Shown: piece after piece, positions 1 to 64,000 of the stretch | Layout of the letters: each line of letters opens with the position of its first letter | How positions within the stretch are numbered: position 1 is the stretch's first letter | NCBI GenBank assembly: GCA_030390025.1 | Contig: CM059432.1 | Span: 21,764,001 to 21,828,000, forward strand | Direction: 5' to 3' | DNA from: Squalus acanthias | Lineage: Eukaryota | DNA: 64,000 nt | Made by a program: the position numbers and the translations under genes | Notes under the pieces: model-generated | The model's database searches: none | What the model saw: the letters and a program-made list of their open reading frames with translations, nothing else | What the model was told of the DNA's origin: nothing

Positions 1-240
1 TTGAAATTGTGTGAAGCAAATCCCATTCTCTGCAAATTGTCTGACCTCAGCATTTGAAAACTGTGACCCATTGTCACTGAACGCTATTAGATGTTTCATG
101 TCTGGAGAAAATAGCTTTCATGCAATTTATCACTGTTTTGCTTGTAGTTTTGTGCATTGTAGTAATCGGTCACTATCAAATAGTTCTTCTGCTGCCATTA
201 GAACAGATCAATACCAACGTTCCAGTATAGTCAATGCTGT
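1..240 (-). pseudogene. Decayed Gypsy/Ty3-type integrase fragment, running off the window edge
   Basis: Manual minus-strand translation gives GIDLF*WQQKNYLIVTDYY..TTSKTVINCMKAIFSRHE..(frameshift)..SDNGSQFSNAEVRQFAENGI, matching the rve core pattern (DLF..YL.VVDY / IF.RHG.P / SDNG.QF). It has a stop and frameshifts. Confidence 0.8.
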
Positions 241-741
241 TTTAATGATGCTATTGTTGTCGTTTGCCTCCTATTCTGACGCAATCTTAGCCAGGACCCT
301 AAAATTGCAAACCCCCTACCTTCTACAGAATAGGGAATAATAGTCATTGGCCATAAGTTTCAGGATAAGAAAAGGGAAATAAAAGAATTATAGTGGCTTA
401 GAGGCATTAAAATTTGGGAAGGCAGGTATTACGTGCTGCTTACCTATGTAAAAGGAGAATGGGGAAGGACTAAAAAAGGAAAGTAGACTGACAGCCAAAT
501 GGAACAGGCTTAAACGATAATTCAGAAAGCAATGGCAGAATGTGTAACTAGGAACCATTGGAAGAATAGAAGGCAGAAGGTAGCCAAGGGAAGGTAAAGA
601 AAGCTATTAGGGATAAAGCAAAGATATCCTTTTGCTATAAGTTGTCAGTGACAGAGGCTAATAAGCACCATTATCAAGAATCACTCAAATAAAGCTGTGA
701 AAAAATATAATGGAATTCTGGGTTTTATCTCAAGAGGCTAG

Positions 742-3200
742 GGGCTAGAAATTCATTATAGCCCAGGAATGGGCGGTCTCTTTAGAAAAGTTTGAGAATT
801 AGCGCCAGGCGCTAATGCTTTCGAGTGCACGCAAAATTCATTCCCACTGCTCAAAGAAATGATTGGGGTGCTAAATCAAGTCTTAAAGGCCTAGCTCAGT
901 GGCGTTACACTGAAAGGGTAGGACCAATATCGGGTGCAGTCTATTGCCACAGGCTTTTTTTTTATTCGTTCATGGGATGTGGGCGTCGCTGACAAGGCCA
1001 GCACTTATTGCCCATGCCTAGTTGCCCTTGAGAAGGTGGTGGTGAGCTGCCGCCTTGAACCGCTGCAGTCCGTGTGGTGAAGGTACTCCCACAGTGCTAT
1101 TAGGAAGAGAGTTCCAGGATTTTTGACCCAGTGACGATGAAGGAACGGCGATATACTTTCAAGTCAGGATGGTGTGTGACTTGGAGGGGAACTTCAAGGT
1201 GGTGGTGTTCCCATGCGCCTGCTGCCCTTGTCCTTCTAGGTGGTAGAGGTCGTGGGTTTGGGAGGTGCTGCCAAAGAAACCTTGGCGAGTTGCTGCAGTG
1301 CATCTTGTAGATGGTACACACTGCAGCCACAGTATGCCGGTGGTGGAGGGAATGAATGTTTAAGGTGGTGGATGGGGTGCTAATCAAGTCGGCTGCTTTG
1401 TCTTGGATGGTGTCGAGCTTCTTGAGTGTTGTTGGAGCTGCACTCATCCAGGCAAGTGGAGAGTATTCCATCACACTCCTGACTTGTGCCTTGTAGATGG
1501 TGGAAAGGCTTTGGGGAGTCAGGAGGTGAGACACTTGCTGCAGAATACCCAGCCTCTGACCTGCTCTTGTTGCCACTGTATTTATGTGGCTGGTCCAGTT
1601 AAGTTTCTGGTCAATGGTGACCCCCAGGATATTAACGGTAGGGGATTCAGTGATAGTACTGCCGTTGAATGTCAAGGGGCGGTGGTTAGATGCTCGCTTG
1701 TTGGATATAGTCATTGCCTGGCACTTGTGTGGCACGAATGTTACCTGCCAATTATCAGCCCAAGCCTGAATGTCGTCCAGGTCTTGCTGCATGCGGGCAT
1801 GGACTGCTTCATTATCTGAGGAGTTGCGAATGGCACTGAACACTGTGCAGTCATCAGCGAACATCCCCACTTCTGATCTTATGATGGAGGGAAGGCCATT
1901 GATGAAGCAGCTGAAGATGGTTGGGCCCAGTAATTAAAGGGGAGGTTCATTGATACTGTAGCACCTCATTCTCAGCATTGCTGGCTGTGCAACTGCCTCA
2001 GCAAGGAGAAGCACAACAAGGAGAAGGAGCCAGAGGACTGAAGTAGGTGTGCTCATGGCAGATCCACCTCAGTGGGGTGGTCAGGGTGATTTAATGCTTC
2101 AACAAATGCTACATACCACCATTTGTACCACAAGCTTCACACACTGCCCGAAGCACCACGCCCCCAGCGCTCAACCACCAACAATTTCTACCTACCAACA
2201 CTCACACCCACATCTCACACTTTGCACACAATTACAGCTATTCAACTATGGCAGGCACAAGGGTCATTAGTTATTAGAATGAATGTGATATGTGTGATAT
2301 GTTTATGCATAAATTTATTAATGGAGTTAGCAATATTTTGTGGTCTCTCTCATTTCACCTTTACGCCCAGGAGGACGCTGTGTATGGCATGACACAGCGA
2401 TGGTATGATGGGCATGTGGTGAGCAAAAGGGACCTGGGGTTTAAGTCATCCTGGTGTGAGGCTGGAGGTCTGTATGGAGAAGGTGGCAGAGTTCTGTGAT
2501 GTGGAGCTAATATACTGCTCCACGCTTAATTGAAGGTAGGAGAGGTGTTGTCGGAATACTCTCGGAGGGTAAGGCCTCCTGGTGAGAGCCCTGATGTCCT
2601 TCCTCATCCCTCCGTGCAAATGTTCCCGTATTTCTGGCCGCCTACGCTCCCTCCGCCGTAGATCCTGGAGGGCGAGGTGGCGTCAGTACAGCCCCCATTA
2701 ATGTTACCAAGTGTAGCAGTTTGAATCTTTGAACAATAAATGTAGCTGTTTTGCACTTGCCAGAAGACTGCTGATAAAAAAGAAGCTTGAAATTATTCAT
2801 ACAAACTGCTCCACTGGCTGTAACTGACCAGAAGCCATGGAAACTTACCTGCTCTGACAGCTGTGAGTGGTGAATGCTGATGCCTTTAAATAACGTCGTT
2901 GGAGCCAGCTTCCATCAGCTGTGCGTCTGCTCTCCCTGTCGTTGTCTGGTCGAGCCGCAAAGGTAAGTAGCGACAATGAATTTTGCAGATCGGGCGCCAG
3001 GTGAGCGTTACATGCTCACTGACGTCACGATCTGCCTGGCGTTGAAGACCCCATACTGACGGCGCAACGGTGGGGGAGGGGGGCGCGGATTTCCCATGCG
3101 GCGCTGGATTCGCCTCACCCTGGCGCTGCTGCATCAGCGGCCCATTACTGCCCTCTGCAGGCACTAACGGGAGTCGCTAATCTACCGAATTTTTCCCTGG
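742..3200 (-). mobile_element. Decayed internally deleted Harbinger element
   Basis: Ends GGGCTAGAAATT and AATTTTTCCCTGG, flanked by TAG/TAG. Minus strand at ~2450-2600 reads RRPYPPRVFRQHLSYLQLS..ITELCHLLHTDLQPH, homologous to the transposase N-terminus at 6417. Contains ATTAGCGCCAGGCGCTAAT. Confidence 0.8.
955..1930 (-). mobile_element. 5'-truncated CR1-group LINE ('family B'): RT C-terminal part and 3' tail
   Basis: ORF 1100-1870 has the FADD motif and IYKAQVRSVMEYS. Same family as 11137-13118, 30428-31477 and 52620-52942. A-rich tail at ~955-965. Confidence 0.9.
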
Positions 3201-3404
3201 TAGACTATAAAAATCATGACATAATGATGAACCTGTATAAAACCTTAATAAGATCACAGTTAAAATACTGTATGCAGTATTGGGCTCTGCAGTATAGCAA
3301 GGATATTGAGGCTTCACTAGGATGTTGACTGGTATGAGGAAACATAAATTTGAAGGAAGTCTTGAAAAATTGGGCCTTTTTTTGTTAGAACAACACAGAA
3401 TCTG

Positions 3405-3533
3405 AAGGAAAAAATTAGCAGGGCTACGGGGAAAAGGCAGGGGAGTGGGATTTGCTGAAATGCTCTTGCAGAGAGCCTGCATAGGCTCGACGGGCCGAAT
3501 GGCCTCCTTCTGTGCTGTAACCATTCTATGATT
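3405..3533 (+). mobile_element. CR1 3' tail fragment
   Basis: gggctacggggaaaaggcagg..gggccgaatggcctccttctgtgctgtaaccattctatga. The rest of the ttctatga microsatellite resumes at 5863-5885. Confidence 0.8.
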
Positions 3534-5862
3534 ATAGAATCATAGAATCATAGAATGGTTACAGCACGGTAGGAGGCCATTCGGCCTGTCGAGCCCGTGC
3601 CAGCTCTCTGCAAGAGCACTTCAGCTAGTCCCACTCCCCCGCCTTTTCCCTGTAGCCCTGCAAATTTTTTACCTTCAGTTACTTATCTAATTCCCTTTTG
3701 AAAGCCATGATTGAATCTGCCTCCACCACCCTTTCAGGCAGTGCATTCCAGATCCTAACCACTCGCTGCGTAAAATAGTTTTTCCTCATGTTGCCTTTGG
3801 TTCTTCTGCCAATCACCTTAAATTTGTGTCCTTTGGTTCTCAACCCTTCCGCCATTGGGAACAGTTTCTCTCTATCTACTCTGTCTAGACCCCTCATGAT
3901 TTTGAACACCTCTATCAAATCTCCTCTCAATCTTCTCTGCTCTAAGGCGAACAACCCCAGCCTCTCCAGTGTTTTATAACGATTCATCATAACTTCCTTG
4001 CTTTTGTACTCTATGCCTCTATTTATAAAGCTCAGGATCCCGTATGCTTTTTTAAATGTTTTCTCAACCTGTCCTGCCACCTTCAATGATTTGTACACAT
4101 ATACCCCCAGGTCTCTCTGTTCCTGCACCCCTTTTAGAATTGTATCCTTTAGTTTATATTGCCTCTCCTCGTTCTTCCTACCAAAATGTATCACTTCACA
4201 CTTTTCTGCGTTAAACTTTATCTGCTACGTGTCTGCCCATTCCACCAACCTGTCTATGTCCTCTTGAAATCTATCCCTGTCCTCCTCACTGTTCACTATA
4301 CTTACAAGTTTTGTGTAATCTGCAAATTTTGAAATTGTGCCTTGTACACCTAACTCCAAATCATTAGTATATATCAAGAAAAGCAGTGGTCCTAGTACCG
4401 ACCCCTGGGGAACACCACTGTATACCTTCCTCATGTCCGAAAAACTACCGTTCACCACTACTCTCTGTTTCCTGTCATTTAGCCAACTTTGTATCCATGC
4501 TGCCACTGTCCCTTTTATTCCATGGGCTTCAACTTTGCTGGGAAGCCTATTATGTGGCACTTTATCACACACCTTTTGGAAGTCCATGTACACCCCATCA
4601 ACTGCATTGCCCTCATCAACCCTCTCTGTTACCTCATCAAAAAATTCGATCAAGTTCGTTAAACACGATTTGCCTTTAACAAATCTGAGCTGGCTTCCCT
4701 TAATTAATCCACACTTGTCCAAGTGACTGTTAATTTTGTCCCGGATTATCCTTTCTAAAAGCTTCACCACTACCGAGGTTAAACTGACTGGCCTGTAATT
4801 GCTGGGTTTATCCTTACACTCTTTTTTGAACAAGGGTGTAACATCTGCAATTCTCCAGTCCTCTGGCACCACCTCCGTATCTAAGGAGCATTGGAAGATT
4901 ATGGCCAGTACCTCCGCAATTTCCACCTTTACTTCCCTCAGCATCCTAGGATGCATCCCATCCGGTCCTGATGACTTATCTACTTTAAGTCCAGCCAGCC
5001 TTTCTAGTACCTCCTCTTTATCAATTTTTATCCCATCCAATATCTCAACTACCTCCTCTTTCACTATGACTTTGGCAGCATCTTCTTCCTTGGTAAAGAC
5101 AGATGCAAAGTATTCATTTAGTATCTCAGCCATGCCCTCTGCCTCCATGTGTAAGTCTCCTATTTGGTCCCTAATCGGCCCCTCCTCTTACTACCTATTT
5201 ACTAGTTATATGCCTATAGAATACTTTTGGATTCCTTTTTACGTTAGCTGCCAATCTATTCTCATATTTCCTCTTCACCCCTTTTATTTCCTTTTTTACT
5301 TCCCTTCTGAACTTTCTGTATTCAGCCTGGTTCTCACTTGTATTCTCAACCTGACATCTGTCATACTCCCATTTTTTCTGCTTTATCTTACTCACTATCT
5401 CTTTCGTCATCCAGGGAGCTCTGGCTTTGGTTGCCCTACCTTTCTCCTGAGTGGGAATGTACCCCGACTGTATCAGAACCATCTCCTCTTTAAAGGCAGA
5501 CCATTGTTCAATTACATTTTTGGCTGCCAATCTTTGATTCCAATTTACCTGGACCAGGTCCATTCTCAACCCACTGAAATTGGCTCTAGATTGCTCTTTG
5601 TCCTTTTCCATAGTTGACCCAAAAACCTTATGATACTATGATTACTGTTCCCTAAATGTTGCGCTACTGAAACTTGATCCACCTGTCCCACCTCATTCTC
5701 CAGAACCAGATCCTGCAATGCCTCCTTCGTCGTTGGGCCGGAACGTACTGATCAATAAAGTTCTCTTGAATACACTTCAGAAATTCTTCCCCCTCTCTGC
5801 CCTTTACACTATTACTATCCCAGTCTATATTAGGATAATTGAAGTCCCCCATTATCACGACT
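3534..5862 (-). mobile_element. 5'-truncated CR1 LINE with frameshifted ORF2 (end of endonuclease plus RT)
   Basis: ORF pieces 5664-5858 (GDFNYPNIDW), 5195-5611, 4225-5148 (NYRPVSLTS, PQGSVLGP, FADY) and 3679-4194; (CATAGAAT)n tail at 3534-3555. Confidence 0.95.
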
Positions 5863-6416
5863 ATGTTTCTATGATTCTATGATTATGGGGCAATCTGACA
5901 GAAGGGGGTAAAAATTCAGTTGGTTGCGCCTCCCGTTAGCGCCTTAAATGGGCGCTAATGGGGCGTTAAGGCGCTAACGCCCGGGCGCAGCGCTGTTTGC
6001 GCCGCTCGAGAACTTAACTTGAGATTGTGCGGCGGCGCTAAAACTTACCGCTGCGACCACCTGCGCGCGCAGATTGTGACGTCATTCCATGGTGCAACGC
6101 CCTTGGGGCGCCCCGGAGCGGAAATTGAGTGGCGCCCCCTGCCTTACCGCCTGGCGCTTCCAACGACCGGAAGACTGGAACGTTATCAATCGGTGTGGGG
6201 CTGGGGGGGGCGCTATTTAAAGGGGGCCTCTTCCTGTCTTTTTCTGTGGTCGACATTTATGCACCACTCGTTCTGAGAGAGAGAGAGAGATTCGGAGAGA
6301 GAGAGAGAGAGACTTCTACATTGACTCAACGCTTTGTGAGGTAGTTTTGCCTAGTTCATCCTAACTTTGCTGCTACTTTCGTTGCTGTACCTCATTACTT
6401 TTCTGGCAAAGAGAAT

Positions 6417-7577
6417 ATGGGGGCGTCAATGATTGGGGGCGTCGTCCTGCTCCAGCTCAATCGGAGGAGAGTGAGACGCAGACAGAGAGTGGCAATGATG
6501 GCCAGACGGAGGAGGGCCATCAGGCGCATGTACAGGAGAGCTTACCCTCCCAGGGTATATCGTGAACAGCTCTCCTACATCCACATGTCCGAGGAGCTGT
6601 GTTTGCGAAGGCTGCGATTCAGCAAGGAGGTGGTCACTGAGCTCTGCCACCTGCTGCAGCCAGATCTGCAGCCTCAGCTGAGGTCCAGGACGTCTCTGTC
6701 GGTGGCAGTGAAGGTCACAGTGGCTTTGAACTTCTACGCCACTGGCTCATTCCAAGCTGCTGTTGGGGACCTCGCCAATATCTCCCAGTTTGCGGTGCAT
6801 CGCTGCATCCGGCAGGTCACCAATGCCCTCTTCACAAGGAGACGAGACTTCATCTCCTTCCCTATGACCCCAGACAAGCAGCATGACCGTGCTATGGGCT
6901 TTGCGAGGGTAGCGGGCTTCCCCATGGTGCAGGGCGCCATTGACTGCACGCATGTGGCTTTGCGTGCTCCGCGAGAGAATGCAGAGGAGTTCCGGAACAG
7001 AAAGGGGTTCCATTCCTTGAATGTGCAGTTGGTCTGTGACCACAGACAGGTGATTCTCGCTGTCAATGCCCACTATCCGGGCAGCTGCCACGATGCTTTC
7101 ATCCTGCGCCAGAGTACTGTGGCAGAAATTTTCGAGGCACCGCATCAGCCAGTTGGTTGGCTTCTGGGGGACAAGGGGTACGCATTGAGCACCTGGCTGA
7201 TGACACCGCTCCGTGCGCCAAACACCCCTGCTGAGCTGCGGTACCAGGAAAGCCAACAAGCAACGAGGAACATTATTGAGCGCACAATCGGCGTGCTCAA
7301 ACAACGATTCCGCTGTCTGGACCATTCCGGAGGAGCCCTGCAGTACTCGCCTGAGCAAGTTTCCAAATTCGTAGTGGTGTGCTGCATGTTGCACAACATG
7401 GCAATCCTCAGGACGCAGCCAATGCCACCAGGCCTTGCAGCACCACAAGAGGAGGAGGAGGAAGAGGAGGAACAGGCCGAGGACGATGATCAGCAGCAGC
7501 ACCAAGGCAGGAGGGCGGCCCACAATGGTCAAACTGCAAGGGCCGTCCGTCAACGACTAATAGCAAGCCGCTTCTAG
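6417..7577 (+). CDS. Harbinger DDE transposase (HARBI1-family nuclease), 386 aa
   Basis: Uninterrupted ORF with LRFSKE, GAIDCTH, NRKGFHSLNVQLVCD, PGSCHDAFIL, LLGDKGY, IERTIGVLKQRF, CCMLHN and an acidic tail. All three catalytic residues are present. Confidence 0.95.
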   Translation: MGASMIGGVVLLQLNRRRVRRRQRVAMMARRRRAIRRMYRRAYPPRVYREQLSYIHMSEELCLRRLRFSKEVVTELCHLLQPDLQPQLRSRTSLSVAVKVTVALNFYATGSFQAAVGDLANISQFAVHRCIRQVTNALFTRRRDFISFPMTPDKQHDRAMGFARVAGFPMVQGAIDCTHVALRAPRENAEEFRNRKGFHSLNVQLVCDHRQVILAVNAHYPGSCHDAFILRQSTVAEIFEAPHQPVGWLLGDKGYALSTWLMTPLRAPNTPAELRYQESQQATRNIIERTIGVLKQRFRCLDHSGGALQYSPEQVSKFVVVCCMLHNMAILRTQPMPPGLAAPQEEEEEEEEQAEDDDQQQHQGRRAAHNGQTARAVRQRLIASRF

Positions 7578-7871
7578 GGCCCCTGCCAGTGCTACAAACA
7601 CGAATCAACCCAGCACGCAACCCCTAAGCCGGCCAAGGCACCAATAATTCCAACCACCAGCCATGTATATTTTGAATACAGAAACTTATTTATTGTACAA
7701 ACTCTGTGTGTGTCAATTCCTCATGACAAACTCATAGAAATAAACACAAAAAAACAGTCAATAACATAACTGGTTCTCACAACCTGGAGATAATGTCCAA
7801 AACACTAAACAAAAGTTGGGCCATGAACCTCGGCCTTTAATAAAAAAATGACCAGCATTTTGGCACACCTC

Positions 7872-9892
7872 CTACTTTTTGCCCTTCGAGGGTGATCTCC
7901 TTCCCTTGCGCACTTCCCCCCTTCTAACCCTACTGCTCCTCCGTAATGGGACCTCAGTGGCTGCAGCAAGGCTGGTGGAAGGCTGCTGCTTGTCAGACCC
8001 TGACACTGCAGATGCCCCTGAAGGACGGCCTCGACCACTTCTGGGCCTGGAGGGCCCGGCTGCAGACTGCACCAACTCTGCATGGGCGGCAGCAGTCTGT
8101 CCTACAGGCGGTGGCAAGTGCAGTGGAGAAGTGACAGTGTTGGCAGCAGGAATGCTGTCATCGTGAGAGAGGACAGCAACTCCCTGCTCGACCGACACAC
8201 TGGCACTCCCACGGGGCAGCACTTCAGCATCCGGAGCAATTTGCCGGAGAACAGATTGCTGGCCTGCTGCGGCGCGGTGACAGCCCCGGGGACATGTGCA
8301 CGAACCATCGAGGATGGCAGCAGTCAGTGCTCGCGTGGCCTCAATCTGAGTCTGCATGAGAGCAGTCTCAGATGGGTTCCTGGCAGCCAGTGACTGAATT
8401 GCAGCAGTAAGCTTTAGTGTGGCATCCGCCTGTGCTACAGCGAAGTGCTCCACACTCCTTGCCAGTGCCTCAATGCATTCGGGCACCCTTCCCACTGCAC
8501 CCATGAGCTCAGTGTGCATGCCCACCGCCTGGCTGTTCATTTCTGCAATCAGCCGCTCCTCCTCTGCGTCCATTGCATTAGGAGTGTCTGGCATACTCTC
8601 CCTCTGGGGAGAAGGCTCCCGTTCTTCCCTCCCCCCCCCCCCATGGCGTTGCTGCAGCCCGCTGGGTCCTGGAACTTCACCATCATCAGCCCCTTCCCCC
8701 CTGCTCCCCCGTTCTTCCCTCCCCCCCCAATGACGTTGCTGCAGCCCGCTGGGTCCTGGAACTTCACCATCATCAGCCCCTTCCCCCCTGCTCCCCTCCG
8801 GGGAAGGCGTGTTCCCAGTGTGGCCATGGGCTTCCTCGGGAGAGGGTGGCACTGATGCTCCGGCTTCCTCTTCCTCCTCAGCTGCAGCATCACTCCCAGT
8901 GGCAGCTTCAGGGACCATCTCCTCAGCTGGTGAATCACCATCTGAAAGCAGGGAGGTACAAGAGTGGCTTTAGCGTGAGGACAGGGTGGCAGTAAGGGAG
9001 GAATAAGTGCAGCGAGTTAGCAAGTTGGATTGAAAGTGTCAAAGGCTGGTATTGTGAGGGACAAGTGGAAGGACAGAGGACAAAAAGGTGATGACCTTAC
9101 CATTGCTGTCCACAACGGGGTCGGCGTCTCCAGTGGCGACGGGACCGATCACCCGGCTTGCCACAATCCTGTGGACGCGCTCCTCCAGATCGCTGAGGGG
9201 TTGCAGCTGAAGCCGCCCTCCACCCGTCCGTTGCTGCTGTCTCCGATTATGAGCCAGCTTAGCCTGCAAGAAAAAGGACAGCATCTGAGTCAATATACAG
9301 CCATGGTCTTGCCTGATGTGCCTCCCATAGGTGAATAGCCCTTACAATATGCAGCCATGGTCTTGCCTGATGTGCCTCCCATAGGTGAATAGCCCTTACA
9401 ATATGCAGCCATGGTCTTGCCTGATGTGCCTCCCATAGGTGAATAGCCCTTACTGTATGCAGCCATGGTCTTGCCTGATGTGCCTCCCATAGGTGAATAG
9501 CCCTTACTGTATGCAAAGTGTGGAATGTGTGTGTGTGTTTGATGAAAGGGCCATAGGTGTTGCATGAGTGTTGTGCATTGGGGTTTTAAGACCCTCTGGC
9601 CATAGAGTGAGGTTGAGATGGAGGGATGGAGAGGTATTGAGAAAAAGCCACTCACCCTGACGACCCGAGTGAGGTCGTTGAACTTTTGGCGGCACTGGAC
9701 ATGGGTCCTGGGCACCATGCTCCTGGAGGAGACGCTCTGAGCCACCTCCCTCCACACTCTTCTGAACTCGCGTGGCAAAGGCCTCCTGCCACTCTCCGGG
9801 AACAGCATGCATCGTCTGCGCTCCACTGCGTCAACCAGAGCATCCAAGGCCCGCTCGGTGAAGCGATGAGCGCGTTCTCTCACCCTCTCCAT
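7872..9892 (-). CDS. Harbinger Myb/SANT-like DNA-binding protein; exons 9892-9656, 9263-9101 and 8941-7872; 489 aa
   Basis: Exon 1 RFTERALDALVDAV..W.EVA..V....R...QCRQKFNDL; exon 2 AKLAHNRRQQQRTGGG. Donors GTGAGT and GTAAGG; acceptors TTCTTGCAG and CTTTCAG. 237+163+1070 = 1470 nt, in frame with ORF 7872-8918. Confidence 0.85.
8620..8800. repeat. 87-bp tandem duplication in exon 3 of the Myb/SANT gene
   Basis: GCTGCAGCCC recurs at 8651 and 8738; the peptide GSRGEGADDGEVPGPSGLQQRH..GREER occurs twice and the frame is preserved. Confidence 0.9.
9295..9513. repeat. 54-bp minisatellite, 4 copies, in intron 1 of the Myb/SANT gene
   Basis: Unit GCAGCCATGGTCTTGCCTGATGTGCCTCCCATAGGTGAATAGCCCTTAC(AA/TG)TAT, head-to-tail with no spacers. 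Confidence 0.97.
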
Positions 9893-10296
9893 GCTTGGCA
9901 GCAAAATGGATTACAGGTCTCTCCAGGCTGAGATTCAAGGCTGCAATGAGCAGGGTGTGGCTGGGGAGCAAGTGGCCCCCCCCGCTTTAAGAAGTGTCCG
10001 GCGCCAGTGTGTCTGTGTTCCCTCGCTAACTGGCAGCAGCTGCGCTGCGCTCGTGCGCTGAGGTAGCGCCTCACTCCTAGGCCTTTGCGCCTTAAGAGAG
10101 GTGTGCAGCGCCTAATTTAGCGCTCCACTCACCTCCCGGGGCGGTAAAAGTGAAGTTTCCAGTCAGTGCCGATAATTAGCGCCAGGCGCTAATATTTGCG
10201 TCCAGATGATATTTGCGCCCCAAATGGGGCGCGACCTAATTTCTACCCCAAGGTGTTTAAAGTTATAAAAAAGTGGCACAGGGTAGATGAAAGCAA

Positions 10297-10827
10297 AGGC
10301 AAAATATTGCGGATGCTGGAAATCTCCTTTATATTGGGGAGACCAAACGCAGATTGGATGATCACTTAGTGGAACGCCTCCGTTCAGTCCGCCAGCGTGA
10401 CCCTGAGCTTCCGGTCGCTTGCTATTTTAATTCTCCATCCCACTCTCAATTTGACTTCTCTGTCCTCGGCCTTCCTCACTGTTCTAATGAAGTTCAACAG
10501 AAGCTCGAGGAACAGCACCTCATCTTTCGACTAAGCACTTTACAGCTTTACGGACTCAACATGGAGTTCAACAATTTCAGATCATAACTACTACCCCCAT
10601 TTTTTTGGACAGCAGGTGCTGGTAATGAATCAGCTGTTCACTTAATCTCTCTTGCCTTCCACCCTATCACAGTCCTTCCCTTTTGTTCTTTCCTCCCCTC
10701 CCCGCTTTCACTGCACCTGTACTTGCTTAAAACCTGTTACATATGTAACATTTTCCAGTCCTGACGATAGGTCACTGGCCTGAAATGTTAACTCTGTTTC
10801 TCTCTCAACAGATGCTGCCTGGCCTGT
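10297..10827 (+). mobile_element. Penelope-like element fragment: GIY-YIG endonuclease C-terminus plus pseudo-LTR, with a short inverted pLTR piece at the left end
   Basis: LYIGETKRRLDDH..PVACYFN..EQHLIFRLSTLQLYGLN at 10328-10587; degenerate hammerhead core at 10761-10789; 13-bp TSD TAGAT(G/A)AAAGCAA at 10284-10296 and 10828-10840. Confidence 0.88.
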
Positions 10828-11136
10828 TAGATAAAAGCAATCTGTTTCCAGTAGTTGTGGATTCAAGAAAGAGGGGGGCCATGGATACAAAATTAACTGT
10901 AAGAGATTTAGAGCAGAGGGCAGCAGAAACTTCCTTAAACAGAGGCTACAGAATTCACTTCCAGGGTTAGTGGTTGAGGATGAAACTATGTTAACAATCA
11001 AGATGAGATTGGTTAAGATGGATGAAGGAAAAGGGGTTGAGGGATATGGGAATATGGTGGGTAAACGTGATTAGAACTATTTACTCGCATGGAGGGTAAA
11101 CGCTGACATGGACTGGTTGGGTCGAATGGCTTGTTT

Positions 11137-13118
11137 TTTAAAAATTCATTCCTGGAATGTAGGCGTTGCTGGCAAGGGCAGCATTTATTGCCCATTCCTA
11201 ATTGCCCTTGAGAAGGTGGTGATGAGCCGCCTTCTTGAACCACTGCAGTCCGTGTGGTGAAGGTAATCCCACAGTGCTGTTAGGGAGAGAGTTCCAGAAT
11301 TATGACCCAGCAACGATGAAGGAACAGCGATATATTTCCAAGTCAGGATGGTATCTCAGGAGGGAAAGTTGGAGGTGATGCTGTTCCCTTGCGCCTGCTG
11401 CCCTTGTTCTTCTAGGCGGTAGAGGTCGCGGGTTTGGGAGGTGCTGTCGAAGAAGCCTTAGCGTGTTGCTGCAGTGCATCTTGTAGGTGGTACACACTGC
11501 AGACATGGTGCACTGGTGGTGGGGGAATGAATGTTTAAGGTGGTAGATGGGGTGCCAATCATGCCGGCTGCTTTGTCCTGGTTGGTGACGAGCTTCTTGA
11601 GTGTTGTTGGAGCTGCACTCGTCCAGGCAAGTGGAGGGTATTCCATCACACTCCTGATTTGTGGCTTGTAGATGGTGGAAAGGCTTTGGGGAGTCAGGAG
11701 GTGAGACGCTCACCACAGAATACCCTAGCTTCTGACCTGCTCTTGAAGCCACAGTATTTATGTGGCTGGTCCAGTTAAGTTTCTGGTCAATGGTTAGCCC
11801 TGTTAGAAATAGCCAAGTTACGGCTATCTCTGGTCACCTTAAATAATCAGGTTCAAGTGCAAACCAATATGGTGGGTATATTGTGTTTAATCAGAGTTTA
11901 AGACGGAATATAACACATTAGTTATACAGCAAAAACATACGACCTTGACAAGAAGCTGATACCTATCCGATTGGGCAGACGGTTGACACACGTAACCAAT
12001 TCTCTTCTTCCTTCCATCTGTGAGTACAAGCTTTCTCGGGAGGTCACTTTTATTCTACTTTTAGGGGTGGGCCTGAACCTGGATATTGACAAGACCTTTT
12101 GACCTATAGAAGTTCCCCTAAAACCTTAATATCCAATGGGACTTCTAGTTCTTTGTCTCAATTCTTGTGTCAAAACCCGCCCTAAAGATGTCTTACGATT
12201 TTGGCCACATGTCTTTCTCTGTTTATATTTTCCCAGGGTTTCCTTCCTGTGGAATTTGTGTCTTATCTCTTTCATCCGTATCCTTCTTTGATCTCAAGAG
12301 GCCCAACTAGAAACCTGTTCACTTCAGAGTGTTACCTCCTTTATGACGTAGCAAATGTTTACGCTAACTTCCCCAAACTTCCTTCCATTATATTTGCAAG
12401 CAGTTCTGTTAAACTAACTTCAAATCCTACCTTAGCATTATACATAAAATACATAAACAAGGTTCAAGTCTTAACTTAAAAACAACAGATAATCGCTTAG
12501 CAACAGGGAGATTGCCCTCTGTAGAAACCAAAACATTAGCACTTCTAAGCATTTATCTGTCCCAAGGAGACTTTCTGCAATTCGAACATAACCATTTAAA
12601 CACAACATTTTTCGCATCACAGTTTTAATCGCATAACCATATCCATTTTTAGGCATCTTTAGTTTCTAACACCCCCAGGATGTTGATGGTGAGGGATTCA
12701 GCGATGGTAATGCTGTTGAATGTCAAGGGGCGATGGTTAGACTCTCGCTTGTTGGAGATAGTCATTGCCTGGCACTTGTGTGGTACGAATGTCACTTGCC
12801 ACTTATCAGCCCAAGCCTGAATGTTGTCCAGGTCTTGCTGCATGTGCGCACGGACTGCTTCAATATCTGAGGAGTTGAGAATGGAACTGAACACTGTGCA
12901 GTCATCAGCGAACATCCCCACTTCTGACCTTATGATAGAGGGAAGGTCATTGATGAAGCAACTGAAGATGGTTGGGCCTAGGACTCTGCCCTGAGGAACT
13001 CCTGCAGTGATGTCCTGGGGCTGAGATGATTGGCCTCCAATAACCACAACCATCTTCATTTGTACTAGGTATGACTCCAGCCAGTGGCGAGTTTTCCCCC
13101 GATTCCCATTGACTTCAA
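11137..13118 (-). mobile_element. Family-B LINE, split by a solo LTR
   Basis: PQGRVLGPTIFSCFINDL..FADD in ORF 12649-13128; collinear with 955-1930; short TTGTTT duplication at the flanks. Confidence 0.9.
11801..12671 (-). mobile_element. Solo LTR (871 bp)
   Basis: TGTTAGAAA...TTTCTAACA inverted termini; cleanly interrupts the family-B LINE (flanks GCCC/CCCC); AATAAA on the minus strand near 12050. Orientation is tentative. Confidence 0.8.
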
Positions 13119-13462
13119 TTGTTTCCATGTTGTAACTTCTATATATTTCTATGAGTGTAAATGACTGCTGAAAGAGATAAGGAATAAGATAAATTTAGCA
13201 TTGCAAAGGAAAATAAGACTATTTATTTTTCTGCAGATTCATATTTGCACCTTGAGCTTCCTTTCCCTTCATTTTTACCTGTCACTTCTTAGGACCATGT
13301 CCTTTCAGCCTTGGATAAGATTACTAATTGGTTGAGATGCCTTTTGAGCCTTTTCAAAGTTTTGCATACTTTTGTCCCTCTTTTAAATTTAACACAATTT
13401 TCTGTTCCCTCCATCTGCCTAAATCTGGACCTTGACATGCACAAATGAGGTAACCTTCAAAA

Positions 13463-14575
13463 GTGTCAACTGTGGCTCAGTTGGTAGCACTCTCGTCTCT
13501 GAGTCAGAAGGTCATAGGTTCCAAGTCCCACTCCAGAGACTTAGGGGGAGAAATTCATTATAGCCCCGTTTGGGGTGCTAACTTTTAAAAGTTGAAAAAA
13601 TTAGTGCCAGGCGCTAATGTTTTTCAACTTTAAAAAAATTTGGTTTTGCGCTCTAGGAAGGAAGTGGAGCGCTAAATCAAGCACTCCACTTCCTTCCTGG
13701 AGCGCAACAGGCAGCAGGCTTATTATCAAGTAATGACCAGGTAGGTGAGCAGCGCTGTACAATGGGTCGTGCAGCGCTACCGTGTTGGAAGGCTCCTTCC
13801 CTCCCTTAAAGGGAAGGGACACCTGTGCTGCAGGCTCTGCAGGGGAAAAACTTACCTGGTCCCCGACGGCAACTGCGATCTGGCCCGATCAACCCAATGT
13901 ACTGCAGCAGAGTGCTGGGCTGATCGATCGCTGGCGAAGGCAAATGAAAAAATAACAGAAAGAGCATTTGAGAATTTCTTCCACTTAGCTCGGGCAGCTC
14001 GCCTTTAAGCACCGCCCCCAAACCGCCCGGCCTCCTGATCAACGCCTCCTGCAGTGTTTCCGCCCGGCGATGCTGCAGGGGGCGGAACCGAAGTTCGGGT
14101 CCGGGGCGCTGCACATGGCGATGAGGTCACGATCTCTGGGCGAAGGAGATCGGGGCACAATGCCATACCGCCGCCGCCGCAAACCTCCCTCCGAATATAG
14201 CGGGAGTTGATCTTCTCGCCGCGCCCGGTCGGTAAGTGATTAGCGCCCCATTACCACCCCCCGGAGGCGATAACGGGAGGCGCTAAGGTGCCCAATTTCT
14301 AGCCCTCAATGTTAAACCAAGGCCCCGTCTGCTCTCTCAGGTGGATATAAAAGATCCCATGACACTATTTCAAAGAAGAGCAGGGGAGATATCCCCGGTG
14401 TCCTGGTCATTATCTGATATCTGGTTATTATCACATTGCTGTTTGTGTGACCTTGCTGTGCAAATTGGCTGCCACATTACAATAGTGACTACACTTCAAA
14501 AGTACTTCATTGGCTATAAAGTGCTTTGGAATGTGCTGAGGTTGTGAAAGGCACTATTTAAACCTTTCTTTTTTC
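13463..14575 (+). mobile_element. tRNA-derived Deu-domain SINE (SacSINE1-like), split by a MITE
   Basis: A box TGGCTCAGTTGG, B-box-like GGTTCCAAGTCC, Deu-like core taaaagatcccatg..ccccggtgtcctgg. About 80 bp of SINE is missing at the MITE junction. Confidence 0.8.
13544..14305 (-). mobile_element. Harbinger-type MITE
   Basis: GGGGGAGAAATT / AATTTCTAGCCC termini; the left end aligns with the end of the 742-3200 element; multiple TAGCGCC-like motifs; TSD imperfect (TTA/TCA). Confidence 0.8.
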
Positions 14576-14756
14576 TTTTAAAAAATTGAATCTAAATAGC
14601 ACAGTTCCATTTGAGTCTGTCTAAATCCTGCCAATAAACCGAATACCTATAAGATTAGTACAATAGCAAAATATTGCGGATGCTGGAAATCTGAAATAAC
14701 AACAGAAAATGCTGGAAACACTCAGCAGGCCAGGCAGCATCCGTGGAGAGAGAAAC

Positions 14757-14797
14757 AGAGTTAACGTTTCAGATCTGGGACCTTTCATCAGAACTGG
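14757..14797 (-). ncRNA. Minimal type I hammerhead ribozyme motif (PLE-associated)
   Basis: Minus strand: AGTT CTGATGA A AGGTC CCA GATCT GAAA CGTT AACT. Core boxes, stem II, a 4-bp stem I and palindromic AACGTT in place of stem III. Confidence 0.7.
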
Positions 14798-14945
14798 AAA
14801 AAGCTGGAGATGTAACAGAGTTTAAGCAGGGAGGGGGGGTGGTGGTGGGTGGGAGGGGAGGAAGGAACTGAAGGAACATTCTGTGCTAAGGTAGGAGGCA
14901 GGAAAGATAAAATGTTGCAAATGGGGATGGCAAAATCATACAGCC

Positions 14946-16419
14946 TGAAGAATGGGGGTGTAAGATTCTCAAAATTCACAGATCCCCCAAAACTCAGAGA
15001 AAAACCCTAAAGAAAAGGACTTTGGACTCTTTTCTAACCACTTCAGGGTGATAAAATGTATTGGGCCTAACAGAGGGAGATTCAAGGTCAAAAACCAAGA
15101 TTTGGTATTTTAAAAAGGCATGTTTGGGCTTGTAAAGGAAAAGGCTGCAACAGGAGATGGGCTCAACCTCTGTAATAGACGGTTTGAGTATTGGAGTTAA
15201 TCAAACTGTCTGGGGAACTGTTTAACATCACTCAGCCCCTATCAGACAATTTACATTCTAACAATAGACCCACGGAAGAGCAGTCCCCACCCAAATTACA
15301 GGACCCATCCAAAACCTGCATAAAACAAATCACCTCTCCCCACTCCATAGAAATCTCAGGCCCAGTCAGGAAACTCGAAACCTGAGCACAATGACTACAA
15401 TCAAGTAAGAGCTCAACAGCTCATGGAACCCTCCCGAAACCACTTCACACATTCATAAACAAGTTACTTTTAACGAGCCCGCCAAAATCTTACAATAAAC
15501 CGGGACTGATTTGGCGTGCAGATTAGGAGGCCCCAATTAGTATAATTGAGGGCCTGTTTTCTCAAGAAGACAGTTCAGCAGTTACACAGTTACAACAAGT
15601 TCTCTACAAGCTCTACAGTTCTCGGCAGTTCTCAGGAGTTCATCTAGTTCGAAGAAGTTCACAGTTCTAGAAGCAGGTCAACACACAAGAAGAGACCAGA
15701 GCAACAGTTCCAGTGACCATCAGACACCTCACGGCAACAAGGGGCTTACGAAACAACCAACCGAATATTACCACCAACCAACCGGGTAATATTGGGCCAC
15801 CGCGACCAAAGAAAACCAACTCGGGAGAAAACCGAAGATTCACAAGTTTTCCACTCTGCAATCTATTCCTGACTTACCCCTGGGTAAGATTTTTACTTAA
15901 AAAGACTCTAAACCCTATCTCTAACAGAAGAAAAGTGGGTACTCACCCGATAAATCCAATAGGCACCCTACCACATCAGCGGACTCGCGAAGACTGACCA
16001 GACACGCAGTCGAATCCTCTACCGCGTCCGGGGTACGGCAGGCACCAACCAACACATCCAGCGAACCCCGAAACCGCGAACCAGCTCGACAGTCAAGGAT
16101 TCGTTTGGTGAGCATTATCCCTGGTCCTCTAGAGCCCAACTTAGCTCGTAAAGTGGGATTGGGAGGGGTGAGGTATTTTTCTACTGTAATTTCCCTCGTG
16201 TGTATCAAAGTGTTCCCCATTTTATTAGAGTGTTAAGATTGTTGTGTTATATTTTCTCTCTTGAATAAAGATCAAAGTTTCTTGCACCAAAACCAGTTGT
16301 CTGCTGCATTTTTTGTCACAACCCCCAAATAAGTCCAAGGTCTAGAACCAAGGGAGTGGGAGCGATTCGAACTGCTCATAAGTCAGAGGTGAAGCTGACA
16401 CACACCTCCACCCCCTACA
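14946..16419 (+). mobile_element. Probable solo LTR (~1.47 kb)
   Basis: TG...CA with loosely inverted termini, TATAA at 15541, AATAAA at ~16264, 3' motif shared with the LTR at 23661-25048. No clear TSD. Confidence 0.6.
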
Positions 16420-18395
16420 GGGGCAGGGGTTAGAGTCTGAAGATTAAGTTCAATACTTATCCCTCAACATTTATTCACTACTCTCCTGCTCTTTGGAATT
16501 TCAACCCAGCTCCCTCTGCCTTGTCAGAGCTTTCCTGTTTTCAGAAACTTCCTCAAAAATCCTCCTCTTTGCCTGTGATTTATGCTCCTAAACCTAGCCT
16601 CTTGATTTCTCTTGCTTTTCCTAAAATTACAATAAGAATGAAATAAATAAAAACATGACAAGTGCTATAAAGTGGAGAACATCCTCAATAAGCTAGTGCC
16701 CACTGCTTCAAAGAAAACAAACATTTGATTTTTGAATACTGATAAAACATTTGTGCATCTTGGGTTTTATTTACCGGGTAAACTGATTGAAGAGCACATT
16801 CACTTTTGCCCACACTATGCTTGTCAACCACATGGTTGGCTGGAGATTCAATCTATTCAGATCTAATGCCATTATCATTGAATTGTGCAGAAAGTGCCTC
16901 TGTTACGTTAGTTATTCAAATTCTATTTGTGATAAATATGGAATGGTATTTGAATTATCAAGTAATGACCAAATCCTTTATCATGACAGATGCTAAAGAA
17001 TGCACAAATGAAATGCACTCCGTGATGGAAACAGAGTACATGATTTTGCAACCAAGACAACATTGTTTGAAAGCAGTTGAAAGGAGAAGCAATAGTGAAG
17101 AGAATGGGAAAAAAACTGATAAAAATATAACCATTTTAATTTAATCCTATTATTCTTTCATTTAGTTAGTGAGTGTGAAATGAGAAAGATATGAGAAAAA
17201 AGGGCAGCTCACTCGTTCTCAAGTGCCGTTGTTTAATTTTGATGTATTGTTCAATTGTAATGGGAAAATAATAAAGCCAAGTGCAGCAGTGCCCTAAATG
17301 TTAATGTGCCCTTTCACGTTTGAAAGGGAATAAAATCAGTCCACTTTATTTGTATAATCAGGCAGTGCACTTTCATACAGCGGCATTTTACCCTTTATCT
17401 CTGGGTTGGTTTTGAAGATATGGTGGCTCTTAACAGCATGATGCAGTTGATGCTAATGGCAGGTGTTTGAACACAATAGAGGGCCCTTGAGACAGGTGCA
17501 TGAGGTACAGTAGACTTTCCCTAGGCTGCATATTAAGTATTAGGGCTTCAAGTCTTCGTCCCTAAGCTGCCAGCATGATTTTTAAATTGTGAACATAAAA
17601 CAGCTTAACCTTTTTTGAAATTAACATATATCTCTGATTCATACTTTTACCTTTCCTTCCATAGGTGTTTCTTTTGCAGCTGCGAACAATGTATTCTTTG
17701 GAGCTGATCAAAGCAGAATGCTGTAATACCGAATAAAATTCAGAACACTGCTGTTAAAAGCTGTCAAAACGGAACCCCCCATCCTCTGCCACTCACAAAT
17801 AAATTAGATACACTGAACATCTTTTGCAAATGGTTCCACGTCTAATGTATGTTATTTTCCCATTGTAATATCCTGTAGAGATGGTTTCTTCTGAAATCCA
17901 ACACCATTGAAGGCAGACAAAGCTCTTCACAATATTTCAATTTGTAATCTGTTGCCTTATTTACTGTACAGGCCTGCTTCCAAAAAAACAGCTCATTACC
18001 ATCAGTGTTTTTGTCCATCTTCTACTAAAACTGACAAGCAAAATGTACTGGGCGCTTTTTTCCAAGTAAAAAGGCCTGCATTTTGAGAGATACCCTTCTC
18101 TCCTCAATGCGCCAAGCAGAGATCTATCAGCTCTCGCTGCAAAAGGAGAAGATGGCAATTCTTAAATGCAAATACATGTCCTGCTTGCAAGTGTTCGTCT
18201 ATCTAGAAAGAGAAAGAAAGAACTTACATGACCTCAGGACGTTCCGAAGTTCTTCACAGACAATGAAGTACTTTTTGTAGTGTAGTCACTGTTGTAATGT
18301 AGGAAACACAGCAGCATAATATGCGTAAAGCATGGTCCCACAAACAGCAATGAGATAATAACCAGATAATCTGTTTTAGTGATGTTGGTTGAGGG

Positions 18396-19275
18396 TATGA
18401 GAAAGGAATCCAGTACCTTTATCCAGCATGCTTTGGGAAAATAGGTCAAGTTGGACAGCAAAGGCTCATGGGGGTGGTGATGACTGAAAAGTACTAACGC
18501 AAGAGCTGGAAAGCTGCGATTGCAGCAAATTAAAGGGAAAAGGGAAGTTTTAGCGTGTGAGCTGCTTCAAGGTCTGCTCAGTAGGTTAAACATCTTGTGA
18601 AGGCCTTGGGATTGTAAGCATCCCTTATCCTGGTGGGTGAGACTCTGTGTATAGAATGTCCGAGATAAGATAAGAATTAGGACTAACATCTCTCTCACAT
18701 AGAATAGTACTGTTGGTGGCTGCATGGGGTCTGGATAATTGTGCAAGCCATGCAGAAAAACCCAATACAGGAAACTCTTTATTAACCGGCACCGACGGGA
18801 CCATACACGGGAGCCCCGTACACGGCCACAGATCCAGGAGTCCCTGGTGCACGGCCACAGGTGCAGGAACCCCGGTTACACGGCCACAGATCCAGGAACC
18901 CCGGTTACACGGCCACTAATATATAGTAAAACTTACCTGAACCTACTCCTGAATTTTGCTGGTTAAGAGAGATTTCCGGATATTTAGGTGTCGGTTAAAA
19001 GAGAGTTTCCTGTATAAGGAAAGCCGAGCCCTCAGTTGGGTCGAGCTCTTGGGGTGATTCGTGCTGCCGCTGTGATTGGTAGGAGGAAGATTAATCACCT
19101 TTGCGTCTTAGGCACAGATGTTGAGGTTGTAACATTTATGTTTTAGTGTATTGCTTGTAATTGGTAGGAACATTTATGTTTAAGTAGGTCAATAAAACTA
19201 TCTCTATTGAGTCCAGTGACAGAACTCTTTATTTAATCGATACCGAGTGGGCAAGTAAGATGACACCACCCCACA
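18396..19275 (+). mobile_element. Solo LTR with 5-bp TSD
   Basis: GAGGG duplicated at 18391-18395 and 19276-19280; ends CCCCACA and begins TATGAG (TG probably mutated); AATAAA at 19191. Confidence 0.7.
18768..19012. mobile_element. Tc1/mariner-type (pogo/Tigger-like) MITE with an internal ~29-bp tandem repeat
   Basis: TIR CAGGAAACTCTTTATTAACCGGCACC versus the right-end reverse complement CAGGAAACTCTCTTTTAACCGACACC; TA on both flanks; ACGGCCAC-containing unit about 4 times at 18820-18917. Confidence 0.85.
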
Positions 19276-19871
19276 GAGGGATAAATGTTAGCCATGACAC
19301 CGGGAGACCTCCCCTGCACTTCTTCAAAAAGTGCCATCTTTTACATCTACCTGAGGGGGCAGATGGGGCCTGGGTTTAACATCTCTTCTGAAAGACGGCA
19401 CCTTTGAGAGTGCAGCACTCCCTCAGCACTGCATTGAAGTGTCAGCCTAGAATATGTAGTTACGTTTCTGGACTAAGGCTCGAACCCACCATTTATCTAA
19501 CCCAGAGGTGAGAGTGCTACTGCTGAAACACGGTTGACACTCAGACCAATTATGTTTTTAAAGGTACTTCAGCAATCATCATTTCTTTATTTTCTGCAAA
19601 CATAAATGCAATTTGTGATCAGATCATGAAATGTAGGATTGTTAAAGAGGCAACTTGTATACATTTTTGTTGTTCTTCTCACTTCCTATGGAGGCCAACC
19701 AGATTGAGACACTGCGCATATCTGGAGCCACTCTGATGACATAAATTAACAGGATGGCCCACCGGCCTCCGAGAACTGCTCAACTCATTCACATGTCGAC
19801 ACTTCAGACCAGCCTTGGGGGCTGATCTAGAAATGTGTGAGCCAGGTAAAGCTGCCGAAATGAAAGACCTT

Positions 19872-20678
19872 GGGGGGAAAAATTCGGTTGGTTAGCGCCT
19901 CCCGTTATCACCTCCGGGGGGGGCGCTAACGGGGCGCTAGGAACTTAGCGCCCGAGCATGGCGATTTTAGCGCCGCTTGCGAAATTGACCAGTCGTTTTG
20001 TGGCGACGCTAAACACTACCGCCACGATCTCCTGCGCCCGCAGATCGTGACGTCAGTCAAGCATGCAACGCCCCGGTAGTGCCCCGGACCAGATATTGAC
20101 TCGCGTCCCCTGCCTTAGCGCCTGTCGCTAGGAACGACAGGTAGAGGGGAATGTTTTCAAGTCGGGAAGGGGCTGGGGGAGCGCTATTTAAAGGCGGGCG
20201 CTTCCTGCCTTTTCTTGTCGGCAAAATTTTTGGTTTTAACGCTGTCCTAAGGTGTTTTGGCCCTCAGCACCACTTTTGTGGTTCCTAAGCGCCGAGCTCT
20301 TTCCCTGGGCCTATCCATTAGTGCTTCCAACACAATTGCTTTTGTAGTCTCTCCAGGCTGAGATTCAAGGCTGCAATGTGCAGGGTGTGGCTGGTCAGCA
20401 AGATGGCCCTTCCCCTTTAAGAACTGGACGGCGCCAGTCTGTCTGGCTTCCATGGTAATTGGCATTGCCTGAGCTTTGGTAGCGTTCTGAGGTAGCGCCT
20501 CGCTCCCTGATGTTTGCGCCTTAAGAGAGGTGCGTAGCACCTGATTTAGCGCTCAAATCACCTCCAGGGGCGATAGAGGCGAATTTTGAAGTCGGAGGCG
20601 ATAATTAGCGCCGGGCGCTAAACTTTGTGCCCGGCCGATATTAGCGCTCCAAAATGGGCGCTACCGAATTTTTCCCCC
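19872..20678 (+). mobile_element. Non-autonomous Harbinger deletion derivative
   Basis: GGGGGGAAAAATT / AATTTTTCCCCC termini, CTT/CTT flanks. Both arms align with the ends of 5905-10249, and it retains the Myb start (MDRPRERARR) on the minus strand. Confidence 0.9.
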
Positions 20679-21244
20679 CTTACATTTGTATAGCACCTTA
20701 TTACACCATTAAGCCATCCCAAAATACATCACATCCAATGAGTTTTGAAGTGTACTCACTGTTGTTATGTAGACAAACTGGTTCAAGCTCATTAGGTAAT
20801 TGTTTCAAGCAAATATCCATAAAGTCAGGGAGAAGAAAGAAATACTTGCATTTATATAGCACCTTAACATGTTGAAACTTCTCACAATGAATTACTGTTG
20901 GAGTGTGGTGACTGTTGCTCATTGAAAAGGTAATTTTGGTTATCGAAAGTCATTGCTCTCATATCCTATCTTACAAAATGATTAAATAGAAGATTTCACT
21001 TCATTTTGAATCCTCTCACAGGTGCGATAAAATTTATTAAATGAGAGAGTCCAAAAGATATTCAGAAAGATAAGCGAAAGAAAACGATCACAATGACTGA
21101 GTGCCAAAGTATGACAGCGTGCCGTACGACAATGCGATGTTTATTTCCTGCTTTTCTGCTGAGTTCCCAATGTTAGCTGTTCCGCCGTTTGCCGGTTGCA
21201 ATGTGAAACCTAACTGCTTCCCTAAAGGGGTGGGGAAATTTGGA

Positions 21245-21410
21245 GAAGGAAGCTTAGGAAATTTCAAGCGGTTATTGGATAAGCACATGGAGCACACCAG
21301 AGTGATAGGGAGTGTGATAGCTTGATCTTGGTCTCGGACAATGCTCGGCACAACATCGAGGGCCGAAGGGCCTGTACTGTGCTGTACTGTTCTATGTTCT
21401 ATGTTCTATG
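21245..21410 (+). mobile_element. CR1 3' tail
   Basis: FKRLLDKHM..gggccgaagggcctgtactgtgctgtactg followed by (TTCTATG)n. Confidence 0.8.
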
Positions 21411-21634
21411 AAGCGCCAAGAGCTCAGCCTCACGTGCTTGCTGGTGAGTAGCACACGGTGGCCTTGGCAGCGAGCTGGGACCAGGCTGCCCAGTCCTGCC
21501 CTCTTGTCCCACAAGTGGTGCTTAGCCCGAGGAAATCAGTGAGGAGAGAAAAATGGAAGAAAAAGAGGGTGTGTCTCCGACTAAAAAATAAAATGACGTT
21601 TTATTCCTAGCTGTCCTTTACTGTAGCGTCATAG

Positions 21635-21970
21635 GCCGTCCTCAAAGCCTCCTTGGAAAAAATGTAACATCCTCATCGACTCTTGGGAATCCCTGGCCCA
21701 AGACCGCTCAAATTGGAGGAGAAGCACGCGAGAAGGCGCCGAACACTTTGAGTTTCTTCGTCGGGAGCACACGGAGGCCGAAGTACAAATAGCGGAAGGA
21801 GCGTATGACGAACCAAGCACTCCCTCCACTCGTCCCTTCAACCACTACCTGCCCCACCTGTGGCAGAGTCTGTAGATCCTGCATAGGACTCATTAGTCAC
21901 CTTAGAACCACAATATTGGAGTGGAAGTCATCCTTGACTCCGGGGGACTGCCTAAGAAGAAGGAAGAAGA
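21635..21970 (+). mobile_element. RTE-clade LINE 3' end
   Basis: LKASLEKCNI..SWESLAQDRSNWR and a C2H2-like CPTCGRVCRSCIGLISHLR; (AAG)n-like tail; ATAGG on both flanks. Confidence 0.85.
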
Positions 21971-23660
21971 ATAGGACTCGAAAGCCAAGTCCCGCGGCGG
22001 GACATCTGCCCACCCAATATCCGTGATGCTGGAATTGCAGCTAATTAGAATATTTCTGGGCAGGACCAAGGCCCATGTTCCATCAGCAACTGGTAGTTTA
22101 GGACAGAAGGCACAGAAATTTCATAAGGGGCTGGGGGGGTAGGGGGGCAGGGGCAGGGACTGAGAAGCCTTATAGGATTGTTGTTGTAAGAAATATTGTC
22201 ATGATATTCATGATTTTTCTGTTGAAAACATGAAGTTGCACTGGATCTGAATAAGATGTTTGTGGAATTTGGACCCTCATGGTCTTTCAATGCTGAATGG
22301 AGTTGTACATGTATATTATGTGGAGTGTGCTGGTTATATGGATGTTGCATAGTCATAATCTGATCACACGTTACTGAAAGTCTCTCTGATGAGTTTGTCT
22401 CCCAGCATGTATCTGTTACCCTGCTGTGTCCTCCTCAAGTCTGAGTTCCTCTGTCTCAGGCGGTTAAGCTTCTGACTCGGTTTCCTGCTCAGAATCTTAA
22501 TTTTCAGGCTTTTAAAAAGGAAAATTTACGGAGGCCTTAGCATGCTAATGCAATTCTTCATACTCGATTGGTAGAATACTGGAGGGAGCTCCCGAGCCTA
22601 TCGAAGCACCTACATTTTCTTTTCAACATGCCAACAGCTGGTTCAATTTCAAGTGTGAATATAACTCTTGTTTTGGCCCTCTGCTTCACTGATGGTTTTT
22701 TTCAATCGTGTTAGCAGCTATTGTAGTATTGGAAACCCCTTGGATCCAAGAAGCCAGCCAGCGCCTTCTCCTTTATTTTGACAGAATGCAAGCACACTGG
22801 CCAGTCGCAGGAAGAATGAATCATGGCAGCTCCTTGGATACTGGGCATTGACCTGTAGACTGCTGTGCCTGTAGTCTTACACTGAATGGCCATTTGGATG
22901 TGAAATCCCTTTAGGCTGACATAATGATGTGGCTTGACAGTCGGGGCTGTTACGCTACATGAGTGAATCTATTGCTCCAAGACCTCATGGAAACCGATGA
23001 AAATGAATGGCCTGCCTTCAATTGTCTTTCTGTCGCATGCAATGAACTGGGCTCCCCTGGCAAACCGCATTAATAACTTGCCGAATGGACAGCAAACTGA
23101 CTAACATGGCTGAATTTCCCTATGAATGAATATTGCAAAATTGCACTTTCCCACCATGCAATTTTTTTTGTCCATTAAAGTTAATAGATGGAAAACGTGG
23201 GCTGGGAGTGTGTAGTTTTGTGATATGTGGTCTTGCCACACCCATGAGCAGCTCCATGAAAATTTTATTACCCACTTCTAGAAAATGTCATCTTAACTCC
23301 GTGTGGATTCAGTTCATCATTATTGTTTTTAACTATTGCACTTTCTGTTTCTTGCTGTGTGTCATTGCTTCTGTCTTTGCTTTACTTGTAAATAAATATT
23401 AGTTTAAACAAATGCATTGGTATTTATCATCTTTCAGAGCAGACATGGGGTATTCCACGTTATTTTCCATTGCACTATTTTGCAGTTAAGAGGTAATTGT
23501 GTCTTGTGAGCATGCTATTCCAGTCACAGCCTCCATAAAGGTTCAGATTTCAGCTCAGAACAGTCTCAGTCTGCTATGGAAACTGCCTTTCTGTCATGAG
23601 TACAAGCTGTTGGGACAAAACCCAAAGTGTCACGCTTGTATCGGTCACAGACTATACAGA

Positions 23661-25048
23661 TGTAAAATTCGCAATTATCGCGATTCGAAATAACGAGATA
23701 AAGCAGATTCGTTTCATCAGTTTTATTTCAACGAAATGCTGTCATGATTAAACAGGACACAGAAGCCTGTAAAATGGCCGTCGCACCTCGTGGCAGAAGC
23801 TTCCAGAATTTTCAGTGGGCAGACAAAATGGCGTTCGAATAAACATTTCAGAAAAGATTGGCTAATACGCAGCAAACACTGATAAAGACAGGATGCAATC
23901 TGTCTGCATTCGACACAATAGCAAAGATATAAGTGCTGGAATCATTTTCCATGCACAAGTAAGGACCATTGTACTGGGCAATCGAAGGCCCATCCAGATA
24001 CATCAATACGCAAATTCCCCACGGCTCTACAATGAGAGAGCCATTCACGGATGATTAAGTCAGTATTCGAGGAGGCCCCAAAACCAGTCAGGGAGACTCC
24101 TAGCTGGTTCGACAATGGGGAAAGCATTAACGGGTAGTTGGCCAGTTTAAGGTGCTACCGAAACCCATTACAAACAAGAATCACCCCATACTGGGAATTT
24201 TGAGCGCCAAGATTTTACAAAGGATGAACATTAAGATTGGGCGGGAGATAAGGAAAACACCGCACTATAACTATAGTGAACAAATGTCCATCGGTCTCTT
24301 GATTCGACTCTTGACTCGGGCTGAACTCTTGCTTATTATTCTCTTATCTGGCTGATGACTGCTGAACTCTTATTCGCTTGCCGCTTCATGGACTCGCTTG
24401 ACTGGTGAGCTTTTGATTGTCTCTCTGGACTTCTACAACCGTGTCCGAGCACTGTCGAGTTCTTCATGACAACGGGGAGCCCAGCCTGCTAGCCGGAGCA
24501 GAGAAGATAAACAAGTGGGGTACAGAGACCCCTTCCAACACGTGACAGTCAGGTGTTGCAGCGAAACAAGCCGAGTGCCTCGTTTAAAATTCTCCGAAGT
24601 ATCACGAGTGGTGAGCATGTTTCCTCGATCCTACAAATCTAGATTAGTGTAGGTATTAATAGGGGAGGGTGGTTTTTTCATTAAGGATAAATATAATATG
24701 TTCCCCTTTTTACGATGTGCCGTGCGTTCCTTATTACCCTAGACCAAGTTTTATGAATGTATGTATACTTGTACTGTCATTAATCTGTGCCTTTGACATG
24801 TACTTCATGATTTTGGACGTTATGCAATAAAGATTTCCATTTCGTACTATTCAACCGGGTCTATTTGAGTTTTTCTCTGCATTACTGCTCTCGCACCTAA
24901 GTCCAGTGTTAGAACCGTAAGGGCGAGTGGGTTGAACCACTCACAGGTGCTTATTGCAACAAGGCTGGCTGGAGACCAGAGCAAGCAATAGTATTAGGCA
25001 ACGAAGGCCTAACCCCGCACAAGCACCTACGAACCGTAACCCCTTACA
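23661..25048 (+). mobile_element. Solo LTR (1388 bp) with 4-bp TSD
   Basis: TGTAA...TTACA termini; CAGA at 23657-23660 and 25049-25052; AATAAA at ~24826. Confidence 0.88.
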
Positions 25049-25089
25049 CAGATAAGTCCCTATCTGTGATGGACTGTATAGCAAGGTGT

Positions 25090-25600
25090 CTATCCATGAT
25101 GGTGGGACTGAAGGCAATCAACTTCGGTCTTCCCAATGTTTAATTGGAGAAAATTTCAGCTCATCTACATCTGGATGTCGGACAAGCAGTGTGACAAAAT
25201 AAAGGCAGTGCAGCGGTCAAGAGAGGTGGTGGTGTGGTAGAGCAGGGTGTCGTCAGCGTACATGTGGACCCTGACGTGGCTTTGGATGTTGCTGCTGAGG
25301 GGTGGCATGTCGATGAGAAATAGGAGGGGCCCAAGGATAGATGCTTGGGGGGGCTCCAGAGGTAACGGTGTTGGGGTGGGAAGAGAAGCCATTGCAGGAG
25401 ATCCTCTGGCTACATCTGGATAGACAAGAGTGGATGCAGACGGGGAAAGTTCCACTCAGCTGGACAACAGAGGAAAGACATTGGAGAGAATGGTGTGGAC
25501 AACCGTGTTGAAGGTTGCAGGTAGGTCTAGAAGGATGAGGAGTGATAGTAGAATATGGAGACAGTCACAGGGGAAGCTGTTTGTAACTTTGATTTGGGCC
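25090..25600 (-). mobile_element. Decayed L2 LINE RT fragment
   Basis: PQASILGPLLFLI..HMYADDTLLY..CLSDI in ORF 25165-25455. Confidence 0.85.
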
Positions 25601-28244
25601 GTTTAGAAAAATCTGTCCGTGCTCTATGGGCAGACATCAGCCATTCGCTGGCTGCTGGTATCCAATTCTGGTCTCTGACCACTGGCATGTCTTGAGCTAT
25701 ATATTTGGATCGGCAAAAAAGTAATTAGTGAGCTGACCCACGTTATCGGGTGAAGGCGGCTGATTTGTGTATAGGCACACAGAAGCTTCGTGACAGTGAT
25801 CCCAATAGTTCTGTACTGGGGCTGCATTATCACCTCCTAAGGATAACAACCTATCTGTGATGGATTTTGTTGTAAGAACCTAATCTCATCTGTTATTGCT
25901 TTATGGTAAGCAACGATCATTGATCACTGGTAACCACGCGTCTGTTTCCAGGGCAACCACCTACTCATTTGTCCCTGATTATTCAATATTTTAACTACTT
26001 CATATTATATAATAGAGAGCACTTGTCGTGTCATTTTATTGAGTGCTTTGATTGGTGTGTGGGAACAACGTGGCTGCAAAATCATATCTGTCTTTATATG
26101 GTATCCAATGGTATCTGGTCATCATGTGACCATTGCTGTTGTCGTGACACTGCTCATTAGTCCCAGGTAACCACTGCTTATTGGTCATTGTTCAGGTCAT
26201 ACTTATTTACAACTGTTCACCAGTGAACCAAGCTACTTGTTTTGTCCCATTTATATCCATGAGGAACATCAGTAATATATTTATATCCAGTGGATCTCTG
26301 CACAAACACAATCGAAACATTTCTCAGGCATTTATCAATTATTTGCCTTGAACACTAAACCCTTGGGAACTGGCAGTATATAAATAAATGCCGATTCTTG
26401 TTATGTCCAGTATTCTTGAGGAAAGGGTAATGATATTTATTAGAAGCCATCAAACCTGTTCTTGAGTAATTGTTATTGTCAAGATAAATGCAATCTGTAA
26501 TGGGATTTCAACCTTAGAACAGTGTGCGTATTCAGCTCTTAAAGATTTATTGAGATACCAGAGGGGTAGTTTTACAAATTTGTGCCCTTGGCATAGAGCT
26601 TTACTCAGTAGGAGCACATATGGTGGGGGATATGAAGGTCCTTGAGAAGGTGCTGAGGAGGTCCAACAGAATAAATCCAAGTTTTAAGGCCCTTAGTTAT
26701 CAGGACAGGCTCAGAAAACTGGTATGGGGGAGGGGGAGAGGACGAATGCAATCCTGGTCAGGGGGTGGGGGGGGTGGGGTGGGGTGGACCCCAAGTTAGG
26801 GATGCCCAAGGATTGATTGTGGAGCCTGGAAGAGCATTCTTGCTTCTCCTGTGCTCCAAGGAAACCGTCATAAAATTATGTTCACACGCTGTTCAAAAGA
26901 CGCCTGTTAAAATGGCATGTGGAGTGAAGTTGACGAGAAGGCAGTGAGTTGCATGCTGCAACGATTTTAACAACCTGCACATCCCATTCTCATCAGGTGC
27001 GGGGGTTAAAATTGGGGCTCAAAATTCTGGAACTTATAGTCCTCCATCACCTTTCCTAACAGGAATGCATATAGTCTTTTTTTTCAATCTGCTCCACAGT
27101 TCTATCACTCTGTCACTAAAAAAAAGTTGCTTAAATTTTCAATTGTTCTTTGATCTCAACCACATCTTCCTTATTCTCCTCTTCTCGAGGGTAAATTCCT
27201 GGTTAAACAACAACCCTCTCAGTTCAAGAATCAGCCTCATAGTCATCCTCCGGACTCTCTTCAATAATTATACATCCTTTCTGTATTCGGGAGACCAAAA
27301 ATGATCACAGTATTCCAGATCCAACCTCAGAAAAGCCTCATACAACCTTAGCATTAGGGTCGAGTTTCCTGGCCTCCCCTGTCCTAGTGCTAGATAAGAG
27401 GAGTGCACCTGATGTATGCTGCTCTTGTTCAGACCCAGAAGGTCCAGTATTTCCAACCCCAAGCCATTTACTTGGCCCAAGGGCACCCCAAACCTTGGTA
27501 GGCCCGTCATAGACGGTAGGCCCAGGAATGTTACGGGCAGCTGCACATCTGGCCATGAGGATTGTGGCCTACTGGCTGATGATGGATATCAGTAGCCAGG
27601 AGGTCCCGAGTAGACATCACAATCCTGGGGGGGTGGGGATGTTGAAGATATTGGAGAAGACTAATTTCAAATGTTCAGCCTGAACAGGACTCATGATGAC
27701 TCTTCAGTTGGTGGGGAGCTCAGGAGCAGGCCTAAGAGCTGGCTTTTTTGGGGAACCCCTGCACTGGGGAGACCATCAAGCCTTCCATTAGGAAAGTTAT
27801 TTCAATGGCTTCATTGGGCCTGTTTTTACTGCAAGATAATCTGCACCCACCCACCAGGAAACTCCTGGAAATCCCAGGGCAATGTTAAAGCGGTGAACAT
27901 CCGGCCAAGTAACCGATCATTCTCCTGGAACAAAGGTCAGGGAATTCATTTTATTCTCTCTTTTTATTGATAAGTTACACAACTAGCTATACATCTCAGC
28001 TTTTTATTTAACTTTTTTGCTCACCTTTGAACACTGAACAGAGAGTTTTAATGACTTATCTCCCTAAACCCCCAGATCTCTTTCTCTCTTTCCTGCTCTG
28101 TTACTTCAATCACGTTACCATATGATATGTAATCTTCTTCTACCTAATGTCAGAACTTTACACTTAACACTATTGGATTCCATCTGCCACCTCTATTCAC
28201 ATTGACCTAGTCTATCCGGGTCCCTTTGGAGTATTGCACATTGG

Positions 28245-28965
28245 TTATCGGTATCGGCTCCCGCATCGTTAGCTCTGGTGTCCCCCAAGGATCTATCCTT
28301 GGCCCCCTCCTATTTCTTATCTGCATGTTGCCCCTTGGTGACATCATCTGAAAACACAGCATCAGTTTCCACATGTACGCTGACGACACCCAGCTCTACC
28401 TCGCTACCACTTCTCTCAACCCCTCCACGGTCTCTAAATTGTCAGACTGCTTGTCCGACATCCAGTTCTGGATGAGCAGAAATTTTCTCCAGTTAAATAT
28501 TGGGAAGATCGAAGCCATTGCTTTCGATCCCCGCCACAAACTCCGTTCCCTAGCCATTGACTCCATCCCTCTCCCTAACATCTGTCTGAGGCTGAACCAC
28601 ACTGTTCGCAACCTTGCTATCATATTTGACCCTGAAATGAGCTTCTGACCACATATCCGCCGCATAACTAAGAACGCCTATTTCCACTGATTATAATCGC
28701 TCAACCTTTGGTGGCCATGCCTTCTGTTGCCTGGGCCCTAAGCTCTGGAATTCCCTGCTTAAACCTCTCCGCCTCGCAACCTCTCTTTCCTCCTTTAAGA
28801 CGTTCCTTAAAACCTACCTCTTTGACCATGCTTTTGGTCACCTGCCCTAATTTCTCCTTATGTGGCTCGGTGTCAATTTTTTTGTCTTTTAATACTCCTG
28901 TGAAGTGCCTTGGGATGTTTTACTACGTTAAAGGTGCTATATAAATACAAGTTATTGTTGTTGTT
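28245..28965 (+). mobile_element. L2 LINE fragment (RT core plus 3' tail, internally deleted)
   Basis: SGVPQGSILGPLLF, MYADDTQLY..CLSDIQFWMSRNFLQLN; tail ggtgctatataaatacaagtt(ttg)n. Confidence 0.9.
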
Positions 28966-29375
28966 AGCAACATTGGCCACTGTACTCAACTTGGTGTCAA
29001 CTGCAAAAGCAAGGAAGTTATGCAAAGCCTTTATAAATCATTGGTTAGACCTCACTTCTGGGAACCACACTTTTGGAATTATGACAAGCCATTGGAAAGG
29101 ATGCAGAGGAAAATTACCAGAATGATACCAGGGATGAGAGGCTTCAGTGATGTGGAGAGACCAGAGAAGCTAAAATTGTTCTCCTTAGACTAGAGAAGGT
29201 TAAAGTGAGATTTAATAGTGTTCAAAATTATGAGGTGTTTCGATAGAGTGAATAAGGAGCAACTGTTTCGACTGGTAACCAGAGAACACAGATTTAAGGT
29301 AATTGGCAAAAGAACCAGAGGGGAGATGAGGGGAAACCTTTTTATGCAGCGATTTGTTATGGTCATAGAATCATA

Positions 29376-32152
29376 GGGTTGATTTTTCGGGGAGTCAGTG
29401 GGCGCGATTGGTGGCGGGTCGGATGGGAAAGCGTTTTTTTTACCCCAGCAGGTCCGACCTCGCTGTGAACCTGCCACCACGTGCCTTTCCCCGATGTCAG
29501 GTCTGTCAGCGCTGAGCAGACCCGGCACGCAGCAGGCGCTTTCACAACGGGGGACCCAATTCAGGTAATTAGTGGCTCGTTCAGAGCCACTAAAAAATGA
29601 ACTTGAGCTCACCTTCTGCATTTGACAGCTCGCCCACAGGGTCCACGCTAGTCGTGGGCCACGTCTGTCAAGCTGAGGCGAGAGTTCAGTGACCATTAAA
29701 TCAGCTGTTGAGTTGCCAGCTTTAAATGTACAGTAACAGCTCCCGCCTTACAAGGATATCTTCTCTCAGCCACAAACTCTTCCTCACTGCATTTCCACAA
29801 CAGATTCACCATGCTGCAAGTCTTTACACAAGTCTCCATCCAGTCTGACCTCATTACCTCTCTCACCATTGACAGATCGCTTCTGTCATCTCTACTTCAC
29901 CTGCCATCTATTCCATCAGCATGGGTGCCCTTTATACCTTGATCCTCAGAATCCCACCATGATCAGCCCCAACACCAGCAGTACCAGGCACACCAGCACC
30001 AACAACAACATCACCACCAAACTTCTCCTCGATCACCTGATGCTGCACAGGACAGAAGGCATCAGCACCTGACCACACTGCTGCCTGGGAGGCCAGGGAT
30101 GGCCGCAGCATGGCCAGATTTACGTCACTTGCTGCTGTAAACCCTGGCTGCCACATGATGTGCCACCCCACACCAACACCATAAAGCATCCCTACAATGC
30201 TCAAGCCATTCCTTTCACACTCATCACCATTGCGGGGGATACTGTTATGTCTCACCATTCACTGAAACTCACTAAGCCACTTCCAAAGGTGCACACAGAT
30301 CTGTCCAAGAACGCAAAGTGTTGAAAATAAAGGTTTCAATGTTTGACACCACATTAACAGAAACTTTACATGAACATTGCATAAAACACCCAAGTGCCTA
30401 CCCTTGTGTGTTGTTATTTGGTATGATAGTTGTGGTGGTTGAAGGTCAACCATCACTGCCCCAAGATATCGCTGCAGGAGTTCTTTAGGGCAGTGTCCTA
30501 GGCCCAACCATCTTCAGCTGCTTCATCAATGACCTTCCCTCCAACATAAGGTCAGAAATGGGGATGTTCGCTGATGACTGCACAGTGTTCAGTGTCATTC
30601 ACAACTCCTCAGATAATGAAGCGGTCCATGCCCGCATGCAACAAGACCTGGACGACGTTCAGGCTTGGGTTGATAAGTGGCAGGTAACATTCGCGCCACA
30701 GAAGTGCCAGGCAATGACTATCTCCAACCTCCAACAAGCGAGAGTCTAACCACCGCCCCTGACATTCAATGGCATTACCATCGCCAAATCCCCCACCATC
30801 AACATCCTGGGGGTCACCATTGACCAGAAACTTAACTGAACCAGCCACATAAATACTGTGGCAACAAGAGCAGGTCAGAGGCTAGGTATTCTGCAGCGAG
30901 TGTCTAACCTCCTGACTCCCAAAGCCTTTCTACCATCTACAAGGCACAAGTAAGGAGTGTGATGGAATACTCTCCAGTTGCCTGGATGAGTGCAGCTCCA
31001 ACAACACTCAAGAAGCTCGACACCATCCAGGACAAAGCAGCCCGCTTGATTGGCAGCCCATCCACCACCTTAAACATTCACTCCCTCCACCACCGGCGTA
31101 CCGTGGCTGCAGTGTGTACCATCTACAAGATGCACTGCAGCAACTCGCCAAGGCTTCTTCAGCAGCACTTCCTAAACCCGCGACCTCTTCCACCTAAAAG
31201 GACAAGGGCAGCAGGTGCATGGGAAGACCACTACCTCAAGTTCCCCTCGAAGTCACACACCATCCTGACTTAGAAGTATATCGCCGATTTTTCATCGTCG
31301 CTGGGTCAAAATCCTGGAACTCCCTCCCTAACAGCACTGTGGGAGTACCTTCACCACACGGACTGCAGCAGTTCAAGAAGGCGGCTTACCACCACCTTCT
31401 CAAAGGCAATTAGGGATGGGCAATAAATGCTGGCCTTGCCAGCGATGCCCACGTTCCATAAGCGAATAAAAAAAAAGTTTGGTATGATTGCACTAGGATG
31501 AGGGTGAGTGTGAGGGGTGGCTAGTGAGATGGGGATGTGATAATGTAGCTAGAGAGGGATGGGTGAGGTGCAAGGTAAGTGAGTAACGATGTGCAGGAGT
31601 AGGGTAGGGAAGGCAGAGTGATGGGGATGTGATGAGAGGCACGGCAGGGTGAGATTAGTGTGGTTTGTACTAACGTTCGTGATCTACTTAGATCATTGAA
31701 ATGTTTGCAGCGCTGCACCCAGGTCCTCCTGACCACATCCCTGCTTTTGCCCTCCTCTGCAATCTGCAAGCAGGCTGTGTTGATCTCCTGGGGAGGTCTC
31801 TTCCGCCCATGGGAAGGATAGAGGACCTCCCTGCGCGCTGTGACTCCCTCTATAAGCATATGGCGGGACTCATGGGAGAGCCTGGGTGCAGCCCTTGTCA
31901 GTGCTTGTCAATGCTGTAGATGTCAAAATAAAGTTGGCCATGGTCACTTTAAGGAAACTGGCTGATGACATGTCATCAAATGATGTCACCAGACCTGCTT
32001 CCTCTAACTGGCCAGGAAATGCGCTGGGCGGGCTTAACAAGCCCAATCTCAGGAAATTCATTTCAGAGGCTGGGATGGAGACAGCAATGGGGTCGGTACC
32101 CGCCACCGAAGTCGCCCGCCACAGACCCGCCGAGGTTCGTAAAATCGCAGCC
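29376..32152 (+). mobile_element. Decayed Harbinger derivative from a different subfamily, with a Myb/SANT exon remnant
   Basis: ATA/ATA flanks; loosely inverted ends GGGTTGATTTT / AAAATCGCAGCC. Minus ORF 31521-31859 (EGVTARREVLYP..QIAEE..RTWVQRCKHFNDL) is homologous to exon 1 at 9892-9656. Confidence 0.75.
30428..31477 (+). mobile_element. Family-B LINE, 5'-truncated, with TSD
   Basis: GMFADDCTVFS..; poly-A tail; TTTGGTATGAT duplicated at 30417-30427 and 31478-31488. Confidence 0.92.
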
Positions 32153-32354
32153 ATAGAAATTTACGACACAGAAGGAGGCCATTCCTCGATCTGGAATGCA
32201 TTGCTTGAAAGGGTGGTGGAAGTAGATTTAATAGTAACTTTCAAAAGGGAATTGGATATATACATGAAAAGCAAAAATTTGCAGGGCTATGTGGAAAGAG
32301 CAGGTGAGTGGGACTAATTGGATAGCTCTTTCAAAGAGCCGGAACAGACACATT

Positions 32355-33184
32355 GGACTGGATTTTTATGGGGAAGGCGGGTTGGAGGCAGGGGGCTCCG
32401 ATGCAGGCGGAAAACCCGGGAGAATTGGTTTCCCACAGGCCCTGCTGGTTTTAACGGCAGGGCCTTATTTGCATCTGAATCCTCTGTTTCCCGCCCGCAG
32501 CCAGCCAGATGGAGAGGCTGACTGGCTGCGGGCGGGTAGGCCTGCGGCACTACGCCGCACAGAGGAGGGAGGGAGGGACCGGGTGGGGGCCGGTGCCAGC
32601 CTTTGGGGGACCTGGGCGGGGGGGAGGTGAGGAAGATCGGGGCCAGTCACCAGAGGATCGTGGCCAGTCTGAAGATCATTGGGGGTGGGGGGGAAGGGAA
32701 GATCTGATCGGGTCCGGCCAACGGAGAATCGTGGCCGCCCTCAGGATGATCATGGGAGGCCGAGGGGGGGGGGTGTCCTGGAAGGTGATTGGAGGCTTCG
32801 TGAGGGGGTCTCCGATCGCGGGGGGTGGGCTCGGCAGTGACCCTGAGTCCAGGAGGTAAGTGTAAAGGCAGCTACCTCCTGGATGCAGCAGTCCTCACCT
32901 TGCTGTAACTGTTGGATTTTACGAAGTGTGTAAAACCCGACCAGATAGAGTTAAAAACAAAATGGTGGTTAAAGAAGAGATTTCCAGCCTCATTGTAATA
33001 TTTAAATTAACGTCCCGCCTCCTTACAGCGGGTAGGCTGCCTGCTCCCGTCCTGCCCCCGTCACGCCTCCATTAAATCTGGAAGTGAGCGGGCTGGAAGT
33101 GGCTTTAGATCGGGATTCCGATTTTTAACAATTTAACTACCCCCAAGCTCCAAACCCACCTGTTTTTTCAGGTAAAATTCCCCC
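32355..33184. mobile_element. GC-rich non-autonomous DNA element, probably Harbinger-type
   Basis: ATT/ATT flanks, interrupts a CR1 tail, degenerate TIRs. Its right end resembles 38540-38672. Confidence 0.6.
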
Positions 33185-33276
33185 ATTGGGTCATATGGCC
33201 TTTTTCTGTGCTGTAGAATTCTATGATGATTATATGATTCTTAGACATTTTCCATCTTGTAAACCACTTAAACAAT

Positions 33277-34264
33277 GGGCCAGAAATTCAGCTTTCCGGC
33301 TTCCTGCGGGTGCAAGCATCGCGCGCGTACTTGCCTACCGCGCCTGCAGTTGTGCTTTGGGCCCACGAGGACTTCGGGTCCTGGGCCTCCTGCGGCTGCC
33401 GGCGCGCAGTGCTTGCGTATCCCAGGGGCGCAGTTAATTCGAAGCGTCCCCTGGGATCACGTGGGCCATGGAGAGCCAATCCTAACAGGGCATTTTCATT
33501 CATAGATTTGACAGGAAGACCTGTCAAATCTATGAATAGAGATCGGCCCCTAAACCACACTTAAACTTCAAATAATTTTTTTTTTTAAATCACATTTTTA
33601 AAATAACTATAAGTTAAATAAATTAACTACTTCAAACAAAAATTTTAATTTTTGAAAAAATTAATTATACTTTTTGACGGTGCTAAAAACGGGGTTATGG
33701 GGATAGGATGGGATATGTTAGGGGGACTTAAATACGTGGGGTTACAGGGCTAGGGTGGGATATGTGTACTGTGGGGATTAAAGCAGGGACAGGGTACTGG
33801 ATTTGAATGATCAGCCATGATCGTATTGAATGGTGGAGCAGGCTCGACGGGCCGAATGGCCTACTCCTGCTCCTAGATTCTATGTTTCTATGTTTCTATG
33901 TTTCTATGTAAAAATAAACTTACCTTTCTTTAAAGTATCTAAAAAAGATAAACCTGTTGAAATTTTTTTTAATTGTAATTAATTAACCACTTACCTTGTT
34001 AAAAACAGGGCTTGCGCCTCCTTTTTAAATGTGCAGCTTCTTCATACTTACCTTCCTGGAGAAACCTGAAAAAAAATCTGAAGTTCGCTGCGTGCGCACA
34101 GCCTCTCCCGCGCACGCATTCGACTTCTGAACCCCTCCCTTCAGGGGAACGGAAGTTCCGGTTTCCCGCGCATGCGCAGTGCATGCAGGAAACTGGCACT
34201 TCAGGTGGCCTTACAGGTGAGTACACAGCGCGTACTCACCCGACAAGAGCCGAATTTCTGGCCC
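33277..34264. mobile_element. Harbinger-type MITE containing a CR1 tail insertion (~33690-33909)
   Basis: TIR GGGCCAGAAATTCAGCT / AGCCGAATTTCTGGCCC (16/17); TSD not evident; the inner insert ends in (TTTCTATG)n. Confidence 0.75.
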
Positions 34265-35641
34265 GTTAACGTGTTGTGTCATTGTTTTACCACATTGTTG
34301 TAAATTGTGATAAAAAGTAATAAGTAATAAGTTCTAAAATAAACAAAAGGGAAGATAGTAGAGTAATAGTTGAAAATTTTGCTTTAGGCACTACAGATAA
34401 AGAGAAAACAAAAAGATGTAAAGTTATTAAATCAGGAGAGATAAATAAGAAATTTGTGAGTAAAACATAAGAGCTGAAGGACAGGTAAGGGTGGGGGGCC
34501 CAAATGAGCGTTCTTTACACAAACGCACAGCGAATAAGGAACAAATTGAATGAACTGCAGGCCCAAATTCAACTTGGAGGGTATGAAATGGTAGCCATAA
34601 CTGAGACATGGCTGTAAGATGGTCAGGACTAGGAACTAAATATACCAGGTTATAAGGTCGACAATAAGGATAGGGGAAATTGTAGAGGGGGAGGAGTAGA
34701 CTTAGTGATTAAGGATGAAATCACTTCAATGATAAGAGAGGATATAACGAGAGGTAAGCAGGCAGCAGAGACTTTATGGGTAGAATTAAGAAAAAGGAAA
34801 GGATTTAAGACTGTAGTGGGAGTTGTGTATATAGGCCCCCTAGTAGCAGCTGTGAAGTGGTTGAATGTATAAATGCAGAGATTAGACAAGCATGTAGCAG
34901 AGTGGTTTTAATGGGGATTTTGGGGTAAAAATTCAGTTGGTTGCGCCTCCCGTTAGCGCCTTAAGAGGGCGCTAATGGGGCGCAAAGCCGCTAACGCCCG
35001 GGCGCAGCGATGTTTGCGCCGCTCGGGAACTTAACTAGAGATTGTGCGGCGGCGCTAAACTTTACCGCTGCGACCACCTGCGCGCGCAGATTGTGACATC
35101 ATTCCATGGTGCAACGACCTTGTGGCGCCCCGGAGCGGAAATTGAGTGGCGCCCCCTGCCTTACCGCCTGGCGCATCCAACGACCAGAAGACTGGAACGC
35201 TATCAATCGCTGTGGGGCTGGGGGGGGTGCTATTTAAAGGGGGCCTCTTCCTGTCTTTTATTATTGGTGGCATTTTTGAACTACGCATTCTGAGAGAGAG
35301 AGGGAGAGACTTCTGGAGAGATTCAACGTTGTGTGAAGGAGTTTTGGGTACTGAGCAGCACTTTGCAGGTTCATTTTGATTTGCCATTCCTTGTATCGAT
35401 TTAGAAGAGACTGTGGGGGCTGCACTCTGAGCTCTTTGCCTGGTACTCTCCATTGTTCTTTCCAGCACATTTGATGTGCAAGTCTCTCCAGGCCGAGATT
35501 CAAGGCTGCAATGAACAGGATGTGGATGGAAAGCAAGATTAACCATCCCCTTTAAGAACTGGCCCGTGCCATTGTGTGTGTGTCCCATTGCTGACTGACA
35601 TTACATGAGCTTCACCAGCGCTCTGAGTTAGCGCCTCACTC

Positions 35642-38164
35642 ATAGATACATAGATACATAGAAGATAGGAGCAGGAGTAGGCCATCCGGCCCTTCGAGTC
35701 TGCTCCGCCATTTAATGAGATCATGGCTGATCCTCCAATTCAGTATCCCGTCCCCGCCTTCTCTCCGTAACCCTTAACCCCTTTTGCCTGTAGAAATATA
35801 TCTAATTCCTTCTTAAATATATTTAATGAGCTGGCGTACACTGCCCTCTGTGGCAATGAGTTCCACAGGTTCACCACCCTCTGAGTGAAGAAATTCCCCC
35901 TCATTTCTGTCCTAAATGGTTTAGCCCTTATCCTTAAATTTTGTCCTCTAGTTCTGTTCTCACCCGCCAAGGGAAACATTCCTTCTGCATCTAGTCTGTC
36001 TAGACCTGTCAGAATTTTATACACTTCTATGAGGTCCCCTCTCAATCTTCTAAACTCCAGTGTGTACATCCCTAAACTACATAGTCTCTCCTCATAGGTC
36101 AATCCCGCCATTCCTGGTATCAGCCTGGTGAATCGCCGCTGCACCCCCTCCATGGCAAGAACATCTTTCCTCAGATGAGGCGACCAAAACTGTACACAGT
36201 ACTCGAGGTGTGGTCTCACCAGTGCCCTGTACAGCTGCAGCAAGGTATCCCTGTTCCTGTATTCCAACCCTTTTGCTATGAAGGCCAGCATACCGTTTGC
36301 CTTCTTGACCGCCTGTTGCACCTGCATGCACGCCTTCAGTGACTGGTGTACAAGAACACCCAGGTCTCTCTGTACTTCCCCCTCTCCCAATTTATTGCCA
36401 TTTAAATAATAATTTGCCCTCCCGTTCCTGCACCCAAGGTGGATAACTTCACACTTGTCCACATTATAGTGCATCTGCCATTTATCCGCCCAATCACCCA
36501 GTCTGTCCAAATCGCTCTGGAGCTTCCTGGTCTCCTCCTCTGAGCCCACCCCCCCTCCTAGTTTAGTGTCGTCTGCAAATTTGGAAATGTTGCATCCGAC
36601 TCCCTGATCCAGGTCATTAATGTAAATTGTGAACAGCTGGGGACCCAGGACAGATCCCTGTGGTACCCCACTTGTTACTGCCTGCCATTCGGAAAATGAG
36701 CCGTTTATTCCAACTCTTTGTTTTCTATCTGACAGCCAGTTCTCTATCCACGTCAATACTTTCCCCTTTATCCCATGAGCTTCAATTTTCCATGCTAATC
36801 TTTTATGTGGGACCTTATCGAAGGCCTTTTGGAAGTCCAGGTACACCACATCTACTGGCTCTCCCCCATCTATTTTACCAGTTACTCCCTCAAAAAATTC
36901 CAATAGATTAGTCAAGCACGATTTACCCTTTGTAAATCCATGTTGACTCTGTCCTATCCTGTCCCCATTTGCTAAGTGCTCCGCTATTTCATCCTTAATG
37001 ATGGACTCCAGCATTTTGCCCACAACTGATGTAAGGCTTACAGGTCTGTAATTACCTGCTTTTTCCCTACCCCCCTTTTTGAATAGTGGGGTAACGTTAG
37101 CTACCCTCCAATCCATGGGCACTGTTCCCGAGTCTAATGAATTCTGAAAAATCATACTTAGTGCATCCGCTATCTCTAGGGCCACCTCCTTCAGTACCCT
37201 AGGATGCATGTTATCAGGCCCTGGGGATTTGTCCGCCTTCAATCCCTTTAGCTTCCTTAACACCATATCCTTAGAGATATTGATTTGCGTCAGTTCCTCC
37301 TTTGCCAATGTCCCTATTTTTCCCGATATCCCAGGGAGGTTTTTTGTGTCTTCCTTCGTAAAGACTGACCCAAAGTATGCATTTAGTTGGTCTGCCATTT
37401 CCTTATTTCCCGTTATATATTCCCCCGTATCTGACTGCAATGGGCCAACTTTGGTTTTCACCAGTCTTTTCCTCTTGATATACTTATAAAAGCTTTTGGA
37501 GTTAGTTTTTATATTTTCCGCCAGCTTGCTTTCGTAAGCTATTTTGCCCCTCTTGATTAAGCCCTTTGTCCTCCTTTGCTCTATCTTAAACTGTTCCCAA
37601 TCTTCCGCTCTGGCACTTTTTTTGGCTATTTTATACGCCCTATCTTTGGATTTTATGCTGTCTCTAATTTCCCCTGTTATCCACGGTTGAGTCACCTTTT
37701 TAGATTTCCTTTTATGCCAGATTGGTATAAGCAATTTTTGCAACTTTGTCATTCTATCTTTAAATGCTTGCCATTGTTTATCTACCTCCAGTCCTCCCAG
37801 GAACGTTGTCCAATCAGACCTACTCAGTTCCCGTCTAATGGCATCATAATTCCCCTTGTTTAAATTCAGGACCTTAGTCTCTGAGTCAATTTCTTCGCTC
37901 TCCATTTCGAGTGAGAAATCGATCATGTTATGATCGCTCTGACCCAAGGGTCCCCGTACAACAAGATTACTAATTAGTCCCTTCTCATTGCACAGTACCC
38001 AGTCCAATATAGCCTGTTCCCGAGTTGGTTCCTCGACATATTGATCCAGATAACCATCCCTTAAACACTCAAGGAATTCCTCCTCCTCATTATTTTTACT
38101 GATTAGGCTAGTCCAATCTATATGTAAGTTAAAGTCACCTATGATGACAGCTGTGCTCTTATTG
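35642..38164 (-). mobile_element. Young 5'-truncated CR1 LINE inserted in the Harbinger derivative
   Basis: (CATAGATA)n tail, CACTC duplicated at 35637-35641 and 38165-38169, uninterrupted ORF2. Confidence 0.95.
35740..38163 (-). CDS. CR1 ORF2 partial (end of AP endonuclease plus complete RT), open but lacking its start
   Basis: 755-aa ORF with NYRPVSLTS, QHGF, LDFQKAFDKV, PQGSVLGP and FADD. The frame stays open upstream through VIIGDFNLHIDW to the truncation point. Confidence 0.9.
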   Translation of the reverse strand, partial: NKSTAVIIGDFNLHIDWTSLISKNNEEEEFLECLRDGYLDQYVEEPTREQAILDWVLCNEKGLISNLVVRGPLGQSDHNMIDFSLEMESEEIDSETKVLNLNKGNYDAIRRELSRSDWTTFLGGLEVDKQWQAFKDRMTKLQKLLIPIWHKRKSKKVTQPWITGEIRDSIKSKDRAYKIAKKSARAEDWEQFKIEQRRTKGLIKRGKIAYESKLAENIKTNSKSFYKYIKRKRLVKTKVGPLQSDTGEYITGNKEMADQLNAYFGSVFTKEDTKNLPGISGKIGTLAKEELTQINISKDMVLRKLKGLKADKSPGPDNMHPRVLKEVALEIADALSMIFQNSLDSGTVPMDWRVANVTPLFKKGGREKAGNYRPVSLTSVVGKMLESIIKDEIAEHLANGDRIGQSQHGFTKGKSCLTNLLEFFEGVTGKIDGGEPVDVVYLDFQKAFDKVPHKRLAWKIEAHGIKGKVLTWIENWLSDRKQRVGINGSFSEWQAVTSGVPQGSVLGPQLFTIYINDLDQGVGCNISKFADDTKLGGGVGSEEETRKLQSDLDRLGDWADKWQMHYNVDKCEVIHLGCRNGRANYYLNGNKLGEGEVQRDLGVLVHQSLKACMQVQQAVKKANGMLAFIAKGLEYRNRDTLLQLYRALVRPHLEYCVQFWSPHLRKDVLAMEGVQRRFTRLIPGMAGLTYEERLCSLGMYTLEFRRLRGDLIEVYKILTGLDRLDAEGMFPLAGENRTRGQNLRIRAKPFRTEMRGNFFTQRVVNLWNSLPQRAVYASSLNIFKKELDIFLQAKGVKGYGEKAGTGY

Positions 38165-39451
38165 CACTCCTTGGCCTTTGCGCCTTAAGACAGGTGTGCA
38201 GCGCCTGATTTAGCGCTCCACTCACCTCCCGGGGCGGTAAAAGTGAAGTTTCCAGTCAGTGCCGATAATTAGCGCCAGGCGCTAATATTTGCGTCCAGAC
38301 GATATTTGCGCCCCAAATGGGGCGCGACCTAATTTTTCCCCCTTTAACTTTCATATAGATTGGGATAAGCAGACTAGATCATGTCAGAAAGGTAGTCAAT
38401 TTCTTGTGTGTGTTCAGGATAGTTTTCGGCAACAATTGGACACATCGGGAGCGGGGTGGGGGCTGGGGGGTGGGCGGTGGGCTGCGGTAGACCCGCACGC
38501 TGTATTTAAAGTGTCAACACGCCTCCTGGGAGCGGGTTGGCTGCCGCCCCGCCTCTGTTAAAAGCAGAAGTGGGCGGGTTGGAAGTGGGTTGAGGACAGG
38601 ATTCAGATTTTTAACACTTTAACCTCCCACCCGACCCAAACCCGCCCATTTTTTGGGGTTAAAATTCCCCCCAACATGTCCTGGAACTAACATATTAGAC
38701 TTAGTAATGAGCAAAGAGCCACATTTAATTAACAGCCTAACGAGGCGTGAATATTTATCTAATGGCAATCATAATATGTTCGAGTTCAATGTAGTGTTTG
38801 AAAGGGAGAAACACGAAACAGCTACTAAGATTCTAGATTTAGGTAAGGCTGGCTTCAACATGATGAGACAGAATTTCCCCGTCTATTCCCGGTATTGAAT
38901 CAGGGACGGGGACGCACCAAAATGAATGTGTGAATAAGGGGCCGATCACATGTTGTGGACCCTTTTGGAAGTTTGTCTCCGACACCTGCCCTGCTCTGGA
39001 ATCTTTAGTGACCCCAACCGCCACCAACCAAAGGTAGGTTATGAAAAAGTTTTTTTTAAACGTTGCTGAGGAGCCATTTTGAGAAAGGTTGCGAAGATTG
39101 AGAAAAAACCAGGCAGCCCACCAAACCGCCCTAGTCAGGTCATGTACAATTTGCCCAATAATGAACTATACCCAAGCCACACAGTCTTTTGAAGAAGACA
39201 ATCATTCACAGGTCAAACCTTCAAGAAGATATTCAATTTTAGGCATCTTTTCATAAATAGTACTGTTAATATGCAATTTTATTCGCCAGTAAAATTAAAG
39301 GAATAGACAAACCCTCCCCCGCCTCTCATAGACACAAATCTCTCTTGTATCTATAGATAGAAAACAAGAAAAAAGCTTGTCATCTGATAGGTGAGCTTCT
39401 CTCACTTCCAGTTTCCAACTTGTTTCTCTGTTCAGCTGTGATCAGTGATCA

Positions 39452-39920
39452 TGCTGTGGTTCAGTGGGTAGCACACTCGCCTCTGAGTCAGAAGGTTGTA
39501 GGTACAAATCCCACTTCAGGAACTTGAGCACATAAAGCTAGGCTGACACTCCAGTGCAGTGCAGAGGGAGTGCTGCACTGTCGGAGGTGCCGTCTTTTGG
39601 ATGAGACGATAAACCGAGGTCCCGTCTGCCCTCTCAGGTGGACGTAAAAGATCCCATGGCATTATTTCGAAGAAGAGTAGGGGAGTTATCCCTGGTGTCC
39701 TGGCCAATATTTATCCCTCAACCAACATAACAAAAACAGATTATCTGGTCATTATCACATTGCTGTTTGTGGGAGCTTGCTGAGTGCAAATTAGCTGCCG
39801 CGTTTCCCACATTACAACAGTGACTCCATTTAAAAAAAAAGTACTTAATTGGCTGTAAAGCGCTTTGAGACGTCCGGTGGTCGTGAAAGGCGCTATATAA
39901 ATGCAAGTCTTTTTTTTTGT
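39452..39920 (+). mobile_element. Full-length Deu-domain tRNA SINE
   Basis: A and B boxes, Deu-like core, tail gaaaggcgctatataaatgcaagtcttt. Confidence 0.88.
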
Positions 39921-39967
39921 TGTATCCTCACTGTATCGAAATCAAGACTTATCACACCTACTCACAA

Positions 39968-41100
39968 TAAGAACATAAGAACATAAGAAATAGCAGCAGG
40001 AGTAGGCCATTCGGCCCTTCGCGCCTGCTCCGCCATTCAATGAGATCATGGCTGATCTTCTGCCTCAACTCCATTCACTGGCCCTATCGCCATATCCCTT
40101 GATGCCCTTACTAGTCAGAAATCTATCCACTTCTGTTTTGAATGTACCCAATGACTAAGCCTCCACAGCCCTCTGAGGTAGAGAATTCCAAAGATTCACC
40201 ACCCTCTGTGTGAAGAAATTTCTTCTCATCTCAGTCCTGAATGGCCTACCCTTTATCCTGAGGCTGTGGCCCCTGGTTCTCGACTCCCCAGCCAAGGGAA
40301 ACATTCTCACAGCATCCACCCTATCAAGCCCTGTAATAATTTTGAATGCTTCAATGAGATACCCTCTCATTCTTCTGAATTCAAGAGAATACAGACCTAG
40401 TTTACTCAATCTCTTCTCATATGACAGTCCCGCCATCTCAGGAATCAATCTCGTGAACCTTCGCTGCACTCCCTCTATGGCAAGTATATCCTTCCTTCGG
40501 TAAGGAGACCAAAATTGTACACAGTAATTCAGTGACTCATGTACAAGGACACCCAGGTCCCTTTGAGCATCTGCATTCTCCAATCTTTCACCATTTAGGA
40601 AATACTCTGCCTTTCTGTTTTTTCTACCAAAGTGGATAACTTCACATTTATCCACATTATATTCCCTCTGCCATGTTCTCGCCCACTCACTGAGCCTGTT
40701 GAGATCCCCTTGAAGCCTCTTCACATCCTCTTCACAACTGACACTGCCACCTAGCTTTGTATCATCAGCAAATTTGGAAATGTTACATTTAGTCCCCTCA
40801 TCCAAATCATTGATATAGATTGTGAATAGCTGGGGCCCAAGCACCGATCCTTGCGGTACCCCACTAGTCACAGCCTGCCATCCTGAAAAAGACCTGTTTA
40901 TCCCTACTCTTTGTTTTCTGTCTGTTAACCAATTCTCAATCCATGCTAGTACATTACCCCCAATTCCATGTGCCCTAATTTTGTTCACCAACCTCTTGTG
41001 TGGGACCTTATCGAAGGCCTTCTGAAAATCCAAATACACCACATCTACCGGTTCCCCTTTGTCTACTCCACTAGTTACATCCTCAAAGAACTCCAATAGG
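39968..41100 (-). mobile_element. 5'-truncated CR1 with an internal deletion
   Basis: RT motifs in ORF 40155-41168, jumping from VHESL to YCVQFW; (AAGAACAT)n tail. Confidence 0.92.
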
Positions 41101-42697
41101 ATTTCCCTTTCATAAATAATATAGTTCAACTCATCAAAGCTGTTGAACTCTTCTCCTTCCCCAGTCATTCCTTCTTCCTCTAATTGACAGGTCTTTTAAA
41201 ACGTATTCATACCTGACCACTACTTCCCAACTTAACTTTGGTGGCCTCCTGCACTCTGCACCTTTGATTCTTCATCTTCGTTTTTCAAGTAACATATGAG
41301 AAAAACAAGCAGATGTTGGGGTCACTTTAACACTATCAACTCAGGCCCCACTAAAAAAAGAAAAAAAGGCATCAGCGCGATTAATGATTTATGCAGAAGA
41401 AAGGGACATCCTACACTGTCTTTCTTTTTAAAATACATAGGTGTATATCCGTTGCTCCTTTAAATAATTCATTATTCACCAAGTCAATTAGTAACACGAT
41501 CCTTTATTGCTGTAAGATTCTGTGAGCAAATGTAAGTGCTCAAAATGTTAAGCATTCTGGCAAGTCAGAATGGAAAAGCACGTATTAAATTTAAATTGTT
41601 GCGTGTTGAGAGATTTAATATAATTCCTACACTTTATTATGTTCAAGTGTCTTCATTACCTGTCAGCCTGCGCATAATAACAAAGCACAATGGCTTTCTC
41701 CCCCCCCCCCCCACGTTTAAATCTACCAAATCCCACGGCTGCTTCAGGAGACAGAGAGAATGTAACGAGGTAATACTTATTATTTCCCTTCGCTAACTTC
41801 TGTTTAAAATGGCAGATTCTGCTGTGTTTTTGTTCTGCTTTGTTTTAATATGGTGTGGGCTGGCTGCGCTGGAGGTAGAATGGAGCATCTTGCATTGTAC
41901 TTCTGAGCGTTGCGGAGGTTGGGTGACATTGTCATGAAAACCTGGGATTTTGTGTGATATGATGCATGCTGTACCTTTCTACTTTTCTCACTTTGTATAG
42001 GTTATCACGTTTTTTTTGTAATGCAATGGAAGCAAACAACCTGGTGTCTTGCTGCAAAAAGAATTGATAAAATTGCACTTGCTTGCAAGAAGCATCTGCT
42101 TGTTTCCCATTTCATGCGTTCGTTAATTGAGAAACTTAGAGACAAGATCCACACTGCAGAATATCACCGCAATAGAGAAGCATAAGAGAGAAGATGGGAT
42201 AAATCAAGAAGTATCACTTGACCAAAGCTAAGCTTGTCACCAAATAAGGGTTGTCAAGCATTTTCCTGAATTATTACAGTGCACAATCTTAAACATTAGA
42301 AAGAGTTGTTTATTGAATTCTAGTACTCCTTCTTTGGTCTGTGAAAGGCCGTGCTCTGTAAATGCTACAGGTCGTGGTGCTAAAAAGATTCTGGGGTCCT
42401 CACCGCCATTAGGAGAATGCTGGGTGCCTGGGGGCCTGGGGGCAGTCGGGCATCTCTCGTGTTCAGCATTCAAAGGACACAAATCAGGGGAAATACGTCG
42501 GAGGCCATACTTCCTTGACTTGCATCTTATAGTATGCCCCCATATCTCCCAAAAAGTCATTGAGGAACGGGCAAAAGGCTTAGTTATCCTTTTCAAAACC
42601 TTCCTGCAGCCAACACCATCACAAACACATTAACTGCTCATTCATCTCATTGTTGTTTGGATGCAAAATGGCCACTGATTATGTATAGGGTCAGTAG

Positions 42698-43150
42698 TGT
42701 CAGCTGTGGCTCAGTGGGTAGCACACTCCCCTCTGAGTCCGAAGGTTGTGGGTTCAAGTCCTACTCCAGGGACTTGAGCACATAAATCTAGGCTGACACT
42801 CCAGTGCTGCATTGTGAGGGAGTGCTGCACTGTCAGAGGTGCTGTCTTTTGGATGAGACGTTAAACCGAGGCCCCGTCTGCTCTCTCAGGTGGATGTAAA
42901 AGATCCCATGGCACTATTTTGAAGAAGAGCAGGGGAGTTATCCCCGGTGTCCTGGCCAATGTTTATCCCTCAATCAACATCACTAAAAATAGACTATCTG
43001 GTCATTATCACATTGCTGTTTGTGGGAGCTTGCTGTGTGCAAATTGGCTGCTGCGTTTCCCACATTACAACAGTGACTACACTCCAAAAGCACTTTCAGA
43101 CATCCGGTGGTCGTGGAAGGCGCTATATAAATGCAAGTCTTTCTTTCTTT
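42698..43150 (+). mobile_element. Full-length Deu-domain tRNA SINE
   Basis: TGGCTCAGTGGG (A box), GGTTCAAGTCC (B box); same body as 39452-39920. Confidence 0.9.
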
Positions 43151-44180
43151 ATACATAAAACATTCACTCCATTTTAAAGCCATTCATTGTATCTGAAGCA
43201 CTTTGAAATGTTTCTGAGCGACGTGATAAGGCTCCAAATAAAGGTAAGCCTTTCTTTCTTAATAACCTTCTCTTGAAGCCCAAAATTCTCTCCTGCCCAA
43301 GGAAACAACATTTAAAATACTAAAAGCTGCATAGATGTGTTTTAACATAGAACTACATAGAATTTATATAGAATTTACAGCACAAGAACAGGTCATTCAG
43401 CACAACTGATCTATGCCAGTGTTTACTCTACACGAGCCTCCTCCCACCCCTCTTCATCTAACCCGAGCAGCATATCCTTCTTCCTTTCTCCCTCATGTGC
43501 TTATCTCGCTTCCCCTTAAATGCTTCTATGCTATGTTAATTTTCCCAAAGTGACAATCTTCATATTGTAGCTGTACCTTATTTCAAAAAAAATATCAGTG
43601 GGGCATTGCTACAATCTTTTGCTTATTCACTTTTAAATCTCTAGTGTCCACATTAGCGGTAATGTCAGCAGTTGAGTTCTACTGTTTGCAGTTTGTAGTG
43701 CTGTTTGCAGACATTAACAGCCAGGTTTTGGAAGAACATTAATTATATTTGAATTTGCAGATCTCTAAACGTGCTAAACAGCTGCCATATAAGGGGCCAT
43801 TGATTTTCACCTCCCTGTGGTCTTACATTTCGACATTAAGCTGCTGCACACAGCAGAAAAAAATCAGCAGTTTTTGAGTCATTCCTAAATTTACTATGAG
43901 CATTAAAATCAGCATACAGGAAATAAATTAATACAGATGGTGCAACACTTATAAAATGACAGTGTTTGTTTTGCTGTGTAATAAGTAAATGACTTCAATG
44001 TGCACCTTTAGTGGCTCTGCTGTTCTTGCAAAAAATTTGCAAATTCCTTCTTGCTTGTAAACACTGCAAACAACGAGTGGTACTGTGATGCTTTGGGCCT
44101 CCAAACCAGGGTGCCAAGGAGGGGAAAGCTACGGGTTAGCATGTGAGATTCTTCAGTCAACCACATTTCTGACCTCAAAG

Positions 44181-44766
44181 GGGGCAAAATTCGGTTGCTT
44201 TGCACCTCCCGTTTTGGTAGCGCCCCGCAGCGCTGCTCCTCCGCCGATGACGTCATCGACGTGCACAGCGCCCCGCTCGCGCCCCGGCTGCGAGCTTCAG
44301 TAGCGCCCCCTGACTTACCGCCAGACGCTATGTCCGACTGGGTCAGGGGGCATACATGCGGCCGGGGTGGCGATATTTAAAGGGGAGGTGCAGGACGGCC
44401 ATTTTTCTTGCTGGCCACCTGCCAGCACCTGCCCCCTTTGCCGTCCCCGGCCTCCGATGCAGCCCCCCGTGGGGTGCCGGCTGCGCTCCGTCAGCCCGGC
44501 ACTCCTCTTGAGTGCCGGGCTCTTTTGCCGGCACCCCGATCCCTGGTGGCCCACCTGGGCCCCGGGTCGCGCTGCACAAGGCCCCTCCCCTTTAATAAAG
44601 GGAGGAAGGCCTGCAGTACCGTGGTGCGAGGAGCGCTTCCAGTCTCCCTCTTGAGCCACTACCAGTGAATTTCGGGCGCGAGGCGCTAACTTTTTCAGGG
44701 CACTAAAAGTAGCGCCCTGGCGAAGTTAGCGCCCCAAAGGGGGTGCGACCAAATTTCCCCCCCCCC
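44181..44766 (+). mobile_element. Harbinger-type MITE
   Basis: GGGGCAAAATT / AAATTTCCCCC termini; repeated TAGCGCC; TGACGTCA; reverse-oriented relative of 53263-53882. Confidence 0.82.
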
Positions 44767-45607
44767 AACTGTGCCCTCATGAGGAAATGAAAGAAGACTA
44801 AAAGAAAGTCTTGCACTTACATGTGCATTATTACATCTCTCAGAAATGTCTCAAAGTGCTTCACGCACAATTGAATTACTTTGATGTGTAGTGGCTGGTA
44901 TTACATAGACAAATATGGCAGAAATTTCACACATAGCAGGATCCCACCAACAACAATGAGATGAATGCCCACTAAACCTACTATTAGTGGTGATGATTGA
45001 GGAATAAATATTAGTCGAGACATGGGGAGTGTTTCCTGCTGTTCTTTGATTGGTTCCATGGGATCTTTAGTCTTCAACTGAATCACTGGAGCAGCAGACG
45101 GAGCTTGAATTTCTTATCTCGCGTTACTGCTGGACTCATTCAGTACTGTACTGGAATGTCAGCCTAAACTATGTGCACGTATAGGCCTTTCAACCACAAT
45201 CTTCTTACGTAGGTGCTAAGTTCTTCCCTCTCCTAACAGAAAACAGGAGACAATACCCTTACTCACTTCCAATGGCCATTAATGGGAAATATTGATAGAG
45301 AGCCACCTTCCATCTCCATAACGTTATCGATACTTAATGCTAGAATTTAATTTCCTTGCACACAGTCTCAGGTTCAAGATGATAAATTTGATAGAGAAGT
45401 TATCACAGTCATTCCAGTCATAACTATTGACAGATGTATTTGCATTTGGTGGGGGGGTGGTGGGTGTGGGGGGCAAACAGGCTTGAGCCATTTTGAGGGC
45501 CAGACCTGATTTAAGTAGATCCAGTGAGCTGCCTGCCCCAAATAGGCATGGTGACGCAGCTCGCTGGATTCAGGACGCTGCCTTTTAAGGGGCAGAAATG
45601 TTTTGGA

Positions 45608-45793
45608 GGGGTAAAATTCAACTTGGGCGGTAGCACAAAGTGGGAGTTAACGCATTGGCAGCCCACCTTACACTCCTCCCGGTTTTCTTTTCCATTGACT
45701 TCAATGTTAATGAAAATCGGGAGAAGTGTAAAATAGGCTGCTGATGCGCTATTGGCCGTTTTGCGCTCATGCCGAAGACTAATACCATCCCCA
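45608..45793. mobile_element. Old palindromic MITE
   Basis: Imperfect hairpin centred on ccattgacttcaatg, with a GGGGTAAAATT start. A similar remnant lies near 60762-60970. Confidence 0.55.
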
Positions 45794-46899
45794 CGATCTC
45801 TAATTTTCTAATTTCCTTTGTTTTTGCCAAGACTTAGTTCACTTGCAACTTCTTCCTCAATTGTGTCGGAAGTTTCTCCAGTGAGAAAGTCTGTATTGCG
45901 TTGGGGTAACTGCAATTCACCTCAGCTTGGGTTGGGGAGTGGAGAATCAGCCAGGGTTCCCGACACCAATAGCTATCCAGAAAACTCTCCAGACTATCCG
46001 TGTATGTGGGCATCAGGTGGAGACAAGATTGCGTTCAGCTGTGACATCCCTTGTGATCAACCAGTCCTGAGATCATCAGAAAAATGTGAGGCGATACTTC
46101 CAGCCACCCATATGATCCTCCAGGCTCCTGACCACATTTTTCGGGGGAGGACTAATTTTGTACGCTGGGCAGGATGGGAGTGGGAATCCTGCTCCTGACT
46201 GCACCTCCACTGCTGGAAGGGAGGGAACATATGGAAATCTGCAGCAGTTCAAAGGCTACTGCAGCTGAAATGGCCAGAAGCACAGCAGATGTGTCAGAAG
46301 GGAAAAAGTTAGGCTACACCTGAAGGCAGGAAAGCAATAGCAGAAGAAGGAGGTCTGCAACGATCAAGGCCTCAAGATTCTCAGACCTGTGATGGAGGTC
46401 CACTTTGGCAGAGTTAAGGGCAAGAAGGCAAAGGTTTTATTGCACCCAGGGAATAATGCCCCAGAGAAAGGATGTGCAGGCAGTCTTGAGGGAGGCAGCA
46501 CTGGCAGTCAGTGACATCTGTAACGCCCTTTATAGTCAGACAGGTGGCATTGATAACACTTGCGCCACTTGTGGGAATCCAACCACTCAGAAGAAGTTGA
46601 TGGTTCTCTCCCTCTCTCTCTCTTTGTCTGCTTCACTGGGACCATGTGGCAATGACTCAGAGGCATGCCAAGAACAGTGCAACAGAAACCTGTCTAATGT
46701 AGTGATAAACTGCTGACTGGATGCCTGCTGTAGCTAATGTCACTAGAGGCTTCCTGAAAGCATCCGGATGCATAGAAGTTAAGTGCTGTTGTCAGTTTCA
46801 CAGACATGGGCTAGACTGTGCCCTTGATAAAAAGTGGCTACTAATCAGGTTTCAACAGCTGGCATTTCTCTGTCGCAGTCGTGGGGGGAAACGCAGCCA

Positions 46900-49800
46900 A
46901 TAGACATTGGCTGTAGGAGAAATCCAGCTAGGACCTTGAGCAGCGGCTGGCATCACTGCAGTGCATCCGCGAGGCTGAAAGCTACGTTTCAGGAGGTAGT
47001 CACCCTGCAGCTTAAGAGTTTGCAGGCAGAGAGGGAATGAGTGACTGCCAGCCGGACGAGGAGGACCAGGCAGGTAGTACAGGAGTCCTCTGTGTGTATC
47101 TCGCTCTATAACTGGCATTCAGTTCTGAATACTGGTGAGGGCGATGGTTCCTCTGGGGCGTACAGCCCGATCTAAACCAAGGCACCATGGATGGCTCAGC
47201 TGTATGGAGGTGGGGTGAGGAGGAAGGTCAGAAAAGCAATAGTGATAGAGGATTCCATGGTATGGGGAACAGACAGACGTTTCTGCAGCTGCAAACATGG
47301 CTCCAGGTTGGTATGTCACCTCCCTGGTGTCAGGGTCAAGGATGTCACTGAGTGAGAGCAGAACATTCTGAGGGGTGGTGGGGGTGGAGGGGGGAGGTGA
47401 ACAGCCAGAGGTCGTGGTCCATATCAGTACCAATGCCATAGGTAAAAAGAGGGAGGAGGTCCTGCAGGCAAATTTTAGGGAGCTAGGAAAGATCTTAATA
47501 AGCAGGACCTCAAAGGTAGTAATCTCCGGATTACTCTCATTGCCACGTGCTAGTGAGTACTGAAATAGGAGGATAGAGCAGATGAATGTGTGGCTGAAGA
47601 GATGGTGTAAGAGGGAGGGCTTTAAGTTCATGAGGCATTGGGACCGGTTCTGGAGGGTGGTGGGACCTGTACCAGACAGACGGGTTGCACCTAATCAGGG
47701 CCGGGACCAATATTGTCGCGGGGAGGTTTGCTAGTGCTGTTGGAGAGGGTTTAAACTAGCTTGGCAGGGGGTGGGAACCTGAGTGTAGATTCAGAAGGGA
47801 GAGAAGCAAAGCTGGAAATGGAAGGCAGAAAATTAGTAAGTGAGTTTGGAAGGCAGAGGAAACAAAAGCTAGAAAACAGACAGAAAAGGGGATTGGCAGT
47901 GCTTAATGGTATATTCTTCAGTGCAAGGAGTCTAGTGAATTAGGCAGATAAGCTGAGGGCACAGATAAACATGTGGAAGTTTGATATCATAGCTATTACT
48001 AAAACATGGCTGAAAGAAGGGCAGGAATGGCAGCTCAACATTCCTGGTTACAGGGTTTTCAGACGAGATAGAGAGGGGGATAAAAAGGAGGGGGGGGGGG
48101 TCGCAATATTGGTTAAAGAAACAATTACAGCTGTGAGAAGGCATATATGTTAGAAGGATCAATGAGGCCATATGGATTGAACTGAAGAACAAAAAAGGGG
48201 CAATCACACTGCTGGGAGTGTACTATAGACCCCCAAATAGTCAGAGGGAGATGGAATAGCAAATGTGCAAAAACAATTGGGCAATAATAATAGGGGATTT
48301 CAACTACCCTAATATTAACTGGGATAGAATCAGTGCAAAAAGTATAAAGGGTGCAGAATTCCTAAAATGCATGCCGGCGAACTTTTTTAGCCAGCAGGTA
48401 ACAAGCCCAACAAGAGAGGGCACGGTTCTGGACGTAGTTTTAGGAAATGAAGCTGGGAAGGTGGAAGAGGTATCAGTGGGAGAGCATTTTGGAGGTAGTG
48501 ATTATAATTCTGTTAGATTTAATGTAGTTATGGAACAGGACAAAGATAGACCAGGTGGAAAAGTTCTCGATTGGGGAAAGGCCATTTTTACTAAGCTGAG
48601 ATGCGATTTAGCAAAAGTGGACTGGAAACAGCTACTTGAAGGTAAATCAGTGTCAGAGCAGTGGGAGGAATTCAAGGAGGAGATAGTGAGGGTTCAGAGC
48701 AATTATGTTTCCAAATCTAGATGTCAAGGGGCATACAGGGTAGGATAAGGCAAAAAAGTAAGCTTATGTCAGATACCGAGAGCTAAATACTGCAGAAAGC
48801 CTGGAGGAGTATAGAAAGTGCAGAGGTGAAATTAGGAAAGCAAAGAGAGGGCATGAAAAAATATTGGCAAGTAAAATCAAGGAAAACCCAAAGATGTTTA
48901 ATAAATACATAAAGAGCAAGAGGATAACTAAGGAAAGAGTAGGGCCTATTAGACACCAAAAAGGTAACCTGTGTGTGGAGGTGGAAGACGTGGGTATGGT
49001 TCGTAATGAATAGTTTGCATTTGTCTTCACAGAAGAGAGGGACGAGGCAGACACTGTAGTTAAGGATTAGGAGTGTGATATATTAGATGAGATAAACTTC
49101 GTGAGAGAGGAAATATTAAGGGGTTTAGCATCTTTGAAAGTAGATAAATCACCAGGCCCAAATGAAATGTGTCCAGGTTGTTAAGAGAAGCAAGGAGGAA
49201 ATAACAGCTGCTCTGACCATCATTTTCCAATCCTCTCTTGCTACAGGCGTGGTGCTGGAGGACTGCTAACATTGTACCATTGTTTAAAAGGGAGAAAGGG
49301 GAAGACCGAGTAATCACAGGCCAGTCAGCCTAACCTCAATGGTGGGCAAATTATTGGAAAAAATTCTGAGGGACAGTATTAATCATCATTTAGAAAGGCA
49401 CGGATTAATCAAGGGCATTCAGCATGGATTTGTTAAGGGAAGGCCATGTCTGACTAACTTGATTAAATTTTTTGAGGAGGTAACGAAGAGGGTCGATGAG
49501 GGTAGTGCGTTTGATGTCTTCTACATAGATTTTAGCAAGGCTTTTGACAAGGTCCCACATGGCAGACTGGTGAGAAAAATAAAAGCCCATGGGATCCAAG
49601 GGAAAGTGACAAGTTGGATCCAAAATTGGCTCAGTGGCAGGAAGCAAAAGGTAATGGTCGATGGGTGATTTTTGTGACTGGCAGGCTGATTCCAGTGGTG
49701 TTCCATAGAGATCAGTACTAGGTCCCTTGCTTTTTGTGGTATATACCAATGATTTAGACTTCAATATAGGGGGCAAGATTAAGAAGTTTTCAGATGATAT

Positions 49801-50716
49801 GAAAATTGGCCGTGTGGTTGATAGTGAGGAAGAAAATTATAGTCTGCAGGAAGATAACAAGGAACTGGTCAGGTGGACAGATTAGTGGCAAATGGAATCC
49901 AATCCGGACAAGTGTGAGGTAATGCATTTGGGGAGGGCTAACAAGGCAAGGGAATACACAATAAATAGTAGGGTACTGAGAAGTGTAGAGGAACAGAGAG
50001 ACCTTGGAGTGCATGTCCACAGATCCCCGAAGGTAGCAGGACAGGTGGATAAGGTGGTTAAGAAGGGATACGGGATACTTTCCTTTATTAGCTGAAGCAT
50101 AGAATATAAGAGCAGGGAGGTTATGCTAGAACTGTATAAAACACTAGTTAGGCAACAGTTGGAGTACTGCGTACAGCTCTGGTCACCACATTACAGGAAA
50201 GATGTGAATGCACTAGAGAGGGTACAGAGCAGATTTCTGAGGATGTTGCCAGGACTGGAGAATTTTAGCTCTGAGGAAAGATTGGATAGGCTGGGGTTGT
50301 TTTCTTTGGAACAGAGGAGGCTGAGAGGAGACTTAATTGAGGTGTATAAAATTATGTGGGGCCTAGATAGAGTGTATAGTAAGGACCTATTTCCCTTTGC
50401 AGAGAGGTCAATAACCAGGAGGCATAGATTTAAAGTAATTGGTAGAAGGATTAGAAGGTAATTGAGGAGAAATCTTTTCACCCAGAGGCTGGTGGGGGTC
50501 TGGAACTCACTGCCTGAAAGGGTGATAGAGGCAGAAACCCTCATTGCATTTAAAAAGTACGTGGATATGCACTTGAAGTGTTGTAACCTACAGGGCTACG
50601 GACCAAGAGCTGGAAAGTGGGATTAGGCTGGATAGTTCTTTTTTGGCCAGCACAGACATGATGGGCCGAATAGCCTCCTTCTGTGCCATAAATTTCTATG
50701 ATTCTATGATTCTATG
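46900..50716 (+). mobile_element. Near full-length decayed CR1 with ORF1 SGNH esterase-like domain and ORF2
   Basis: ORF1: AIVIEDSMV..LPG.RV.DV..VVVHISTN..VVISGLL..DGLHL. ORF2: DIIAITKTWL, GDFNYP, QHGF, FSKAFDKV, with multiple stops. (TTCTATGA)n tail. Confidence 0.93.
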
Positions 50717-50994
50717 ACCTCCGTGGTCTGTGGACCCTGTGCGTGAATACTGTGAGTTGAGTGTTGCCAACTGCCCCGCTCTCCTGGCTGACTTCCATTT
50801 CTCCTCTATGTCTTCATCATCCTCCTCCTCCTCAAAGCACAGGAACAATGGTATCCCGCCTGCCCGTAACCTGGCCTGACATGCTGGCCGGTCGGCTCAG
50901 CTTGTGAGCTTGCTGATTTCCCGACCTCTCAGAACCAGCTAGCTGCAGTGAGGTACCCGCTTAGGACCCGCAGCTCACTGGCAGCATGCTATTG

Positions 50995-51392
50995 AGGCCT
51001 TGAGCACATAAATCTAGGCCGACACTCCAGTGCAGTGCTGAGGGAGTGCTGCACTGTCGGAGGTGCCGTCTTTCGGATGAAACGTTAAACCGAGGCCCCG
51101 TTTGCTCTCTCAGATGGACGTAAAAGATCCCATGGCACTATTTCGAAGAAGAGCAGGAAAGTTATCCCCGGTGTCCTGGCCAATATTCATCCCTCAATCA
51201 ACATAACAAAAACAGATTATCTGGTCATTATCACATTGCTGTTTGTGGGAGCTTGCTGTGCGCAGATTGGTTGCCGCGTTTCCTACATTACAACAGTGAC
51301 TATACTTCAAAATAGTGCTGCATTGGCTGTAAAGTGCTATAGGACGTTCAGTGATTGTGAAAGGCGCTATATAAATGCAAGTCTTTCTTTTT
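50995..51392 (+). mobile_element. 5'-truncated Deu-domain SINE
   Basis: Body and tail match 42770-43150; the tRNA head is absent. Confidence 0.88.
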
Positions 51393-52619
51393 TCAAGCCT
51401 CAAAACGGCTCGGGCCTTACACCTGCAAAAATGGACTGGCAGAGCGGCCACTCCACCAACGTTGCCCTCGTTCTGGTCACCACTTAAAAATTGCCTGTCA
51501 CGTGATCTAAGAGTTGGTGCCCATTATAACACTCATTGCATAGGTTAAACACTAAATGCTCATCTGCAGGATACAGAAAATATTTTGTTTGTGCTTTGAC
51601 CAACATAAGACATTGCTCATAAGTTCTGAGGCTTATTTGATGATAGCGTCTCCTGTGTTAACTCACACATTGCATCAACATTGGTGACAGATGACAAAAC
51701 AAAAAGCCCAACAAATGCCGTATTTCTAAATAACCATGCGCTTCTCATGTTAAGGGCTGATTAAAAATTTGCTTCGCAAAAAGGAATTGCGTGCTTAAAA
51801 AGTAAACAGAGCTCTTTATTATAAAGGTTCTGAAATTCATAGAATAAAGTTTCAGTTTATCTTGGTTGATCCTGCTTTCAATATTCATCTTATGTCTGTT
51901 GTATGAAATTAGCAAAGATTAAGTCCAATTAGGTTCCATTATAGGACCCTTGTTCCCCAAACAGCTGCATAATTGTAAAGAAGCCGGTTGCTAATGGGTA
52001 AGAGTAAATGCTGCAGCAACATTTGCATTCCACCTGCACAACTCTTTACATCTCACCTTCAATACAAAACCTGTCCCCTGCACTTCATTTTACCAAGGTC
52101 TTCCGAAGCACGGCTCTGAAAATTAGTCTACGGGGGTTTGTTTATTTAAATGAAGTACAAGCAGTCGACAGTCCTCGCAACAAAACAAAAATGTTGCAAT
52201 ATATCAGCTGGCATGGCAACCAATAATGTCCCTTTTTATTTGAATCCTATACATCCCTTTTTTATTAAAAAGCAATATCTGTAACAGTCTGTGAGGCAAA
52301 AAGCTGTGCAATTTTGAAGCATATCATCACAGGCAGTTTACTGAGGTACAAAATGGCACGATAAAAAACCATTGAATGCCGATGAATGCTCTTTGCAGTT
52401 TTCAAAACATGCAAATGTTTCTGTAATATAACACCCGCAAAAGTGTTGACTACATTTCATGGATCTCAAAGCAATGGCCTCCGCCTCCTGCTTGATAAAC
52501 TCACTGGGGACGCTAAGAAAAAGCAACGTCCCTGTTTCAAATTGGCCTCTAAACAGGTGTAGTTATGAAATTGGGAGAGTTCATTTTGGTGTTGTTCTCC
52601 TGGCCCTCAACTCACACTG

Positions 52620-52942
52620 ACCTTCTTCGACAGCGCCTCCTAAACCCAGGACCTCTACCACCTAGAAAGACAAGGGCAGCAGGCGCATGGGATCTCCATC
52701 AACTCCAAGTTCCCCTCCAAGTCACACACACCATCCTGACGTGGAAATATATCGCATTCCTTCATCGTTGCTGGGTCAAAATCCTGGAACTCCCTCCCGA
52801 ACAGCACTATTGGAGTACCTTCACCACACGGACTGCAGCGGATCAAGATGGCAGCTCACCGCCACCTTCTCAAGGGCAATTAGGAATGGGAATTAAATGC
52901 TGGCTTTGCCAGTGACACTCACATCCCAGGAACGGAAAAAAA
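52620..52942 (+). mobile_element. Family-B LINE 3' end
   Basis: Matches 31155-31476, ending in an A run. Confidence 0.88.
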
Positions 52943-53262
52943 GTCAGATTTTCTGAAATCGTGCCTGTCAGGAATGCTCATGGGGAAATCGCAGTGTCCT
53001 TCCCTAAATTTTACATTTAATGGGTGGAAGATCATGAGGAGTGCACTTGCAATTTCCTGATATGCACTGCTGGAGGGGCAAGGCTCACAATTTCATAACA
53101 TCGGCCCTGTAAAGCAAGAGGGCATTTAACGACACAGAAAATTTAGCATTGCCAATTAAGAAAAGACCAATTGCAGGTAATAGATTTCACAAATAGCCTG
53201 AGCAAGAGAAAATGGATTTATATATTTGGTGGGCTGCGTCAGCGGATCACTCAAAAATGTAG

Positions 53263-53882
53263 GGGGGAAAAATTGGGTCGTGCCCCTTTGGGGCGCTAAC
53301 TTTGCTAGGGCGCTACTTTTAGCGCCCCGAAAAAGTTAGCACCCCCCCGCCCGAAATTGAATGATAGCGCCCCAAGCAGGAGGCGGGGCACTACTGGAAG
53401 CGCTCCCCCTCCCTCTTGGGGCGCTCCCATTGAATATTGCGGTGCTACGTGCAGCAGCGCCATGCGTGTCGGCACGTAGTGCCGCCGTACTGCAGGCCTC
53501 CCTCCCCTGATTAAAGGGGAGGGGCCTAGCGCAGCGTGCACCGGGGCCCTGCTGGACCACCGGGGAGCGAGGTGCCGGCAAAAGAGCCCGGCACTGAAGA
53601 GGAGTGCCGGGCTGACCGATCGCTGGCGGCCCCCCAAAAAATGGCCACCCGGTGCCTGCCTTTTAATTTGCGCCACCCCGGCTGCAAAAACGCCACCATG
53701 ACCCTGTCGGACATAGCCTCCGCCGGTAGGTCAGGGGGCGCGAGCCAAGTTTGCGGCCGGGGCACGAGCGGGGTGCTGCGCACATCGATGATGTCATCGT
53801 CGGAGGCGCAGCACCATGGGGCGCTACTGGCTCCCGCCTCGGGGTGCTAACGGGAGGCACAAAGCAACCGACTTTTTCCCCC
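53263..53882 (-). mobile_element. Harbinger-type MITE with TAG TSD
   Basis: GGGGGAAAAATT / ACTTTTTCCCCC; TAG at 53260-53262 and 53883-53885; same family as 44181-44766. Confidence 0.88.
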
Positions 53883-54879
53883 TAGGTGTCTAAAAGGTGT
53901 CTAAGATGGCTTTAACGTTAGTTTCAAACATGTATCAACACAAAAGTAATAGTATTAACCAAGGAGGTAGTCTCAAGCCTACACAGTATCACACAGGCTG
54001 CAGACTAGTATGAGGGAAAATTCAAATTTCCAGGTGATACCTCTCACCTAATACGAAACACTGCACACGTGTGGAAATACCGATTGTCACTCGGCCAGAG
54101 TAATGTGGGAGCTGTTACTTTAACTCAGATGTGCTGGCTCTGCATCCCATTATATGATCTACTGGCTCTGCACCACATTATACAAGCACCTCTGAGACCG
54201 GTACCTGCAGTATAACTGACCCATAAAATGCCACAGCTGTAAAGGCAAAACATTTTCACTGGTGGGTAATCACCTGAGCACAAAGTCTTATTCTAAAATA
54301 TATGGCATTTCAGATACAAGTACATGAGCATGTTGGTCAAAGGTTTCTGCTTCACGTGGTGTCCATCCATGTGGATTTTCAGAGGGAGATTTTGAAATTG
54401 GTTTCAAGCTGTGAGAACAGTTTTGCTCTTTAGACTCACGCCCGCAGTGAATTTGGTCTAAACTTCCCACTACATTTAACCGAGGACCCTTAGCAGTCAT
54501 CAGAAAGAAGTGACTTTCATTTCCATCTGTCTGAATGCATTCAAACTCAGGCCCCATTGATACGGATGGTATTCCAGCTTACAGCTTTAATCATTTTCTG
54601 CACAGCTAAGCCTTTTTTGTGTATGTGTGTGTGTGTGCATGACTGAAAGGTGCTATGACTATGAAGTGCACCAGTATTGCACTGGAATGTACAGCAATCC
54701 CATAGGTATTAGCTGAAGAAATATAGAAAAGGGTATTCTGAAAATGCTTTTAATTGCAGAATCATGTCATCACAGAAATAACAGATTTATTTCTTGCAAA
54801 TGCATTTTTCACTTTCCAAAGATTTTTTCCCCCAATTGACATCTACGTACTTTCACATTTTTCTATCTTGACCCTTTTC

Positions 54880-55070
54880 TGACTGACGTCACTCATCTCT
54901 GTAACTAGGCTTCAAATATTTCAGAAAAGCATCTGTCTGAACGCTGTACTCTATTACCAAGCTAGTGAACCTATTGGCTGTCCAATTGAAATATTCATGT
55001 GATAAATAGACCCTAGAGATGCGGGGGGCGGAGGGTGGATGGGGGGGGGGAGGGCGGTGTTAGTTAGAGG
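54880..55070. promoter_or_regulatory. Promoter-like motif cluster in apparently non-repeat DNA
   Basis: TGACGTCA 54884-54891, ATTGG 54973, CCAAT 54982, GC boxes at ~55025 and ~55052. Motif evidence only. Confidence 0.3.
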
Positions 55071-56139
55071 GCTGCAGTCAAATGAGACACTGACATTTTG
55101 GAAGCCTCTTAAAAGGGTTAAAAAAAATTACATTACAATGAAGCTGTAAAAACTGTGCATCAAATCATTACCTATCATTTCAGACTGTAGAACCTCAAAA
55201 AGTCAGCGTTCCCATATTTTCAGGAATTCAGGAACTTATGTGGTATTATTTACAGGAAACGTGGTCTGTGTAGAGATACAGGGAGAAAATGAAGGAAAGC
55301 TGGTCATCTAAGAAAAATATTTGTGTGCGCTCGTGAGTAAGAGAGAGAGAGAGAAAGAAATATGTTTGCTTGTATTTTATTAAAAGCCCATTAACGTTGA
55401 TAGGAATGTTAAAAGGTTTGCTGTACTCTTGGCAATCAAGGAGTTAGATGCTTCCTGATGGTACATTTACACTCTAGGGCCCAATTTAGGACTACAAACT
55501 TGTGGTCTAGAGCTTCACCCACCAGGACCACACATTAGGAACTCGCAGACACGCTCCCCATAAATTTTTGTCAGCGGTACTTCTTCATGGTAAGCACTGT
55601 ACATCAGGCTGTGCACCCACATGCACTATGCAAGAGTGATCTTCCTGCTTGATCTTCAGAGATAGGCCCTAATTACACGTTCTTGGTGAGCTGCTAGTGT
55701 GGAATATGTACATTGCTGAGAGGAATTTGCAGCTATGTAAAGGGCTGCAGCAGCTATTTTAAGGGATCAGGCCATTTGAAAGTGAACAGCTACCTAAGGA
55801 GGGTAGAATTTTTAAACCTACTAAAAACCAGTGGAGAGAAAACAATGGAAAACAGCAAAAGGGCTGCAAAAAGGTTAAGTTTGTCAACCAGGTAAATTTA
55901 AAGATGAAAATTGAAGTGACTGGTAAAAAAAGATGTGAATGGCAAAAATAATGTTGAGATAGGAAACCTGAGGGTGATTTTTCTGGTACCCCCTGTCTAG
56001 GTGCTGGACAGGTGCAGCACACCCAGGACTTAGTACACTCAGACTTCATGGGCTTGATCATCTCCATAGCCTGGCTGCATCCTCGGCACAGACCCAACCT
56101 TTGGCAGGGCCAAGTGCCTAGAAATGGCGCAGGAAACTT

Positions 56140-56440
56140 GGCCATAATGGATATGGTAGCCTATTGCCTAGCAACTCAGAGGTTATGAGTTCACATTCCA
56201 GCATGGGTAAATTATGAAATTGAATTTGATAAAATCTATTAGACCAGAAAATGATCATAAAAGCTGCTGGATTGTTGTAAAAAACCAACTGCTTCATCGA
56301 TGTCCCTAGGAAGCGGACCTGCTACCCATATTTGGCTCCACACTACATGGTTAACTCATAATACCCTCAGAGCAACTAGGCCTGGGCAATAAATACTGCC
56401 TTGACAGTGTCGCCCGCATCTCATGAACAAATTAAAAAAA
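56140..56440 (+). mobile_element. Decayed tRNA-headed SINE sharing the family-B LINE 3' tail
   Basis: B-box-like GAGTTCACATTCC; ends caactagg..gggcaataaatactgccttgacagtgtcgcccgcatctcatgaacaaattaaaaaaa, like 31407-31476. Confidence 0.7.
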
Positions 56441-58817
56441 GAAGTCCCAAGAGGCCTTCAGCAGCAGCAATGGCTGCTATGGTTGGAACTATCTGCAGCA
56501 GCTACAAGGTCCCCAGTGGATCCCTCCAAATGGACACCATGATGGTGAAACTACAGGAAAATGGGGCAGAAAGGTAGGAACATCCCCTCTGCCTCATTTA
56601 CATAGAAATATGGTGCATACACTTATTGTAGGTGTAGAGACACGGTCCCTTTTCATGGGAAGTCCCAGAAATCCTACATAATGGAGGTGGAGGCTTAGCA
56701 TTACAGATCTTCACCCCGATTTCCTGTCATTAGCACCAGGGAGTTAACATTACCTGGTTGCTACCGACAGGACAATCGTCCCTGTAGTCTGGGCGAGTGA
56801 GGGAGCAGCACAGGTCCTAAACTCTCCATGGATAGATGAAGTGTAGAAGCTTTCTGCATGAGATAGGTGTGAAGAGGCTTATTTTGTTTAACACTCCAGA
56901 GCATCTTCCCAAGAGGATGGCAGCATAATGTGCCTGGTAGGCCAAGGATAGTTCTGTGTGAAGTACTCGCAGGGTTTACCCAAAGTCCCTTTACAAGCAG
57001 CCAAGGTGGAACAAGAGTACCACATATCAGATAGATGACTCAATTATACATACATAGGAACAGGAGTAGGCCATTCAGCCTCTTGAGCCTCTTCCACCAT
57101 TCAATTAGAACTAAATCATGGCTGATCTGTAGCTCAACTGCATTTACCTGCCCTTGTTTCATATTCCTTGATACCCTTACCCAACAAAAATCTATCGATC
57201 TCAGTCTTGAAAATTTCAATTCACCCACCGTACACCGTAGGGAGCGAGTTCCAAATTTCCACATAGCACAAAGTGCTGCCAGTCCACCTGCTACACATCT
57301 ATTTCTGGCCCATGCAAGATTCTCAGACAACCTTCCAGCTCTTTCATTGCTAAAATGTCAGTTGGTAGCACTATCACCCAACGCCATTAAAACAGAGTAA
57401 CTGTTGTTCATCTCATTGCTGTTTGTGAGTTCTTACTTTGTGCAATTGGCTATTGCATTTACTTATTTAACAACAGTAACTGCACATCAAAAGTAAATTC
57501 TGTGAAACACTTTCTCACAGATATTGTAAGGTGCTTTTTCTTTTACTTTCTTTTACTGTGCAAAGCCGAGCAGGGCACACATTCAAGCTGTAACCTGTCA
57601 GCAAAATGACCTGAGAATTGCCTTGCATGTGCTCTCAAAATGGAGTCCGTAATCAGACTGAATGGTGGGAAACCAAAAGGCTAAGTCCAATTCAACCTTT
57701 GAACATTCATGCGAAACAAGGCATCATCACAGAAACATAGGCCATCAAGACCACAGACCCAGAGATTGCTCAGCAGGAGTGTGTCACTCCTTATTGGAAG
57801 GAGATAAGAAGAACTGTTCGTGAAGAAGAGATTGAAAGTCAAGGGGGTGAAATTTCCACCTGGTATGTCTGTGTACTGATGAATTGTTAAACCGAGACCA
57901 TTAGGGGTACTCACACGGTTGTGTGAGGTGTTTGGCAACAAGAAGAAATGAACACTTCTAACGCGTGTCGCTTAATTTAGTCAACTGAATTGTGGAGGTT
58001 TCTTTGAAAATCAAGGATGTATAAGATGGTGTATTGACATTAAGAATAAGTTCAAAAAGATAAATTCCATTGAGTTCAGTTCTGGGTTTTAAGTTCTTTT
58101 TAGTTCTCATTGCTTTAGTAGTCTTTTTGTCTAGTTTATTTAGAAGGGTGTCTCTGTAAAAGGAAAAAAGTACATCTCTGACAGAGACAGAGAGAGAGAA
58201 GTTACAGAATTAAAATTGTATTGCTATACTGGCCAAAAACAGGCAGATATAAATGTTTCACTTAGTTTTCCTGAGATCAAGGAATGTGAGATTTAAGGCA
58301 ACTGGTCTGGATATGCTTACTATCATGTAAGGTGGATTTACCCAGGAGCAGTGGATTCAAGAGGAAAGGATAGCACTTCTACAGGCAGAGGTTTATCTTC
58401 TTAACATTCTCGAAGGTCAACATCATCATCCCAAAGAAAAGCGAGATAATCAGCACAGCCACGCAGCTCCTCAGGACGAGATCATGTAAATTCTGTAAAC
58501 ATTGCTAACTGCAAGATAGTCTTTAATCTATTCAATAGATTGGTTGTCTAATGCTGTTAACTTGTCAGCTATCTAAGGAGTTTAATCCTAAATTAATTTC
58601 ACCAATTTATATCAACCTCAGATATTTATCTTTACTGTAAATTGATAATCAGCAAACCAGTTAATGCTGAATTCCTGTGATACAATTGAACTGCCTATAC
58701 AGCCTCTGTTATTCCTTTTTTTAGTTAAGCTTGTTTATGAATTATCTGCATACTCAATGTTTAAGTTTGAGTGCTGCTAATTATTATTTTGAAGTTAATA
58801 AACAATTGTTAGTGCAT

Positions 58818-59039
58818 AAGCAAAATACTGCGGATGCTGGAAATCTGAAATATCAACAGAAAATGCTGGAAATACTCAGCAGGTCAGGCAGCATCTGTGG
58901 AGAGAGAAACAGAGTTATCGTTTCAGGTCGATGACCCTTCATCAGAACGTCTGACGAAGGGTCATTGACCTGAAACGTTAACTCTGTTTCTCTCTCCACA
59001 GATGCTGCCTGACCTGCTGAGTATTTTCAGCATTTCCTG
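58818..59039. mobile_element. Palindromic Penelope pLTR insert (family 1) with 15-bp TSD
   Basis: CAATTGTTAGTGCAT at 58803-58817 and 59040-59054; ~89-bp inverted arms meeting at 58947-58950; a hammerhead core in each arm. Confidence 0.88.
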
Positions 59040-59786
59040 CAATTGTTAGTGCATGACTTGTTACGGACATACAAAAATGGAGGTCAGGAAAAGACCAGAT
59101 TGGGCTATTACAAACAGTCAACAGCTTGTGCGTATCCTAATTGGAAATTGGTAGTGCAAATATAAATACAAACTGGACTGGTTTATGTAAGACAGTTTGG
59201 TGAGTTAAATTTAGGCATCATTTAGGCACAGACTGGATGGTAAACCCCAGATGGTTTCTTGACGAGGAATTACGGTAAAGGGGTTAAGGATTCATCTGAT
59301 ACCTAGATAAATATTTGTCAGGGAACCGATCTCAGTGTTATTACAGATTTATAACTGAAACTCTAGGCACAATAATTCCTTAAAAGGCCTTCACACTACA
59401 AATCATTCTAACACAATCAACTTGCATGGTCAGTCACTGACACACAGAATGGGCTGCAAGATGGTGACTACGTACTCCTTGAAGGTCCAGTATCTCAAGA
59501 CTGTTTCTTTGCCTCACTATCACAAGAAAAAAAAATGTACAAAACTGGAGGAGGAGCCAGAAATTAAAAACCTTTTGACCATTTGACTCTTTTGAGGAGC
59601 TTACTCTGGTGATCCTTGCCGATAAGAACATCAAACAAGTTGGAGAAGGTGAAACCACAGTCCTCCCCAAGCTCAGAATATGTGTCTTCTTGCTCTTGTT
59701 ATGTGTTGTACCCCTTCTCATTCACTGAGATATACAGACATCACACAAACACTCAATATTTCACAATGCAAACTCTATTTGAAGGT

Positions 59787-60070
59787 CATGATGCGGAGAT
59801 GCCGGTGTTGGACTGGGGTGGACAAAAATGAGAAGTCGCACAACACCAGGTTATAGTCCAACAGTTTTATTTAAAATTACGAGCTTTCGGAGCTGCTGCC
59901 CCTTCGTCAGGTAGAGGTACAGTGAGGGAATCTAATATCAGATTAGATATTAGATTTAGATCTAATATTAGATTCCCTCACTGTACCTCTACCTGACGAA
60001 GGGGCAGCAGCTCCGAAAGCTCGTAATTTTAAATAAAACTGTTGGACTATAACCTGGTGTTGTGCGACTT
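59787..60070. mobile_element. Palindromic PLE-type pLTR insert (family 2) with 14-bp TSD
   Basis: CTCTATTTGAAGGT at 59773-59786 and 60071-60084; perfect arms 59830-59938 and 59965-60073; a hammerhead core in each arm. Confidence 0.88.
59990..60025 (+). ncRNA. Minimal type I hammerhead ribozyme motif (mirror copy on the minus strand at ~59878-59913)
   Basis: TAC CTGACGA A GGGGC AGCA GCTCC GAAA GC TC GTA: core boxes, 5-bp stem II, 3-bp stem I, palindromic AGCT, predicted cleavage after C60022. Confidence 0.72.
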
Positions 60071-61249
60071 CTCTATTTGAAGGTGTATCTTGAAGCAGCA
60101 TTTAACCCTTGTTCCATTTCTGTTATTGTAAAGCTGGAAGAGTAGTCTGCAGCTCTGCCAGTGACCCACAACAAGACAGCACCTCACAGCACCCTGCAAC
60201 CCTCTCACCATTGTTTACAAGCACCTGCACAGCAGCACGCATTCGAAAGGAAGCAGTTGGTGAGTCTGAGGATGGAACACTGTGTGGGCCACAGTGCGCA
60301 GGGAAAGAGAAGCAAGTGGTGGTGCTAGAGGAGAAGCAGGAACCAGATGTCATCAGTGACCACTTGTTACTGGTGTATTGCAGCTGCGCAGTGAAATTGG
60401 GCCGTTGTGTTATGTTGCTGTGGCTATTTCATCACATTGTGCCTGTGCAAGCTCCACACTGGAGCGATTCACTCTGATCCCTTTCCCCTGCTTTTTCACC
60501 TTCACAATATTTTTCTCCCCAAGTCTTCATCTAATTCCTTCATAAATGTTGTGTTTCAATAACCACTTACTGGCCCTTTGTGTAAAAAACATTTCATCTG
60601 ACCTCCCTCTTTATGATTCCCAAAGTTTCTACCTACTTGGAACAGATTCACCTACCATTAGAAATAACCTTTCACCATTTACCATCTAAAACCCTTTCAT
60701 GTTTCTAAAATACTTCTGTTAGATCTCTCCACAACCTTCTTTGATCCAGTTAATACTGCCCTGGGGCAAAATTGTCTATTGAAGCTACATGCGGGGATCA
60801 CAGTGGGTAGCTTATTAGAAAATTGTAAGTGCATGTCTGTTATTTTTCTTCTACTGAAATCAATGGGCAGAAAATGCTCATTGAGTGGGAAGCTCTGCAG
60901 GTGGTGTAGGCCTCGGGAAATTTTGCAGGCCCACTCTCAGAAGGGCTTGATGCCAAACACAAGAGAATATCTAATGTAGAACCTGGAATGCAGAAATTTG
61001 AATCCGGAACCTTTTCCATGACTTTCACCTCAGTAAAGATAAAACGCTATCCATGCAAGTACAGTATTTAAGAGTCTCCATCAATATTAGGGGATGAGGA
61101 ATCGAGAAAAAATGCTTGTTACCACAGCAAGCACAATAAACGAGAAAGGGAATATTGAGGCAAATACGCTTAGTGATGCAATCTAGCAAGAATAAAGAGG
61201 CAGCTGGATAGAAAACTGTGGTGATGTTACCTGGCCCTTTAAGCAACAG

Positions 61250-62250
61250 TGACTTTCCTTTATATAGAACCTTTACTGTAAGGAATGTCCCATCGCTGTG
61301 CCAGGATGTGATAGGTTAGCAGGGGTCACCAGTGGCTTAGTTGAGGAGGTAGTTTTTTGAGAAGGTTTTTAATGGAGGAGAGGGAGCTGAACAGGTGGAG
61401 AGATTTAGGCAGTATGGGACACAAGTGGCTAAAGGGTTTGCTAACAATGCTGGAATGAAGGGTGGCAGGGGGAGGGGGACCCAAAGGCCAAAGTCAGAGG
61501 AATGGAGTATTCAAGGAGGGGATATAGCTCCAGAAGTAATTGCAAGATTAAGGTGAGGCAAGGCCATGGATGAATTTAAGGACTGGAACAATAATTTGGA
61601 ATTTAGTATACAGGGACAGGTGGCCAATGCAGGTCAGTGTAGACCAGGGAATGGGTGAGTGGGACTTTGTGTGGGATAGGATGCATGTGGTAGAGTTTTG
61701 CACAAGTTGAAGTTTATGGAGGATGAAGGAACAAGGGCATGTAATGAGAGCATTGGCATAGTACTGGAGGTGATGAATGTTTCAGCAGCAAAGGAGCAGA
61801 GATAGGCAGTGTTGTGGAGAAACAATATGGGGTTTGAAAGTAAAGTTAGAGTTGAATAGGCCTTTAAGGTGGTGAATGGTCTTGTTTAGCCTGAGGCCGT
61901 GGCTAGGAAGGCAAGAGAAATCCATGGCATGGGAACAGACTTTGTAGACTGACCAAAGATGATGGCTTAGGTCTTCCCAATCTTGAGCTGGAAGAAGTTA
62001 AGACTCATCCAAGACTGGATGTCAGACAAGTAGTTTGGCAGAACAGAGGAAATTATGGGAACAAGGGAGGTGGTGGAAAGGTAGAGCTGGTTGTCATCAG
62101 CATACATGTGGAAGCAGATATCATGCCTGTGGATATTGTTACCAAGAAGCTACATCTAACTGAAAAAGAGGAGAGGGATAAGGAGTGATCCTTAGAAGAC
62201 TCTTTGGGTGATGCTTTGGGAAAAAAAGAGAAGCTATACATTGGATCCAT
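61250..62250 (-). mobile_element. Old L2 LINE fragment
   Basis: Reverse complement has cacatgtatgctgatgacaaccagctctac (HMYADDNQLY) and ..SDIQSWMSLNFFQLKIGKT. Confidence 0.8.
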
Positions 62251-63339
62251 TCAGTAAGGTGGTACATGTTAGGGCAGCCAATGAAGCTAAATAGAGGAGT
62301 ATCGGTGGAGAAGGGTGGCCTGGTCAATTGTGTCAAACAATGCGGAGGGGCCTCTGTCATTGAGACTCTAGAATTATCCTCTGGGAGGTGGACAACACCA
62401 CCAATTAATTTTCCTTCCTCCCAAAGGGGGAAGGGGGGACATAGCCTTGTCAGCAAAGCTTATTTTATGATAAAAATTCATGAATTTTACCATTACCATA
62501 CTGGTACTCATTACACGTTTAAAACCTGGTTGATGCTCCCTTCAGTTTTTTTTCTCGAATGAATACAGTGTGATCTCCTAAGGGTGATGGGCGGGGGATA
62601 TATTCCAGCAAGCACGATCATGCACCATTGACTGTCTCGGGCAAGCACTGGAGAATTCAGTGGCGCACAATCCTGCCCCGTCCATGCTGAAATTCTGCAT
62701 GTGTGATTTTTCTACACTGGCTTAACTCCACCTCCCATTCCCCCACCACCTTGTCTCCCCATTTAAATTGACATCATAGACTACCCATGCTGCTGTAATA
62801 GATTGCAGGTGAAGTTGAGATGACAGAAGCAATCTGTCAATGGTGAAAGAGGTTGTTCCAATGTGGTGACACTGGATAGAGAGTTTACTCCAAACACTTG
62901 CAGCCTGCATAAAGCTCAATCCGCCTTCCAAATGCAGTAAGCAACAGCTTCTGAGCTTGGAAAGTGAACAGCTGTGAGGTGAGAGCTTTTATAGTACATT
63001 TCAAGCAGTCAAGTAATCAGCTGATTCAATGGCTATTCAACTTCCGCCTCAGATTCACTGACGTGATCCCCGAGCAGCATGGACCTCGTGGGCGAGCAGT
63101 TAAAGTGAAAAGGTAGGATTAAAAGGATTATTAAGTGTTTCTTAACAACCTGATAATTGTTTAAATTGGGTCGCCCGCCTCTGCGGGTCGGGTCGGATCG
63201 GAGTTCACAGATGTGCCTGTGGGAAAGGCGCATTGCGGCGGGTTGACAGCAGGGTCCTGACCCACTATCAAAAAAATCAAATTTCCCACCTGACCTGTCA
63301 CTGATCCCGCCCGCTGACCCCCAAGAAAATCCAGCAATT

Positions 63340-63476
63340 GATGGTCACCATACCAGCTTTTTATTTCAGATTTTTTTAATTAATTGAATTTAAATTCTCC
63401 AGCTTCACGTGGTGGGAGTGGAACTCATGTCTCTCGGTTACTAGGCCAGTAACATAACAACTATGCTACTGTACCG
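63340..63476 (-). mobile_element. tRNA-like SINE head fragment
   Basis: Reverse complement ggtacagtagcatagttgttatgttactggcctagtaa..gagttccactcccacc resembles the head of the SINE at 56140. Confidence 0.55.
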
Positions 63477-64000
63477 TACTGGCGCCAGATGAAAAAAAGA
63501 CATGCAAGGGAGATCAACAGGCACTCGAGCCAGACTGCCCACGCTACTATGTCACCATCTACATCTGCAAGACCTGGCACATGTATGTGGAAGTGACCAA
63601 GGGCATCCGCTCCACAGGCTCAGGAGTTACACTATTGTACAAGTAGATTTTGGGCAGTGTCAGTCGACTCCCATGAAAGTAAGAAGCTCAGACCACTCGC
63701 TTATAGGAGTGACTGACACCACTGAACCCAAGAGGATATCTACGGCAGACTGAATTTGTATCTATTCCAAGACTGTGCATGTAGTGGACACAGTGTTGAT
63801 CCAGGCTGCCACCCTCTTCCAGACATATTGTCCTACAGTTATCTAGCTAGCATGTCCTGGAGTCCCAATCTTCCTCGTGCCCATCTCATGCAGCAGCACC
63901 TGCAATAAGCCATCAAGCAGTAGGTTTAGAGGCTGTGCCCTTCAACCAATAGGGAAAACATTGCAGGGCTATGGGGAAAGAGCAGGTGAGTGAGATTAAT

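Follow-up and report, generated by a model that had tools for sequence, protein, structure and literature searches.

A complete, recent two-gene Harbinger insertion from the youngest wave of a large, likely vertically inherited shark family

Described two-gene Harbingers and the shark element

Harbinger elements (PHIS superfamily) need both of their proteins for transposition, and their excision is usually perfect. The reconstructed zebrafish element Harbinger3_DR (Sinzelle et al. 2008, via the available portions of PMC3016246 and PMC2836001) has a DDE transposase and a Myb-like gene, makes a 3-bp duplication and inserts into a 15-bp palindromic target, AAACAC-CWG-GTCTTT. NuwaII and NuwaI, as far as the accessible part of their description goes (Han et al. 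2015, PMC4482050), share short terminal inverted repeats (TIRs) starting with GG, a length of about 4.3-4.7 kb, DDE and Myb/SANT genes and a C and a G bordering the 3-bp duplication. Natural intact vertebrate Harbingers are already known from sea kraits, where Harbinger-Snek (Galbraith et al. 2021; available portion of PMC8437027) is a natural two-gene element that reaches very high copy number in its marine vertebrate hosts; some of its copies are intact, 269 of them in Laticauda colubrina, and single-gene variants and short derivatives occur as well. For sharks, the accessible part of Han et al. (2015, PMC4482050) reports PHIS elements as absent, and Etchegaray et al. (2022) found the elephant shark to be without Harbinger and called for checks in other cartilaginous fish.

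The window, the whole 64-kb stretch of DNA that was analysed, contains at 5905..10249 a two-gene PIF/Harbinger element of the PHIS superfamily, 4,345 bp long and hereafter the studied copy, with the following parts:

5902..5904, left target-site duplication AAG; 10 of 12 flanking positions agree with the target consensus of the family
5905..5916, plus strand, left TIR, 12 bp; 5905-5930 has 7,802 exact matches in the genome
5917..6260, left subterminal region, rich in CpG, in which the words AGCGCC/GGCGCT recur; putative Myb binding sites and transposase promoter
6417..7577, plus strand, intronless DDE transposase of 386 aa with D176, D252 and E288; P256A, N277Q and H280Q wave-wide, A4S private
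7872..8941, minus strand, Myb-like gene exon 3, the low-complexity and C-terminal part, with an 87-bp duplication and a poly-C run
8942..9100, minus strand, Myb-like gene intron 2, 159 bp, GT..AG; skipped in contigs of three of four RNA-like runs
9101..9263, minus strand, Myb-like gene exon 2; trunk dN/dS 0.23
9264..9655, minus strand, Myb-like gene intron 1, 392 bp, GT..AG, holding a 54-bp tandem repeat
9656..9892, minus strand, Myb-like gene exon 1, coding for the Myb/SANT trihelix domain, with K69Q (base 9688) as a private change
10161..10207, right subterminal patch with older-wave alleles, likely a conversion or recombination tract
10238..10249, minus strand, right TIR, 12 bp, pairing with the left TIR
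10250..10252, right target-site duplication AAG, equal to the left AAG

The TIRs, short and beginning with GG as is typical of PHIS elements, match at 11 of 12 positions, where pairing stops. Alone, such a 12-mer pair, which lies outside the 25 longest inverted repeats, is weak evidence; identical ends recur across the genome, at differing flanks in 28 parsed copies, 26 of them with an exact 3-bp duplication. The window as a whole has a CpG observed/expected ratio of 0.45, but the ratio reaches 1.18 in 5905-6154 and 0.92 in 10155-10404. The transposase frame matches PF13359 (DDE_Tnp_4 type, E=5e-38), and D176, D252 and E288, picked by motif and which we take from established knowledge to be the catalytic triad, are identical across all waves. 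The Myb-like gene encodes 489 aa with no internal stop and matches PF13873 (E=3.9e-9). An earlier note on this DNA had described matched TIRs, a perfect target-site duplication, an unbroken transposase with all DDE residues, a partner gene with canonical splice sites and CpG-rich ends, and all of these features are present. The number of units of the intron 1 tandem repeat differs among family copies, and the exon 3 poly-C run lies close to the place of frameshifts in many copies. Four clustered changes at 10201-10207 were considered as private damage, a reading dropped because three of the four match older-wave alleles.

Family size, target site and relatives

A 26-mer from the transposase has 7,544 exact matches in the genome and 12,899 with up to two mismatches (controls, 0), and roughly 1% of the genome belongs to the family. 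Among 40 matches sampled by position, 28 were full length, 77-98% identical to the studied copy, with both frames open in 10; stop codons and frameshifts are present in many copies. A probe for the youngest wave has 863 matches, with both ends in 38 of 40; both frames were open in 21 of 37 such copies, the transposase frame in 35 and the 3-bp duplication present in 32. The near-identical copies sought by the earlier note therefore exist: some are only 1-2 substitutions away from the majority, and the two most similar copies, from separate loci, have 2 differences in 3,927 sites. Hundreds of copies carry both frames open, and the studied copy is one among them, not special. It is a complete, recent insertion from the youngest wave. 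Its description as an intact natural vertebrate Harbinger thus holds in that the element is genuine, young and two-gene, and fails in that it carries K69Q and is one of hundreds of open-frame copies.

In a target-site sample, 62 of 76 sites have a 3-bp duplication, and 57 distinct sites give the 15-bp palindromic consensus ARACWC-NWN-GWGTYT (A at -5 in 47, T at +5 in 49, C at -2 in 42, G at +2 in 41). Compared by description with the available portions of the zebrafish papers, the family shares with Harbinger3_DR its gene pair, duplication length and palindromic target, but its duplication is loose and A/T-rich, with CWG, also a NuwaI trait, at 2 of 57 sites; moreover, Harbinger3_DR is a reconstruction, whereas the shark family has hundreds of natural open-frame copies. 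Compared by description with the accessible part of PMC4482050, the C and G bordering the duplication (73% each) recall NuwaII and NuwaI, but the strict TNA of the NuwaII target, C|TNA|G, occurs at only 10 of 57 sites. Harbinger-Snek, in the portion of PMC8437027 available, goes back to a single recent horizontal invasion, peaks sharply in divergence and fills 8-12% of the genome, whereas the shark family has elasmobranch relatives and grades as a ladder through more than 20% divergence.

Among the homologues listed, the best transposase matches are elasmobranch sequences labelled 'putative nuclease HARBI1' (60-66% identity), which belong to the same transposase clade and come from sharks and rays of several orders; the host-gene label is automatic, and none belongs to the shark family. 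The 120 homologues listed are mostly elasmobranch and 40-66% identical, the best non-elasmobranch one at <=48%. Because the closest deposited protein among them is only 66% identical, the family looks undescribed, as the earlier note had supposed, and the literature covered, chiefly main texts outside subscription journals, yielded no description of a shark Harbinger. One Harbinger family at roughly 1% of what is likely a shark genome, despite two surveys reporting absence, answers a published open question.

A ladder-like lineage with a fast trunk

On the usual view, DNA transposons degenerate inside their host and survive through horizontal transfer; a fast trunk and purifying selection along a ladder therefore make a testable exception. 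Identities of 77% to 99.9% arrange the family copies as an L1-like ladder, its root among the oldest copies being arbitrary. In groups of 3-13 copies, mostly from one contig and with best matches as the old copies, dN/dS is 0.29 on the trunk (core 0.22) versus 0.69 on the tips (0.63; p about 3e-5), and for Myb exon 1 it is 0.26 versus 0.69 (p=0.017); the trunk has no stop codon. Expansion thus went wave after wave along a single line, with purifying selection on both genes, which fits, indirectly, a need for both proteins. In organisms C and D, 13 of 14 listed sites have the alleles of an older wave. Non-CpG changes number 516 on the trunk versus 65 on a dormant side copy, and 321 versus 44 in a second comparison (~7x), whereas CpG transitions number 35 versus 28 and 27 versus 15 (1.2-1.8x); these counts are parsimony on recombining sequences and overcount the deep trunk. 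Some copies are mosaic, and between waves 23 of 148 fourfold transposase sites differ versus 4 of 380 Myb intron and exon-3 sites; since divergence was quicker in the transposase half than in the Myb introns, the length of the trunk is exaggerated, or in part accounted for, by recombination among sub-lineages. Adjacent double substitutions, once corrected for density, are in no greater excess on the trunk than on the tips.

The family was probably inherited vertically in a genome that, judging from the homologues, is of shark type. By analogy with Harbinger3_DR and Ping/Pong, the spliced Myb protein would bind the repeated subterminal words and carry the transposase to the ends, and the transposase would excise the element and insert it at the 15-bp palindrome, leaving the 3-bp duplication. 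Copy number is probably raised by error-prone repair synthesis at the donor gap, a likely source of the excess of trunk substitutions. Taken jointly, a recent complete copy, a weakened helper, a vertical fast trunk and error-prone copying form the best explanation, one in which we place reasonable confidence. Only tentatively do we propose the fuller picture of a LINE-1-like single DNA-transposon lineage in a slow-clock shark germ line, with mutagenic copying and a CpG clock on host time. If this were true, the genome would be a dated record of gap-repair mutagenesis, a DNA transposon would out-evolve its host without horizontal transfer, and hundreds of natural two-gene copies would still be able to jump into the 15-bp target. 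Mammalian LINE-1, in the available portion of PMC5381506, likewise forms a single line of successive subfamilies, but reverse transcriptase copies LINE-1, whereas the shark element belongs to the DNA transposons, and only the shape of the two trees is alike. No ladder-like or error-prone DNA-transposon lineage was found in the literature covered, again mainly outside subscription papers and genome supplements.

A long trunk might instead stem from a reservoir species, evolving faster and with little methylation, out of which the family re-entered horizontally more than once, or from shuffling between parallel lineages outside the sample, an account that we regard as possible without favouring it. 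Horizontal transfer of Harbinger among marine animals is published (accessible part of PMC8437027), the family sequence is present in six organisms, and the mosaic copies and the unequal rates of the two element halves point the same way. Against it, identities among the homologues listed stop at 66%, the rungs of the ladder are many and its asymmetry is polarised: at 198 sites separating the youngest from the 93% wave, the 93% wave retains the state of both older references at 142 and the reverse holds at 16. The excess also remains in introns, at 10-11% versus about 2.4%.

The two proteins and present activity

The predicted helices of the Myb/SANT domain span residues 13-25, 40-57 and 64-78 (model pLDDT 83), and structure comparison of the model places Zeste and GT-1 among its top fold matches (Z about 8). 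K69Q falls within the third of these helices. It is unique among the 28 and 37 copies compared, shared by 0 of 55 aligned copies, and for a probe spanning it the window is the only exact match among 100 listed of 863. A HMMER search gave 68 Myb homologues, a word-seeded search for longer ones giving none; the position is K in 57 of 65 and Q in 2. Because a conserved lysine in helix 3 of its DNA-binding helper is altered in it alone, the studied copy is, judging from sequence and model, probably a weak or dead source of mobilisation. The earlier note had presented the copy as naturally intact and had named disabling changes relative to the consensus as grounds against its reading; since the copy departs from the family at this conserved position, with a predicted effect, those grounds are in part present. 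A vertebrate Harbinger assay that needs no reconstruction could draw on the many natural open-frame copies and the 15-bp target, but the studied copy is a poor choice for it.

Two conserved transposase residues are gone from the youngest wave as a whole (N277Q, H280Q); 29 of 31 homologues keep each of them, as does every older wave, and they disappeared during the last two trunk steps, one of which comprises 8 nonsynonymous changes and 1 synonymous. Single-sequence fold prediction of the transposase was unusable (pLDDT 37), and sequence comparison of both proteins with solved structures returned no match, coiled-coil noise only. The whole wave might have a crippled transposase and have been amplified passively by the enzyme of preceding waves, which kept N277 and H280. 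RNA-like contigs, which at 26 of 28 listed differences carry the state of the older G94 wave, in several cases at full depth, would suit such passive amplification, but the stop-free trunk, the transposase frame open in nearly all youngest copies and a final step with 11 nonsynonymous and 11 synonymous changes (dN/dS 0.31) make it doubtful.

That same final step, the open frames, the intact DDE triad and splice sites and the closeness of copies to the majority would also be expected if the studied copy were fully autonomous and the family jumping today, with K69Q and N277Q/H280Q tolerated. This is unlikely, given the near invariance of K69 and the older-wave identity of the RNA-like contigs. 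At a per-site rate of 7e-10 substitutions each generation (PMC10587355), 0.15% divergence corresponds to about 2 million generations. No empty-site joint appeared among 15 of 28 joints shown (two runs, organism A), and run X1 spans the left junction of the studied copy at single-copy depth; no second copy of the insertion flank was seen among 40 scored, and a BLAST search for flank continuity over the empty site gave no spanning repeat. The exact joint produced by skipping intron 2 occurs in the contigs of three of the four RNA-like runs, with short sides of 18-24 letters; no intron 1 joint was among those listed from the four, and its absence cannot be read from contigs.

Domestication as two host genes in the manner of HARBI1 and NAIF1, which the 'putative nuclease HARBI1' label of database homologues might suggest, is refuted by the copy census, which finds not a single copy but thousands of dispersed ones with TIRs and target-site duplications, many with stops and frameshifts, and we give it practically no weight.

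As a recent, complete copy with a probably weakened helper, the studied element is likely still movable in trans by proteins of other copies. The earlier note had suggested that it may mobilise the derivatives in the window; these were likely moved by earlier waves, because the one at 34922-38342 has the right end of an older wave and the others are about 75-82% identical.

Anatomy of the element and its derivatives in the window

The window copy is a real, young and complete Harbinger and represents a new family within a known kind of element; it has every PIF/Harbinger structural feature that can be tested. Its two terminal 12-mers agree at 11 of 12 positions, AAG stands on both flanks, the ends are CpG-rich, and the transposase retains D176, D252 and E288. 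The terminal repeats, target-site duplication, unbroken DDE transposase, partner gene with canonical splice sites and CpG-rich ends described in the earlier note are all borne out. Exon 1 of the helper gene encodes a Myb/SANT domain (PF13873), for which a three-helix fold is predicted (pLDDT 83), near Zeste and GT-1 by structure comparison. A joint omitting exactly intron 2 occurs in contigs of three of four putative RNA runs, from two studies.

5905–10249: Harbinger element, 4,345 bp
6417–7577, plus strand: transposase frame, intronless, 386 aa (PF13359, E=5e-38)
9892–9656, 9263–9101 and 8941–7872, minus strand: helper gene, three exons with GT..AG introns, 489 aa without a stop
19873–20678, 44181–44763, 53263–53882 and near 13544–14290: short older derivatives with the same end type, ~75–82% identical to the element's ends
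22510–23086, 46697–46891 and 31683–31883: degraded remnants of transposase and Myb sequences from other Harbinger families, 35–40% amino-acid identity

It had also been proposed that this copy may mobilise the derivatives around it, which the ends do not support: the 893-bp family member at 34922–38342 (duplication TTT, split by ~2.5 kb of other repeat DNA) bears the right end of an older wave, and the short derivatives are at the identities listed. Earlier waves of the family likely moved them. The flanks at 5195–5900 and 10253–10590 resemble what we take to be CR1-type LINE fragments and a GIY-YIG-like fragment; a Pfam search of these two flanks found no family.

An abundant family in a likely elasmobranch host

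Across the 3.7-Gb genome, a left-end 26-mer has 7,802 exact matches and a transposase 26-mer 7,544 (12,899 with two mismatches), against 0 for the reversed controls. Of the first 40 transposase matches, all from the first 22 Mb of a single contig, 28 have both ends, with 77–98% identity to the window copy, and 10 of these 28 keep both frames open; extrapolation from that one stretch gives ~5,300 full-length copies, roughly 1% of the genome. Of 20 left-end matches lacking the transposase probe, a single abundant ~893-bp non-autonomous family accounts for 18. The youngest wave, which includes the window copy, has 863 matches to a helper-gene probe, and 38 of 40 fetched have both ends. Both frames are open in 21 of the 37 long copies (40 less 2 incomplete and 1 short), the helper frame being broken in 14 versus 2 for the transposase. 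Nearly all broken helper frames meet a stop just beyond window 8618–8796, where exon 3 contains a poly-C run as well as an in-frame duplication of 87 bp; errors in assembling the homopolymer may account for some of these breaks. Copies L028, L029, L030, L064, L071 and L199 have extra 54-bp intron-repeat units or a third 87-bp exon-repeat unit, and helper frames of ~515–518 codons.

The target, from 57 distinct sites, is the palindrome ARACWC-NWN-GWGTYT. The flanks of L009, L017, L020, L084, L097, L071 and L096 hold a short tandem word, presumably a LINE repeat tail, that fits this consensus and carries many copies; L004 and L023 lie in different places with identical flanks. The target is near that of Harbinger3_DR as quoted in PMC3016246, and PMC2836001 and PMC9392472 describe the requirement for both proteins, the binding of the helper to the ends and a 15-bp target in vertebrates. 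Target flanks are like those in the NuwaII account of PMC4482050, but the duplication is not strictly so in this family.

Natural intact vertebrate Harbingers are on record, with 269 copies reported in a sea krait (PMC8437027). For cartilaginous fish, PMC9179366 reports absence from the elephant shark only and calls for more species, and PMC4482050 reports absence with a genome list including Callorhinchus and Leucoraja. Our literature searches found no elasmobranch Harbinger family described, and a preprint from 2025 on the repeats of sharks and rays does not have the word Harbinger in its main text; the suggestion of an undescribed family stands to this extent, although supplements and repeat databases may name one. 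Among the matches listed, 120 homologues, labelled ‘putative nuclease HARBI1’ and mostly from sharks and rays, are 40–66% identical, and the best from other vertebrates reach at most 48%, which makes an elasmobranch host likely. The element's DNA is present in data from six organisms. In two of these (C and D), 13 of the 14 listed sites carry the allele of the older G94 wave, a one-sided comparison in that the listing holds only differences from the window; this would fit inheritance of the G94 wave followed by later change in this lineage.

A ladder-shaped history with a fast trunk

The interest lies in the family, which is abundant in a group reported to be without Harbingers, has persisted long under selection and has a trunk (the main line of its tree) that outruns the host clock. 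In the larger set of 75 copies, transposase and helper trees are both ladders. On the 56-copy tree, trunk dN/dS is 0.29 in the transposase, falling to 0.22 in its core, and 0.26 in Myb exon 1, versus 0.63–0.69 on the tips (p about 3e-5 and 0.017, respectively), with zero stop codons on the trunk; the C-terminal part of the helper is unconstrained (0.95).

Measured from the node they share up to today, trunk and side branch cover equal time. For 64 of the 75 rows, excluding near-duplicates, mosaics, partial copies and the window copy, non-CpG changes number 516 on the trunk versus 65 on the side branch at the node of L126 and 321 versus 44 at that of L099, with CpG transitions at 35 versus 28 and 27 versus 15; younger nodes, where counts are small, give ratios of 3.5 to 37. 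GC content and CpG number are constant along the trunk, whereas the tips decay. The simplest reading is an extra source of mutation linked to copying, for which error-prone synthesis during repair of the donor gap could be responsible. A similar trunk signal would arise if the family had entered repeatedly from a fast-evolving, unmethylated reservoir. Also counting against mutagenic copying, between the older 93% wave and the youngest the transposase half is far more diverged than the helper introns (23/148 versus 4/380 sites), some copies are mosaic and parsimony inflates the deep trunk; yet introns still show the excess in the oldest comparison, at 10–11% versus about 2.4%.

Private changes and present-day activity

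The window copy differs from the family majority by 11 substitutions, against a mean of 6. Several at its right end (10161–10204) are older-wave alleles, so this stretch probably reflects gene conversion rather than damage. One change matters, K69Q in the third helix of the Myb domain, which is the recognition helix in this fold, and it is predicted to affect the helper: it occurs in 0 of 55 other aligned copies and 0 of 37 youngest-wave copies. Among 65 homologues this residue is K in 57, R in 3 and Q in 2. Throughout the youngest wave, transposase positions 277 and 280 are also Q; every older wave has N and H there, as do 29 of 31 homologues. The last trunk step has a dN/dS of 0.31, so this transposase may, judged from substitution patterns, still work. 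An intact, potentially active element was thus half right, the anatomy and open frames holding while the private K69Q makes the window copy likely not the active one.

Of 30 best-matching loci, the 28 parsed (L013 and L014 left out) lie a mean 0.15% from their majority, with both frames open in 15. At the only measured shark rate, given in PMC10587355 as 7e-10 per site per generation, 0.15% is about 2 million generations, so near-identical copies need not be recent in years; the true age is lower if many differences arise at copying. Recent movement is favoured by copies 1–2 changes from the majority, as the earlier note had sought, and by two copies at separate loci that differ at only 2 positions out of 3,927. 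As to insertion polymorphism, reads of sequencing run X1 cover the left junction at the depth expected of a single copy, and none of the 15 joints listed, out of 28, is of the empty-site kind. At 26 of the 28 differences listed, RNA-like contigs carry the G94 allele, in several cases at full depth. One X1 contig runs from the right end (10249) into the left end (5905) across a single intervening base; its depth of 45 is roughly threefold the single-copy level, and it represents either a circle or two genomic copies lying head to tail.

Follow-up and report, generated by a model that had tools for sequence, protein, structure and literature searches.

An asymmetric palindrome with paired hammerhead motifs as a probable stub of a Penelope-like element

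Layout of the insertion and its hammerhead motifs

The window analysed here, a stretch of 64 kb of DNA, holds at 59773-60084 an insert built in the order target-site duplication (TSD), tail, arm, spacer, arm and TSD, and hence asymmetric. An exact repeat search places two inverted arms of 109 nt with 0 mismatches at 59830-59938 (minus strand) and 59965-60073 (plus strand), with a spacer of 26 nt (59939-59964) between them. The arms are bounded by an exact 14-nt direct repeat, the TSD copies 59773-59786 and 60071-60084, the first 3 nt of the right copy doubling as the end of the right arm (60071-60073). A 14-nt repeat at both ends was found in 0 of 20,000 random 300-nt intervals of the window, the palindrome locus being skipped. 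An earlier note on this DNA had reported perfect arms of about 109 bp, a 14-bp TSD and a 26-nt spacer, all of which the repeat search confirms. It had overlooked, however, a 43-nt segment (59787-59829, minus strand) that separates the left arm from the left TSD and belongs to the left copy only, so that its picture of a symmetric hairpin unit does not hold. The runner-up among the perfect inverted repeats of the window (loops below 60 nt) measures 22 nt and lies, with a 12-nt loop, at about 3512-3567.

The 43-nt segment is the tail typical of Penelope-like elements (PLEs). Insertions of PLEs are described with an inverted 5'-truncated copy and a tail of 30-40 bp at one end (PMC8557442), and with a TSD, a tail on one of the inverted pLTRs and palindromes at the inverted junction (PMC3846280). 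The insert shows an inverted 5'-truncated copy adjoining the main copy, a TSD and, at one end only, a tail of 43 nt against the usual 30-40 nt; it is the published layout reduced to its ends, and a tidy example of an arrangement in print since at least 2013-2014. In this regard, the earlier statement that PLEs form inverted pLTR arrangements and carry minimal hammerheads agrees with PMC3846280 and PMC4209133. Pen2a_Av of Adineta vaga (PMC3846280) and the insertions described in PMC8557442 have the same inverted truncated copy, one-end tail, TSD and junction palindromes; unlike them, the palindrome has copies cut to 109 nt, with no ORF, a common inner end and a 26-nt insert. The A. vaga examples given in PMC3846280 have TSDs of 8-10 nt, whereas the TSD here measures 14 nt and the tail 43 nt. 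The left arm would represent the 3' end of the element's terminal repeat. A stem-loop in the tail was not significant against shuffles (z = -1.8; 9 of 200 as stable).

The spacer consists of arm-end pieces of 3-8 nt. It can be tiled with five pieces of the 20 arm-terminal bases, and a tiling with at most five pieces occurred in 0 of 20,000 shuffled spacers, which bears out the earlier description of reiterated arm-end fragments. A parse into steps of 3-9 nt with a priming match of 0-4 nt, two steps having no match, likewise supports the proposal that iterative template switching is recorded in the spacer. Together with the end of the left arm, the spacer forms an 11-bp DNA hairpin (59929-59956); palindromes lie at 59956 (10 nt) and 59960 (14 nt), and a 10-mer is common to 59965 and 59947 in one orientation. 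For polymerase theta, overlapping templated inserts drawn from a single flank are reported in 16 of 17 complex cases (PMC5068794), as is switching between cis and trans templates (PMC4912351). By pattern match, the spacer resembles the reiterated priming described for this polymerase, since both kinds of insert appear short, overlapping and copied from no more than 10 nt away from an end (PMC5068794, PMC4912351); the enzyme that wrote it cannot be read off one locus.

Each arm bears a candidate minimal type I hammerhead motif, at 59878-59913 on the minus strand, with a predicted cut after 59881, and at 59990-60025 on the plus strand, with C60022 as the predicted cleavage base and 59881 as its mirror. 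Of the three matches to a hammerhead descriptor in the 64-kb window, two fall on these arms and the third at 14791, against a mean of 0.07 matches in 30 shuffled windows and none at all once a palindromic stem III was required. Stem I measures 3 bp and stem II, which follows an extra base, 5 bp; stem III is replaced by a palindrome of 4 nt. In common with the minimal hammerheads (min-HHR) of PLEs described in PMC4209133, the motif has the conserved core, a nucleotide between 9 and 10.1, the G10.1-C11.1 pair, a palindromic 15.2-16.2 region in place of stem III and a short stem I; the S. mansoni min-HHR, however, has a stem I of 4-5 bp and a stem II of 7-8 bp (PMC4209133), against 3 and 5 bp here. 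The claim of an intact hammerhead on each arm is thus right for the core, but not for a stem I of 3 bp and a stem III absent save for its 4-nt palindrome. An AATAAA beyond each core had also been pointed out and is located at 60032-60037 (plus strand), with its mirror at 59866-59871 (minus strand), as a signal predicted from the letters themselves. Among the family variants listed (40 of 53), one changes a G.U to an A-U pair in stem II (59900), one falls in loop II (59896) and one is a C/U variant at position 17 (59881). A scan of the 64-kb window with Rfam gave 0 matches at the gathering score, and the 30 weak matches by E-value were to miRNA and other hairpin models, by pairing alone, with no hammerhead among them.

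As RNA, the insert is predicted to fold into a hairpin of -213 kcal/mol, in which the pairing probability of stem II falls to 2e-23, versus 0.32 in a single arm; the folding thus favours the suggestion that the full hairpin would mask the ribozyme. Minimal hammerheads are thought to act as dimers, and a lone motif gave no cleavage (PMC4209133). Any one transcript of the insert contains a single sense hammerhead and, therefore, an intramolecular dimer cannot form. The proposal of a protein-free ribozyme-hairpin unit is at odds with an asymmetric insert that offers one sense hammerhead per transcript. According to PMC4209133, metazoan PLEs include hammerhead pairs placed on opposite strands, 100-700 bp apart, mostly from truncated elements, and in vitro the hammerhead was dispensable for insertion by an Anolis PLE (PMC11167929). 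In the mechanism proposed below, the hammerheads would ride as passengers in the insertion.

The insertion site and its repeat family in public contigs

Of the public sequencing runs, five contain 0.78 of the words of 59060-61200, and the others at most 0.20; the five stem from a single organism, represented by two samples, one of which may have been the source of the assembly. Contigs of four runs were aligned to 59060-59988. The left junction is present in one contig of each of the two samples, which comprises flank, TSD and 21 nt of tail, below the 31-nt bar set for bridging, with 2 other letters in each contig. In two relatives, a long contig matches until 59786, the last base of the TSD, and is then unlike the assembly for more than 1500 nt; 24 of 545 and 27 of 540 letters of these contigs differ from the assembly. 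The word shares of the two relatives, 0.19 and 0.18, compare with 0.21 and 0.17 expected with both flanks and 0.07-0.08 with the left flank alone. The insertion site is therefore likely to be empty in both relatives as judged from their contigs, which would make the insertion younger than a split of about 4-5%.

In line with this notion, 0 mismatches in 109 nt have a probability of 0.67-0.75 at the 0.3-0.4% difference between sample and assembly, and of 0.004-0.007 at the age of the split from the relatives. Perfect arms are thus ordinary at within-species distance, and point to a young insertion with no need for gene conversion; of the two explanations offered earlier, very young or gene-converted, the former stands and the latter becomes superfluous. 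Positions 59959-59988 are covered by no contig of the four runs, and 59897-59988 by none in the two relatives. The centre of the palindrome and its right junction rest on the assembly alone, and the coverage gap proves nothing either way: it neither refutes the centre nor weighs against mobility of the palindrome as a unit. Two bases of the flank, 59327 and 59690, differ from the assembly in the contigs of both samples; it seems that either the insertion lies on more than one haplotype or these are putative assembly errors.

The summed depth over tail and arm reaches 0.3-7.5 million, versus 9-34 at the flank 59494-59617. A depth about five orders above that of the flank shows that the family is very abundant, though it gives no copy number. 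Among the loose ends listed (24 of 685), all four runs have family ends at 59787/59788 whose flanks are unlike (agreement 0.37-0.43), and the contigs ending there number 74, 57 + 69, 26 + 33 and 25 + 29 per run. A looser second cluster of ends falls at 59815-59831 (5, 28, 33 and 21 + 24 contigs per run) and is blurred by family variants near 59826-59831; further ends in the same list lie at 59778 and 59795. The same three final letters appear in all four rows of ends at 59787, and they would carry the element past a terminal ATG, perhaps an ORF start. Four distinct go-back joints, such as a partial tandem (pLTR) arrangement would give, are listed, two restarting at 59789 and one at 59826.

The opposite-strand joints listed, 59848/59885 and 59859/59904, have other centres and the depth of a single locus (4-21), and from the loose ends at 59934 and 59937 other copies of the family continue into different AT-rich sequence and not into this spacer. 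The idea that such units re-mobilise thus finds no support, as the inverted joints listed have other centres and the family ends at the tail in varied flanks. A full element of the palindrome family was not seen in the contigs of the four runs. Metagenome contigs and genome contigs, scanned by pattern, contained no match, which is what one would expect of a vertebrate repeat. Run X5 includes 23 contigs whose match takes in 9 nt of the target upstream of the tail (59778-59787) before they diverge, which may hint at a target-sequence preference.

A second family and other features of the window

A repeat search with blastn identified at 58803-59054 an insertion of a second PLE family with the same layout: a 15-nt TSD, a 39-nt tail (58818-58856), arms of 90 nt with 5 mismatches (58857-58946 and 58950-59039), a 3-nt centre and degenerate hammerheads. 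In both arms the sequence stops at the hammerhead's 5' edge, the two end points differing by no more than 2 nt, and neither arm passes the hammerhead descriptor. The gap between this neighbour and the palindrome is 718 nt, and blastn gave no match between the two. An equivalent structure of unrelated sequence had been placed about 750 bp away; its anatomy, the 718-nt gap and the lack of a blastn match agree with that description, but the hammerheads of the neighbour do not. We do not regard the clustering of the two palindromes as remarkable, since three insertions of the second family in 64 kb give a chance of about 1 in 10 for one within 1 kb. The bin 58-60 kb is the most AT-rich of the window (GC 0.38).

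Another insertion of the second family, at 10284-10840, consists of a 33-nt inverted tail piece and a 500-nt main piece between TSD copies of 13 nt with 1 mismatch; its two pieces do not overlap, and a decayed hammerhead is present. The copy at 10326-10826 holds an open frame of 88 aa (10321-10584) that matches 10 of 91 candidate proteins, the best being a skate protein (E 6e-28). A Pfam scan of the 88-aa piece alone gave no match; among its homologues, a weak GIY-YIG match, below the Pfam cut-off and lying at the matched part or just ahead of it, was found in 2 of the 4 scanned. These protein matches tie the second family to what is predicted to be a PLE/GIY-YIG-type ORF end at 10321-10584, and make a cartilaginous fish the likely host. 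For the palindrome family, tblastn with 10 proteins gave no ORF link, the endonuclease part being matched only at 10.3 kb, in the second family. In a further copy, at 14660-14914 (minus strand), the hammerhead at 14791 passes the descriptor, and no inversion and no convincing TSD were found.

About 50 nt to the right of the insert lies an exon-like stretch, 60134-60259, with AG before, GT after and one open frame. The open frames 60130-60477 and 57747-57887 had no Pfam match, and the former no Atlas match. Elsewhere in the window, a 410-aa open frame (6345-7577, plus strand) and two opposite-strand frames (7872-9910, minus strand) are present, which resemble a Harbinger-type transposase and its partner gene. 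In addition, an uninterrupted 814-aa LINE frame bearing a reverse transcriptase (RT) occupies 35740-38184 (minus strand) and matches the RT part of P0001.

Origin of the palindrome

The palindrome is, in all probability, a one-off PLE stub. We consider it somewhat better than an even chance that a single dead-end PLE insertion took place in which both cut target strands were primed and the resulting cDNAs joined; granted a one-off stub, two primings are moderately favoured over a snap-back of one cDNA. According to this model, the RT-endonuclease of the element would cut the two target strands 14 nt apart. The top-strand end would prime a cDNA at the tail end of the RNA, likely represented by the left arm, and the bottom-strand end would prime about 43 nt further in, aided by a 3-nt match to the target, the tail-less right arm being likely this second cDNA or else a snap-back copy. 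Both cDNAs would halt at one point, namely where a short or broken template reaches its 5' end, beside an AT-rich self-complementary tract. Joining of their identical 3' ends would then take several rounds in which an end is primed on 0-4 matching bases, extended briefly and released again, in steps as described for polymerase theta; these rounds would leave the spacer, and gap filling would yield the palindrome and its TSD.

The non-overlapping inversion with a 13-nt TSD at 10284-10840 makes it likely that two primings do occur for PLEs in this genome. In L1 twin priming an inversion arises by a second priming, and the two pieces do not overlap; the palindrome may share this origin, but its pieces duplicate one 109-nt stretch. 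An Anolis PLE protein was shown in vitro to cut and extend both strands, with RT starting at two sites, one at either limit of the tail (PMC11167929). The palindrome is comparable to this element, Poseidon PAc of Anolis carolinensis, in its two putative RT starts and in its AT-rich target; cutting and extension of both target strands, as observed in vitro for PAc (PMC11167929), would be shared as well.

Against two primings, the shared inner end of the arms, at an identical base in the palindrome and within 2 nt in the neighbour, fits a snap-back at least as simply. A single cDNA, with its start at the tail end, would snap back at its 3' end, two abortive copies would make the spacer and the arm would then be copied, an account that we regard as possible but rather doubtful; the accompanying joining of the second target strand via the 3-nt microhomology, which would still leave a one-off PLE stub, is as tentative. 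Identical arms with a common inner end are a direct consequence of a snap-back, with no need for extra assumptions; the 11-bp hairpin at the centre and the palindromes nested there also argue for it. Moreover, snap-back of cDNA is a documented class of 5' junction for R2 proteins (PMC11371274), and the junction palindromes of PLEs were interpreted as self-priming (PMC3846280). A snap-back does not explain, however, why the copy lacks its last 40 nt or so in both palindromes (43 nt here and 39 nt in the neighbour). The tail-less end coincides with a cluster of family ends and with the expected second RT start (PMC11167929), the neighbour has no microhomology at the corresponding junction, and the inversion at 10.3 kb, whose pieces do not overlap, could not arise by snap-back alone. 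An improbable variant concerns the spacer: the telomerase-related RT of the element would have slipped and recopied the last 5-10 template bases, as in repeat addition. The centre of the bottom strand consists mostly of direct repeats of the cDNA end with a realignment match of 1-3 nt, and PLE RTs share a common ancestor with telomerase RTs (PMC8557442), both of which speak for such reiteration; yet one inverted piece remains needed, a top-strand parse as DNA-templated inserts fits this one locus equally, and 16 of 17 complex cases reported in PMC5068794 have overlapping inserts taken from a single flank.

The single locus matters little, and provides one data point on how inverted junctions of PLEs form. 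Tandem and inverted PLE structures are named as still unexplained in PMC8557442, and among the papers listed by a literature search none dealt with reiterated inserts at inverted PLE junctions or with re-mobilised palindromic PLE units. In so abundant a family, statistics over many junctions could tell two primings apart from snap-back and, likewise, host polymerase theta from RT reiteration. If the latter were true, many young stubs would form a natural record of how insertion ends in the closest retroelement relatives of telomerase.

Readings other than a one-off stub fare worse. Nothing here supports a self-mobilising ribozyme hairpin, which would be an element of a new kind: that the palindrome is a non-autonomous ribozyme unit copied whole is very improbable, even though a transcript of its minus strand would have the tail at its end, and pLTR sequences by themselves can be mobilised in trans (PMC3846280). 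The 64-kb window holds no second copy, the opposite-strand joints listed have other centres, the ends at 59934 and 59937 lead elsewhere, the RNA is predicted to be the -213 kcal/mol hairpin, and the tandem sense hammerheads that retrozymes need (10.64898/2026.07.22.740005) are lacking. An assembly or library fold-back artefact is barely credible, even with centre and right junction resting on the assembly, since a fold-back chimera would mirror the flank and would be expected to show no TSD, no one-sided tail and no continuing right flank; moreover, the left junction recurs in contigs of two samples, and the contigs of the relatives break exactly at the TSD.

Two established classes of element were also considered. 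Miniature inverted-repeat transposable elements (MITEs) and other non-autonomous DNA transposons have terminal inverted repeats beside the TSD and many copies with the same interior. This identity was rejected, as 43 nt separate the TSD from the start of the left arm and the other joints listed have other centres. Non-LTR retrozymes, as described in 10.64898/2026.07.22.740005, resemble the palindrome in being non-coding, PLE-related and furnished with a type I hammerhead; they need, however, at least two tandem direct units with hammerheads, and the pair found here is inverted.
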